Assembly (NCBI GenBank): GCA_964016885.1
Contig: OZ024759.1
Span: 4,898,001 to 4,962,000, forward strand
DNA: 64,000 bases
From: Eledone cirrhosa
Lineage: Eukaryota
Reading direction: 5' to 3'
Both the position numbers and the translations under genes were made by a program. This document shows positions 1 through 64,000 of the stretch, one piece after another. The notes below the pieces were generated by a model. That model saw nothing but the letters and a program-made list of their open reading frames with translations, had not been told where the DNA came from and searched no databases. How positions within the stretch are numbered: position 1 is the stretch's first letter; each line of letters opens with the position of its first letter.

Positions 1-589
1 TCGAATACCTCCCACTCATTCTTCTTGGTATTTGTTCCACTGTTAAAGAGGGAGTCGGACATTCTCCGGCTGAAATCGTGTATGGCACCGTACTCACTCT
101 ACCCGGACAAATGATCACTCCTGTTTCGCCACAAGAACTTCCAGACCCTACAAAATATGTGCACCGTTTACGGTCATCAATGTCGCATCTGTCTCCTTCA
201 GCCCCTAAACAACAGCACGTTACTTCACACATACCAAAAGACATCGATACATGTTTTCGTTAGAAATGACGATATTCCATCGCAACTTCGTCCACCGTAT
301 TCCGTCCGGGCCCTACAAGGTGATACAGAAATGCCCTAAGTATTTCGTCCTCGACTTGAACGGGAAGCGAAATACCGTCTCCATTGATCGTTTAAAAAAA
401 GCGTTCATAGAACAGGAATTGCCACCAGTACCCACCGTTTCTCCAGACTCACCAACAACTTTGCCCGACACAAACACGGCAAATATTGCACACCAAATCC
501 GGAAGAACAGTCCGATGGCCCACGCCATGGGATACGTACAAGTTTATCGGGTAAGTACAAATTATGCATCTGGTCGACATTTCGGCTAA
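1..589 (+). mobile_element. Ty3/gypsy LTR retrotransposon integrase C-terminal remnant, frameshifted and truncated by the window start
   Basis: Across frames it reads LPLILLG..STVKEGVGHSPAEIVYGTVLTLPG...GPYKVIQKCPKYFVLDLNGKRNTVSIDRLKKAF, i.e. the end of the integrase core plus the GPY/F module. Confidence 0.85.
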
Positions 590-899
590 TTTGTACATTT
601 CAACGAATCGGCCAATTTCTGTGGTCATGAACTACACACAAATCAATTAACTCTGTGCATCACCCACATCAAAAGAACAGACAAAAGAACATTTTTCTGT
701 TTCTATGAAATGAACAAACTTTTAATCAACAAACTTTTCGTACGAACATTTTCAATATTATGTAACATCACAGTACATTTTCCTGAATGTAAATTTCTTT
801 TGCTTTGCATGTTTTCTTCCATGTCTCCTGTTTGTAAATGACTTTCATGTGTTTTTTTATTTTTACTGATTTTCTTCAACAACACACCTAGTCATACCT

Positions 900-1533
900 A
901 TCTTCATTTCACATGCACCTAGATCGTTCAATCTTAACTTGTTTACGCTCAAGAGACTAACCCCTTGGGAGAGGCTAAACGCAGGTCAGAGGTGTTTACG
1001 CCTGACAGAAAATAGGTCAGAGGATATATCCATCTTTATGACTTGTTTACGCTTGGCAAACTAATCCTTGGGAGACTAACCAAAGTTTAGAGGATATATC
1101 TATCCTTCTAAATTCTACTCTTATAAAGACAGGGATTGTTTACGCCAAAAACAGAAAACAAGTGGGATACAGACAAGACAAGACGTTTTACAAGCTCTCG
1201 TCACGAAAAACCAGTCTATCACTTATTCTCACCTTCCTGGCTGATCGCTGACTCCTGCAATACAAATAAGTAAATATACTGATACGCCGCACACACGCAT
1301 TCATAGTGAGTCCAGCATTTGTACACGTATCATTCATTTCTGTTTACACGTATTATAATCGTATTCTGTGATATTTGAATTTACGTGGCTCGAAGAGCCA
1401 CCAAATTATTGTATGAATATTTTGTGTCAATTATTTTATCATTCAATATTCAAATTGAATATTGTTGTAATAAAATAAACTTTGTAACAACACTCCTGGT
1501 ATTTTTCTTTACACCGAAACCACCATACCAACA
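900..1533 (+). mobile_element. Possible 3' LTR of the gypsy remnant
   Basis: Follows the integrase, has a TATA-like TTATAAA near 1121 and AATAAA near 1470, and ends ...CCAACA. No clear polypurine tract or TG start was found. Confidence 0.25.
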
Positions 1534-1723
1534 GTTACATCCATCCATCCACTTGTCGTTACAACCACACATAATATTCCGTTACACCTCCGTCTATATT
1601 TCAACCACTGGAACAACCTCACACAAGAAACAGTTGTCGCACCCTCAGTCAACATTTTAATGTCAAACATCGAAATAAATGTTATGAGTGTATATAGATA
1701 GATGTATATTGTGTGTGTATATA

Positions 1724-1860
1724 TACAGTAATCCCCCGTTACATGGCGGATATTTCTTTGGAACGTATCTAATTTCCTATCGCGGTAATCCTCGCCACAT
1801 CGCGGATTATTCGTTAGAACATATCTATTTTCTTATCGCGGTACGTCTGAGTAAAAAGTG
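1724..1860. mobile_element. pogo/Tigger-like MITE end fragment
   Basis: TA-CAGTAATCCCCCG start with an internal repeat GTAATCCTCGCCACATCGCGG. The second terminus was not found. Confidence 0.3.
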
Positions 1861-2057
1861 TTTAAAATTTAAACTTATTAAATAAGTTTCGATGTTATTA
1901 AAGAGTATATCGTAAGGAAGGGACATCTTAAGGCTTTAATTATGAACAAATTTTTATATTTTCATTCCATTATTGTTTTACTGATTGTTTTGCTCTAATC
2001 TACTACAAACCCTTCATAGATTGGTCTCTCTGTAACATGGTTGTTTCTGGAACGTAT

Positions 2058-2250
2058 CATGGCTTAGTGGTTAAAGCATTGGGCTTGCAATCTAAAGGTT
2101 GTGAGTTCGATTCTCGGACAGGGTGTTGTGTTGTGTTGTGTCCTTGAGCAAGACACTTTATTTCACGTTACTCCAGTTTACTCAGCTGTAGAAATGAGTT
2201 GTGATGTCACTGGTGCCAAGCTATATCAGTCATAACCTTTCTCTTGGACA
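2058..2250 (+). mobile_element. tRNA-derived SINE, family A (CORE-like domain)
   Basis: A box TGGCTTAGTGG, B box GAGTTCGATTC, then GTGTCCTTGAGCAAGACACTTTATTTCAC. Other copies near 18660(+), 32525(-), 32715-33005(-), 42800(+), 43450-43725(-), 50810-52622(-) and 60695(+). Confidence 0.8.
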
Positions 2251-2295
2251 TATATATAGTGTATATATACTGTACACAGTGTATATATATCTATA

Positions 2296-3860
2296 TCATC
2301 ATCACTGTTTTACGTCCCTTCTTCCATGGTAGTATGGGTTAGACAGGTTGTCCTGTTGTGGGCAGTGCCAGATAGGGTGACCTTGTCTTGCTCAGATGGG
2401 AACCGATTTAGGCTTGATTTCCACAGCTGGATGCCCTTCCTAACACCAACCTCACAGTGAGTGATGGGTGTTTTTTTGTTGTGACACCTCCACGGCCACT
2501 TTACAGTGGGAGGGGGTGGGGCATATTGTCTATGTGCTTCAGCTTGTACCCAGGGGCTACAACACAACCTCCTCTGCTGCACACAGCATTTGATTCCTCT
2601 TATGTTCAGTCTCTCTCTCAATTTGTTAATGCTTTACCGTTCGCGTATATTACTATTACACGTCCATCGGAGCATGCAAGCTTCGTTTCTTTCTAATCTA
2701 CGCAAGTCTTCTACAGACAGTGCCCAGGTCTCACTACCATGTAGCATTGCTGTTCGTATGCACGTATCATACTGTCTGCCTTTCATTTTGAGGGAAAAGC
2801 CTTTTGCAGCTAGCAGTGGCAGTAGCTCCCTAAACTTCTTCAATCCTGTTACTGTACTTTCAGAACACCCACCTCCGCTGCTCCTTTCGCCACCTAGGTA
2901 GCAAAAGCTGTCTACTGTTTCTACAGATCTCTCCCAGAGTTTGGTGGTGCTTGTTTCTTTAGTTCTGCCATAGATTCAGCTATAAGTGTAAGATCATCCG
3001 CATATAGGAGTTCCTATGGGCATCAGGTCTTAAACTCCTCTGTTATAGCCTGCAATACTATTATAAACAGAAGAAGGTTAAGAACAGAGCCCTGGTGGAC
3101 ACCGACCTGTATGCTAGATTCCTCGCTATAGTAATTGTTAACTCTAACTTTGCTGACTGCTCCCCTATACATGGCTTGTACAGCTTTCACAAGCCACTAA
3201 TCTACTCTTAGTTTTCTAAGAGCCCACCAGATTATAGCACGGAGCACTCTGTTGAAGAATTTTTCCATATCGACAAGAGCCAGGTAGAGCGGCTTGCTTT
3301 TAGCTAGGTACTTTACCTGTAACTGCCTCACAAGGAAGAGAGCATCAGTGGTGCTTTTTCCTGGCACAAGCCCAAACTGCATCTCACCTAGTTTTACCCA
3401 CTCCCTGATCAACTGTGCTATGACTCTTTCGATTACTTTCATGACCTGGTCCATCAGCTTTATATCTCTATAGTTTATTCTATCTAGTGCATCTACTTTA
3501 CCCTTGTAGCAGTTGACGATGATGCTGCTGCACCAATCCTTTGGTATGACACCCTCTAGTATTACCTGGTTAACAATATGTGTGGTTATTACTTTATCTA
3601 CCCATTTGTCAGCTAATAGTATACCTACACCACCCATCCCATTGTCATTTCCCACCCGGAAAAATTTATAGCACTAACTTTTGCCTACAAGGACTCTAGC
3701 GAACTCTCCTCTCCACCTAGTCTCTTGCACACAGCATACGTCAATATCCTTTCACTCTAGCATGTCTATAATTTCTCCTTCCCTTCCTTTCATTGTGCTT
3801 ATGTTGATGCTGCCAACTCAGAGTTTTGAACATTTGCCATCATTTGTGGGAAAAGGTGAA
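2296..3860 (-). mobile_element. RTE-clade LINE, internally deleted copy of the 37191-39673 family
   Basis: RT fragments MQFGLVPGKSTTDALFLVRQLQ and KGRQYDTCIRTAMLHGSETW; endonuclease start near 3600-3850; (GAT)n tail near 2296. Confidence 0.9.
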
Positions 3861-4015
3861 TTTTTGCAGGGGAGTGTGTATGCTTCCTGTCTCTGAATTA
3901 AAGCTTTGCATGGGTGCTTGGTAACTCGCAGATTCATATTCATTTATTTATTCGGGGTTGTTCCATTTATCCTTCGCTCCTCCATACATAACGGTGAACA
4001 AGAATTCTTTGGTGC

Positions 4016-4462
4016 AGGGCTAGAAGGACAGTAGTAGTAATGGCAGAGTTTGTTGGGGCTGGTAAGGGCTAGAAGGACAGTAGTAGTAATGGCAGTGTTT
4101 GTTGGGGCTGGTAAGGGCTAGAAGGACAGTAGTAGTAATGACAGAGTTTGTTGGGGCTGGTAAGGGCTAGAAGGACAGTAGTAGTAATGACAGAGTTTGT
4201 TGGGGCTGGTAAGGGCTAGAAGGACAGTAGTAGTAATGGCAGAGTTTGTTGGGGCTGGTAACGGCTAGAAGCACAGTAGTAGTAATGACAGAGTTTGTTG
4301 GGGGCTGGTAACGGCTAGAAGGACAGTAGTAGTAATGGCAGAGTTTGTTGGGGCTGGTAACGGCTAGAAGGACAGTAGTAGTAATGGCAGAGTTTGTTGG
4401 GGCTGGTAACGGCTAGAAGGACAGTAGTAGTAATGGCAGAGTTTGTTGGGGCTGGTAATGGG
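4016..4462. repeat. 49-bp minisatellite, about 9 copies
   Basis: Unit GGCTAGAAGGACAGTAGTAGTAATGGCAGAGTTTGTTGGGGCTGGTAAG. Confidence 0.95.
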
Positions 4463-5358
4463 TAAGGACATGTTGCTGTGATTTGATTGGTCAAATAGCC
4501 AATGGTAGTGAGTGGGAAATTGTGAGATAGGTAGCCATCATGACATATATCATCACAGGAGATTCGGGGGAAATAAGCAGATATAAGTAGGCTTATTAGA
4601 CAAGGCAAGTATGCAAGAATTTCGAAGATTGTCGCCTAGCTTTGAGAGAAAGGAGAGGTAATTGCAGGGGTTAGGGATGAGTTTGTAGAGAAAGACACAA
4701 TGTCCAACATAGTTTATATCAAAAACAAGGTCGAAGTATATACATTGTGGAAACAAGTCAATGATAATAATAATAATAATGTAAACAGAACATTTTGAAA
4801 TTGGGGAAGAGAGATAGCTGTAGAATAGAAATAATCTATGAAAGTCTGGGATATAAGTTATATATATATGTTGTGATGTCACTTGTGCCAAGCTGTATCA
4901 GCCATTGCCTTTCCCTTGGACAACATATATAGCGTATAATATATATTGTACACATCGTATATATACTATATATATTGTGTATATATACTGTAGACAGTGT
5001 ATATATGATATATATATAGTATATATATATGTAGTGATGTAACTGGTACCAAGCTGTATCAGCCATTACCTTTCCCTTGGACAACATCGGTGGCGTGGAG
5101 AGGGTAGACTGGTATACTTGGGTGACTGCTGGTCTTCCTCAAACAACTGGACTTGTGCCTCAGAAGGGAACTTTCTAGTTGCAAATCACATGGTCATTCT
5201 TGACCGACAGAGGTCTTCGATATGTTAGGTGTGTATATATAGATGTGTATTGATGTCCATGTGGGAGTCATTGATACCAATGCTAGGGATGGCTGGTCTT
5301 CTATATTACTGTATAACACCAAAGATCTCGATCCTGTGTCATTGTCTTAGAGAAGTGC

Positions 5359-6765
5359 AATTGTGTGAGGTCAGCTGTTATCACCTCATCCCAGGTCTTC
5401 CTACTTCATATCTTCCATCAATTGTGTGAGGTCAGCTTTTATCACCTCATCCCAGGTCTTCCTACTCCATAGCTTCCATCAATTGTGTCAGGTCAGCTAT
5501 TATCACCTCATCCTAGGTCTTCCTACTTCATAGCTTCCATCAATTGTGTGAGGTCAGCTTTTATCACCTCATCCCAGGTCTTCCTACTTCATAGCTTCCA
5601 TCAATTGTGTCAGGTCAGCTGTTATCAACCCATCCCAGGTCTTCCTTCTCTATAGCTTCCATCAATTGTGTCAGGTCAGCTTTTATCACCTCATCCCAGG
5701 TCTTCCTACTTCATAGCTTCCATCAATTGTGTCAGGTCAGCTTTTATCACCTCATCCCAGGTCTTCCTACTTCATAGCTTCCATCAATTGTGTCAGGTCA
5801 GCTATTATCACCTCATCCCAGGTCTTCCTACTTCATAGCTTCCATCAATTGTGTCAGGTCAGCTTTTATCACCTCATCCCAGGTCTTCCTACTTCATAGC
5901 TTCCATCAATTGTGTCAGGTCAGCTTTTATCACCTCATCCCAGGTCTTCCTACTTCATAGCTTCCATCAATTGTGTCAGGTCAGCTTTTATCACCTCATC
6001 CCAGGTCTTCCTACTTCATAGCTTCCATCAATTGTGTCAGGTCAGCTATTATCACCTCATCCCAGGTCTTCCTACTTCGTAGCTTCCATCAATTGTGTCA
6101 GGTCAGCTTTTATCACCTCATCCCAGGTCTTCCTACTTCATAGCTTCCATCAATTGTGTAAGGTCAGCTTTTATCACCTCATCCCAGGTCTTCCTACTTC
6201 ATAGCTTCCATCAATTGTGTCAGGTCAGCTTTTATCACCTCATCCCAGGTCTTCCTACTCTATAGCTTCCATCAATTGTGTAAAGTCAGCTTTTATCACC
6301 TCATCCCAGGTCTTCCTACTTCATAGCTTCCATCAATTGTGTCAGGTCAGCTTTTATCACCTCAAACTAGGTCTTCCTACTCCATAGCTTCCATCAATTG
6401 TGTGAGGTCAGCTTTTATCACCTCAAACCAGGTCTTTTTACTCCATAGGTTCCATCAATTGTGTAAGGTCAGCTTTTATCACCTCATCCCAAGTCTTCCT
6501 ACTTCATTGCTTCCATCAATTGTGTCAGGTCAGCTTTTATCACCTCATCCCAGGTCTTCCTACTTCATAGCTTCCATCAATTGTGTCAGGTCAGCTATTA
6601 TCACCTCATCCCAGGTCTTCCTACTTCATAGCTTCCATCAATTGTGTCAGGTCAGCTATTATCACCTCATCCCAGGTCTTCCTACTTCATTGCTTCCATC
6701 AATTGTGTCAGGTCAGCTATTATCACCTCATCCCAGGTCTTCCTACTTCATAGCTTCCATCAATT
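5359..6765 (-). repeat. 61-bp tandem array, about 23 copies, derived from the RTE ORF 3' end
   Basis: Minus-strand unit contains GACCTGGGATGAGGTGATAAAAGCTGACCTGACACAATT, matching the RTE at about 39242-39280. The flank 5300-5360 continues the LINE. Confidence 0.9.
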
Positions 6766-6863
6766 TTATAAAATGCTTGAAAACAACTTAGAAAAAATGT
6801 TACTCAAAATCAAAATTTAATCCCAAAGAGAGGAAATTGGAACATTATCCACTGAAAGTTGCT

Positions 6864-7340
6864 TAACCCTTTAGTGTCCAAACCAGCCAAAACTGGCCAG
6901 AATTCTCTACCTCTTTCTGTTGAAACTGGCTGTAACTGGTCGCTCAGACTGATGTTAAGGTATTGTTCTCAAAATAAATACTTTCAAAATCTGATAGATT
7001 CAATATTATGTGAGATAAAGCCTTTACCATGAAAATATAATAGTATATATAAAATAATGTGAATGCTAAAGGGTTAACCCTTTAACATTTAAACCGGCAA
7101 TAACTGGCCAGAGTTCTGTCCTCTTTTTCTTTTTAAACCACTCGTAACTGGCCACTCATACTGATGTTAAAGTATTGTTCTCAATATAAATAATATCAGA
7201 TTCGATATTATGTGAGGTAAAGACTTTACCATGGAAATATAATAGTATATATAGAGTAATGTAAATGTTATGTGAGATAAAGACATTACCATGGAAATAT
7301 AATAGTATATATAGAATAATGTAAATGTTAAAGGCTTAAA
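6864..7340. mobile_element. Two adjacent piggyBac-type MITEs of about 220 bp
   Basis: TTAA-CCCTTTAG...CTAAAGGG-TTAA termini. Same family at about 36995, 37166-39877, 45143-45386, 53896-54124, 59536, 59849-60176 and 61570-61799. Confidence 0.75.
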
Positions 7341-7342
7341 CC

Positions 7343-7376
7343 CTGAAGAAAGGACTTTTAGGTCCCGAAATATTGG
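7343..7376 (+). other. Degenerate Penelope-type minimal hammerhead motif
   Basis: CTGAAGA-AA-GGAC-TTTTAG-GTCC-C-GAAA-TATTGG, with a mismatched stem II closing pair and an eroded stem III. Confidence 0.4.
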
Positions 7377-8815
7377 ACAGATAAAAGAACAACAACAAAA
7401 AAACAAAACAAAGATTACCAGGTAACTTTTACTTTTCCTTACCTCATCTTATTGTCCATTTTGCATTGTTTAGCCTTCTATCTCTTTCAACGTTATATTT
7501 TATATAGAATGCTTCAAACAAACTACAACATTTAATTATATATCATCATCATCATCTTCAATTAACGTCCATCTTCCACACTAGCATGTGTTAGACGGGT
7601 CCCATTTAGAGGCAAGTGTGGGCTGGATGCTTTTTTGCTGTCTTCTACACGTTCAGTGTGGGTGAGATATATATATATGTGTATGTATATATCATCACCA
7701 TTTAGCGTCCATTTTTCCATTCTTGCATGGGTTAGACGGGTCATTCACACCAGGAGGCAAGTCTGGCCAGGGTTGGCCATGTGTCGCACCTTGCTCAGGT
7801 GAGGTCTGTAAATTTGGTGGGGTATTTTACAGCTGGATTCCCTTCCTAACATCAACCATGTTTACAGTGTGGAACTGGATGGCTCTGTTATGAGGAGGGA
7901 CAGGCCAGTTGGCTGCACTGAACTCATCTCACAGTGGAACTATAATTTTGGGGGGCCTGGTACTGGGTGGCACCATTGAGGAGGGGGTAGCCAGTCAGCT
8001 GCTCCAAACTCATCTCACGAGGTTACCACAGTTTTGGGGCCCTGTACTAGGGGCTATAGTGATGGTGTAGCTAGTTTATATGAATAAGTAAATCTGACGC
8101 AGGTATATTTCTACAGTTTACCAATGTACCGTACTTACTGGCGCCAATGACGACCAATTTTTGAAAAAAAATAATAATCAACCTTCGGCCTCCAGGACAT
8201 ATGGTAGATATTTTGGACTTATATTAGGGAAAAAGTAATGTCTTTGATGCTAGGAAATATGGTGAAAATTTAAAATTTCCACTGTTAAATCTATCCCTGC
8301 ATTTTAAGTATTCTCTATTATCTCATACTGTTACTTTCTTATAAGTCCTATAAGAATGCAATTTTTGCTAAACTGCCATAGAGCAGACCTCTGAAGTGAT
8401 AGAAGGATATAATTTATAGAGCATGCTGGAATACCACTGCTTACATTGGAGAGAATTTCTCTGGACAGAATGTTGATATCTACAGTTTACCAATATAGAA
8501 ATATAACATTTCCACTGTTAAATCTATCTCTGCTTCTAAAGTATTCTCTATTATCTCATACTGTTTCTTTCTTATTTCAGAATATCAGATGACATTGGGA
8601 TAAATTATTATTTTCAATCTTGGATACATCATCTCTATTTATCATCATTTGAAGACTAAAACCTTCTAAACAGAACTTATATAACACTGTTTATATAAAT
8701 CTATAGTTCAATTACTGTGAAATATTTCCTCAAAACTGAGTTTATTTTCTTCACTATAAGATGGTTTTGTATTTTAACTAAACTTGGATGAAACAGAAGT
8801 TTGTATTATCTTCAG

Positions 8816-9660
8816 ATATTAACTGAAATCACAGTTGAGGGAAATATAGAAGAATATTTTATAAGAAATATAATATAAAAAATATTACAAGAAAAACATC
8901 TGTATATTCTGTTGAAGAAGAAATCATTATGCCAAATAAATTGACAAAGAAGATTAAATGTGTAACACAATCTAAAGTGTTTAGTATTGCTGGTGAGATG
9001 ACAAAGGTTAGAGAAGAGAAGCCATATCACTGTGATATCTGTGATAAATCATTCTCTCAAAGTGGTACCTTAACTACTCACAAACGTATACATACAGGAG
9101 ACAAGCCATATCACTGTGATATCTGTGGTATATCATTCTCTGGGAAAAGTAGCCTAACTACTCACAAATGTATACATGCAGAAGAGAAATCATAATGCAT
9201 TGACATCAGTGATAAATCCTTCTCTCAAATTTGTGAATTAATGAGAATACAAATACATATCATTGTAACATCTTAGGGAAATCCTTCTCTTTGAATGTTA
9301 CATTAACTATACACACACATATACATACAGCTGGGAAGCCATATCACTTTGATATATTTGGTACATCATTCTCTAAATGTTGTGGCTTCACTAGACACCA
9401 ACATCTACAGGAGAGGAACCATATCACTGTGATGTCTGTGATAAATCCTTCTCTAAATGTTGTGGTTTCACTAGACACCAACATATACATACAGGAGAGG
9501 AACCATATCACTGTGATGTCTGTGATAAATCCTTCTCTAAATGTTGTGGTTTAATTAGACACTAACATATACAGGAGAGGAACTATATCACTGTGATGTC
9601 TGTGGTACATCTTTCTCTTATAAAGATTACTTAATGCAACACAATTAGATAAAAACCATG
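8816..9660 (+). pseudogene. C2H2 zinc-finger (Kruppel-type tandem array) pseudogene
   Basis: Acceptor TTATCTTCAG ends at 8815. ORF 8929-9195 has two fingers ([32 protein letters not shown]), followed by about 5 fingers broken by stops and frameshifts. Confidence 0.9.
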
Positions 9661-9749
9661 TCACTCACCTAAAATAGTGCCATCAATGTTGTTAATATTT
9701 TGAATAAACCTGTTTTACTAAGAAATTCTCCTTTCATTTTATGTCTGTA

Positions 9750-10110
9750 TAAACACAGTCTTCTCTCTTACACACCACTTCAGCTCACTCTTAAACCCAG
9801 CTTCTTCTTCAACTTGTCCAAGCTCTCCCTTTCTCTCACACTTACACAACATATCCTACAAAGCATGGTTGTTTCATATCTCTCCAGTCTACATAACCTC
9901 TGCAGTCACAGCCCTTATTTCGTTACCATGCATCATTGCATATCACCCACATGTGTCATACAGTTGTCCTTTTGTACAGAGAGAGAGAAACTTTTTGTGG
10001 TCAACTGTTGCAGTAGCTCTCTAAACTTTTTCCATCCTATCCTTATTCTAGCTATACAACTTTCAGAGCAGCCCCCTCCACTTCTAATTAACTCACCTAG
10101 ATTGCAAAAT
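9750..10110 (-). mobile_element. RTE LINE RT C-terminal fragment
   Basis: SGGGCSESCIARIRIGWKKFRELL. Confidence 0.85.
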
Positions 10111-10354
10111 ATATTTGTCAGCATACTTTATGAAGGGTCTGTTTGGAAGTGCCTCGCCTAATAAACAATGGTGCCATAACTGGACTCAGAAACCAATGGT
10201 CACACATACATGGTAAGTTAGCTAAGAACGTAGGTTTTACATTGGTTCACTGCGCTGGAGAAGTAAGCAGCAATCACGTTTAGGAGACAAGCTCTATCAA
10301 ATATTTAAAGGGTTCCATAGAAGCAGTTGACAGTTTCTGTTACCTGGGGTATCA

Positions 10355-10865
10355 AATAAGCAGTGGAGGTAGGTGTTCTGAAAGTACAGTAACAAGAGTA
10401 AGAACAAGATGGCAGAGGTTTAGGGTGTTACTACTGCTGCTAGCTACAAAAGGTTGTTTCACCAAATTGATGTGTGCATATAAACAGCAATGCTGCATTG
10501 CAGTGAGGACCCCAGAAGATTGGATAGAAATGAAGCTTGAATTCTCCGATGGATGTGTAATATTAATATACATGAAGGGGAAAGTGTTAATAACCTGAGA
10601 GAGAACCTGGGCATGAGAGGGAAAAGATACAGTATGCAGGAGAGGAGATTGCTGTGGTATGGACATGTGATGTGTATGAAGGTAGAGATGCTGTATAAAA
10701 GGTTGACCACTTGAAATTGATGGAAGAGGAAGACCTAGGAATGCTTGGGATGTGGAGGTAAAAACTGACCTGACACCATTGTACCTCTCAAAGGTGATGA
10801 CACAGGATTGAAATCTCTGGCGTTATACAGTACTGCAGGAGACCTGCATTCCCATGTGCACGGGT
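10355..10865 (+). mobile_element. RTE LINE 3' fragment
   Basis: Nucleotide similarity to 38810-39360 (GGTGTTCTGAAAGTACAGTAACAAGAGTAAGAAC; TGGTATGGACATGTGATG). Confidence 0.85.
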
Positions 10866-12418
10866 TGACACAACATTTAGTGGTTTGAAGTATGCTCCAA
10901 TTTTCCTCCCCTTCACATCTTAACACTCCACCCCCTTACCAGCTAAGTACACCACCCTGACCTACCTCTCCAATCCCCACTCTACATACACACAACCCCA
11001 CCCCCACTTTCACATCTGATACACCTCTCTTGACCAACCCATGTATACAAGTAAGGAAAGCTTAACATTATCTCCTCCAATGCTGCTGAAATGGCTAAAA
11101 GCCCTCAGGCAACCCTGTAAGGTGGTCATGCAAGTGTCATGACAAAAGAGCACCAAGTCCTCTCTGTTAGGTAACATGACAAAAGAACACCTAACCCTCC
11201 CTGCAAGGTAGTCATGCTGATGACATGACAAATAAGCACCCAGTCCACCCTGTGAGGTAGACATGACAGAAGGCCCCTAGCCCACTCTGTAAAGTAGTCA
11301 TGCTAGTGGCAAGACTGAAGGGACCCGAAGCACCCTTCAAAGTGATCAAATTGGTGACATGACTTGACACCATTTTTTAGTTTACTTCTAAAATATCTCA
11401 TTTTTATTTTACTTCTAAAATATCTCATATATTTAAAAATTACTTATTTTAAAAAATTATTATTTATTTCTTAAAAAAATTACTTTTTAAAGATTATTTA
11501 AAATTTTTTTATATTTTTTAATATTTTTTAAATATTTTTAAACATTTTAAATAGTTTAAGTACTTTTTAAGTATTTTATTTTGTTAAAAGGGTTTTTTGA
11601 GTATCTTCTGAGATTAAAAAAAAATTTTTTTTTATTTTTCCAGAAATGTTTTCCAGAACTTTTAATATTTTAATATTTTAAATATTTTTTAATTATTTAA
11701 TATTAGAGTTATAACCAATAACTAATTCTGGCTATATATATCTTTCAACATTTATATCTTCGTCAAAATGGTCTCTTACTAACTAATAAATAAACAAAGC
11801 TGGGTTTTTCAGTATCTTCCTAATTTAAAACATTAAAAACATATAAATAATCTTATTAACTCAGTTAATTTAATTACTTACACTAAATATAAACCAGTAT
11901 CCCTCATAACTTATTAAAACAATTATCTATAACATGATATAGCCATTTATCCACTCATATATCTATTCTTCTATCTATTGATTCTCCTATTTTCTACTTT
12001 ATATCTATTTATTTTCAATTTATTATTCAATGTCTTTATATATATTTATTTTTTCTATATATCTATTTTTCTATATACTTATAATAGTAAATATTATATT
12101 GTATTATATTAGAATTCTAACAATAATTAGTAAATATACGTAACATTAATATAAACGTAATACTTATTTACGTTACATGAGTTCATCCTCTATAAATGTC
12201 TTTCTTCTCTCTATCTCTCTATCTATCTCATAACAGTAATTTTTTTCTCTCTCTTTCTTCTCTTTCTTCCCTATCTTTCCCCAGCGTAATTTAAATAAAC
12301 GGTTGTTTTTTCAATTTTTCATACATTCATTTGCATATTCACACATAACTTTGAATTACCCCTAATAAGTTTCCCCTATCCAGCGAATTTCCGACCGTTA
12401 TTTATAAAACAAATTTTG

Positions 12419-12483
12419 TATTTTATCTGATGAAAGAGCACCAAGATTGACTTGGTCGCCCTTGAAATATATATAATAAAATA
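12419..12483 (+). ncRNA. Candidate minimal type I hammerhead ribozyme, copy 1
   Basis: Stem I TATTTTAT/ATAAAATA; core CTGATGA 12427-12433; stem II AAG..ACCAAG-ATTGA-CTTGGT..CTT; GAAA 12464-12467; short palindromic stem III; AUA cleavage triplet ending at 12475. Confidence 0.7.
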
Positions 12484-13597
12484 AATATGCAAAAGTTCTA
12501 TTTAAATTGTTGGGATACAACAAGCAAATATGTTTATAACTGATATAAAGCACTCAACAAGTATTTGGAATAAACATACGATATTAACAATCCTTTTGTA
12601 TTTTATGTACTCAATTATACGATGTACTATATTGATTTATACTTCTCTCTATATGTGAGTATATATGTATATGTGTATATTGACATACATGTACATGTGT
12701 TCTATGCATTTTTATGAATATATGTCTGTCTGTATGTATGCATGCGTGACGCGAATCTACCAATTGGCCGAGGATGCACACACATGTATATATATGTATA
12801 TGTAAGAATTGTGTGTGTACATGTACATGTATACCCATACAATTTGATTGCAGATAGACATAACTAACAGCCATAAATGCATAACAGCTAATCTTATATA
12901 TTTATATATATATATTAAAAAAAATTTGTTATAAAAAATATTTTATTTAATAACACAAAGGATGGATAACATTAAATTAAAAATTCATTTATGCTTTGTA
13001 TGTATATATTATATACGTGGTTAGATATGGTGTGTATTTTGTGAGTGTGTGTATATATATATATTTATGTGTATTTTTGCGTGTGTGTACGTGTTATATG
13101 ATATGTAGTTCTCTAGCAATATATAGATTTCTTAATGTTTAGATTCCAATTTTTAATATATTGATCTCAATTTTTAAACTAAATATCTAATCATAGTTAA
13201 ACAATGATTAATTTCTCATATTATGTATGTATATTCCATTCATGATTATTAATATTTCTAATTTTATTTATTCATTTCATCTCAATTGTTAAGTTAACTT
13301 AATATGACATGACTTAATGTGTTCATTCTTTCCCCCTCTCTCTATCTCTATATTTTTGTCTCTGTCTGGTGTTTTGATATATCTCTCTCGTTTTTCTCTC
13401 CTTTTTCTTTTTTCTTGTTTTCTTTCTTTCTTTCTCCCTTTTCTCTCTCTCCGTCCTTTTCCTTATCTGTAACACAACGACTTATTTTAAAAATACTAAT
13501 ATAAGTAAACAACTCCACTATCCCTGAGTCTTCCAAAAGTAACGGTTGCATTTTGTAAGGGTATGTCAATATTTATTTATAAAACTGTTATATATTG

Positions 13598-13662
13598 TAT
13601 TTTGTCTGATGAAAGCATACCATAATTTAACATGGTATCCTTGAAATATGTATAATGAAATA
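13598..13662 (+). ncRNA. Candidate minimal type I hammerhead ribozyme, copy 2
   Basis: Stem I TATTTTGT/ATGAAATA (two G-U pairs); CTGATGA 13606-13612; stem II AAG-C-ATACCAT/ATGGTAT-C-CTT; GAAA 13643-13646; AUA triplet ending at 13654. Confidence 0.7.
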
Positions 13663-13730
13663 GATATGGTTTTATAAATATAGTTTCCATTTGTTAATAT
13701 CGTATAATAAAATAAATATAGTTTTATAAA

Positions 13731-14110
13731 TCATCATCACCGTTTTACGTCCGTTCTTCCATGCTAGCATGGGTTAGACGGGTTGTCCTGTTGTGGGCAG
13801 TGTCTGGTCGGCTGACCATGCCTTGCTCATACAGAAACTGATTTTGGCTTTTCTACAGCCGGATGCCCTTCCTAACACCAACCTCATTTACAGTGAGTGT
13901 TGCGTGCTTTTTTCCGTGGCGCCCACACGTCCACTTTACAGTGTGGGCTGGGTGCTTTTTCTGTGTGGCACCTCCACGACCACTTTGCAGTGGGAGGGTG
14001 TGGGGGCATATTGTCTATATGCTTCATCTTGAACCCATGGAAGGTCGGGTACTCTGTATTACTGCGTGACGCCAGAGGTCACGGTCGTGTGTCATCATCG
14101 CCTTTGAGAG
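13731..14110 (-). mobile_element. RTE LINE 3' end (3' UTR plus GAT tail)
   Basis: Reverse complement of 39285-39660. Similar 3' pieces at about 7540-7880, 32336-32500, 34513-34870 and 47770-48100. Confidence 0.9.
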
Positions 14111-14116
14111 GTGTGT

Positions 14117-14171
<55 letters not shown>

Positions 14172-15286
14172 AATAAATTATCGAGAATCGGAATCTCGGC
14201 CCACGAAATAACGAAACACAATCTTCGAAAAGTGTAGCAAAGTGCTCAATAGTTTGGATAAACCAGAGCTATAACTAATATTTAAATACCAACACACTGA
14301 GATAATGCTTAAAATCATTCGCACAGCCGAAAAAACGACCAAGAAAATTCGGGTCAGACAAATAATAAATATATATATATATATTTTTTCTTTTAACATA
14401 TATGTGTTTATAAAATATATACAGGAACTCCCCAAAAATGTATACACACTTCAACTACAGTCTATGTAAGTGTGTATATATTTTTGGGGGACACTGTAAT
14501 ATACATATCATTAAACGTATCTCCTACATGTGTATAAATAAATATACATGTATTTTATTAACAATTTTCTGTAGAATCTGTTAAACATGGAAGAAAATGT
14601 GGAGACTAAATAAAATTAACGTGTTGGTCACATTAACTTAATAATATAACTATATATTAATGAAATATGTCGAAATAAAAGTTGTAATTGTGACAAAAAT
14701 ATTGATTCGGTAGTTTATTATGACCAAGATTGAATATTTAATGGAATTAAGTGGAATTTATTAGGAAATAAGACAATAAAACAGTGAAATGTTGAGGTTA
14801 AAAGAGAGAAAAACAAAATGTCCTCTCTTTATAAACTTTAATGTGGTTGAATTAGTAGCGGCTCGGCTTACTAAACTCAGCTCTCTCAAGGGTTCGAATC
14901 TCACGTAGTTTACTATAGTGTCTACAGAGTTATCTCCTACTGCTTTTATATAGTATCACTGTTTATTGTAAAGAGGGCGCTACAATCATTTACTAGTGTG
15001 ACCAATGGTTTGCAGTCTGGCTTACTAACGCCAGGACTAAAGTGTTACATGGTTCCAACCGGGCTGGTTCCTTAATTTTTAAAAAGAGTTATCACCCATA
15101 GTCTTTCAGAGATTCCTCGAAAGGTGGCGTGGCGATCTGCTTTCATGAGGAGTAGTAAGAGACAATAATATATGTAAGGAGGAGGAGTGAGAGAGACAAA
15201 AACAAAACTGTGTTAATTCTCTCTCCCCCTCGCTTCTTTTACTCTATCTACCTGTTATGTCTTCATTTCACTGTTTTATTGTCTTA

Positions 15287-15318
15287 CTAGCAGTGTATCC
15301 CGGCGTTGCACGGGTAAG
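15287..15318 (-). mobile_element. Helitron 3' terminus
   Basis: Minus strand reads TACCCGTGCAACGCCGGGATACACTG-CTAG|T, a GC hairpin followed by CTAG at an A|T site. Confidence 0.7.
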
Positions 15319-15371
15319 AACATTGGTAATAGCACCTCCAATGAGAAACCTTTATTTGTGAGTGCCTGTTA

Positions 15372-15600
15372 AAAACTCACAAACTGGACATGCTCACCGA
15401 CATCCAGAGTTGACACTGCACTCAGTGCTCCTGTGGGAGACTCTGCATGGACACACTGGAAGAGGAAGACTGAGGTGAACATATGTTGATGCCCTCAGGA
15501 CAGACACTGGTCTGTTGGAGGTGCAGGACATGGCAGTGATAATGAGGGACAGAGACCCCTGGAGAGACCTCGTCTATGGTTCTTGGGAATTTTACCCGTC
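15372..15600 (+). mobile_element. 3' fragment of a different RTE-like LINE
   Basis: Translates [62 protein letters not shown]. Confidence 0.75.
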
Positions 15601-15641
15601 CTAGGTAGATAGATATATTTGTATGTGTATATTTATATATA

Positions 15642-15734
<93 letters not shown>

Positions 15735-15799
15735 ATATGTGTTTGTATATGTATGTATATCTATACAAATATATAAAAGTGAAATTGTGTGTGTGTGTG

Positions 15800-16000
15800 T
15801 CCTGATTTTTGCACCGCCAAGGAAGCACCAGAGATGTCGCAGCCTCAGGGCGTGTTTGTGCATCATCAGCCGCAGCATGCCAAGCCCTCCACGCAACGGG
15901 TGTTGACAGCAGATGAATAGTCTGACCATGGGAGCATGTCCCTTCCATAGAAAGCGGAAGAGGAGGTGCTCCATTTTTGTCAGAGTTGGGCCGGGGCAAT
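15800..16000 (-). mobile_element. Tx1/L1-clade LINE ORF2 fragment
   Basis: [29 protein letters not shown] carries the FLW...P..GGLG motif found downstream of the RT domain. Confidence 0.65.
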
Positions 16001-16261
16001 ATTTCCTAATTCCACTTAATTCCATTAAATATTCAATCTTGGTCGAAATAAATATTTTCATCTGTGACGATCTGTACAACCAATAATAGTAGGAGTCACG
16101 TTACATGATATGTATCTATATATACAGGATGTCCCTAAAATATGTATACACATTTACATAGACTGTAGTTGAAGTGTGTATACATTTTGGGGAGACCCTG
16201 TATATATTTTATTTATATATATATATGTTAAAAGATGATTGATATATATATCTACACTCAA

Positions 16262-16651
16262 ATAAATTAATAAAATAATGAATAAACAAAGAAACAGTTC
16301 TTTATATTAAAAAAATTCATCATTTTACGATCGTTTCTAGGATATATATGTGTTAGAGTTGGTATGCATATTCTATAGATCTATGTACAATATTTATAAA
16401 AACTATCAGAGGGAATATACATACCTACACATATATATGCTGTCTTCAGAAATAATATTATTTCTGAAGACATCATATATATGTGTAGGTATGTATATTC
16501 CCTCTGATAGTTTGTATAAATATTGTACATAGATCTATAGAATATGCATATCACCTCTAACACATATATATCCTAGAAACGATCGTAAAATGATGAATTT
16601 TTTTAATATAAGGAACTGTTTCTTTGTTTATTCATTATTTTATTAATTTAT
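16262..16651. repeat. Spacerless palindrome with 195-bp arms
   Basis: Centre GAAATAAT|ATTATTTC at 16456/16457 with only a handful of mismatches. The mirror ORFs 16350(+) and 16381(-) reflect this symmetry. Confidence 0.97.
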
Positions 16652-16845
16652 CTTGACTCTGTTTTCCGTTTATTTTTCACCGAAAGTAGTTGTTGAATGC
16701 ATCTTCTCTTTTCATGATATCTGGATTACATTGAGTTCTTCATACGGATTGGACACTACCGTAAACTTTTGGTAGATTTATCTACATTCTACACTCAAAT
16801 GTATATTTATATATTTATATATATATAAATATATATAAATATATT

Positions 16846-16879
<34 letters not shown>

Positions 16880-17699
16880 AAGATATATATATATATATAT
16901 ATATAAAGATATATATATATATATATATATAAAGATATATATATACTTTTACGTGTATACATCTGAAAATGTATATATGGATGTAAACATATACGTAAAC
17001 ATACATGTTTACATATAGATGGACAGTTATACATATACAATAACTTATTTCTATACATAAATATACCACAAGGCATGGTGCTGCCAACTAACCAGAACTC
17101 CCTCATAATGGACCAGCTAGATCCCAAAATACAGGCCTGCTAGCCAACACACAGTCCCAATAAGTGCAAACTACAGCGCAGCTATCTGGACTGACTTCTC
17201 TTAAGACTACTCATTATCCCACTACATCTTTTGTATACTATATATATACTGTATATATACTGTTTATATATATATACACACACACATATAATTGTGTATT
17301 CACACATTATCTTAGTAATGAAATAATAATTTTAGTAAATTGTTCAAAATTCTTCATTAACCCTTTTGGTAGAAACCCAGCCAAAATAGGTTCTCCTTCT
17401 ATGGAAATGGTTCCTATCTAAATTAAAGTCTTCCAACGAAATTCTATATAACAACCATATGTTAAGTTACTATGTTAGTAATTAACTAACAATTGTGATA
17501 AATAGCCCAACATTATTCATAATTAATTGAAATACAAGGTTCATAATTATAATAAAATCTTCGAATAGGCTACGAAGCCGGTAAACCTTAAAGGTACGCA
17601 ACACAAACATCGTTATAGCGTTTCACCAGGCAATTCCTTCCTCAATCATTACATAGATGTGTGTATGTAATAATTATTTTGTATTGTGTGTCTATTTAT

Positions 17700-18127
17700 G
17701 AATATGTATGTGTAGATGTGTGTGTGTTGTGTGTGTGTAACCCAGTAGATGTGTGTATGTAACACAGTAGATGTGTGTGTATGTAACTCAGCAGATGTGT
17801 GTGTATGTAACTCAGCAGATGTGCGTGTATGTAACACAGTAGATGTGTGTGTGTGTAACACAGTATATGTATGTGTATGTAACACACTAGATGTGTGTGT
17901 ATATATAACACAGTAGATGTGTATGTAACACAGTAGATGTGTGTATATGTAACACAGTTGATGTGTATATATAACACAGATGTGTATATAACACAGTAGA
18001 TGTGTATATATAACACAGTAGATGTGTATATATAACACAGTAGATGTGTGTGTATGTAACACAGTAGATCTGTGTGTATATAACACAGTAGATGTGTGTA
18101 TGTAACACAGTAGATGTGTATGTAACT
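17700..18127. repeat. Variable 20-26 bp minisatellite
   Basis: AGATGTGT(GT)nATGTAACACAGT units. Confidence 0.9.
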
Positions 18128-18989
18128 AAAGTGTAACGTACGTTACGAATGGACAACTAAAAGATTTTAACTTGTTTTTTAACAATTGATGGTGGAAACA
18201 AATTTAGATTGTCTCAATTCAGACCATAAAGGGCCGCAACACACGGTGTTTGACACACTTACCGGCTACATAGCCTCGGAGTCTATTTTACTGAGACCAG
18301 CTACATATCTTCTTCCTAAAATCTTCCAACATAATTTTATACAAGAACCACATATTAAGTTACTAATAAAATAATTAATAATTAAAAACTTCAGTAAATC
18401 CTTCAAATGATATCTCAGTAATGAAATAATTAATAATTGTTATAAATACCTCAAAATTCCTCATTAATTAAACCCAAGACAGGTAAAAACTCCAGAGTCT
18501 TTCAATCGGACATGAAACAAATTAATTTCTAATGGAAGAAGTAAAGATTGTAAAGTCAGCCAAGGGAGATCACTCTCAGCGACTTATCGTAATTCTTGTT
18601 CCTGAATTAATCCGGATTAAAATATTCTGGTGTATTTTGTGTGGAGGAAACCGGATTTAGGCGGTGATAGCACGCAATACATGAACGTATGGTTCGTGAG
18701 TTCGAATCCCATACCGGGTGGTCTGTACGTCGGGGCCTTGAACAAGACACTTTATTTCTCATTGTTTTATTTCACCCAGCTGGCAAAAATAATAAGTTGT
18801 AATAATTATAGTGGAAATGTTGTTACATAGAATTGTCACACTGAATCTCCCTGAGAAGAATGTCAACGGTATACGTGTCAATGAAATACTCAGACACATT
18901 ATAATATAAGATGGGTTCTACATGTATTTCAAAGGGAAGCCATGCCATACGTCTTGCTGAATCTCCCTGAGAACTACGTATATACTAGT

Positions 18990-19742
18990 GACTATCAGAC
19001 ATAGTGTATCTAGGATTACATTATCTAATGTACAGTACAGTAGTTAGTATTAGTGGCTATAAGACATAGTATATCTAGGACTACATTATCTAATGTACAG
19101 TATAGAAATTAGTATTAATGGCTATCAGACATAGTGTACCTAGGACTACATTATCTAATGTACAGTATAGTGTCTATCAGACATAGTGTATCTAGGACTA
19201 CATTATCTAATGTACAGTATAGTGGCTATCAGACATAGTGTACCTCGGACTACATTATCTAATGTACAGTATAGTGGCTATCAGACATAGTGTATCTAGG
19301 ACTACATTATCTAATGTACAGTATAGTGTCTATCAGACATAGTGTATCTAGGATTACATTATCTAATGTACAGTATAGTAGCTATTAGACATAGTGTACC
19401 TAGGACTACATTATCTAATGTACAGTATAGTGGCTATCAGACATAGTGTACCTAGGACTACATTATATAATGTACAGTATAGTGGCTATCAGACATAGTG
19501 TACCTAGGACTACATTGTCTAATGTACAGTATAGTGGCTATCAGACATAGTGTATCTAGGACTACATTATATAATGTACAGTATAGTGGCTATCAGACAT
19601 AGTGTACCTAGGACTACATTATCTAATGTACAGTATAGTGGCTATCAGACATAGTGTACCTAGGACTACATTATATAATGTACAGTATAGTGGCTATCAG
19701 ACATAGTGTACCTAGGACTACATTATCTAATGTACTATATAG
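18990..19742. repeat. 52-bp minisatellite, about 14 copies
   Basis: Unit GGCTATCAGACATAGTGTACCTAGGACTACATTATCTAATGTACAGTATAGT. Confidence 0.95.
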
Positions 19743-19781
19743 CAGTTAGTAATTGTGGCTATCATTATTATAGACTTCAAG

Positions 19782-19953
19782 TCGGTAGAGGGTCAGACGC
19801 TATGCTTTCCAGCATAGTTACGTACCTTTACGATCTGAGTTCAAATCCCGCCGAGGTTGACTTTGTCTTTCATCCTTAGGGGGTCGATAAAATAAAGTAC
19901 CAGTAATGCACTGGGTAATTGCTGGTCTTGTGCCTAAAGTAGAAACAATTATT
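19782..19953 (+). mobile_element. tRNA-derived SINE, family B
   Basis: B box GAGTTCAAATCCC, central CTTTCATCCTT..GGGGTCGATAAAATAAAGTACCAG, ATT tail. Other copies at about 20475-20660(-), 35735-35915(-), 41090(+), 43060(-), 44545-44735(-), 49033-49222(+), 53020(-), 59670(+) and 60815-61005(-). Confidence 0.85.
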
Positions 19954-19984
19954 ATAGACTTCAAGTAAATCTTTGTCAACTTAC

Positions 19985-20186
19985 CTCATTCACATATAAT
20001 CAATGTGTTCTGTTGTTAGTTGTAACTAAACAACCAAAGAAATAATCTCTTTGTTATCAAATTAAAAGTTTCAAAGATGTTATCAGCTTTATTTCACGAC
20101 ATTAACGTTGGTGTATCTTCTTCATCTTTAGTCATGAATTGATATCTTGTCAGAATGAAGTAGTGAGGCTGACTTTATGTCTTTAG
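19985..20186 (-). other. Candidate exon, possibly the stop-containing exon of the EGF-repeat gene
   Basis: Acceptor TTTCCTATCAAATCTGTAG and donor GAG|GTAAGT. Entered in phase 1 it reads AKDIKSASLLHSDKISIHD*. AATAAA at 20093-20088. Confidence 0.3.
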
Positions 20187-20386
20187 CTACAGATTTGATA
20201 GGAAATATATATATATTAGGTTGATATGTGGTCTAAAATATATATATTGTCTATAAATGACTGATAGCAGATGTTCTGGTGAAATAGTAGTTTTACTACT
20301 ACAGATTGTAATGGAACTCTTAGTAGACACAATTGTAAAGTAAGAATAGATATGACAGTGTAAGACTGATGTCGGGGAAATAAACT

Positions 20387-20439
<53 letters not shown>

Positions 20440-21556
20440 GTTACACAAGATATAATTAGATTAATTAAAGTTATAATTGTTTCTACTTTAGGCACAAGGC
20501 CAGCAATTACCCAGTGCATTACTGGTACTTTATTTTATCGACCCCGTAAGGATGAAAGGCAAAGTCAACCTCGGCAGGATTTGAACTCAGATCGTAAAGG
20601 GACGTAACTATGCTGGAAAGCATGGCGTCCGACCCTCTACCGATACTGCCAATTCACCGCAATGAAGGCAGCAGGTACTCGGTGTCGTTGTGCATGTTTC
20701 AACTCTCTTCCTGGTGTCATACGTTAAAAGTCCCTGATATAATTTAATACCTTCAGACACAGTTCCAATCGTTTTTAGTTTATTGTAAATCAGAAAGTAT
20801 CACTCAATAAAATATCAATTATATATCAATAAGAAAACCTCTAGGTAGTCTCACTGACTGCTAGAAATAGCAGCGATATTACCCATTACAACTGCTCTCT
20901 CTCTCTATATATATATATATACACACATATATGTACGTATGTATGTATATGTGTATATATGTGTATGAATGAGTGTGTATGTGTGTATATGTGTACATAG
21001 GGTTTTGGTATATGTACGTTTGGTGAACATATGTGTATTTACCTGTAGGTATGTGAGTGTGCGTTCTATACGCATTTATGCGTGTATATTTATATATGTA
21101 TTTATAATTATATGTATATATACACACACAAACATATATTTATATGTGTATTTGGTGCATACAATCGTATGTGTGCGGGTATATGTGTTGCGCCGGTTTA
21201 CGTCCGTGCGCGCCTGTTTATGTGTACGTATATGTATATGCATGCATGCCGTGAGTTTTCGCATATGCTCATGTATAAATGTGTGTATGTATATATTTAA
21301 TTATTATTACTTTTATGATTTTAATAACATCTGTCATTTTCGTTCAACTAATTTATTTACATTATTCTGGACTCCGAAGCCGAGCATCATTCAGTTTCCT
21401 TAATAGAATATTAGTCTACGACTCCATTTACACCATAAAGGTGGTTTTGTCTTTACGTGTAATTGTTGTCACCGCTCCACATAACGACGTATTATCTTCT
21501 TTTTCCCGTTCATTGCCAGGGAATGTCTTCACGAATCAAAGCATAAATTATTTTCC

Positions 21557-22120
21557 CGAGCTGACGTACCCAGCTTCGCCAGGGTAAACAGATGATAAAA
21601 GAAAAGGTCCCTATTTACTCCCTTCACAACTCTGTATGTTAGACTGACAGACAGGCACACAGACAGATAAACTGCGTGGCGATTGTGGAACGCCGCACGT
21701 ATACACACATACACGCACACAAACTTACACACGCACCCGTGCACTTACACACACGCACACACTCACACATGTTGATAGTTTTTACTTTCTGTGGAACGCT
21801 GCACGCACGCACACATACATAAACATACGCGCACGTACATACACACGCACACGTGTTAATAGTTATTGCTTTCCTTCCCCTCTTATTTCCACACACATCA
21901 CACACACACACACACGTCTCTACACTGACACATATACATAGTGTATCCAACACAGCGTTCACTTTGCCTCTCTCCGCCTCTCACTCTCTCATTGGCATTA
22001 TACATATTAATTTAAGTTTGGCGTAGTTGAGGTGGGCGGAGTCGTTTGAAACCTATGAACCAATGATAATCGAGAATTATGACACATGGAATATTGACAT
22101 TGTTGAAATTAATATATAGA
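21557..22120 (-). mobile_element. Non-autonomous Helitron sharing its 5' region with the autonomous element
   Basis: 5' TCTATATATTAA at 22120. 21605-22120 is homologous to 27552-27962. 3' hairpin TACCCTGGCGAAGCTGGGTA followed by CGTCAGCTCG. Confidence 0.85.
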
Positions 22121-22468
22121 CTAGCTGACGTACCTAGCTTCGCCCGGGTAAACAGATGATAAGAGAAGACAGGTAAAAGAGAAAATGTCTGTATTGGATG
22201 TTTGTCTGGTTACAGTGTGAGGCGAGTCCGTGTTGTCTGTGTGATACAAAAAAACAGTAAAAATAATCTTCCAGATATACCAGATTCTTCGTCGTGCGGT
22301 TTGTGCATAGTATATGAACAATTCTAGGTGCTCCCACCTAGAATAGTGACCTCTAGGAGGTGGTTCCTCTTCTGCCTGACTGGAAAACGTGTATCATTGC
22401 ATAGACGTGGTTGTTCCACGTTTCTCAAAAGGATGATGGAAGTTCCAATCTTTTATATTATATGTAGA
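22121..22468 (-). mobile_element. Non-autonomous Helitron with a canonical 3' end
   Basis: 5' TCTACATATAATATAAAAG at 22468; 3' TACCCGGGCGAAGCTAGGTA-CGTCAG-CTAG|T ending at 22121. Confidence 0.8.
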
Positions 22469-22479
22469 TATAGATATAG

Positions 22480-25400
22480 ATAATTAATAAAAAAGATGTC
22501 CGTCAATGTAAAGAAGGTCCCTATTTACTTGAAATGGTTTATACAAATGCCAAATTAATATGGATATGGATAACATGCTTATCTATAAGTGGTCAGCTAT
22601 AATAATAAAACAACAAATTATATGACACAAAAATTTATTCAGTAATTTCCAGGCTCTTAGCCACTGAGTAATAGACAGTCAATATTGCCCAGAGTTCAAC
22701 TCGGGGAGGTGGCCTGGTTTGAACTCAAAATGGCGGATCCTTCTACTTCGAAAATAGAATCGTTTTTCAATATTACTCTAGCCCTGGCCGGCCATAGGCA
22801 CCAAACTTTTTGCCAGACTCAGCATATGATGAGGTTTTATTACCACTGCAATCAGAAGCGATAAATTTGAAGGCAATTTCTACCAATACTTGTTGGTTTT
22901 TATTGCTCATTATCGACAATAAATGACATTGGACATAAATGATAACTCTGCCAAAGCTCACAATACAGATGAAAGGAAACCAATGTCCGAATCATATACG
23001 TCGCTTATTGATAGCTTTAAAGATATGCATACATCAGCTCAAAGCTTCATTATAGACAATATTTAGGTTTGTTACTCTGTTAGTGGTATCAATTGCAAAT
23101 TTTATACCATCAGGATCGCACACTCGAGATGCAGCAACATAGAGTTGCCCATGGCTGAATGCTGGATCATTCAAGTAGACACCAACTCGCTTGAAAGTCT
23201 GTCCCTGTGCCTTGTTGACAGTCATGGAGAAGGCCAAATTGACGGGAAACTGTCTCCTTTGCCAAATAAATGGCAGCAGATCTTCACTTGGTCTCAGCAT
23301 GATCCTCGGAATGAGAACCGATTCCTCTCTGCCTGGGAGTTTAGCTTCTAAAACTCTTCCGTTAATCAATCTCTCAACAATCAATCTGGTACCATTGCAA
23401 AGACCCATTTTATGATTGATATTTCTAAGCAATATAATCGGCAAACCCTTTTTCAACCTCAAAATATGTGGGGGAAATCCGGGTATTTGAAGTGAATTCA
23501 GATACTCAGTCGGAACATCCATACTGTTCTGCTGATTAGGCTCCATTGCATACGCACTGACGGTCAACCATTCCTCTCCAGGAAACATTCCGGCTACTTG
23601 TGAATTTATTTCATCGACCGTTGTATTCGTATGAGTTAGAATAACATGTTCCGATATCCAGGAGATATTCTGCCAAAAAGCATTCAAATTAGGGAACACC
23701 CAGTCAATCAAGCCTTGGCGGTCCAGTGGCATGACCAAATGGTCTGGGATTCATACAGTCTGATTATCACCAACGTGTGGCAATTCATCGTTTCCCAACT
23801 GCATCAACCATCGGCCGTATGTCTCAGCCTCTTCGTTTTGCCCGAACATAGGAAGTCGCATATTATCGTGTAATCGCAAAACTCTGAAATGGCCCCACAA
23901 CGGGGACTTTTTCAGACATGCATCGACAATTTGCGCTCTTTGAGCATTCCTAACAATTGGTAGCACCTGTCTGAAATCGCCACCAACAACGATAGTCTTA
24001 CCACTGAATGGCAGGTCACTACCGCAGATATCTCTCAAAGTTCTGTCCAATGCCTCCAGCAAATATCTGTGTGCCATTGGAGCCTCGTCCCAAATAATCA
24101 GAGACGTATTGCGTATAAGGCCCGCGAGTTCACTTTGTCCTGTAATATTACAGACACTCAACTCATCTGGAGCCAATGGAGCCTTGAAGCATGAGTGGAA
24201 GGTCCTTCCACCACTCAGCAAAGTGGCAGCGATGCCCCTGGTGGGCACAGGGAGAGCAATCTTCCTCTGAGCTCTGACTGCCGATAACATAGTGTTGAAA
24301 CAGAATGTCTTTCCGGTGCCTCCTGGAACATCTATGAAAGCACAAAGTTGCTCATTAGTGGAAATCGAGTGGAGAGCGCCATCGACCAATTCTCTGTGAG
24401 ATTGGGTCAACATTGGCATACGTTCATCCACAATACGTTGCTGTTCCAGTGGATCAAACTGGAATAGTTCCCTCCGATCGAGTGGCAACCGTCTAAGCTG
24501 CAATCTCATGTTCAATGCTAAGACACGTTGCCGCATTTCTTCATCAGGAATTGGCAAATTGAAATCTGTTAAACATTTCAAATGAACTTCGAGCAGTTGC
24601 TCAATATTGAGCAAAACAATAGCCTTCATCAAATGTTCATCATAGACCTGAAGATGGTGCCTAAAATCATCAGCCATAATTCCCCAATGGCGTTCAAATA
24701 ACTCTCTTGGATCGGCAGGATTGCAGAATCCTAGAATCGTGACAAACAACTGCCATATTCGAGCTGGCATCTGTGTTGTTCCTGCAGCTTCCATGGCGTT
24801 ATTCCATTCAGCGTCATCCTGAAGGAGTCCCAGATGCTGACACACAGCCTGGTATCTTTTATATTCCACGCCATTGATTGTTTTCAAATCAGCGAAGCTC
24901 TGTTTACCTCTCGAAAAATCACTATGCAACAGAATTCGGAGATAAAACACATCACCAGATGCTGGATGGACATTACAAACCCGTCCAATAGTCATGAATC
25001 TCAACTTTTGTTTTCTATCATTCCATTTCTTTCCCTTCTTATCCCACGTATAGTGCGAAGGGAAATCGCAGTAGAGTTGCTTTTGATCCGGGTTCAAAGC
25101 ATGTTCCCTATTATGCTTGAACCACTCAGTCAATTCCGTCTTAGGAGGTGGTGCGTTAGCAATTCTTTCTATACCTCTTCTACTGTCCTTAAAACAGACC
25201 ATTTGCCTATTCTCTAAGTGAACCGTCAGTTTCTGAACGCTGTGTTTGCGTTCATTGAGATCAAAATCGAACAATCTCCAGCAAGCTTCGCTAGATCCAA
25301 TCGAGCGAACATCCTGGAACCTGCCAACTTCATCTCCTTGGTTCGCTTCCTCATTCCTGACATTCATCATTGCCCCATCATGACCTTTGTAAACATACTT

Positions 25401-27962
25401 GAATAGATATTTGCAAGCTTTCACTGAGCTACAAATTTCCACATTAATATGACAACGATATTTCATAATCAAATATGGATTGTATGGCACAACCCATTGA
25501 TTTGTAACCTGTCGACCGTTTACATTTTCGACCAAACCGCCATCGGCAGGCGACCGTCTTCTGTATGAGGGATGAGCATCCCCATCATTCCAGGAAGTGT
25601 TCGTGACAAAAGATTTCGGAAAGTGCTTACTGCATTGGCCATTTTTCATGCAAGGCGCTTTCCGATTTGCCACTCCGCATTGGTTGTGCACCATTGACTT
25701 TGCCACCAAGTTGCATAGTGCCTCATTCTCCGGCAGTTCAGCACACACAATGCTGTCGACATCCTCAGCACATCACAATTTGCTATGTCTATGTAAAATG
25801 ATCAGCAAATGTGCATGTGGCAATCCTCTTTTTTGGAATTCAATTACGTATGTAAAAGCAACTATACCTCCAAAGATTCCCTCTTTTTCCACATCATCCA
25901 TTATCTTTTTCAGATATCCTTTGAATACTCTTGCCACAATATCAGGACGGTCCTTTGGCTGTTGTCCTGGCAAAAGTGCATCCTTAATATCAGTCCATTC
26001 AGGATTGCATGTAACAGTTATAAACAAATCTGGCTTTCCAAACTTTCTGACAATAGCCATTGCATCCTGATAGCGAATGTTCATATATCTCGGGCCGCCG
26101 ATGAACGACGATGGCAAAATGATGCGTCGACCAATTTGCTTGTAATTGGCATCATCGGCTGTTATCGCATCCTGTATATTATTATACAATTCAGCTCTGA
26201 TATGTTGCTGATGTGTAGCTATATAATTTAGCCTTTGATTTTCGATCTTTGCGTATGCCATACAACAGTATTCCTGGAACAATCTGCTGGCTTGAAATAG
26301 CGCATTTCTCTGTTGATTCCTCTCGTTCAAATGGAACGCGTAAAAGTCGCGAATCGAATTATTGTGTCTATTACCACCTCCCTGTTGATGCTGATTCTCA
26401 TGATCATCTAAATGAACAGACATGTTCCATCCATTTTCACCTTTTGGGAATAAAAGAACATAATGCAATGGATGGTATGTCCTATTTGACTCATTGATAG
26501 TGTTGAGACCACCATCTCTGCGATTGAGGGCGATATCTCTCGATCCAGGCTTATCGTCCATCAACACAGCAACTTCACGAAATCCTTCGGGGGCATTATA
26601 TCGCCGTTCGTGTTGATTCCTTGGCACTGCGTCAGCCTTAATCACCAATGTTTGTTGCTGAACATTCTGCAGTTCAGCCACCAACATGAAATCCATAACA
26701 TAAGGATTACACTGTCTAAGCCATGATTGCAAATCATGGATCAAATCACTTAACCTTTGCCGTTCAAGTTCAGTTATATTTCCCGGCAACTTCATCCAAC
26801 CGATCCTGATATCCTCCTCCGATTCACTATAATCTGGATTGTTAACGTAAATTTGAGCGAATCAAGGCCTCTCTCCTGGGGTAACTTCTAAATTATCGAT
26901 ACAATGATACAAACGGCATTGAATGACGACATTCGGTTGCCATGCTCCACTCTCAAACATCTCACTAACTCTCTGCGATGCTAAAGCTAATAAATTGTTA
27001 ATTTGCCGCGAATATTTGCGCAGTAATCTACCTCGGTCTCATTGATCACCCCACATACTTAGTATTTTAAACTCCGGTGACTCCCCATCATCCGGCATTC
27101 GCAAAGGTTCTAGTTGAACTGCTCCTTTGTGACAGCACATTGTGGTCCACGTCTTTTCGTGCCACCAAAGCAATGCTCCACAATGTGGAGACCCTGGTCG
27201 TCCACCAATCTGACAGTGACACGGTTGCCATGATCCATTTTTAATATCATTCGTTCGCCTCTTTACTGGAATGAGGAGCACTTTGCGACACATTCCCTGA
27301 ACTTCTGTATTGCGCTGGCGCTGTTCAGCCAGCTCCTCTTCATCCACCGGAGCACGCCATTGCTGCTGAATTCTGGCCACCTGCTGATGATGCTCAGCCA
27401 GTTCGTTTTTCAACCATCGCAGCACTCCGTCGCCGCTGTAGTTCACTGTTTGATAAAGTCGAATTGCTTTTCTTATCAGTATTCATTTGGAGCAATTGTA
27501 AAAAAAAATGACACAATAATAAATATAAAAGATGTCCGTCAATGTAAAGAAATGTCCCTATTTACTCCCTTCACAACTCTGTGTATGACAGACAGGCACA
27601 CAGACAGATAAACTGCGCGGCGATTGTGGAACGTCACACGCATACACGCATGGAAACGCGCACACGCACACAAACTTACACACGCACACACTCACACATG
27701 TTGATAGTTTTTACTTTCTGTGGAACACTGCACGCACGCACACACACATAAACATACGCGCACATACATACACACGCATACATGTTAATAGTTATTGAAC
27801 ACAGTGTTCACACTCTCCCCTCTCACTCCCTCATTGGCATTATGCATATTAATTTCAGTTTGGCGTCGTTGGGGTGGGCGGAGTCCTTTGAAACCTATGA
27901 ACCAATGATAATCGAGAATTGTGACACACGAAATACTGACGTTCTTCAAATTAATAAATAGA
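22480..27962 (-). mobile_element. Near-complete autonomous-type Helitron
   Basis: A|TC 5' terminus (TCTATTTATTAA) at 27962 and an internal RepHel coding region. No 3' hairpin of its own was seen. Confidence 0.9.
23034..27446 (-). pseudogene. Helitron RepHel (HUH endonuclease plus PIF1-family helicase), split by a few frameshifts and stops
   Basis: Rep motifs PDLFITVTCNPEW, IEFQKRGLPHAHLLI and KYLFKYVYKG. Helicase motifs PGGTGKT, IWDEAPM, GGDFRQVLP, NKAQGQT and HGQLYVAASR. N-terminal Cys-rich PHCGALLW..MCCHKG. Confidence 0.95.
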
Positions 27963-28753
27963 TATATATATATCATCATCATCATCATCATCATCATTTT
28001 ACGTCCGCTTTTCTCTGCTTGCAAGCCATGTGCCTCTTCCTATATATACATATATACTATATACATATACACACATATACATATATATATATGTATATAT
28101 ATATATGTATATATATATACGTAATTAATACATGCATACATTTATTTTTTTAAAATTAATTGAGTTCTTAACACGCAGGATTAAAATTGTTTTTAAAAAA
28201 ACTAATTAACCCACGTGTATATTATTTTACTTTCTTGTGTTTCGCGATTGCCTCCCTTTTCCGCTTCGTGACGCTGTGAAATTCCTCAGTCTAGGACTGC
28301 TGGAATTTCAAATTTGGCGGTCATTATGATGCGTGAAGGGACGACTTAGCTGACACGAAAAATAACTGCAGTAAGAAATGTTTTCTTATATCAATGTTTG
28401 AAGGGCATCCACTGATGATTTATAAGTGCCCACCTGCATATGTTCTTACAGAAAAATATGTAGGCTTCTACATAAACCGGAAACATTCTCCCAACTTGTA
28501 GAAAACTTATAATGAAACAATTGTTTGGAAAGAGAGATATATTTTAATTTTAATTATATCTCATATAAAATAATACAACTGGTTTTCCACAAAATACATA
28601 TAGTTAGCACCCCAAACACAAAATTGGGATTATACTAAGGTATATCCTAATGTTTGTTGAGTGAGATGGTAGTCAGTCAGAGTTTAGCTTAAAGCTTTCT
28701 CTGTTATTGTATTAAATATATGTATATATATATATATATATGTATCTATATAT

Positions 28754-31720
28754 ATCACCTTGACCGACCAGTCTGTCGGGCGTCCATTCGACGCCGCTGG
28801 TCACAGCACGCCGTCCATTCCTCTCCGTATTGTGCTTTCCTCATCCATGTAGTCCCAATCATATTCCTAAAATTATCTGCCACCTTCATGGAGGCCTTCC
28901 GAGTGGTCGCTTCCACTCGCACGGGTACCACTCCGCAACTGCGCAGGTCCAGTGATTATCGGTGAACCGGGCGACGTGTCCAGCCCATCTGAACTTGCTG
29001 CGTATATATTGCGCGATGACGTCCCTCACACCGGACTTCTGTCTAATGACTTCGCTCCTGATGTGCTCTCTCAACAAGATTCCTAGCATTGATCTCTCCA
29101 TGGCTCTTTGAGCCGTTACCAGCCTCTGCTCTTCTCTCTTCGTTGTAGCCCAAGATTCACTGCCATATAACATTGCAGGTAAAACTGTGCTATTGAAGGG
29201 GTTGGCGTGGGTGGTCTTGTCCAACCTCCCCTTGAGCACATCCCTTATGCCGCTGAACGCCTTCCATCCCTTACTCTCTGCGAGATCAGCCTCTCAATGT
29301 ATTGGCGCATGTTCACTTCTTGTCCTAGGTAGACGTATTCCTCCACCTCCTCTATTTCATCACCACCAACCACCATTCGACCTGTTGGTACGTTGTCGGA
29401 CCGCATGAAGTTCGTTTTCATGCTGTTCATCTTGAGGCCTACTGCAGAGCTTTTGATGTCGAGCTCCGTCAACATGGTCTGAAGCCGATCCGTGGTTTCA
29501 GCGATGAGTACGATGTCATCAGCGAAACGGAGGTGGGTAAGTATCTCCCCATTGATGGTGACACCGCCTTGCCAGTCAATGCCTCTGATGATCTGCTCGA
29601 GACACGCGGTGAAAACTTTTGGAGAGATCGTATCTCCTTGCTTCACTCCCTTCTCGACCGGCACTCGTACGGGTGATGACAGCAGAGCTGTGTCGGTGGT
29701 GCATCCGGAATTCGCCTCCTTGAGCAGTTGAACGTATTCTGCCTCGACTCCTTGCCTCTGCAGCGAGTTCAGCACTGCGTTGATTTCGACGCTGTCGAAG
29801 GCCTTCTTGTAGTCTACGAACGCGACGCAAAGAGGCATCTTGTACTCTTTTGCTTGCTCAAGCAGTTGTGTCAGAGTAAATATGTGGTCCATCGTGCTGT
29901 AGTTCTTCCGGAAGCCGGCTTGCTCTTTCGGTTGCGGTTCGTCCAGATGATGTGATAACCTGTTCAGGATTATCTTCGTGAACAGCTTGTACACGTGAGA
30001 CAGCAGGAATATGGGTCAGTAGTTCTTCAGATCTTGTCTATCGCCCTTCTTTTATAGCAGGATGGTATTCGACTCTTTCCACTGCGAGGGTATTCTTCCC
30101 TCGTCCAGATCGTGTGTGAATCGCTCGGCGAGGATTTTCCAGAGCTGTTCTCCGCCTGACTTCAACACCTCCGATGTTATTCCGTCTTTCCCTGGCGCCT
30201 TTCCGCTTTTCATTACACCGACGGCTCTTTCCACCTCACCGACAAGGATGGGTGGCACATTTTCTTCCTGTTGGAGTGACGGCAACGGCTGCACATTCCC
30301 GGCAGACTTGAAGAGCTTGGTGTAGAAGTCTTCGTAAATCTTTTCCATCTCATTCTTGTCGCTGACCGGTACTCCAGCTGTGTTCTTCAGGGTCGTCACC
30401 TCCGATCTGTACATTGCCATGTCCGTCTCGCATTTCTTGAGGCTCTTCTTTTCCTCTGCGGCCTTCAGGAGCTTCCCCATCCGGTATGCCTCGAAGTCTC
30501 TCTTCAGTTGCCGTATCACTCTGCTGAGAAGGGAATATTCGAGGTGATTTTCAGGTGTCCTCTTCATAATCTTCCTCTTCTCAAGCAACTTCATAGTTTC
30601 CTCCCAGACTCTTCCCTTCCGCTCCTTCGGGCACACACCCTTAGCCTTCCTCAAGCACTCCTTCAGTTTCCTTATCAGTGAGTCGTAGTCAGCGTCTATG
30701 CCGTCTCCTTTACACCACTTTTCCTGCATGATGGCTTCCTGCTGCTGCGCCTCGTTGAAGACCCAGACGCGTTCTCCCTTCGACACCAAATGCAGCGCCT
30801 TCTTCTCCCTCGTCCGATCGATGACGACCTTCGGCCTCACCAGACGATGATCACTGCCAGTGTTAAATGGCGTTATGACGGAGACGTCCTGCAGTATACG
30901 TCGCTTGTCGACCAGGATGTAGTCGATCTCGTTTCCGTGCTCAGAATTTAGCGATACCCAGGTCCATCTTTTCTCCTCCTTCTTCCTGAATAGGCTGTTT
31001 CCGATGTAGAGCCGTCTCATCTCCGCCATGGTGACCAGACACTCTCCTCTCTCATTTCGATCTCCTAGGCCGAATTTTCCTACATACTCTTCCCCTTGCC
31101 GTCCCTGTCCGACCTTTGCGTTGAAGTCCCCCATCACGACGGTGTAAGTGGACTTCACAGCTAGCACTTTGTCTAGCTGGCGATAGAATTCTTCCACTTC
31201 CTCGTCGTCGCGTAGGTCTGGATGATCTTGAGGGTGGCCTTCCCTGAGAGGTTTATGTTCAGTACACCAATCCGTGACGATATGAACTGGCAAGAAGTGA
31301 CCTTCGAAGCCCATTCCTTGCTTACGATAAACCCTATACCAATCTGGCATCCTCTGCTTTCCCGAGTCTCACGGCGCATCCATCTTGCCATCGGGAATTC
31401 GCCTCCTTCTTCTGGCGGGTCTTGCACAGCCCTAACACGTCCCACCTGATCTTCTTCTTCTCCTCCATTAGGTGGTTCAGTCCTTGCCCCCTGCCAAAGA
31501 CCTGCAGTTGTATGTGCATATGGCAAGGTTAGTCCTGTTCCATGGCGGCCTTCGGGAACCTGCGATTCTTAGCAGCCTCTCGTCGCTCGGGTCGCACTCC
31601 GCCGTCATGGAGCAGCCCGATTGACTCGCAGGGTACTGAGGCCCTTTTCTTCGTGCTGTTTTAACCATAAGATGACGCCATCCCATTGGCTGGGCGGGCA
31701 GGCCGGTACCTCTTCAGTTT
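28754..31720 (-). mobile_element. Near full-length GC-rich RTE-clade LINE (APE endonuclease plus RT), frameshifted
   Basis: ICTYNCRSL, VMGDFNAKVG, NEIDYIL, GSDHRLV, QAGFRKNYSTMDHIF, FVDYKKAFDS, GVKQGDTISPK, LRFADDIV, RWAGHVAR and KRPLGRPP. Lies between TA microsatellites. Confidence 0.95.
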
Positions 31721-31804
31721 AGCTAGCTTTTGAACTCTAGAAGATGATGAATCATCTCTAGGACCCAATTCGGGTCAAACAAATAAAAAAAAATATATAT
31801 ATAC

Positions 31805-31839
<35 letters not shown>

Positions 31840-31841
31840 CA

Positions 31842-31979
31842 TATACTTGGGGAGGTTCATATTGTTGTAATAATATTGCCAGAAATAATAACAGAACACA
31901 CTCACTGTTTGGTTGGTTTTCGCTTCTGTATCTTTTATATCTCCATAGTTAATTTATTTGGCAATCAAAGAACTTTGTT

Positions 31980-32025
<46 letters not shown>

Positions 32026-32151
32026 ACCATTGGTCAATCAATGCCAAATAAATTAACTATGGAGATATAAAAGATACAGAAGCGAAAACCAACCAAACAG
32101 TGTTATTATTTCTGGCAATATTATTACAACAATATGAACCTCCCCAAGTAT
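31842..32151. repeat. Inverted repeat with ~110-bp arms around a (TA)n spacer
   Basis: 31842-31963 is the reverse complement of 32042-32151 apart from one indel of about 12 bp. Confidence 0.9.
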
Positions 32152-32222
<71 letters not shown>

Positions 32223-33001
32223 TATATACACACACACATATATATATACACACACACATATATATACACACACATATATATACACACACATATATATATA
32301 CACACATATATATATATACATATATATATATACACATCATCATCATCATTCTACGTCCACTTTTCCCTGCTTGCAAGGGTGGGATGGGAACTGATCCTGG
32401 CTTGATTTCTACAGCTGGATGCCCTTCCTAACACCAACCTCATTTACAGTGAGTGCTGGGTGCTTTTTTTGCCGTGGCACCTCCACGACCACTTTACAGT
32501 GGAATGATAGGGACCCCAGTCCCTATCATCTCATTTCTACAGCTGAGTAAACTGGAGCAATGTGAAATAAAGTGTCTTGCTCAAGGAAACAACGCATCAC
32601 GTGGTCTGAGAATTGAACTCACAACCTTTCGATTGCAAGGCCAATGCTCTAACTACTAAGCCATGTGCCTCCATTCATATATATATACATATATATATAT
32701 ACACACACATATATATCTAAGTCTAAAGTCTGTCTTAAGCCAGCAGGCTCATTTGGCCGGTGCTTATACCGGTTTCATGGCGTGAAGTGAGTGGGAGTAC
32801 AAGACTACCCCCTGGACAGGATGCCAGTCCATCGCAGGGTTAAACCTCCAGCTATTGCTGGTACACATTTTCAGCTGAGTAAACTGGAGCAACGTGAAAT
32901 AAAGTGTCTTTCTCAAGGAAACAACACATCACCCGGTCCAAGAATGGAACTCACACCTTTCGATTGAAAGCCTAATGCTCTAACCACTAAGCCATGTGCC
33001 T

Positions 33002-34085
<1,084 letters not shown>

Positions 34086-34253
34086 TATGTATATACATAT
34101 ATATATATATACACACACACACACAATTATATAGAACAATAAAATATGGCACCAGATGTTCAACCCAAGACCTTATGATTGAGAACAGCACACCTGTAAC
34201 CTCTAAGCTATATATCTTCACACAGACTTTCTGATAAAGACAGAAGTACCCAC

Positions 34254-34391
34254 CTGACTGACAGTTGTCTCCCCTGAAACCAGCTGCACATCCAACACTA
34301 GAACACACCCCAGATTTAATGTCGCAATGATCGTTGTCAGCACAGTGGCACAAATACTGACAGTTCAAGCCAAAATAACCCTTTTTACATT
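34254..34391 (-). CDS. Multiple-EGF-repeat protein (MEGF10/11/SREC-like), exon 11 of 11 intact in window
   Basis: 138 bp, AG/GT, phase 1: ECKKGYFGLNCQYLCHCADNDHCDIKSGVCSSVGCAAGFRGDNCQS. Confidence 0.9.
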
Positions 34392-34871
34392 CTGAAAAAA
34401 AAAAAAAAAGAAAATAGAATTATATACACAACATATATATAAAATTATACACAATAACACATATATACAATTATACACAGCTATAACATACATATACACA
34501 ATTATACATAACTATAATGCCAATGTGCGTGAATGACCAAGCATAGACGAGTTGAGAAAGAAACTGGGTATAAGAGGGATAAGTTGTGGTGTGTAGGAGA
34601 GAAGGCTGAGCTGAGATGGTATGGACATGTGATGCGCATGGAGGATGACCGCTGGGTAAAGAAGTGCCAAGAAATCCCAGTAGAAGGAAGACGCAGTAGA
34701 GGTAGACCATGAAAAACATGGGCGGAGGTGGTGAGAGAAGACCTCAAATTGCTGAAACTCACGGAGGAGATGACAAGGGACCGTGACGAATGAAGAGATG
34801 CCATGCTTAATAAGACCCGTCCCACCCTTGCAAGCAGGGAAAAGCGGACGTAAAATGATGATGATGATGAT

Positions 34872-35350
34872 AATAATAAAATTATTGTGTACAGTGCTCA
34901 GGTGCACTACAACTCATCAATGGTGAATGTATAGTACATTAGTGAACAGACAGTGAACAGTGTATGAGTCATGAGATACACACAGACACATGCATGCGTG
35001 TGTATGGAGGGGGAATATCAGGTGTAGTGTTGGCGAAAAAAAAAAATAAAAGGAAATGCTTACAGCACCTAGGTTTCTCAAGTGGTTTCCCATCTAAGTA
35101 CTAACTAGGCTCGAGTCAAGATATATGTGTGTGTGTGTATGTATGTATGGAGGGGGAATATTAGGTGCAGGGTTGGCGAATTTCAGGCAACATGGAGGTT
35201 TTAAAGGATGCAGTGTCCCGGCAGCTAACAACTGATGCAGGTAGTTTGTTCCATGCTTCAGTGAATTTCAGGAAGCATGGAGGTTTTAAAGGATGCAGTG
35301 TCCTGGCAGCACACAACTGATGCGGGTAGTTTGTTCCATACTTCAGCAAA
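34872..35350 (-). mobile_element. CR1-like LINE 3' fragments
   Basis: EAWNKLPASVVSCRDTASFKTSMLPEIRQ. Also at about 41350-41620(+), 59910-60040(+) and 61025-61205(-). Confidence 0.7.
35054..35114 (-). pseudogene. 5S rRNA 3'-half fragment
   Basis: Minus strand TCGAGCCTAGTTAGTACTTAGATGGGAAACCACTTGAGAAACCTAGGTGCTGTAAGCATTT resembles the metazoan 5S 3' half and is followed by a T-run. Confidence 0.8.
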
Positions 35351-35917
35351 TTTTTATATATATTGATTGACCAACAGTTAAAAAATATAAATATAAATAT
35401 AGTTTCTCAGAGTTTTTTCATCACATATCTGTGACATCATCAGTGATATTTCTATGCTTGTCATATTCCTGTGATGTTTTCTTATTCTATTTTATTTATT
35501 TGCAGTAGTTCCAACGTAAAAGACTTTCATAATAGTTGATCACTATAAATAACAGTTAGGAAAACCAGATAAAGTACATGTGGAGATAGAAAGAAGTAGA
35601 CGGAGGGTCCTGTAAGGAACAGGTGCAAGTTTGCTTCCTTGCAAATACTTCTGTCTACATCTACCTTTCTCCTGAGATACTTTACTACCCACATTAACCT
35701 GTCACCTGTGGTCCATTACTGTCTACCAGGAATAATAATTGTTTCTACTTTAGGCACAAGGTCAGAAATTATCCAAGTGTATTACTGGTACTTTATTTTA
35801 TCGACCCCGTAAGGATGAAAGGCAAAGTTAACTTCGGTGGGATTTGAACTCAGATTGTAAAGGGACATAACTATGCTGGAAAGCACGGCATCCGACTCTC
35901 TACCGATACTGCCATAA

Positions 35918-36813
35918 TACAGTTATACTAGTTAGAAGTAGAAATAAAAGACTATTAAACATATGTAGTCATTAATAATATAGTTATACTAGTTAGTAGT
36001 AAAAGTAAAAGAGTAATACACCTATGTAGCCATTAATAATATAGTTATACTAGTTAGTAGTAAAAGTAAAAGAGTAATAAACCTATGTAGTCATTAATAA
36101 TATAGTTATACTAGTTAGTAGTAAAAGTAAAAGAGTAATAAACCTATGTAGTCATTAATAATATAGTTATACTAGTTAGTAGTAAAAGTAATAGAGTAAT
36201 AAACCTATGTAGTCATTAATAATATAGTTATACTAGTTAGTAGTAAAAGTAAAAGAGTATTAAACATATGTAGTCATTAATAATATAGTTATACTAGTTA
36301 GTAGTAAAAGTAAAAGAGTATTAAACATATGTAGTCATTAATAATATAGTTATACTAGTTAGTAGTAAAAGTGAAAGAGTAATACACCTATGTAGTCATT
36401 AATAATTTAGTTATACTAGTTAGTAGTAAAAGTGAAAGAGTAATACACCTATGTAGCCATTAATAATATAGTTATACTAGTTAGTAGTAAAAGTAAAAGA
36501 GTAATAAACCTATGTAGACATTAATAATATAGTTATACTAGTTAGTAGTAAACGTAAAAGAGTAATAAACATATGTAGACATTAATAATATAGTTATACT
36601 AGTAAGTAGTAAAAGTAAAAGAGTAATAAACCTATGTAGACATTAATAATATAGTTATACTAGTTAGTAGTAAACGTAAAAGAGTAATAAACATATGTAG
36701 ACATTAATAATATAGTTATACTAGTTAGTAGTAAAAGTAAAAGAGTAATAAACATATGTAGACATTAATAATATAGTTATACTAGTTAGTAGTAAACGTA
36801 AAAGAGTATTAAA
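35918..36813. repeat. 61-bp AT-rich minisatellite, about 14 copies, abutting an exon donor
   Basis: Unit TATAGTTATACTAGTTAGTAGTAAAAGTAAAAGAGTAATAAACCTATGTAGTCATTAATAA. Confidence 0.95.
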
Positions 36814-36818
36814 CCAAC

Positions 36819-36956
36819 CAGTTTGACAATCAGTTCCTATATAGCCTGGTTCACAGTTGCCCTCTTCACAAACACCATTGGTTCTGTTGCAGTATTTACT
36901 TTCTTCACAATGACAAACCTTTTGACAGTTAGACCCAAAAGTATTGCTTGGACAGA
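36819..36956 (-). CDS. EGF-repeat gene exon 10 (absent from the ORF track)
   Basis: 138 bp: FCPSNTFGSNCQKVCHCEESKYCNRTNGVCEEGNCEPGYIGTDCQT; acceptor TTTCATCCAG, donor GTTGGT. Confidence 0.9.
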
Positions 36957-37190
36957 CTGGATGAAATAAAGGATCAAACAGAAATTTAGTAAATTTAACC
37001 CTTTAGCATTTACATTACTTTATATATATATACTATTGTATTTTTACAGTAAACACTTTATCACATATTATGGAGTCTAGGAGATTTTGATGATGATATT
37101 ATTTATTTTGAGAAGAATACCTTAATGTCAGTATTGGTGACCGGTTATTGAAAGAAGTCAATATATAACCCTTTAGCATTTACATTACTC

Positions 37191-39673
37191 ATAGACATTC
37201 AATGTAGAAGAGAACTGGGAGTTCCTAAAAAATAACTTACTAGAGGCGACGGATGAGGTCTGTGGCTGGAGTAAGACCTCAAGCAGGAGGAGAGTGACTT
37301 GGTGGTGGAACAATAAGGTATATGAGGCAGTTAAGGCCAAGAGACAGGCATGGAAAGAATGGAAGAACGGGGGGAGCAGGGTAAATTACATAGAGAACAA
37401 GAGGGAAGCTAGGCGACAAGTATACTTAGCTAGGAGGGAAGCAGAGGATAGAAAATTCAAGCATGTTTTGCAATGTAAGGACCAGAAACAGGAGGTGTTC
37501 AAGATTGCGAGGCAGTGTGTCAGAGAGAATTGTGATGTCATTGGAGAGAAGTGTATCCGGAATGATAAAGGTGAGCTTGCCCTCACAAGTGCTGAGAAGA
37601 AAGATGCATGGAAGAGTCATTATGATAGATTACTAAATGAGGAGAATGCATGAGAAGAAGAGACCCTACCCCAAGTAGACCCTATAGAGGGGCCAGCAGT
37701 ACAAGTCAGCAGCAGCGTAGTAAGTAAGGCAATCAAAGATATGAAGATGGGGAAGGCAACCGGTCCATCGGGTATAGCTGCTGAGATGCTGAAGGCATCT
37801 GGGTCTGTAGGTCACACTATAACCACACGTATTGTTAACCAGGTAATACTAGAAGGTGTCATACCAAAAGATTGGTGCAGTAGCATTATTGTCAACTGCT
37901 ACAAAGGTAAAGGTGATGCACTAGATAGAGGAAACTATAGAGGTATAAAGCTGATGGACCAGGTCATGAAAGTAACAGAAAGAGTTATAGCACAGTTGAT
38001 TAGGGACCGGGTGAAACTAGATGAGATGCAATTTGGGTTTGTACCAGGAAGAGGCACCACTGATGCCCTCTTCCTTGTGAGGCAGTACAGGAAAAGTACC
38101 TAGCTAAAAGCAAGCCACTCTACCTGCCATTTGTCGATCTCGAGAAAGCCTTTGACAGAGTTCCACGTGCTGTAATCTGATGGGCTCTTAGAAAACTAGG
38201 AGTAGATGAATGGCTTGTGAAAGCGGTACAAGCCATGTATAGGGGAGCAGTCAGCAAAGTTAGGATTAGCAATGAGTATAGCGAGGAATTTAGCGTACAG
38301 GTTGGGGTCCACCAGGGCTCTGTTCTTAGCCCCCTCCTGTTCATCATAGTCATGCAGGCAATAACGGAGGAGTTTAAGACCGGATGCCCATGGGAACTCC
38401 TGTATGCTGATGACCTCGCACTTATAGCTGAATCTATGGTAGAGCTAGAGAAGAAATTCCAAACTTGGAAGCAGGGACTAGAAAGAAAGGGTCTCAAAGT
38501 CAACATGATAAAGACTCAGGTCCTTTTAAGTAGACGAGAAAACAGAACCCAGATCCCCTCAGGGAAATGGCCTTGCTCAGTATGTAGGAAAGGTGTAGGT
38601 AGGAACTCCATTCCCTGCCCCAAATGCAAACAATGGGTACACAAGAGATGTAGCGGGATCTCAGGAAGCTTAATTAAGAATGTAGGCTTCACATGCAGCA
38701 GCTGTGCTGGGACAGCACGCAGCAAAAAGCCACAGGAAACAAGTACCACCAATCTCTCGGAGGGCTCTGTAGAAAGAGTAGACCGCTTCTGCTACCTAGG
38801 TGACCGAATTAGCAGCGGAGGTGGGTGTTCAGAAAGTACAATAACTAGGGTAAGAACGGGATGGAAGAAGCTTAGGGAACTACTACCACTACTAGCTGCA
38901 AAAGGCTTTTCCCTCAAAATGAAAGGCAGACTGTATGATGCGTGTATCCGAACAGCAATGTTGCATGGTAGTGAGACCTGGGCGCTGAAGGTGGAAGACT
39001 TATGTAGATTAGAGAGAAACGAAGCCTTCATGCTCCGATGGATGTGTAACAGTAATATACGCGAACGACAAAGCATAAATGAATTGAGAGAGAGACTGAG
39101 CATAAGAGGAATCAAATGCTGTGTGCAGGAGAGGCAGTTGCGTTGGTATGGACATGTGATGCGTATGAAGGATGACAGCTGCATAAAAAGGTGCAGAGCA
39201 CTAGAAGTCGATGGAAACCGCGGAGTGGGGAGACCCAAGATGACCTGGGATGAGGTGATAAAAACCGACCTTACCCAATTCCACCTCTCAAAGGCGATGA
39301 CACATGACCGTGACCTCTGGCGTCTCGCAGAAATACAGAGTACCCGACCTCCCATGGGTACAAGCTGATGCATATAGACAATAAGCCCCCACACCCCCCA
39401 CTTCAAGGTGGTCGTGGAGGTGCCACGGCAAAAAGCACCCAGCCCACACTGTAAAGTGGACGTGTAGGCAACACGAAAAAGCACCCAGCACTCACTGTAA
39501 ATGAGGTTGGTGTTAGGAAGGGCATCCAGCTGTAGAAATCAAGCCAAATCAGTTCCTGTATGAGCAAAGCATAGTCAGCCGACCAGACACTGCCCACAAC
39601 AGGACAACCCGTCTAACCCATGCTAGCGTGGAAGAACGGACGTAAAACGGTGATGATGATGATGATGATGATG
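37191..39673 (+). mobile_element. 5'-truncated RTE LINE inserted in a piggyBac-type MITE
   Basis: RT motifs GVHQGSVLSP and LYADDL, a Cys-rich insert CSVC..CPKC..HKRC..CSSC, a (GAT)n tail, and ACTC duplicated at 37187-37190 and 39674-39677. The MITE halves rejoin across it. Confidence 0.95.
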
Positions 39674-40129
39674 ACTCTATATATACTATTGTATTTTCAT
39701 GGTAAAGGCTTTACCTCACATAAGTATCTCATAATGTCGAATATATGAGATTTTGATTTTATCTATTTTGAGAAGAATACCTTAATGTCAGTATGAGTGG
39801 CCAGTTATGGCCGGTTTCAACAGAAAGAGGTGAGAGGATTCTGGTCAGATATGGCCGGTTTAAATGCTAAAGGGTTAAACACCCCAGTGTTGAAATGTGG
39901 TAGTGCTGGTGCCATGATCAAGTGCACCAAGCCTACACTGGAAAATGGAAGTGTTTGATGCTGTGATAAAATGCATCCAGCCCATACTGTAAAGTGTTAG
40001 TGTGGTACCATGATAAAAGTAGCAAGACCACCCTGGCATGTGGTAAAGGTGGTGCCATGAGGAAATGCACCCAGTACATGCTGTGAGGTAGTGTTAGGAA
40101 GGGCATCCAACAATAGAAACTATGCTAGA

Positions 40130-40785
40130 GAAACACTGGCACACTTGGAAAATTAGAAGCACACAGGTACAGTGGGAACATCAGAGACACAGTGGGTACT
40201 CAAGAGGCACAATGGCTCACTGTGAACATCCAGAAGCACACTGGGATATTAGAGGCATACTGGCATACTGGGAACATTGGAGCACAGTGGGAACATCAGA
40301 GGCACACTGGAATATCAGTGGACACTAGGTACATAGGAGGCATACTGAGAACATCAGAGGCTCACTGGGCACATCAGAGACACACTGGGAATACAAGAGG
40401 CACACTGGGAACATCAGAAGCACAGTAGGCACATCCGAGGCACACTAGGTATATCAGAGACACACTGGGAACACAAGAGGCAGACTGGGAACATCAGAAG
40501 CACAGTAGGTACATCAGAGGCACACTAGGTATATCAGAGACACACTGGGAACACAAGAGGCAGACTGGGAGCATCAGAGGCACACTAGGTATATCAGAGA
40601 CACACTGGGAACACAAGAGGCAGACTGGGAGCATCAGAGGCACAGTTGGCACATCAGAGGCACACTGAGCACATCAGAGACACACTGGGAATACAAGAGG
40701 CATACTGGGAACATCAGAAGCAGAGTAGGTACACAAGAGGCAGACTGGGAACATCAGAGGCACACAGGGCACATCAGGAGGCACG
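40130..40785. repeat. Degenerate 19-20 bp tandem repeat
   Basis: GAGGCACACTGGGAACATCA-like units. Confidence 0.85.
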
Positions 40786-40829
40786 CTGTTAATAAATGAA
40801 CATTTACAGTTTAAAATAAGCATACTAAC

Positions 40830-40967
40830 AAGCTTGGCAGTCATGACCAGTAAAACCAGGTAGACACTTGTTGTTTGGACAGTGTCCAGTTTTAGGGTTA
40901 CAGTTTGCACTGTCCTTGCATTTACAGGGATTTGAACAATGGACACCAAAATAACCAGCTTTACACA
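40830..40967 (-). CDS. EGF-repeat gene exon 9
   Basis: 138 bp: VCKAGYFGVHCSNPCKCKDSANCNPKTGHCPNNKCLPGFTGHDCQA; donor GTTAGT. Confidence 0.9.
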
Positions 40968-41020
40968 CTGTTAAAATAAAACAAACAAGTAGAAATATCT
41001 AACATTACTTTACAAATATA

Positions 41021-42091
41021 TACAGGGTGCAGCATAAATACTGTTACAAAATATCAAATGAGTTTAAGTCATAATATTAATTACTTTATGCTTTGCAGCA
41101 TAGAGTTACGGCCCTTTATGATCTGAGTTCAAATCCCGCCCAGATTAACTTTGCCATTCATCCTTACTGGGTCGATAAAATAAAGTACCAGTCACACACA
41201 GGGAGCGCTTTAATAGACCCCCCCCCCCACAAATTTCTGGCCTTATGCTTATATAAGAAACCAATAATAATTACTTTATTATTGATCTGATTGCTCAAAT
41301 ATTAACCTAATACTATATACTAACTGTTTTGGGGGTTATATAAGGATTCATTGCACATTTTTTCATGTTCAGAGTTGCTGAAGCATGGAACAAATTACCT
41401 GCATCAGTTGTTAGCTACTGGGACACTACATCCTTTAAAACCTCCATGCTTCCTGAAATTCGCCAACACTACACCTGATATCCCCCTTCCATACACACGC
41501 ATGCATGTGTGTGTATTTCATGACTCATACACTGTTCACTTTCCTGACCTTTATACATTATTCTATGTACTATATATGCACCTGAGCAGTGTACACAATA
41601 ATTTCATTATTATTATTATTTAAATGTCCTTAGAATTGAAAGGAAAATTCATAATTGGACAGCATGAAAAAAAGTAGACTCCACCTCAGATTTTTATAAC
41701 TGGAAAACAGCTTGAAATTAACAGAATGCTCATAAAAAGGACCATTGATCACTTCAAAGAAACTTCCTCAACAAAAGCCAAGATCAGGACGTCCTAGCAC
41801 CTTCTGAACACCAAAACTAATCAAATACATGCATGAGAAAATCAGATGTAAGCCAAAAAGATTCATGAGAAAAATGGTGAAAGAGGCCGAAATTTCAGAG
41901 AGATCCATGAGGAGGCTATGTAAAGATGATCTCGAGATGTGAGAACAAAAGGAAAGCATATCAAATAAGATTGCATGGTGTTAATAAACATTTTATTAAT
42001 TACATTGTGCCACAATTGTAGCTAGGTACAATAAATATTGAAGGAGTTATAAGCATTTTATTTTGTAACAGTATTTATGCCGTACTATGTA
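41021..42091 (+). mobile_element. Internally deleted Tc1/mariner transposon with nested SINE and LINE fragments
   Basis: TA-CAGGGTGCAGCATAAATACTGTTACAAAAT ... ATTTTGTAACAGTATTTATGCCGTACTATG-TA. Transposase N-terminal remnant TPKLIKYMHEKIRCKPKRFMRKMVKEAEISERSMRRLCKDDL. Confidence 0.8.
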
Positions 42092-42189
42092 GTATTATGT
42101 GGTCAGAAACTCTCAAGAAAGTTGGACAGGAGAAGGTCACCAGAGAAGAACCACCCTCTCACCTCATGCAAGGGTTTCAGCCATTAACC

Positions 42190-42482
42190 CAGGCATGGGC
42201 AACCTTTTTCGAGAAGCGGGCTGCATGAGATATGGCTCATCATCAGGGAGGCCGCAAGCGCTAATTTACATTTGTGCCCACATTAAAAAAAAAGGGTGAT
42301 AACTCAGGTTGTTTTGATTTGTTTCTTCAGAATTCGTACACGTTGTTTTCCTCAATCGTTAAAAATTATAGAAAGATAAATTACGACTGAAAAGTTGGGG
42401 TAAAAAAATCAGAAAGATTTCACTTAGGTGATTTAGGTGAGTCATTTAGAAAGCTTTGTGGGCCGCAGGTTACCCATGACTG
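42190..42482. mobile_element. hAT-like MITE
   Basis: CAGGCATGGGCAACCT ... AGGTTACCCATGACTG termini with subterminal GGGC(C/T)GCA motifs. Confidence 0.6.
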
Positions 42483-43937
42483 CCTTAATCTATTTAACAT
42501 TTACATTACTGTGTTTAAGTGTGTGTGAGTGAGTGCATTTGTGTGTTTTAATGTGAGTGTGTTTGTGTGTTTTAGTGTGTGAGTACATTTGAGCATTTAA
42601 GAATGTGAAAGAGTATGTGTGTTTGTGTGTTTTAGAGTGTGAGTGCATGTGTGTGTTTATGTGTATGTGTGTGTGAACTCTTTTATTCACCTCTTACAAT
42701 AGGAAAGGACACTGTGCCAGTTATTTTGTGTCTCAACTAATTGCAACAAAGCTAATAAACTTTCATGCTCTATTTAACACTAACACAAGTGTAAATGGTG
42801 TTAAACTTACAATCATGTTCTGGGTTTCATTCTTGGACTGGGTTGTGTGTTATGTTCTTGAGCAAAACATTATACTCAGTATGTATGTATGGTCCTGTAA
42901 TTCCTGACAGAGTCGTAGAGGTGCCGTATTAACAGACATCATTTTTTGGGTATTTTAAGCCAGGCGGAGCCCATCCCTGTCCAGGCCTGAATACAGCAGA
43001 TTTCTTCCAGAGAAAGATAGAAAGTGAGAGAGAGGAAATGAGAAAGAGATATAGAAGAAGAATCGACCCCAGTACTAGACTGGTATTTTTTTATTGACAT
43101 CAAAAGGATGAAAGGCAAAGTTGACCTCAGCGGGATTTGAACTCAGAGAGCAGAGAGTTGGAACGAATACCACAAAGCATTCTATCTGATGTTCTAACGA
43201 CTCTGCCAATTCACTGCCTATATACTCAGTATACTCAGTTGGAAATGAGTATCAACAATTGCTGGGGGTTTTCTCTGCAATGGACTGGTGTCCTGTCCAG
43301 GCTGGAATTGTTTACTGTCAGTCACTTAACACCATGGAAACCAAGGTAAACACTGGCCTGATTAGCATCCAGGCTTGAGACAGACTTTAGACTCAGAACA
43401 AGTAACAGCCAAATTATAGATTAGTATGATAAAAAGGAAAGGACACATTAAATAGTGTAGTCCTAGTTATGCAATGCCTGAGAGAAGGGTGGAATGTGCT
43501 TATCTCGGTTTCCATGGTGTGAAGCAACTGAGAGTACAGAATTCCATCCTGCACAGGACTCCTGTCCTGTGCAGGATGGAATTTAAAATCCCCCAGCAAT
43601 TGCTGGTACTCATTTTCAACTGAGTATACTACGCAAGAATGTTTTGCTTAAGAACGCAATGCACAGCCAAGTCCAGGAACCAAACCCACAACATTATGAT
43701 TGTAAATCCAACAGCTTTACCACTTGTGTTAGTGTTAGATAGAGATGACAGCTCATTGATCTCATAACTAGTTTAAACTGTAAACAACTGACAGTGTCCT
43801 TACATATTATAAAGAGGTGAATAAAAGATATTGAAAAAGATACTGTCAATTCACCAGCTTTTATTTTAATTTACAAATCTGCCCCCCCCCCCCATAAAAA
43901 AAAAGACAATGGAAATTCGATATTTAGTTTTACTCAC

Positions 43938-44075
43938 CATTTTGGCAGTTTCTTCCTTCAAAACCAGCAACACATCTTCCGTCAGAACATATTCCTGTCA
44001 CTGAGTCACATTTGTTGCTGTCTACACAGTGACATATACCTTCACAGTTGCTGCCAAATCTACCATTCTGGCAGA
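43938..44075 (-). CDS. EGF-repeat gene exon 8
   Basis: 138 bp: VCQNGRFGSNCEGICHCVDSNKCDSVTGICSDGRCVAGFEGRNCQN; donor GTGAGT. Confidence 0.9.
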
Positions 44076-44360
44076 CTTTCAAAGAAACAAAAACATTGTT
44101 TGTTAATAAAAAAAAAAGCAAACCCTTTTTGGTTCAGAAACTTCTGGCGGAATCCCAGTCTCATATTTTTATATGGTTTGAATATAAATATACTTCTCTA
44201 CCTTTTTTTCATGGAACCCCAGACATTCATTTGCAGAACCCTTGGGTTCCATGGATCCCACTTTGGGAATGACTAATAAAGAACACCCTAAAGTTTGGAG
44301 AGATAAAACAAGAATTCATATATGTTGCACAGAGTAATTAGCTTCTTTCATTTCACTCAC

Positions 44361-44498
44361 CTGTTTGACAGTTGTTACCTTTATAGCCAGGTGTACACCC
44401 ACCACTCGAACAGGTACCAGATTTAGGGTTACACGTGCTATTGTCATAGCAGTGACAGCTATAGCTACAATCTTTACCAAACTTGCCACTGGAGCACT
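44361..44498 (-). CDS. EGF-repeat gene exon 7 (absent from the ORF track)
   Basis: 138 bp: ECSSGKFGKDCSYSCHCYDNSTCNPKSGTCSSGGCTPGYKGNNCQT; donor GTGAGT. Confidence 0.9.
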
Positions 44499-46115
44499 CT
44501 GAAATATAGAGCTATTATTTATTATTTATTCATGAGTGAATAAGAATTGTTTCGACTTTTGACATAAGGCCAGCAATTACCCCAGTGCATTACTGGTACT
44601 TTATTTTATCGACCCCGTAAGGTCGAAAGGCAAAGTTAACCTCTGTGGGATTTGAACTCAGACCGTAAAGAACCATAACTCTATGCTGCAAAGCATGGCA
44701 TCCGACGCTCTACCGATACTGCCAATCCACTACCCTCACGATTCAATAATAATTATTTCTACTTTTTGCACAAGGCTAGCAATTATCCCAGTGTATTACT
44801 GGTACTTTATTAGTAATGCACTGGATAACAATAATGTTATAATAGTATTATAATATCATTAATATTCAGTTTGTTTGCCAGCAAACAGCCTCATAAACAC
44901 CACGTGTGTTTTCTAGATGAACAATGTCATCCTTTTGTTGTAAAAGGGAAAGAAATGGGCAGAACTGTTGGAGTGTTTGTTGGATGAAATGCTTTGCAGA
45001 ACTTCTGAGGTCTGAGTTCAAATCTTGCTCAGGTCAAACTTGAATGTCATTTTTACAAGCTTGATAAAATAATGTACCAGTTAAATACTGGGGTAGATAT
45101 AATCAACTGACTTTCTCTTTACTCCAAAATTAAGAAATCATTATTAACCCTTTACCATTCACATTACTCTATATATACTATTGTGTATTTTCATGGTAAA
45201 GGCTTTATCTCACATAATTATCTCACATAATTATCTCACATAATATCGAATCTATGAGATTTTGAAAGTATTTATTTTGAGAACAATACCTTAACATCAG
45301 TTTGAGCGACCAGTTACAGCCAATATCAACAGAAAGAGGTAGAGAATTCTGGCCGGTTTGGGCCAGTTTGAACACGAAAGGGTTAATTAAAAACATTGGT
45401 ACATTTGTGCTTTACATAGTTTTGGCTTGGTTTTACTGGTTGGGTATTCTTCTTGTAACCAATCACTTTACTGAGTGGCCTGGGTGCACCAGTTCTTGAG
45501 AGGTTGTACTAATTAGGGTGGCACCAAGTGGATACAAAATGTGGGACGAAAAGAAGAGAGAGGAGTCAGTTGAAAATGTCTGAGTGGAGGTGGCATGAAC
45601 CTAGAATACTCCGAGGAACAGAGTCCAATATAGTAGTGGTGGAAAGCAGGAGGAGAAGGCACATGGGGAGAGTATCAGTGAAGAAGAGAAAAAATGGTGT
45701 ATCCATTTGGTTTATAGTCAAGTTTTATTTTTTTTAAACAAGCACCTTTATAGGCTTAGTCGGCCACCTATGAGGTTGTCACCCCATAGGAAGTATTCTG
45801 GGTGTTTCAATGGTAAGGACACCATGTCTATCATGTTGTTGTTACAGCTCACATTTATGTAGGTTTGGCTGGCCCCCTACAAGGATGCACTCCATAGGAA
45901 ATATTCTGGGTGTTTTAATAATAAGGACCCCAGGCCTATCATGTTGTTACAGCTCTACCTATGTAGGTTTAACTGGCCTCTGACAAAAATGCACCCCAAA
46001 GGAGCCTCGGTCTTTTCATGTCACTCTTTCCTTGGTAAGTTTGGAATCTCACTTTGAAGTGCCATGTGCTCACCTAGAAATACAAATAGCATAGAAGATC
46101 TACTGAATGACTCAC

Positions 46116-46253
46116 CTGTCTGACAATTGCTACCTTGATAGCCAGCTTCACAGCCACCACTGGAACATACACCTGTGATGGGGTCACACTTGCTGTTGTT
46201 GGCACAGTGACATGAGTTAATACAGTTGTCACCAAATTTACCACTTCTACACT
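46116..46253 (-). CDS. EGF-repeat gene exon 6
   Basis: 138 bp: CRSGKFGDNCINSCHCANNSKCDPITGVCSSGGCEAGYQGSNCQT; donor GTGAGT. Confidence 0.9.
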
Positions 46254-46294
46254 CTGGGTACATTAAATATGAAGAATATAGAAGTTAGATGGAA

Positions 46295-47020
46295 TGAGAT
46301 GTGAAATGTATGTGATATACAATGTATGAGTTATGAAATGTATGGGATGTGAAATGTAGGAATATGAAATGTAGTGGGTGTAAAATGTAGGGATGTGAAA
46401 TGTAGGTGATGTGAAATGTAGGGATGAGGAATGTAGGAGATGTGAAATGTAGGATATGTGAAATGTAGGATATGTGAACTGTAGTAGATATGAAATGTAA
46501 GAGATGTGAAATGTAAGAGATGTGAAATGTAGGTGATGTGAAATGTAGGATATGTGAAATGTAAGGATGTGAAATGTAGGAGATGTGAAATGTAAGGATG
46601 TGAAATGTAGGAGATGTGAAATGTAAGAGATGTGAAATGTAGGTGATGTGAAATGTAAGAGATGTGAAATGTAGGTGATGTGAAATTTAAGAGATGTGAA
46701 ATGTAGGGATGAGGAATGTAGGAGATGTGAAATGTAGGAGATGTGAAATGTAGGAGATGTGAAATGTAAGAGATGTGAAATGTAAGATATGTGAAATGTA
46801 AGAGATGTGAAATGTAGGAGATGTGAAATGTAAGAGATGTGAAATGTAAGAGATGTGAAATGTAGGTGATGTGAAATGTAAGAGATGTGAAATGTAGGAG
46901 ATGTGAAATGTAGGTGATGTGAAATGTAAGAGATGTGAAATGTAGGATATGTGAAATGTAAAGGTGTGAATTGTATAATGTGAAATATAGATGTGAATTG
47001 TGTGAGATGTGAAATGTAGA
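46295..47020. repeat. 17-bp minisatellite just upstream of the exon 6 acceptor
   Basis: GATGTGAAATGTA(G/A)GA units. Confidence 0.95.
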
Positions 47021-47372
47021 GAATGTACAAGAATAACAGTAAACATCAACAACAACAACAGCAACCATCATCAACAACAATAACATGAATAACAAAAACA
47101 AACAACAATAGCAACAACAAAAACAACAAAAACAATAACAAAATAACAACAGCAAACAAAAATAGCAGTCATCAACAACATCCCTTACATTTTTACCTGT
47201 TCCAGCCATCTGGCAGAGGCCATGCTGGGGCACCGCTCTTGTTGCTACACATTCTATCTCCAGCCTGTGTTGTCTGGCCATTGGTGTAAGAGGGAGTTTG
47301 TTGCTGTTGCCCATCAATAACAAAATAACAACAACAAAACAACAATAGCAACAACAACAAATATATACTTAC

Positions 47373-47510
47373 TTAACTGACAATTGTTACCCTCATATCT
47401 AGCAATACAACCCCCACTTGAACAGGTCCCTGATACTGGGGTACACTTGCTGTTGTCTGTACAGTGACATATACTGCTGCACTTGGCACCAAACCTTCCA
47501 TATTGACAAA
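47373..47510 (-). CDS. EGF-repeat gene exon 5 (absent from the ORF track)
   Basis: 138 bp: VCQYGRFGAKCSSICHCTDNSKCTPVSGTCSSGGCIARYEGNNCQL; donor GTAAGT. Confidence 0.9.
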   Translation of the reverse strand, partial: FVNMEGLVPSAAVYVTVQTTASVPQYQGPVQVGVVLLDMRVTIVS

Positions 47511-47583
47511 CTATGGCAGAAAAAAAAATATATATAATTCCAAAATTAAATTAAGGGTGTCATGTCCGAGAGACATGCGCCAT

Positions 47584-47693
47584 TAAACAACATAAGACAA
47601 TTATTCCATTTACCAAAGGTTTTATGAAGACTGACGAGCTCGTCTGTCTTCGTGAAACCTTTGGTAAATGGAATAATTGTCTTATGTTGTTTA
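47584..47693. repeat. 110-bp spacerless palindrome
   Basis: 55-bp arms centred on GAG|CTC with three mismatched positions. Confidence 0.95.
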
Positions 47694-48269
47694 TTACATA
47701 ACTAAATAGCTCTGTAGCTTACATAGTGCACTCTCCTTTCCTTCGGAAACACTTAATATATATATATGCAGAAGACCTGACTTCCCTAGGGTACAAGCCG
47801 AAGCTGAAGCATATGGAAAATATGCCCCCACCCCCTCCTCCCACTGCAAAGTGGTCGTGGAGGTGTCATGACAAAAAAGCACCCAGCCCACACTGTAAAG
47901 TGGACATGTAGGCGCCACGGTAAAAAAGCACCTAGCACTCACTGTAAATGAGGTTGGTGTTAGGAAGGGCATCCAGCTGTAGAAATCAAGCCAGCATCAG
48001 TTCCCATATGAGCAAGACAAGGTCACTCGACCTGGCATTGCCTACAACAGGACAACCGGTCTAACCCATGGAAGAATGGACGTAAAAGGGTGATGGTGAT
48101 GATATATATTTTTTTCACTAATGTCACACAAAATTGTATGTTTTTTGTAGCTTTATGGTTTAACGGTTTCCTTTTTAAAAATTGTTTTTTTGTTTTGTTT
48201 TGTTTTCGTTCGCTGTCTTCTCTTTTCTTTGTTGATTTTCTTAAATATATATATATATAAATATATGTA

Positions 48270-48306
<37 letters not shown>

Positions 48307-48368
48307 TTTTTTTTTTCTGATTCCACCCTGCCTGTCCCTTCAATCTTTCTAATTTCTCATTCTTTCTT

Positions 48369-48400
48369 CTGATGAAGGACTAGCGTCCAAAACCTTAAAA
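48369..48400 (+). other. Inactivated Penelope-type minimal hammerhead motif
   Basis: CTGATGA-A-GGAC-TAGC-GTCC-AAAAC (core GAAA changed to AAAA) in a pyrimidine-rich context. Confidence 0.45.
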
Positions 48401-49389
48401 CCCTCTTGTTGCTATTTCAAGTGTTAACCTAATATTTTCTTTCCATATACTGTACCGATTGTGTTGTTATCTCTGTTTACACACAATCATCATCATCATC
48501 ATCATCATTTTACGTCCGCCTTTCCCTGCTTGCAAGGGTTGGACGGGTTCTATTCAGCGCAGCATCTCTCCACTTGTCACGGTCCTTCGTCATCTCCTCA
48601 GATTACATTTATTGTATTCAGCCATGTAGAGTGGAAATTTTATTTTATTTGAATGTGGCAAAGCCGGTCATTTATTGCTCGTATACAGGAAACTGACTGG
48701 CCAGTCTGCTGATATACAAATCTGGCTGATCAGTGGATCTGCTAATATGCAGATCTGACTGATCAGCCAGTCTGCTAATATGGAAATCAGGCCGATCAGC
48801 CACTGTATATTTTAGAAAATAGTATATATTTTCACTAGCTCTGACAGTTGGCAGGTGAAGAGTGAGCTGTACTGATGAAGGCTGATACCCAGAAAAATTA
48901 GTGTCTGCAATTCTGTTTACATGCCAACACAAGAGCAAGAATGATGGGTTCATTCTATTGACATGGCTTTAAAATTGAGGCTTGTTTGCATAATTGCAGA
49001 CGAATCGAATGCTATTATTAATATTCGAAAAGGGCGGTAGATTGGCAGTATCGGTAGAGGGTCGGACCATGCTTTGACGCATAAAGTTACGGCCCTTGCT
49101 ATTCTGAGTTCAAATCCCGCTGAGGTTAACTTTGCCTTTCATCCTTATGGGGTCGATAAAATAAAGTACCAGTAATACACTGGGTAATTGCTGGCCTTGT
49201 GCCAAAAGTAGAAACAATTATTAATATTCGAAAAACTCAGATTACATATATATATAGAGATATATATATATGGCTTAAAAGAGAAGATGAATGGTGTGTC
49301 TGACACATTGAGGTTGATGGAGACACCTTGCTGAGAGTCATAACACCAGACACTTCAAATTTCATGCTGTTCTGATGCATTGAGATGGA

Positions 49390-49600
49390 ACAGCTGCTAC
49401 CTTTATAACCAGCACCACACCCTCCATTGGAACACACACCTGTCTGACAGTTGCTACTTCCACAACCAGCACCACATCTTCCGCTGGAACACATACCTGT
49501 CTGACAGTTGATACCTTTATAATCAGCACCACACATTCTACTATAACACACACCTGTCTCTGTGTTACACCTGTCTCTGTGTTACACCTACTGTCATCTT
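49390..49600 (-). repeat. Partial EGF exon duplicate with three in-frame 57-bp repeats
   Basis: ACCTGT at 49438, 49495 and 49552; reads CGADYKGINCQTGMCSSGRCGAGCGSSNCQTGVCSNGGCGAGYKGSSC. Confidence 0.85.
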
Positions 49601-49646
49601 GTTTCAATATATTAAGTTACAAACAAAGCTATACTACACCACTTAC

Positions 49647-49784
49647 CTGTCTGACAGTTGCTACCTTCATAACCAGCAGCACATCCGCCACTAAAATACA
49701 CACCTGTCTGTTTGTTACACCTGTTGTTGTCAGTACAGTGACAGATGCTTTCGCAGTTGGGTCCAAATTTACCAATATCACAAA
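49647..49784 (-). CDS. EGF-repeat gene exon 4 (one Cys replaced by Tyr)
   Basis: 138 bp: VCDIGKFGPNCESICHCTDNNRCNKQTGVYFSGGCAAGYEGSNCQT; donor GTAAGT. Confidence 0.85.
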
Positions 49785-49854
49785 CTAAACATACAAAAAA
49801 AATAGATAAACAAATTCTGAAGAAGTCACGGCTGTTCCACATTTCTAGTCACTG

Positions 49855-50800
49855 TACTATTGTAACTAGTACTCTACTAACTACCACTATACTAACTATT
49901 GTAACTAGTACTCTACTAACTACTACTACATCATTCACTATACTAACTATTGTAACTAGTACTCTACTAACTACCACTATACCATTCACTATACTAACTA
50001 TTGTAACTAGTACTCTATTAACTACCACTACATCATTCACTATACTAACTATTGTAACTAGTACTCTACTAACTACCACTATACCATTCACTATACTAAC
50101 TATTGTAACTAGTACTCTACTAACTACCACTACATCATTCACTATACTAACTATTGTAACTAGTACTCTACTAACTACCACTATACCATTCACTATACTA
50201 ACTATTGTAACTAGTACTCTACTAACTACCACTACATCATTCACTATACTAACTATTGTAACTAGTACTCTACTAACTACCACTATACCATTCACTATAC
50301 TAACTATTGTAACTAGTACTCTACTAACTACCACTATACCATTCACTATACTAACTATTGTAACTAGTACTCTACTAACTACCACTACATCATTCACTAT
50401 ACTAACTATTGTAACTAGTACTCTACTAACTACCACTACATCATTCACTATACTAACTATTGTAACTAGTACTCTACTAATTACCACTATACCAATCACT
50501 ATACTAACTATTGTAACTAGTACTCTACTAACTACCACTACATCATTCACTATACTAACTATTGTAACTAGTACTCTACTAACTACCACTATACCATTCA
50601 CTATACTAACTACCACTACATCATTCACTATACTAACTATTGTAACTAGTACTCTACTAACTACTACTACATCATTCATTATACTAACTATTGTAACTAG
50701 TACTCTACTAACTACTACTAAATCATTCACTATACTAACTATTGTAACTAGTACGCTACTAACTACCACTATACCATTCACTATACTATTATAACTACCA
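49855..50800. repeat. 51-bp minisatellite, about 18 copies, with two alternating variants
   Basis: ACTATTGTAACTAGTACTCTACTAACTACCACTA(TAC/CAT)CATTCACTATACTA. Confidence 0.95.
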
Positions 50801-51015
50801 CTCTGTAGTAGTAGTAGTGGCACTCCATCGGTTACGATGAGTGTTCCAACTGATACAATCAACAGTACAACCTGCTCGTGAAATTTACATGCAAGTGGCT
50901 GAGTATTCCACAAACACGCGTACCCATAATATAGTTCTCAGGGAGATTCAGCAAGACACAATATGTGACAAGGCTAGCATTTCGAATTACAGGTACAGTT
51001 CATTTTTGCCAGCTG

Positions 51016-52547
51016 AGTGGACTGGAGCAACATGAAATAAAGTGTCTTGCTCAAGGACACAGTGGACTGGAGCAACATGAAATAAAGTGTCTTGCTCAAG
51101 GACACAGTGGACTGGAGCAACATGAAATAAAGTGTCTTGCTCAAGGACACAGTGGACTGAAGCAACATGAAATAAAGTGTCTTGCTCAAGGACACAGTGG
51201 ACTGGAGCAACATGAAATAAGGTGTCTTGCTCAAGGACACAGTGGACTGGAGCAACATGAAATAAGGTGTCTTGCTCAAGGACACAGTGGACTGGAGCAA
51301 CATGAAATAAAGTGTCTTGCTCAAGGACACAGTGGACTGGAGCAACATGAAATAAAGTGTCTTGCTCAAGGACACAGTGGACTGGAGCAACATGAAATAA
51401 AGTGTCTTGCTCAAGGACACAGTGGACTGGAGCAACATGAAATAAAGTGTCTTGCTCAAGGACACAGTGGACTGGAGCAACATGAAATAAAGTGTCTTGC
51501 TCAAGGACACAGTGGACTGGAGCAACATGAAATAAAGTGTCTTGCTCAAGGACACAGTGGACTGGAGCAACATGAAATAAAGTGTCTTGCTCAAGGACAC
51601 AGTGGACTGGAGCAACATGAAATAAAGTGTCTTGCTCAAGGACACAGTGGACTGGAGCAACATGAAATAAAGTGTCTTGCTCAAGGACACAGTGGACTGG
51701 AGCAACATGAAATAAGGTGTCTTGCTCAAGGACACAGTGGACTGGAGCAACATGAAATAAAGTGTCTTGCTCAAGGACACAGTGGACTGGAGCAACATGA
51801 AATAAGGTGTCTTGCTCAAGGACACAGTGGACTGGAGCAACATGAAATAAAGTGTCTTGCTCAAGGACACAGTGGACTAGAGCAACATGAAATAAAGTTT
51901 CTTGCTCAAGGACACAGTGGACTGGAGCAACATGAAATAAAGTGTCTTGCTCAAGGACACAGTGGACTGGAGCAACATGAAATAAAGTGTCTTGCTCAAG
52001 GACACAGTGGACTGGAGCAACATGAAATAAAGTGTCTTGCTCAAGGACACAGTGGACTAGAGCAACATGAAATAAAGTGTCTTGCTCAAGGACACAGTGG
52101 ACTGGAGCAACATGAAATAAAGTGTCTTGCTCAAGGACACAGTGGACTGGAGCAACATGAAATAAAGTGTCTTGCTCAAGGACACAGTGGACTGGAGCAA
52201 CATGAAATAAAGTGTCTTGCTCAAGGACACAGTGGACTGGAGCAACATGAAATAAAGTGTCTTGCTCAAGGACACAGTGGACTGGAGCAACATGAAATAA
52301 AGTGTCTTGCTCAAGGACACAGTGGACTGGAGCAACATGAAATAAAGTGTCTTGCTCAAGGACACAGTGGACTGGAGCAACGCGAAATAAAGTGTCTTGC
52401 TCAAGGACACAGTGGACTGGAGCAACATGAAATAAGGTGTCTTGCTCAAGGACACAGTGGACTGGAGCAACATGAAATAAAGTGTCTTGCTCAAGGACAC
52501 AGTGGACTGGAGCAACATGAAATAAAGTGTCTTGCTCAAGGACACAA
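51016..52547 (-). repeat. 45-bp array, about 34 copies, expanded inside a family A SINE
   Basis: Unit AGTGGACTGGAGCAACATGAAATAAAGTGTCTTGCTCAAGGACAC. SINE head at 52547-52622 and SINE tail at 50810-51016. Confidence 0.95.
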
Positions 52548-52709
52548 TGTACTGCTGGGAATTGAACTCGTGACCTTACAATCTTAAGCCGAATACCCTA
52601 ACTACGAAGCCACGTGCTTCACTCCACTCTACCGCTCTACTAACTACCACTACACCATTCATTATACTAACTATTATAACTACCACTCTACTAGTAATAT
52701 TTATGAGTA

Positions 52710-53020
52710 ATATTAACTAATTATATTAACTAATTATATTGACTAATTATATTAACTAATTATATAGACTAATTATATTAACTAATTATATTGACTAATT
52801 ATATAGACTAATTATATTAACTAATTATATTGACTAATTATATTGACTAATTATATTGACTAATTATATTGACTAATAATATTGACTAATTATATTGACT
52901 AATTATATTGACTAATAATATTGACTAATTATATTGACTAATAATATTGACTAATAATATTGACTAATTATATTGACTAATTATATTGACTAATAATATT
53001 GACTAATTATATGAACTAAT
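52710..53020. repeat. 14-bp minisatellite
   Basis: TATATTGACTAATT-type units. Confidence 0.9.
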
Positions 53021-53204
53021 AATTGTTTCTACGTAAGGCACAAGGCCAGCAATTACACAGTACATTACTGGTACTTTATTTTATCGACCCCGTAAGGATG
53101 AAAGGCAAAGTCAACCTCGGCGGGATTTGAACTCAGATCGTAAAGGGACGTAACTGGGTTCAAATCCTACTGAAGTTATAGCTCTGGCTTTCATCCTAAC
53201 AAGG

Positions 53205-53382
53205 TTGATAAAGTAAAGTACCAGTAACGTACTGGGGTTGATAAAGTAAAGTACCAGTAATGTACTGGGGTTGATAAAGTAAAGTACCAGTAACGTACTG
53301 GGGTTGATAAAGTAAAGTACCAGTAATGTACTGGGGTTGATAAAGTACCAGTAACGTACTGGGGTTGATAAAATAAAGTACC
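53205..53382 (+). repeat. 33-bp-class short array from the family B SINE core, about 5 copies
   Basis: Repeated GGGGTTGATAAAGTAAAGTACCAGTAACGTACT following a SINE head at about 53155-53205. Confidence 0.8.
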
Positions 53383-53425
53383 TGGACTGGTGAGAGATAA
53401 AAGCTGAGATATGAAAATAACTAAC

Positions 53426-53563
53426 CTTTCTGACAACTGTTTCCTTCATAACCTGGAGCACATCTACCCCTTGAACAGATCCCTAATTCCACATTACACC
53501 TGTTGTTATCTTCACAATGACACACCTGATCACAGTTGGCACCAAGTCTTCCACTACTGCACA
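53426..53563 (-). CDS. EGF-repeat gene exon 3
   Basis: 138 bp: VCSSGRLGANCDQVCHCEDNNRCNVELGICSRGRCAPGYEGNSCQK; donor GTTAGT. Confidence 0.9.
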
Positions 53564-53590
53564 CTGTAACAGGAAAACATTGGTGTAGAT

Positions 53591-54317
53591 CAGGGATTGG
53601 CAACTTCTTTGCCTCCACGGGCCGGACGAATGCCATAAAAGAATAATTATGGAAAATTACACAAGCTAAAATTTAATCTCGAGTGTTGACTATACTATTC
53701 ATTTCTCAAATCTTGAATTATATTCACAAATACCTCTGAATCCTGTGATTTCCCTCCTTGAAATGATGGAAAATGCACAATTTTTATTTCAAAGTTGATG
53801 TTCCCACAACTGTAGCTTTTTTTCAAAGACAACAATATGGTTATACATTTCATTTACGAGCTGAGTTTTACCTTGAAGTTGTAAATTTAAGTTATTTAAC
53901 CCTTTAGCACTTACATTATTCTATATTTACTATTGTAGTTTCACAGTAAACACTTTATCTTATATAGTTATCTCACATAATATTGAATCTATGAGATTTT
54001 GATATTATTTATTTTGAGAAGAATACCTTAACGTCAGTATGAGTGGCTAGTTACAGCCGGTTTGAACAGAAAAAAGTGAGAGATTTCTGGCCGGATATGG
54101 CCGGTTTAAATGCTAAAGGGTTAAACGAGTCACAATATCCTCAATAAATACCAAAGTTGTAACAGCAGGCCTTTTATTGTATTCGAAAGGCTCGTCTCTC
54201 ATGTTACAATAAATTTAAATTTTAAATAAACAACTCATTGGGCATAAGTTCTTGCAGGCTGGTCGAAATCCTTTCCTGAGCTGGACCGGCCTGTGCGCCA
54301 TAAGTAGCCAACCCCTG
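53591..54317. mobile_element. hAT-like MITE containing a nested piggyBac-type MITE
   Basis: CAGGGATTGGCAACTT ... AAGTAGCCAACCCCTG termini; nested TTAA element at 53896-54124. Confidence 0.6.
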
Positions 54318-54435
54318 CTGTAGGGTAATGTCTTGTGATGGTAATGGTGGTACTGGTGGTAGTAGTGGGAATATTGCACCGGACAATTCTCGTTTCATTT
54401 TCTTCCAATTTTCTCTGTTGCTCCATGTTCATCAC

Positions 54436-55925
54436 TCATGTCTCACTCCTATAAATCATGTCACTTCTAACACATGTAGCAAACATCTTTCCCTTCCATG
54501 TCTCACTCCTATAAATCATATCACTTCTAACACATGTAGCAAACATCTTTCCCTTCCATGTCTCACTCCTATAAATCATATTACTTTTAACACATGTAGC
54601 AAACATCTTTCCCTTCCATGTCTCACTCCTATAAATCATGTCACTTCTAACACATGTAGCAAACATCTTTCCCTTCCATGTCTCACTCCTATAAATCATA
54701 TCACTTCTAACACATGTAGCAAACATCTTTCCCTTCCATGTCTCACTCCTATAAATCATGTCACTTCTAACACATGTAGCAAACATCTTTCCCTTCCATG
54801 TCTCACTCCTATAAATCATGTCACTTCTAACACATGTAGCAAACATCTTTCCCTTCCATGTCTCACTCCTATAAATCATATCACTTCTAACACATGTAGC
54901 AAACATCTTTCCCTTCCATGTCTCACTCCTATAAATCATGTCACTTCTAACATATGTAGCAAACATCTTTCCCTTCCATGTCTCACTCCTATAAATCATG
55001 TCACTTCTAACACATGTAGCAAACATCTTTCCCTTCATGTCTCACTCCTATAAATCATGTCACTTCTAACATATGTAGCAAACATCTTTCCCTTCCATGT
55101 CTCACTCCTATAAATCATGTCACTTCTAACACATGTAGCAAACATCTTTCCCTTCCATGTCTCACTCCTATAAATCATGTCACTTCTAACACATGTAGCA
55201 AACATATTTCCCTTCCATGCCTCACTCCTATAAATTATGTCACTTCTAACACATGTAGCAAACATCTTTCCCTTCCATGTCTCACTCCTATAAATCATGT
55301 CACTTCTAACACATGTAGCAAACATCTTTCCCTTCCATGTCTCACTCCTATAAATCATGTCACTTCTAACATATGTAGCAAACATCTTTCCCTTCCATGC
55401 CTCACTCCTATAAATCATGTCACTTCTAACACATGTAGCAAACATCTTTCCCTTCCATGTCTCACTCCTATAAATCATGTCACTTCTAACACATGTAGCA
55501 AACATCTTTCCCTTCCATGTCTCACTCCTATAAATCATGTCACTTCTAACACATGTAGCAAACATCTTTCCCTTCCATGTCTCACTCCTATAAATCATGT
55601 CACTTCTAACATATGTAGCAAACATCTTTCCCTTCCATGCCTCACTCCTATAAATCATGTCACTTCTAACACATGTAGCAAACATCTTTCCCTTCCATGT
55701 CTCACTCCTATAAATCATGTCACTTCTAACACATGTAGCAAACATCTTTCCCTTCCATGTCTCACTCCTATAAATCATGTCACTTCTAACACATGAAGCA
55801 AACATCTTTCCCTTCCATGTCTCACTCCTATAAATCATGTCACTTCTAACACATGTAGCAAACATCTTTCCCTTCCATGTCTCACTCCTATAAATTATGT
55901 CTCTTTTTAAGCATGTATCATACAT
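54436..55925 (-). repeat. 60-bp array, about 24 copies, derived from RTE RT coding sequence
   Basis: The unit translates KGKMFATCVRSDMIYRSETW versus RTE KGRLYDACIRTAMLHGSETW. Single-copy versions at about 56710-56830 and 57630-57695. Confidence 0.9.
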
Positions 55926-55989
55926 ATCTCTCCTCCATGTGATGTCTCAATATATTATTTTAGAAACAAAGCTACACTACACCACTTAC

Positions 55990-56127
55990 CTGTCTGACAG
56001 TTGCTACCTTCATAACCAGCAGCACATCCGCCACTAGAACACACACCTGTCTGTTTGTTACACCTGCTGTTATCTGCACAGTGACATGTATATTTACAGT
56101 TGGGTCCAAATTTACCTGTTTTACACC
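55990..56127 (-). CDS. EGF-repeat gene exon 2 (absent from the ORF track)
   Basis: 138 bp: GCKTGKFGPNCKYTCHCADNSRCNKQTGVCSSGGCAAGYEGSNCQT; acceptor TTTTCAG, donor GTAAGT. Confidence 0.9.
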
Positions 56128-56319
56128 CTGAAAATAAAATATGAAAGTCTAAATATATTTATTAATTTACATTAATTTCTGATAGTTTCATATTTTACAT
56201 GGCGGACATTATCAGAGTTTTTGATGAACAGTATGGTTTTCATCCTGGACGTAGCAGAGCTGCATGATTAAATAATTAGCTCGAAACCAGTATCACACTG
56301 ATGATGACATCATATCACC

Positions 56320-56501
56320 TGCTGATGATGTTTCTCATGGATAAGATGAAAGCTTTTTCACAAATGGGATCCTAGCACTGCAACACCAATGGAGAAAGGG
56401 TGTGGACCGCAGGGGGGACTATTTGCAAAAATAAACCTCATTTGGTCACATTGCATGAGAGTAACTTGTTCAACCTAAGAACTATTCAGAAGAGCCTTGT
56501 A
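56320..56501 (+). mobile_element. mariner transposase C-terminal fragment with 3' end
   Basis: DESFFTNGILALQHQWRKGVDRRGDY-like translation, ending ...CCTTG-TA. Confidence 0.65.
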
Positions 56502-56514
56502 TTACACCACTTAG

Positions 56515-56651
56515 CTGTCTGACAGTTGCTACCTTCATAACCAGCAGCACATCCTCCACTGGAACACACACCTGTCTGTTTGTTACACCTGTTGTTGTCA
56601 GCACAGTGACAAATATTGCCATAGTTGGGCCAAATTTACCTGTTTTACACC
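56515..56651 (-). pseudogene. Dead duplicate of exon 2
   Basis: 137 bp (1-bp deletion), one Cys to Tyr change, and donor GTAAGT mutated to CTAAGT. Confidence 0.85.
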
Positions 56652-56903
56652 CTGAAAATAAAAATATGGAATGTTCTGCATGAGTAAGGGGTTAATGGAC
56701 AGCTTCTTGCTCCTATAAATCATGTCACCTCTAACACATGTAGCATACATCTTGCCTTTCCATTCTCTTCAGCTTCTCCTGTAGCTCCATCTTCATCACT
56801 CAGTATGTAGCATATATCTTTCCCTTCCATGCGATGCAAACTTGTTACAAACATTTTCTTTCCATGCGATGTCCCAATATACTAAGTTACAAACAAAGCT
56901 TAC

Positions 56904-57023
56904 CTGTCTGACAGTTGCTACCTTCATAACCAGCAGCACATCCTCCACTGGAACACACACCTGCTGTTGTCAGAACAGTGACATGTGTTGCCACAGTTGG
57001 GTCCAATTTACCTGTTTTACACC
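56904..57023 (-). CDS. Exon 2 duplicate with compensating 1-bp and 17-bp deletions (in-frame, 120 bp); may be a pseudo-exon
   Basis: GCKTGKLDPTVATHVTVLTTAGVCSSGGCAAGYEGSNCQT; acceptor TTTTCAG and donor GTAAGC are intact. Confidence 0.45.
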
Positions 57024-57229
57024 CTGAAAATAAAATATGGAAGTCTAAATATATTTGACAATTCACATTAATTTCTGATAGTCTCATATTTTAAATGGTG
57101 GACATTATCCTAATTCTGTAAAATTGAGATAAGAAAGATTGCTCCAATTAAAGAAGGAACTCCTTGTTAAACCTTCCTGATAAAGTTTATGATAAATGTC
57201 TGACAAAGAGAGATTGTTGTGTTCAAGTT

Positions 57230-57430
57230 AGCTGATGGACAATGTGGTTTTACCCTGGATGCAGTAAAGCTGACCAAATATTCACAGTGAGGTAGGTCTT
57301 TGATAAATCATGGGATTACTGCCAAGAGATGTATTCCTGTTTTGCAGACATCAAAAAGGCTTATGACAGTATTTTACAGGATCAGATGTGGAATGTTCTG
57401 AATGACTATGGGGTCGATGGACACATCCCG
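57230..57430 (+). mobile_element. LINE RT fragment
   Basis: QCGF... and FADIKKAYDSILQDQMWNVLNDYGVDG. Confidence 0.7.
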
Positions 57431-57745
57431 GCTCCAATAAATTAGTCATCCCCATTTTTCCTCAACACATGATCCAGCATATCCTTTCATTTCTCTTCAT
57501 AAATATTATTGACACTATTTACATCAATCTCTGCAAAATATTGATTTCCTGCCTCTTTCATGGGGATATTTCACCGGACCATTCTCATTTCAAGTCTCCT
57601 CTGCTTTCTCTGTTGTTCCATCTTCATCAATCATGTCTCACTCTTAAAAATAATGTCACTTCTAACACATGTAGCATACATTTTTCCCTTCCATGTGATG
57701 TCTCAATATATTAAGTTAGAAACCAAGCTATACTACACCACTTAC

Positions 57746-58948
57746 CTGTCTGACAGTTTCTATCTTCATAACCAGCACCACACCTGTCTGACAGTTGCTA
57801 CCTTCATAACCAGCACCACACCTGTCTGACAGTTGCTACCTTCATAACCAGCACCACACCTGTCTGACAGTTGTTACCTTTATAACCAGCACCACACCTG
57901 TCTGACAGTTTCTATCTTCATAACCAGCACCACACCTGTCTGACAGTTGCTACCTTCATAACCAGCACCACGCCTGTCTGACAGTTGCTACCTTCATAAC
58001 CAGCACCACACCTGTCTGACAGTTGTTACCTTTATAACCAGCACCACACCTGTCTGACAGTTGCTACCTTCATAACCAACACCACACCTGTCTGACAGTT
58101 GTTACCTTCATAACCAGCACCACACCTGTCTGACAGTTGCTACCTTCATAACCAGCACCACACCTGTCTGACAGTTGTTACCTTTATAACCAGCACCACA
58201 CCTGTCTGACAGTTGTTACCTTCATAACCAGCACCACACCTGTCTGACAGTTGTTACCTTTATAACCAGCACCACACCTGTCTGACAGTTGCTACCTTCA
58301 TAACCAACACCACACCTGTCTGACAGTTGTTACCTTTATAACCAGCACCACACCTGTCTGACAGTTGCTACCTTCATAACCAGCACCACACCTGTCTGAC
58401 AGTTGTTACCTTCATAACCAGCACCACACCTGTCTGACAGTTGTTACCTTTATAACCAGCACCACACCTGTCTGACAGTTGTTACCTTCATAACCAGCAC
58501 CACACCTGTCTGACAGTTGTTACCTTTATAACCAGCACCACACCTGTCTGACAGTTGTTACCTTCATAACCAGCACCACACCTGTCTGACAGTTGTTACC
58601 TTTATAACCAGCACCACACCTGTCTGACAGTTGTTACCTTCATAACCAGCACCACACCTGTCTGACAGTTGTTACCTTTATAACCAGCACCACACCTGTC
58701 TGACAGTTGCTACCTTCATAACCAGCACCACACCTGTCTGACAGTTGCTATCTTCATAACCAGCACCACACCTGTCTGACAGCTGATACCTTTATAACAA
58801 GCACCACACCTCCACTACAACACACACCTGTCTGACAGCTGATACCTTTATAACTAGCACCACACCTCCACTACAACACACACCTGTCTGACAGTTGATA
58901 CCTTTATAACAAGCATCACACCTCCATTACAACACCCACCTGTCTGAC
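57746..58948 (-). repeat. Exon-end-derived array: about 27 x 38 bp plus 3 x 56 bp
   Basis: 38-bp unit TGGTGCTGGTTATGAAGGTAGCAACTGTCAGACAGGTG (GAGYEGSNCQT plus GT). The array ends in an authentic ACAG|GTAAGT donor at 57746. Confidence 0.95.
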
Positions 58949-58959
58949 ACCTGTCTGTT

Positions 58960-59135
58960 TCCATTACTCCTCTCACAGAGTCACTTTCATCCATCCTCAA
59001 CACATGACCCAACCATCTCACACCATTTCTTTTCACAACATTCATCAGTCGTCCTATCCCCATCATCCTTTTTAAATCATCTTTCAGCAGCCCTCAACTA
59101 ATCCACTCGATCATTCTCATTTCCATTCTTTCCAT
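58960..59135 (-). mobile_element. LINE 3' ORF fragment
   Basis: NGVRWLGHVLRMDESDSVRGVM. Confidence 0.7.
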
Positions 59136-60512
59136 AATTATTTAAATCTTGTGACTTAAATATTTTTCATATTTCAAAATAATCAATTAAACTTTAAATT
59201 GATTTTAAAAAGGTTTTTTTTCTTTACTTTTTAAAATATTTATTGAAGTGAAATATTAATTTCTAACATAATCACATGACTTGACATTTGAAGTGATGGG
59301 GTGGGGGCTTAAAGTAATACTACCTAGTATTTTACTGGTACTTAATTAATCAACCCTGACAGTAGTGATGGATAAACCATTAAGCAAAATAATCACATGT
59401 TTAGGGTAACAAGGGAAAAGGGGTAAATTTTAATTAAATTAAACATATTTTTCATTCTGTCAACACCTTCCATCCAATTTTCTTCCAGAAGTTATTTATG
59501 AGGTGAGGGGTGGTGGGGGATGCACACCATCATCCTTAACCCTTTAGTATTTACATTACCCTATAAATACTATTATATTTTCACGGTAAGGGCTTTATCT
59601 CTCATAATTATCTCGCATAATATTGAATCTATGAGATTTTGATATTATTTATTTTGAGAACAATACCTTGCTTTGCGGCACAGAGTTACTGCCCTTTGCG
59701 TTCTGAGTTCAAAACCCGCTGAGGTTTGCTTTGCCTTTCATCCTTACGGGGTCGATAAAATAAAGTACCAGTCACGCACTGGGGTCAATTAAATCGACTT
59801 TCCCCTGAAGTAAAAATTTCAATCTACACTTCGACAATGCTGTTTATTTTAACCCTTTAGTATTTACATTACTCTGTATTTACTATTATATTTTCACAGT
59901 AAAGTCTTGTGGAGACACTGCACCCTTTAAAACCTCCATGCTTCCTGAGATTCGCCAACACTGCACCTAATATTCCCCCTCCATACACGCGCACATATGT
60001 ATATCATGACTCACACTATTCACTTCCCTGACATTTGTATAAAATAAAGTACCAGTAATGTACTGGGTAATTTGCTGGCCTTGTGCCAAATGTAAAAACA
60101 ATAATATTGAATCTATGAAATGTTTATATTATTTATTTAGAGAACAATACCTTCACATCGATATGCTAAAGGGTTAAACTTGTTAGGGCTTCAAAAGAAC
60201 TTTATGAGACCCTGCACAGAAAAGTGAAAGACAAAGTCAACCATGGCAAGATTTGAACTCAGAATAGAATGGTGGTGGTGGTGGTAGTGGTGGTAGTGGT
60301 GTTAGTGGCAGTGGTGGCTGGTGGTGGTGGTTGGTAGTGGTTGTGGAGGTGGTGGGGTTGTGGGTGAGGTGGTGGTGGTTGCAGTGGGAGTTGTGGTGGT
60401 TGATAGTGATGTTGGGTAGTGGTTGCGGTTGTGGTTGTGGTAGTGGTGGTAGTAGTGATGATGATGATAATAACAATGATGATATTTATGATGATGATAG
60501 TACACCACTTAC

Positions 60513-60650
60513 CTGTCTGACAGTTGCCACCTTCATATCCAGGAGCACATCCTCCATTAGAGCAGCTACCAGTCTGTGGCTTACATTTACTCTTGTCAGC
60601 ACAATGACACATGTTTCGACAGTTTGGTCCAAATTTTCCTCTCTTACATC
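60513..60650 (-). CDS. EGF-repeat gene exon 1 in window
   Basis: 138 bp: CKRGKFGPNCRNMCHCADKSKCKPQTGSCSNGGCAPGYEGGNCQT; acceptor GATTTGTAG, donor GTAAGT. Confidence 0.9.
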
Positions 60651-62020
60651 CTACAAATCAATCAATAACAAATATATATTTTGGTGTGTATTTGTGTGGC
60701 CTTGTGGTAAGGGTGTTGGACTTACAATCATAATGTCGTGAGTTCTATTCCTCAACTAGGTTGTGTGTTGTGTTCTTGAGCAAAAGTATTTCCATTCATG
60801 TTGCTCCAGTATAATAATAATTGTTTCTACTTTTGACACAAGGCCAGCAATTACCCAGTACATTACTGGTACTTTATTTTATCGACCCCGTAAGGATGAA
60901 AGGCAAAGTTAACCTTGGTGGGATTTGAACTCAGATCATAAAGGGACGTAACTCTATGCTTCAAAGCATGGCGTCCGACTCTCTACCAATACTGACAATC
61001 CACCGCTCCAGTATAATAATAATAATAGTGAAATTATTGTGTACAGTGCTCAGGTGCACTATAAATCATCAAAGGTGCATGTAAAGCACATAGAATAATG
61101 AACAAATGTCAGGAAAATGAACAGTGTATGAGTCATGATAAACATATGTACGTGTGTATGGAGGAGGGATATCAGGTGTAGTGTTGGCGAATTTCAGGAA
61201 GCTTGGAGATCAGTGCCAGTAATAGCTGGTGATTTAACCTTGGGATGGACTGGTGCCCTGTCCAGGGGAAGTTTTGTATTTTAAGTCACTTCATGCCATA
61301 GATAGCACTGGCCTGATGACCCTCAGCACTCGAGACACACTTTAGACATTTTTTTGTTTTTGTATATTCAACAGCCCAGTCCTTCTAACTGTCAGTAGGT
61401 ATCACACTGAGCAGAGTCCACTGTATTCCCCACACCTGGACAGGATGCTAGTCCATTGCATGGTATTTCACTGCTATATTATTCTATCTACTCCAAAAGT
61501 ATGACAGAAAAAGTTGATTTTGGTGGGATTTGAATACCGTTTTAAAAAAGAACTCAAAATCACAACCCATTAAAACCTTTAGAATTAAAACCGGTTATAT
61601 CCGGCCGGAATTCTCACACTTCTTTCTGTTCAAACCAGCCATAACTGGCTGCTCATACTTATGTTAAGGTATTGTTCTCAAAATAGATATTATCAAAATC
61701 TCATAGATTTGATATTATGTGAGATAATTATATGAGATAAAGCCTTTACTGTGAAAATATAATAGTGTATATGAAGTAGTGTAAATGCTAAAGGGTTAAT
61801 CTGTAACTCTACTGCCCCTGCTACTCACATCTTCCTCATGATCAACATTTAACATTCACTTCCCCTGTAACCAAGAGTGGGATGTGTCAACAGAGACCGA
61901 CTCAGAACTTAATCGGAGCTACTGACCTCTCAGATGTTACTGATACATTTCATCATGACTGAAGAGGACATTCATCCATTTGTCTGGTAGATTCTCTAAA
62001 GAAATAGAACTACAAAAGAG

Positions 62021-64000
62021 CACACACGTGTCTGACAGGTGCTACCTTATAACCAGGACCACACCATCTACTGTAACACACCTGTCTGATAGGTGATACC
62101 TTATAACCAGGACCACACCATCTACTGTAACACACCTGTCTGACAGGTGCTACCTTATAACCAGGACCACACCATCTACTGTAACACACCTGTCTGATAG
62201 ATGATACCTTATAACCAGGACCACACCATCTACTGGAACACACCTGTCTGACAGGTGCTACCTTATAACCAGGACCACACCATCTACTGTAACACACCTG
62301 TCTGATAGATGATACCTTATAACCAGGACCACACCATCTACTGTAACACACATGTCTGACAGGTGCTACCTTATAACCAGGACCACATCATCTACTGTAA
62401 CACACCTGTCTGATAGATGATACCTTATAAACAGGACCACACCATCTACTGTAACACACCTGTCTGACAGGTGCTACCTTATAACCAGGATCACACCATC
62501 TACTGTAACACACCTGTCTGACAGGTGCTACCATATAACCAGTAGCACACCATCTACTGGAACACACGTGTCTGACAGGTGCTACCTTATAACCAGGACC
62601 ACACCATCTACTGTAACACACCTGTCTGACAGGTGCTACCTTATAACCAGGACCAGACCTTCTACTGTAACACACCTGTCTGACAGGTGCTACCTTATAA
62701 CCAGGACCACACCATCTACTGTAACACACCTGTCTGACAGGTGCTACCTTATAACCAGGACCACACCATCTACTGTATCACACATGTCTGATAGCTGCTA
62801 CCTTATAACCAGGACCACACCATCTACTGTAACACACCTGTCTGACAGCTGCTACCATATAACCAGGACCACACCATCTACTGTAACACACCTGTCTGAT
62901 AGATGATACCTTATAACCAGGACCACACCATCTACTGTAACACACCTGTCTGACAGGTGCTACCTTATAACCAGGACCACACCTTCTACTGTAACACACC
63001 TGTCTGACAGGTGCTACCTTATAACCAGGACCACACCATCTACTGTAACACACCTATCTGACAGGTGCTACCTTATAACCAGGACCACACCTTCTACTGT
63101 AACACACCTGTCTGACAGGTGCTACCTTATAACCAGGACCACACCATCTTCTGTAACACACCTGTCTGACAGCTGCTACCATATAACCAGGACCACACCA
63201 TCTACTGTAACACACCTGTCTGATAGCTCCTACCTTATAACCAGGACCACACTATCTACTGTAACACACTTGTCTGACAGGTGCTACCTTATAACCAGGA
63301 CCACACCATCTACTGTAACACACCTGTCTGATAGATGATACCTTATAACCAGGACCACACCATCTACTGGAACACACCTGTCTGACAGGTGCTACCTTAT
63401 AACCAGGACCACACCATCTACTGTAACACACCTGTCTGATAGATGATACCTTATAACCAGGACCACACCATCTACTGTAACACACATGTCTGACAGGTGC
63501 TACCTTATAACCAGGACCACATCATCTACTGTAACACACCTGTCTGATAGATGATACCTTATAAACAGGACCACACCATCTACTGTAACACACCTGTCTG
63601 ACAGGTGCTACCATATAACCAGGATCACACCATCTACTGTAACACACCTGTCTGACAGCTGCTACCATATAACCAGTACCACACCATCTACTGGAACACA
63701 CGTGTCTGACAGGTGCTACCTTATAACCAGGACCACACCATCTACTGTAACACACCTGTCTGACAGCTGCTACCTTATAACCAGGACCACACCATCTACT
63801 GGAACACACCTGTCTGACAGGTGCTACCTTATAACCAGGACCACACCATCTACTGTAACACACCTGTCTGATAGATGATACCTTATAACCAGGACCACAC
63901 CATCTACTGGAACACACCTGTCTGACAGGTGCTACCTTATAACCAGGACCACACCATCTACTGTAACACACCTGTCTGATAGATGATACCTTATAACCAG
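62021..64000 (-). repeat. Exon-end-derived 54-bp array, more than 36 copies, running off the window
   Basis: Unit TGTTACAGTAGATGGTGTGGTCCTGGTTATAAGGTAGCACCTGTCAGACAGGTG, homologous to the exon segment CSSGGCAPGYEGSNCQTG. Confidence 0.95.

Follow-up and report, generated by a model that had tools for sequence, protein, structure and literature searches.

The window, the whole 64-kb stretch of DNA that was analysed and probably of octopod origin, carries four copies of one hammerhead ribozyme design (Table 1). Copies 1 and 2 lie 1.18 kb apart on the + strand, in DNA with a GC content of 0.29 (12001-14000). Each has the motifs CUGAUGA (at 12427 and 13606) and GAAA (at 12464 and 13643), an 8-bp stem I and a predicted cut site, after A12475 in copy 1 and after A13654 in copy 2. 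The 1,179-nt spacer between the predicted cuts is AT-rich, partly microsatellite-like and unique, with no second copy in the window. Its scanned frames gave no Pfam match, and its longest ATG frame is 51 aa (+ strand). Downstream of copy 2 stands a core-less third 3' half, which consists of the cleavage triplet and the 3' strand of stem I and is a predicted competitor of the active fold. A dispersed repeat adjoins it, followed by a (TA)25 tract; both are outside the ribozyme unit.

About 2.5 kb downstream of the pair lies a palindrome, either arm of which begins at stem I of a hammerhead. These two hammerheads, 3 and 4, were overlooked in the original prediction, which had described the pair only. 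Hammerhead 3 has a 105-nt stem II with one broken pair at its base, and an 8-nt, self-complementary stem III. In both hammerheads 3 and 4 a C.A mismatch (10.1-11.1) adjoins the core. They are arranged head to head, the inverted arrangement typical of insertions of Penelope-like elements (PLEs), whereas copies 1 and 2 are not.

Table 1. Positions of the hammerheads and associated features in the window
Feature	Position	Strand	Parts and basis
Hammerhead copy 1, type I	12399..12508	+	Core, helices, shuffle controls
Copy 1, distal arm	12399-12410	+	
Copy 1, stem I	12419-12426/12476-12483	+	
Copy 1, core	12427-12433	+	
Copy 1, stem II	12434-12463	+	11 bp, A-U closing pair
Copy 1, GAA	12464-12466	+	
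Copy 1, stem III	12467-12474	+	Self-complementary
Predicted released RNA, 1,179 nt	12476..13654	+	Release inferred from two predicted cuts
Spacer segment complementary to third 3' half	12576..12623	+	Noticed post hoc
Hammerhead copy 2, type I	13574..13680	+	Core, helices, stem II z, shuffle controls
Copy 2, distal helix	13574-13585/13669-13680	+	
Copy 2, stem I	13598-13605/13655-13662	+	
Copy 2, core	13606-13612	+	
Copy 2, stem II	13613-13642	+	10 bp
Copy 2, stem III	13646-13653	+	
Core-less third 3' half	13699..13731	+	13702-13731 repeats 13650-13679 (90%)
Dispersed repeat (SINE-like is our label)	13730..14113		82-91% copies elsewhere in window
Head-to-head palindrome, 400 bp	16258..16656		Arms 97% identical, centre 16456/16457
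Hammerhead 4, mirror copy of 3	16318..16457	-	Core from 16449; predicted cut after A16326
Hammerhead 3	16456..16595	+	Core CUGAAGA at 16464; predicted cut after A16587

Fold and covariation of the hammerhead motifs

Judged from their sequences, copies 1 and 2 are genuine type I hammerhead folds, with cores on the + strand where the original prediction had placed them. A descriptor search of both strands of the window returned these two copies and nothing else. In 200 block-wise dinucleotide shuffles the strict form of the descriptor had no match, and the loose form had a mean of 0.015 (3 of 200 had one match, none had two); a relaxed scan gave four real matches in the window, where 200 shuffles averaged 0.015. 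The stem II hairpins fold with z scores of -3.76 and -2.49. Standard pairs adjoin the core in all three helices, and helix I is open. Loop 2 is unlike between the two copies and sits 10-11 bp from the core. The invariant elements CUGANGA, GAA, A15.1-U16.1 and H17 are present in all four copies. The ATG within each core of the pair opens only 6 and 11 codons, which speaks against a PLE origin; in a lizard PLE the ORF begins at stem II (PMC11167929).

The motifs could instead have arisen by chance, or be inverted repeats at the DNA level (foldback or MITE-like) that merely resemble ribozymes. The region is indeed very AT-rich with many inverted repeats, and the Infernal comparison that the original prediction had proposed as a check was negative: no Rfam hammerhead family reached the gathering score in the window, or an E value of up to 10 in 12000-14100 and 16200-16800. 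A two-copy nhmmer profile scored strongly for its two training copies only. (Rfam miRNA matches are hairpin noise, below gathering scores.) Against this reading, which we consider extremely unlikely, stand the shuffle controls, the invariance of the catalytic bases in four copies, and the manner in which copies 1 and 2 differ.

In our structure-guided alignment, copies 1 and 2 have 13 differences among 69 aligned bases, and the core is intact. The 23 pairs compared comprise 16 that are unchanged, three that become G-U, three that are double-compensated and one that is broken. When the differences were placed at random, 0.1-1.0% of trials left no more than one pair broken, and 0.2-0.3% yielded three or more double changes. 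Each of the three one-sided changes turns A into G, so that pairing is kept on the + strand only. We considered ADAR editing as the source of four A-to-G differences and do not claim it, because selection for G-U pairs accounts equally well for three of the four. Pairs across all four copies were read by position; between copies 1 and 2 and hammerheads 3 and 4, a further five of the 12 pairs that make up stems I and III are changed on both sides and none is broken. The stem II base AGCATA/TATCCT is the same in hammerhead 4 and copy 2 (12 bases match). This pattern suggests that copies 1 and 2 diverged under selection for RNA structure while in active element lineages.

The comparison also amends parts of the original description. 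The distal stems II do pair in both copies, as had been claimed, but are not entirely different: ACCA/TGGT is common to both, alongside the three pairs compensated on both sides and a single terminal pair that is lost. The 5' arm of the further helix described for copy 2 is not peculiar to it: 13 identical bases precede both copies, and in copy 1 their 3' partner is degenerate. Homology between the copies is confined to about 97 bp at 78%. The DNA downstream of the cuts of copies 1, 2 and 3 is not significantly similar (246, 703 and 905 of 1000 shuffles reach the scores), and therefore gives no support for shared ancestry as PLE terminal repeats (pLTRs) outside the ribozyme.

Stem III and a predicted double hammerhead

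The stem III segment of copies 1 and 2 is 8 nt long and self-complementary, forming 8 of 8 pairs both within and between the copies. The tiny stem III of the original prediction is corrected accordingly. Hammerheads 3 and 4 likewise form 8 of 8 pairs within and between themselves; across the two groups the number is 4 of 8. A monomer would be unable to close the 2-3 bp A-U stem III, so that catalysis would need a partner. By strand exchange, the 5' half of copy 1 would act with the cut strand of copy 2, and vice versa.

Folding models predict that copies 1 and 2 work as a cis double hammerhead that would cut after 12475 and 13654, a prediction that hangs on construct boundaries. For the two copies connected through a neutral linker, the double hammerhead has the lowest energy of all folds, -39.9 kcal/mol, as against -25.6 kcal/mol for a pair of monomers. 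When the linker is replaced by the real spacer as far as 13690, it is 1.2 kcal/mol over the minimum, and the probability of the cross stem III is 0.057. Adding 13691-13731 raises the penalty to 10.5 kcal/mol and lowers this probability to 0.0. Just three of eight boundary sets give a cross stem III probability of at least 0.33.

If the + strand is transcribed, the double hammerhead would free the 1,179-nt non-coding RNA as a by-product. Hammerhead cleavage leaves a 5'-OH and a 2',3'-cyclic phosphate, ends that RtcB could join into a circle. Copies 1 and 2 are expected to cleave slowly. Published PLE hammerheads cleave weakly (PMC4209133), eight of nine Xenopus retrozyme dimers tested failed to cleave, and in a lizard PLE no reads end at the cut site (PMC11167929).

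Origin of the ribozyme pair

Our data favour the view that the pair are pLTR stubs of an octopus Penelope-like family, and that + strand RNA would probably double-fold, cut after 12475 and 13654 and release 1,179 nt. Penelope-like origin and dimer-type folding are supported by the self-complementary stem III, the U-rich and A-rich stem I and the neighbouring head-to-head palindrome of the same design. Among published PLE hammerheads are forms in which helix III is small and palindromic, the 5' flank U-rich, the 3' flank AU-rich and stem II closed by an A-U pair; most published motifs fall outside full elements (PMC4209133). The original prediction had proposed a Penelope-like relic or a retrozyme; architecture backs the first part, which falls short of proof for want of any PLE coding remnant in the frames scanned. 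Pfam matched neither GIY-YIG nor PLE-type RT in 140 frames close to the motifs or in 128 from the rest of the window, low-complexity and a few spacer frames being excluded. Four RVT_1 matches all lie more than 8 kb away, and one of them adjoins an AP-endonuclease frame.

Several features had been flagged as unusual, among them the closing pair and the length of stem II. The G10.1-C11.1 pair and the extra base after A9 of the PLE consensus are absent from copies 1 and 2, which have an A-U closing pair and no extra base. The A-U pair is a minority feature, yet it is published for PLE hammerheads, in 3 of 56 rows (Fig. S3, PMC4209133); the G10.1-C11.1 feature is therefore not absolute. The long stem II is unusual, as had been noted: none of the 56 rows has a stem I (here 8 bp with extensions) or a stem II (here 10-11 bp, or 105 nt) of such length.

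Copies 1 and 2 may have been brought together by insertion beside earlier copies in AT-rich DNA. A PLE protein nicks AT-rich DNA, its own pLTR included (PMC11167929), and PLEs show head-to-head palindromes at inverted pLTR junctions and unique host-DNA spacers of 0.9-1.5 kb before a direct pLTR (PMC3846280). Alternatively, host DNA may have been captured between two direct pLTRs; non-coding DNA captured between solo pLTRs is known (PMC3846280). In Octopus vulgaris, PLEs are abundant and recently active, with 31 families and 336 recent insertions (PMC13282606).

The 1,179 nt could also be the monomer of a non-autonomous retrozyme, a mobile element spreading via circular RNA with a hammerhead at either end. 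Same-strand type I hammerheads do flank an AT-rich, non-coding unit, and PMC7229834 mentions retrozyme RNAs of 150 to over 1000 nt. However, the spacer is not a tandem unit and therefore fails the definition of a retrozyme: the upstream 1 kb aligns with it no better than shuffles do (90 of 200 local, 16 of 60 global), and on this alignment we also rejected a decayed tandem unit. The end copies match at just 78% over 97 bp and their differences are compensatory, not random, a pattern that one recent retro-insertion carrying a copy at each end would not produce. Consensus lengths published in a 2026 survey run from 51 to 972 bp (bioRxiv 10.64898/2026.07.22.740005), and the window holds the spacer only once. 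Taken together, we judge the retrozyme part of the original prediction to be quite unlikely.

Another scenario is a host-maintained cassette, in which selection keeps co-adapted ribozymes to excise, and likely circularise, the 1,179-nt ncRNA out of a host transcript, with the core-less third half as a folding switch that would stop cleavage as soon as it is transcribed. Here the distal 5' arm of copy 1 pairs perfectly (12 bp) with the 3' arm of copy 2, its own partner being degenerate. The active fold is the minimum-energy fold for the mixed pair, with homodimers 9.7 and 4.5 kcal/mol over the minimum, and when the circle is folded at minimum energy, 8 of 8 pairs of the junction helix are present. 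The spacer is complementary to the distant third half beyond what shuffles show: a 15-bp exact inverted match (12576-12590/13691-13705), seen post hoc, was reached in 10 of 2000. The same spacer segment has a 13-nt direct copy of the stem I 5' strand of copy 1 (23 of 2000 shuffles, also post hoc). A sequencing run under a second organism label contains 0.53 of the sampled words. We nevertheless find host maintenance rather unlikely. The mixed-pair preference is gone in five of eight boundary sets; cross-pairing follows from shared ancestry and a self-complementary stem III; the spacer looks like any microsatellite-rich DNA, with a fold just modestly better than that of shuffles (as a circle, 61% paired, z about -2); and a young, mobile-looking palindrome of the same design lies nearby. 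It is unlikely that the pair is a two-ribozyme excision cassette in the full sense, an obligate heterodimer by which a unique 1,179-nt RNA would be cut from a host transcript for circularisation by RtcB, with co-transcriptional gating by the core-less decoy strand downstream.

The word search of sequencing runs matched eight runs in four studies, five with half or more of the words; no RNA runs were among those listed. Word shares under three further organism labels were 0.05-0.14 and were not used as evidence. One run of unrecorded kind (only 88 million letters) contains 0.63 of the words; it could be an RNA run or multi-copy DNA, and we do not count it as evidence.

Integration of a viroid-like RNA, or of another circular RNA that replicates, would fit a size of about 1.2 kb and dimer-dependent hammerheads, which some subviral RNAs have (ASBVd, PMC6155905). 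We regard this as very unlikely: the opposite strand within the unit has no hammerhead, and the unit has no long ORF and no rod-like fold at the level of pairing given above. Pattern scans gave three matches in viral contigs (none in a second scan), none in genome contigs and 117 loci in metagenome contigs (49 of 64 parts scanned), and none of these 120 folds as a hammerhead with a stem I above 5 bp and a stable stem II. In the nearest pattern match (L011/L022), stem I is broken.

Outside the supplements of PMC7229834 and the bioRxiv survey, where an octopus entry is possible, a literature search found no description of octopus or cephalopod hammerheads; an automated count gives 235 Hammerhead_1 matches for giant squid. 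As probable pLTR stubs, the pair would represent a long-stemmed hammerhead variant that Rfam misses, from octopods, in which Penelope elements abound. It is a natural test case for whether non-identical PLE-type hammerheads act as a cis heterodimer over a kilobase of unrelated sequence, and for the in vivo role of slow ribozymes. Were a cassette conserved and circle-forming, it would represent a new pathway to endogenous circular RNAs; were the excision-cassette reading true, that pathway would be domesticated and single-copy, apart from splicing and tandem retrozymes.

Relation to known hammerhead systems

The closest parallels are with the pLTR hammerheads of PLEs (PMC4209133), including the Drosophila willistoni and Marsupenaeus japonicus rows of Fig. 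S3. Those are type I, with self-complementary 15.2-16.2, predicted dimer dependence, and U-rich 5' and A/U-rich 3' flanks; the two PLE-linked rows also share A10.1-U11.1 with A17. Unlike them, the motifs described here have a much longer stem I, in which 8 bp are extended by up to about 20 further pairs, and a much longer stem II, of 10-11 bp with an internal mismatch, or of 105 nt. There is no PLE ORF nearby, and diverged copies flank 1.18 kb, not an RT-EN of about 3 kb. Penelope elements of Adineta vaga (PMC3846280) likewise have direct repeats about 1 kb of unique non-coding DNA apart, and head-to-head palindromes at inverted junctions. Their pLTRs, recognised by means of a PLE ORF, span about 200 bp and often have a TSD, whereas here about 97 bp are shared at 78%, without ORF or TSD.

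The pair resembles animal non-LTR retrozymes (PMC7229834; bioRxiv 10.64898/2026.07.22.740005) in its two same-strand type I hammerheads, which would release a low-GC non-coding RNA with RtcB-compatible ends. Retrozymes are tandem, with one hammerhead per unit; units are typically of 150-450 bp, and the 2026 survey gives 51-972 bp. In the DNA studied here the unit is unrepeated and the ribozymes have diverged. Plant LTR retrozymes differ more, with type III hammerheads, LTRs of about 350 bp and a 4-bp TSD, in contrast to type I, a repeat of about 97 bp and no target-site duplication of at least 6 bp around the pair. Finally, the co-opted hammerheads of amniotes (RECK, CTCL/C10orf118 introns, Clec2 3' UTR; PMC6155905, PMC3088659) are single, monomer-competent and conserved across species, and the pair here is predicted to need a dimer; like the pair, they are retroelement-like and lie outside a recognisable element.

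The paired motifs and their divergence

A descriptor scan of both strands of the 64 kb returned two matches, the candidate hammerheads copy 1 and copy 2. The cores and the A-U pair closing stem II, as claimed in the original prediction, are present in both where it placed them on the plus strand. Stem I is 8 bp long in each copy and the stem III segment is 8 nt and self-complementary; in the 30-nt stem II region, A-U, A-U and G-C closing pairs precede an internal mismatch. Numbering and cleavage chemistry follow established knowledge of hammerheads. The suggested covariance-model check against hammerhead families was negative, with no Rfam match at the gathering score or at E up to 10. That the motifs arose by chance is nevertheless hardly credible: the strict descriptor matched 0 of 200 block-wise dinucleotide shuffles, the loose one matched once in 3 of 200 and twice in none, and a scan relaxed to allow a stem II of as much as 250 nt gave 4 matches, where shuffles averaged 0.015 with a closing stem II and 3/200 had any.

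Features of the window discussed in the text
Feature	Position	Strand	Remark
CUGAUGA core, copies 1; 2	12427; 13606	+	read from sequence and descriptor
GAAA, copies 1; 2	12464; 13643	+	read from sequence and descriptor
Predicted cleavage base A17, copies 1; 2	12475; 13654	+	position in motif
Third half (core-less 30-bp duplicate of copy 2 cut strand)	13702-13731		90%; 3' of copy 2
Young palindrome, head-to-head type I hammerheads 3 and 4	16258-16656	+ (3), - (4)	arms 97% identical, starting at stem I
Outer nested inverted repeat	14370-14527/16089-16254		81%; short hairpin in each arm
Inner nested inverted repeat	14714-14770/16000-16052		89%
Shorter palindrome	47580-47697		arms about 58 bp
CT tract 5' of copy 1	12199-12285
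C2H2 zinc-finger array, Octopus-type	8839-9650	+	stops and frameshifts
Helitron Rep-helicase frames (Helitron_like_N, PIF1)	23034-27482	-	a few stops interrupt
EGF-like exon fragments	34030-34419, 46024-46284, 49237-49581, 53424-53672; also 57744-58811, 62022-64000	-

BLAST homology between the copies is limited to about 97 bp at 78%. Our structure-guided alignment, 69 bases long, shows 13 differences, none in the core. The 23 pairs compared comprise 16 unchanged, three with one-sided changes to G-U, three with double changes and one terminal break. The statement that the distal stem II sequences differ entirely was too strong, as ACCA/TGGT is common to both. Placed at random, 13 substitutions left no more than one pair broken in 0.1-1.0% of trials and produced three or more double changes in 0.2-0.3%, the exact values varying with transition bias. 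As the core was what identified the motif, the smaller joint value was given no weight. All three one-sided changes are A-to-G, and pairing survives them only with the plus strand as the folded RNA. The compensated pairs argue, at the sequence level, that the copies diverged under selection for RNA structure. A neutrally decayed duplicate was rejected as their origin, since pairing is kept.

A eukaryote-like metagenome contig (L011:1960-2110, minus strand; same locus as L022) carries a hammerhead-like sequence with copy 1's stem III segment and a broken stem I, directly 3' of a degenerate minimal-hammerhead-like motif; this match may be chance. A sequencing run of unrecorded kind, with only 88 million letters of contigs, contains 0.63 of the words of this locus, above what shallow sampling of a large genome should give.

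A head-to-head pair in a palindrome

The two additional relaxed-scan matches, missed in the original prediction, are mirror images within a 400-bp palindrome that has no Rfam match. Hammerheads 3 and 4 follow the design of copies 1 and 2 in stem I (8 bp), stem III (8 nt, self-complementary), A17 and the base of stem II, but their stem II is 105 nt long and a C.A mismatch adjoins the core. The stem II base of hammerhead 4 equals that of copy 2 at 12 bases, and in stems I and III the new pair differs from copy 1 by double changes in 5 of 12 pairs, with no breaks. Similarity between the copies downstream of the cuts is not significant, and relatedness is therefore shown within the ribozyme only. 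Three independent sites fall inside 4.1 kb of the 64 kb; about 1.2% of random placements give such clustering, suggesting that insertions have a hotspot here.

Nested inverted repeats end right at this palindrome, and between their arms lies what we read as an RT-like fragment, without a Pfam match. The arms of the shorter palindrome resemble a hammerhead 3' half (GAAA, 3-bp stem III, UA); the palindrome's junction falls within the would-be stem II, and no usable core was found in it. By eye, two arrays of tandem repeats with periods of 38 and 54 are similar to part of such an EGF-like exon as the fragments come from.

The spacer and predicted folding

The 1,179-nt spacer between the predicted cuts does not repeat in tandem the DNA upstream of copy 1 (90/200 and 16/60 shuffles match the score), and no second copy was found in the window. 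Pyrimidine-rich CT tracts lie about 110 bases 5' of both copies, with no further upstream homology found between them. The third half is followed directly 3' by a dispersed repeat. Spacer segment 12576-12623 is complementary to the third half over 15 exact bp, reached by 10/2000 shuffles and noticed post hoc. The zinc-finger array, about 2.8 kb upstream on the same strand, is a possible source of read-through transcription into the hammerheads. Of 48 relatives of a zinc-finger frame 3.5 kb upstream, 31 have an Octopus name, one a bacterium name and the others no organism; this resemblance, at family rather than species level, makes an octopod the probable host.

Monomer stem III has only 2-3 bp, all A-U. 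On a neutral linker the unconstrained fold of both copies is a double hammerhead, at -39.9 vs -25.6 kcal/mol for two active monomers; active homodimers are less stable than their own minima by 9.7 and 4.5 kcal/mol. With the real spacer to 13690, the double hammerhead comes to 1.2 kcal/mol from the minimum (ensemble probability only 0.057), and extending the sequence over 13691-13731 widens the gap to 10.5 kcal/mol. Cross stem III reaches a probability of at least 0.33 in 3 of 8 boundary choices. On these values the double hammerhead is feasible, most favourably during transcription, though not robustly predicted.

The two cuts would free RNA 12476-13654, whose ends could then be ligated into a circle. 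Folded as a circle, it reaches -220.8 kcal/mol (z -2.16 on 22 shuffles, -1.96 on 18 block shuffles) and the junction helix forms; no ATG frame above 51 aa was found on its own strand. That the host maintains the pair as an excision cassette is unlikely, and an integrated subviral RNA is very improbable. The proposed non-autonomous retrozyme fails because retrozymes (for definitions, see PMC7229834 and bioRxiv 10.64898/2026.07.22.740005) are tandem repeats, which the spacer is not; a large retrozyme is improbable.

Comparison with Penelope-like elements

We consider copies 1 and 2 to be, quite probably, stubs derived from a Penelope-like element (PLE), and their membership in a PLE is likely. 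The hammerhead design and head-to-head palindrome favour the relic originally proposed; against it, no PLE-type domain of Pfam was matched among 140 frames (at least 30 aa) around the motifs, where one weak unrelated match occurred, or among 128 elsewhere in the window, which gave four distant RT fragments, AP endonuclease, Helitron, zinc fingers and EGF-like repeats. The scan, which covered frames other than those of low complexity and a few in the spacer, bears out the absence of a clear RT ORF at the pair.

No description of hammerheads in octopus or cephalopods was found in the literature, whose supplements could hold one; PLE abundance in octopus is treated in sections of PMC13282606 and PMC8967140. 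PMC1636495 gives AUA as a naturally occurring triplet, and further background comes from portions of PMC6765202, PMC6431247, PMC6155905, PMC7936874, PMC3088659, PMC6962438 and 10.1101/2021.04.23.441226. According to excerpts of Cervera and De la Pena (2014, PMC4209133), PLE hammerheads work poorly, and as dimers, and are mostly located away from full elements. By our count A10.1-U11.1 occurs in 3 of 56 alignment rows there, two of them PLE-linked with A17; the A-U pair thought unusual is thus a minority form, but one already published. Stems I and II are shorter in those hammerheads than in our copies, which would nonetheless act as type I hammerheads of the dimeric PLE type do. A PLE protein cuts AT-rich DNA, its own terminal repeat (pLTR) included, with no requirement for ribozyme cleavage (part of PMC11167929). 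Head-to-head palindromes, unique host spacers of 0.9-1.5 kb that precede a direct pLTR, and solo pLTRs with non-coding DNA captured between them are all described for PLEs in parts of Arkhipova et al. (2013, PMC3846280).

Follow-up and report, generated by a model that had tools for sequence, protein, structure and literature searches.

Results and Discussion

The EGF gene at the locus

The window, that is, the whole 64-kb stretch of DNA analysed here, carries on its minus strand 11 intact exons of 138 nt (60650 to 34254), all with AG and GT ends and in phase 1, and each corresponds to one 46-residue EGF-like module. The exons align with each other and have the tandem 8-cysteine organisation of such modules, and a profile built from them gave a clam protein named MEGF10 as best match (E 5.3e-107). 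The top matches among the at least 120 listed are mostly from molluscs and lancelets, and the listed proteins include ones named MEGF10/11-like, draper, PEAR1 and EGF-bearing receptor phosphatases; no cephalopod protein was present among the 120 profile matches listed. The Pfam EGF matches of the exons fall below the Pfam cut-offs. A tblastn comparison with 120 listed homologues gave LINE matches and no non-EGF exon of the host gene within the 64-kb window. Over all pairs of intact EGF exons pN was 0.30 and pS 0.69, which would fit past purifying selection. Judged from the profile matches, the host is likely a MEGF10-like multi-EGF gene. Three of its exons are needed for what follows.

60513..60650, minus strand: EGF exon 1, intact, 138 nt, upstream of the focal array
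55990..56127, minus strand: EGF exon 2, intact, 138 nt, with CAGACAGGT twice, 57 bp apart
49647..49784, minus strand: EGF exon 4, intact, 138 nt, with CAGACAGGT twice, 57 bp apart

The double occurrence of CAGACAGGT at 57-bp spacing in exons 2 and 4 had been pointed out in a preliminary description of this DNA and is borne out by the sequence. As a chance event this 9-bp repeat is unremarkable, since a repeat of at least 9 bp turned up in 438 of 2000 sequences obtained by shuffling the codons of exon 2. The internal CAG/GTGTGT of both exons matches the donor in frame and phase, and its use would remove 19 residues. Exon 4 has, in addition, one conserved cysteine changed from C to Y.

Anatomy of the focal array

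The focal array is about 1.2 kb long (57746-58950) and, as an array, lies far beyond chance. TRF reported a period of 38 at 57744-58811 (28.1 copies, 95% matches, score 1905) and a period of 56 at 58767-58953 (3.3 copies), and head-to-tail units of 38 and 56 bp are within the unit size of approximately 10-100 bp given for minisatellites. When the minus strand is cut at CAG/G, the array reads as an 11-bp unit (58950-58940), three 56-mers (58939-58772) and 27 38-mers (58771-57746), and then GTAAGT. In the direction of transcription the features are as follows.

58971..59135, minus strand: decayed RTE-like LINE fragment with RWLGHVLRM motif, in place of the acceptor and 5' half of the exon
58940..58960, minus strand: array head, in which the 11-bp unit is preceded by 10 nt from the exon-internal repeat (codons K-Q-T)
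58772..58939, minus strand: three 56-bp units, corresponding to the 57-nt interval at the exon's 3' end with a 1-bp gap and 7-8 substitutions
57746..58771, minus strand: 27 tandem 38-bp units in 7 variants and a patterned order, each unit a 5-nt GTGTG head plus the exon's last 33 nt
57740..57745, minus strand: lone full-consensus donor GTAAGT that closes the array; its exon copy is without acceptor
57561..57745, minus strand: intron behind the array, 84-85% identical to the intron behind exon 2, with one copy of a 60-mer inside an RTE-like LINE remnant

The last unit and the intron that follows it align with the end of exon 4 (92.8% over 83 nt) and with that of exon 2 (91.8% over 85 nt), in agreement with the preliminary statement that the array terminates in a true CAG/GTAAGT donor and the intron sequence common to these two exons. 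At the opposite end, LINE remnant sequence starts ten bases upstream of the first array junction, and the acceptor and 5' half of the exon copy are absent. The match of this LINE fragment to the window's own reverse-transcriptase ORF, which itself matches RVT_1, is weak taken alone (tblastn E 0.022). The direct repeat CAGACAG/GT is found at both ends of the array (58957-58949 and 57752-57744).

All units align within the last 57 nt of the exon and contain no intron sequence. The 31 non-terminal junctions comprise 26 CAG/GTGTGG, 2 GTGTGT and 3 others (GTGGG, GTGTC and GCGTG), and CAG/GT is present at 30 of them; the earlier claim that every unit carries CAG/GTGTG thus holds for 28 of the 31. 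The intronic bases +3 to +6 of the terminal donor occur only once in the array. Since the units consist of the exon side of the donor and, from +1 onward, of the exon-internal copy, it is the exon-internal site that has been multiplied and not the splice donor of the exon, as had been proposed. A coding role of the array is ruled out by the 18 stops found in each frame of the 38-mer part.

Other copies of the half-exon and the duplicated block around exon 2

The same EGF half-exon is amplified at three places within 15 kb. The two sister arrays are:

49390..49600, minus strand: half-exon copy about 47 nt behind the donor of exon 4, with a 17-bp duplication and then 2.7 57-bp units (49390-49553); without terminal donor
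62028..64000, minus strand: at least 36 54-bp units from the same half-exon as the focal array, running off the window; without terminal donor

In the former, the second 57-bp unit begins with CAG/GTATGT. The latter shows higher-order block repeats and open-frame stretches of 125-158 codons.

In addition, the block around exon 2 has been locally duplicated, and two damaged exon copies and one half copy have resulted.

56904..57023, minus strand: damaged exon copy of 120 nt with a 1-bp and a 17-bp deletion, intact splice sites, net frame kept and no stop
56515..56651, minus strand: dead exon copy of 137 nt with a frameshift and the donor GT changed to CT
54437..55940, minus strand: intronic array of 25 60-bp units in the duplicated block's sister copy, derived from a LINE remnant; no donor motif seen by eye

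The deletions in the 120-nt copy (56904-57023) sum to 18, and this copy could be spliced in with a frameshifted middle that lacks four cysteines. The duplicated block provides an internal control: behind exon 2 the 60-mer has been amplified to 25 copies and the exon is intact; in the block of the focal array there is one 60-mer, and it is the exon half that has multiplied. The LINE remnant upstream of the array was considered as a recent duplicate of the one downstream; the two are related (score 112.5, shuffle maximum 81) and too diverged to show this.

History of the repeat unit

We consider the focal array to be an intronic minisatellite derived from the 3' half of a duplicate EGF exon without acceptor, likely born by microhomology slippage and likely neutral for splicing, and assign this reading a probability of roughly 80%, based on the sequence. 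It would have started in an exon copy that is no longer intact in the window, with a 57-bp tandem duplication between the two occurrences of CAGACAGGT there. The 57-bp seed would then have been carried to three places and amplified separately, giving units of 57 bp, of 56 and 38 bp, and of 54 bp. At the focal locus a deletion of 18 or 19 bp, from one GTGTG repeat to another, may have shortened a unit with an exon-like body, after which the 38-mer could expand by slippage or unequal exchange. The CAG/GT at the junctions would reflect nothing more than the position of the breakpoints within that repeat, and the spliceosome, meeting no exon start ahead of the array, would presumably remove it along with the intron.

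The rearrangements seen all lie at GGTGT-type repeats of the exon, i.e. the 57-bp duplication, the 18/19-bp deletion, the 17-bp duplication at 49550-49589 and the 17-bp deletion in the copy at 56904-57023, and no match of the unit in the 64 kb lies outside 44000-64000, where all of them are in or next to EGF exons. The part of the preliminary description that placed the origin locally, in the 3' half of the EGF exon and by way of short direct repeats, is therefore supported. A shared seed is indicated by a derived G at column 25 of the 57-nt interval, which is present in every 38-mer, in two of three 56-mers, in each of the three 57-mers and in the two most frequent variants of the 54-mer, and in none of the 11 intact exons or the two damaged copies. 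Because this base is found in the arrays and in no exon, the arrays likely share a seed that is related to exons 2 and 4 and is not one of these exons. Amplification at three places within 15 kb could mean more than chance, and the shared seed explains it as well.

The preliminary description went further and arranged the unit lengths in a linear series, in place, from the exon 57-mer to the 56-mer and on to the 38-mer, with the surviving 56-mers as true intermediates. The 56-mers do differ from the exon-2 interval by a 1-bp gap, as that series has it, and by 7-8 substitutions as well, which it left out. They directly adjoin the 38-mers, and they contain the 7-bp microhomology AGGTGTG in perfect copies 18 bp apart, compared with 4-6 bp in the 57-mers; the proposed derivation of the 38-mer from a 56-mer by loss of 18 bp has its microhomology in place to this extent. 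However, the same 38-mer layout is obtained in two ways, by an 18-bp deletion in a 56-mer or by a 19-bp deletion in a 57-mer. The mismatches of the seven 38-mer variants are 3, 1, 2, 2, 3, 2 and 2 to the exon-2 interval minus 19 bp, against 3, 4, 4, 5, 6, 5 and 5 to the closest 56-mer minus 18 bp. For six of the seven variants (18 of the 27 units) the exon is consequently a better match than any of the surviving 56-mers, and one of these variants has a single mismatch to the exon and at least four to the 56-mers. The commonest variant, which makes up 9 of the 27 units, has TATAAA in common with the 56-mers and stands at a distance of 3 from both, and a lost, less diverged 56-mer could have served as template. 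We regard the linear series as rather unlikely, and as it was written the chain is unsupported by the mismatches of the 38-mer variants. The order of the 57, 56 and 38 steps is not readable from the sequence, because the deletion takes out the very base that separates 56 from 57. A template of 56 type would be favoured by the longer microhomology and the adjacency, and an exon-like body by the sequence of the units. The simplest history may be that an exon-like unit beside the donor was shortened and then expanded, in which case the surviving 56-mers would be older sisters of the 38-mers. The variant order of the 38-mers, FBACACACACBADACABCDABGEABBE, with its dimer and block repeats and its distinct edge units, is consistent with ordinary repeat turnover and resembles what is described for the 'mirage' clusters of amphioxus (PMC3087553).

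Donor-like sites and splicing

The preliminary description counted about 30 tandem donor-like sites and left it open whether they act as decoy or alternative donors or are neutral debris. The sites are present. With a matrix made from the 11 donors of the gene, which are related (paralogous) sites and serve as a guide only, the terminal site scored 14.3, CAG/GTGTGT (exon-internal, in units 2 and 3 of the 56-mers and in the 54-mer) 9.7, and CAG/GTGTGG of the 38-mer 4.5. Real donors scored 3.2-14.2 in leave-one-out. The 56- and 54-mer sites thus fall inside the real-donor range, and the 38-mer site is below 10 of the 11 real donors and reaches the 98th percentile when ranked among 1026 GT sites of introns. 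By the number of U1 pairs over 11 positions, real and internal sites are indistinguishable and only the 38-mer stands apart (6.5 vs 7-9.5). Going by these scores, the array sites are donor-like sites that appear weakened by the shortening of the unit, and the commonest unit, the 38-mer, has the weakest site of the series.

A role in splicing would mean that the roughly 70 CAG/GT-type junctions of the three arrays (32 in the focal array, 37 in the 54-mer array and 2-3 among the 57-mers) attract U1 as decoys, or that splicing starts from them as alternative or recursive donors, and that they tune the inclusion of EGF exons in this way. The number of junctions, the real-donor-like score of CAG/GTGTGT and the percentile of the 38-mer site are all compatible with such a role, and precedents exist in man: in the available text of PMC1557585 pseudo-donors of IFI6 and CBS are partly used, the nearest ones being those chosen, and the part of PMC2812944 at hand describes minisatellites at exon-intron boundaries that make new introns in duplicated genes. 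Yet the focal array has neither an acceptor nor an exon 5' half in front of it. Of the AG sites upstream, the best two are at distances of 1077 and 1261 nt, and all six top candidates have at least three stops whichever frame is read, although a cryptic acceptor is conceivable given a noisy acceptor matrix (leave-one-out -12 to 17.8). The most amplified focal unit has the weakest site, and the -1 G is lost at 6 of the 37 54-mer junctions. Donor-free arrays in the window are as large as donor-bearing ones, and in F7, according to the same portion of PMC1557585, a change in repeat number left splicing unchanged. We therefore hold an effect of the arrays on splicing to be very unlikely; of the two options in the preliminary description, neutral debris describes the focal array better than the decoy role. 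The unit junctions were also considered as acceptors, with an intron of the type described by Rogers inside the array, and this was rejected, as they scored at the 11th-64th percentile of background; the pyrimidine share before them (0.18-0.41 vs 0.59-1.0) makes them poor acceptors.

One further scenario, which we would call a long shot, is a self-masking duplication. As the internal CAGACAGGT agrees with the donor in frame and phase, duplication of the 57 bp within a live exon would place a usable CAG/GTGTGT at the normal exon end; arrays could then start and grow in working exons with no damage to the protein, while exon ends turn into intron. Throughout the EGF family, the U1 sites amassed in this way, in banks of differing length, might bias the inclusion of EGF modules and diversify a putative receptor. 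Should RNA show that the arrays alter splicing in the EGF family, their importance would be larger, and any paralogues that have an intact exon start and splice from the junction donor would show intron gain by tandem duplication in progress.

Contigs of sequencing runs

For 55945-57830, a stretch which includes only the last two array units, nine runs were listed, of contig or RAD-seq type and none recorded as RNA, and contigs of four of them were compared. Those of runs X1 and X4 cover these two units and show the second variant at 57798. Run X5, from another study, has 0 differences over 57586-57784 and ends short of the tandem junction. The X1 contigs contain two intron-to-half-exon junction forms, further versions of the one behind exon 4, which are absent from the window and joined to EGF-gene intron sequence, from which we infer that similar half-exon duplications may exist at paralogous loci or in other alleles. 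An X1 joint reaching back 55 bases was at first taken as a sign of paralogous arrays and then dropped, as the window's own 56-mers could produce it.

In run X4, the kind of which is not recorded, two contigs join an exon end to an exon start like spliced transcripts, with downstream exons that exactly match none of the 11 exon starts of the window; for the joint whose upstream side is given, the 31 nt there are too short to decide between the donor of an exon and a junction of the 38-mers. Among the 15 of 19 and 12 of 15 joint-table rows listed, none starts from 57746.

The junction forms of X1 also bear on the idea that the unit is a dispersed satellite, or the passenger of a mobile element, that was inserted and not born here. 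They point to related structures elsewhere, the array head abuts a LINE remnant, and there are three separate arrays, all of which speak for such an insertion. Against this, the unit is EGF coding sequence that continues uninterrupted into a real donor and its intron, its matches in the window are confined to the EGF exons and their surroundings as given above, and the extra X1 junctions are likewise joined to EGF-gene intron. We give insertion even less weight than an effect on splicing. An assembly artefact is barely credible: no contig of the compared runs spans the array stretch, but the seven variants stand in a patterned order, and the X1, X4 and X5 contigs agree with the assembled end of the array as described.

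Relation to published minisatellites

The birth of a minisatellite between direct repeats of 5-10 bp is an established model of Haber and Louis (1998), as described in the accessible part of PMC3389668, and tandem duplications mediated by microhomology mostly behave neutrally according to the text seen of PMC13167724. The array resembles this type in having a single-copy progenitor with a flanking 9-bp direct repeat, the repeat at both array ends and later changes on short repeats. The progenitor is represented here through CAGACAGGT at 57-bp spacing in exons 2 and 4, which are close relatives of the progenitor and not the progenitor itself. The differences are that the progenitor is a coding exon, that the downstream repeat overlaps a splice donor and that several unit lengths have come from one seed within 15 kb.

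Donor-repeating minisatellites are reported from human F7 intron 7 (37 bp), IFI6/6-16, CBS intron 13, LMNB2 and PDGF (available text of PMC1557585; others as cited there). In these human donor VNTRs only the first site, or the nearest two or three, is used, and the unchanged splicing in F7 refers to a deletion of repeats (same text). The focal array is similar in its unit size and in its tens of tandem donor-like sites in the pre-mRNA. As far as that text describes it, the first F7 unit spans the boundary of a live exon, whereas here the true donor is at the last unit and acceptor and 5' half are missing; and the F7 pseudo-sites are identical to the real donor and downstream of it, in contrast to one GTAAGT at the end of an otherwise GTGTG-type series.

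A further parallel is provided by the 'mirage' minisatellites of amphioxus, in Adh3, the globins BflGb6/BflGb9, troponin C and PGBD5, for which no disturbance of splicing is reported (PMC3087553, PMC3902484, in the portions available). These too are invertebrate intragenic repeats that derive from the ends of exons; most of their units contain splice signals, and the edge units are unlike the interior (PMC3087553), and an AG/GT signal in most units is what we find at 30 of the 31 junctions. The mirage units, as these portions present them, span the boundary and contain intron, whereas those of the focal array are wholly exonic and come from a broken duplicate exon. In human segmental duplications, variable internal tandem repeats occur and boundary minisatellites can create introns (PMC2812944, available part); expansion of minisatellites at exon ends in recently duplicated gene parts is common to both systems. 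The human cases described there have transcript-supported new introns or longer proteins, and the focal array is non-coding and known from DNA sequence. The general kind of arrangement is thus already in print (PMC1557585, PMC3087553 and PMC2812944, each as far as its text was available), although the author of the preliminary description had not seen it described. In the literature searched, with most subscription papers outside it, we found no exon-derived array of exactly this layout and no cephalopod minisatellite cases. The value of the locus is mainly that of a teaching case of minisatellite birth, as progenitor, seed repeat and unit lengths of 57, 56, 54 and 38 bp are found inside 15 kb, beside a sister block in which the intron is amplified.

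Other repeats in the window

From 100 TRF rows 14 minisatellites with periods of 13-61 bp were chosen, excluding microsatellites, zinc-finger repeats and arrays of fewer than approximately 5 copies. They amount to 12,660 bp or 19.8% of the window, and 10 of them make up 32.9% of the gene span, which suggests that one fifth of the stretch is minisatellite from local sequence. Single-copy sources other than exons are present in the window for four: LINE remnants for the 61-mer (at 5358) and the 60-mer, and dispersed repeats, which we take to be SINE-like, for the 45- and 33-mers. Two of the remaining chosen arrays derive from the EGF exon, and the rest have neighbouring matches or none.

The 60-bp and 61-bp minisatellites at 54437-55940 and 5358-6765 come from RTE-like LINE remnants, and the 60-mer translates as a repeat of a 20-residue reverse-transcriptase tail. 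The arrays from dispersed repeats are at 51016-52554 (45 bp, 34 copies) and 53203-53382 (33 bp, 5.6 copies), the former with open frames of more than 500 codons on both strands. A layout of few long and many short units like that of the focal array is seen in an unrelated, non-exon array at 18986-19742, with 2.9 copies of 65 bp and then 12.1 copies of 52 bp.

Broken LINEs are found at 28886-31368 (minus strand) and 37195-39368 (plus strand), the second lying in an intron of the EGF gene and having an RVT_1 and a PHD-finger match. Long ORFs interrupted by stops are present at 23034-27482 on the minus strand, presumably with Helitron-like replicase and helicase motifs. On the plus strand, 8851-9700 is a frameshifted C2H2 zinc-finger array similar to Octopus zinc-finger proteins, and a motif in it makes a modest case for an octopod host. 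The motif YHCD[IV]C of this remnant (8851-9192), which we assume to be octopus-typical, occurs at least twice in 5 of the 120 listed matches, all five of which are named Octopus.
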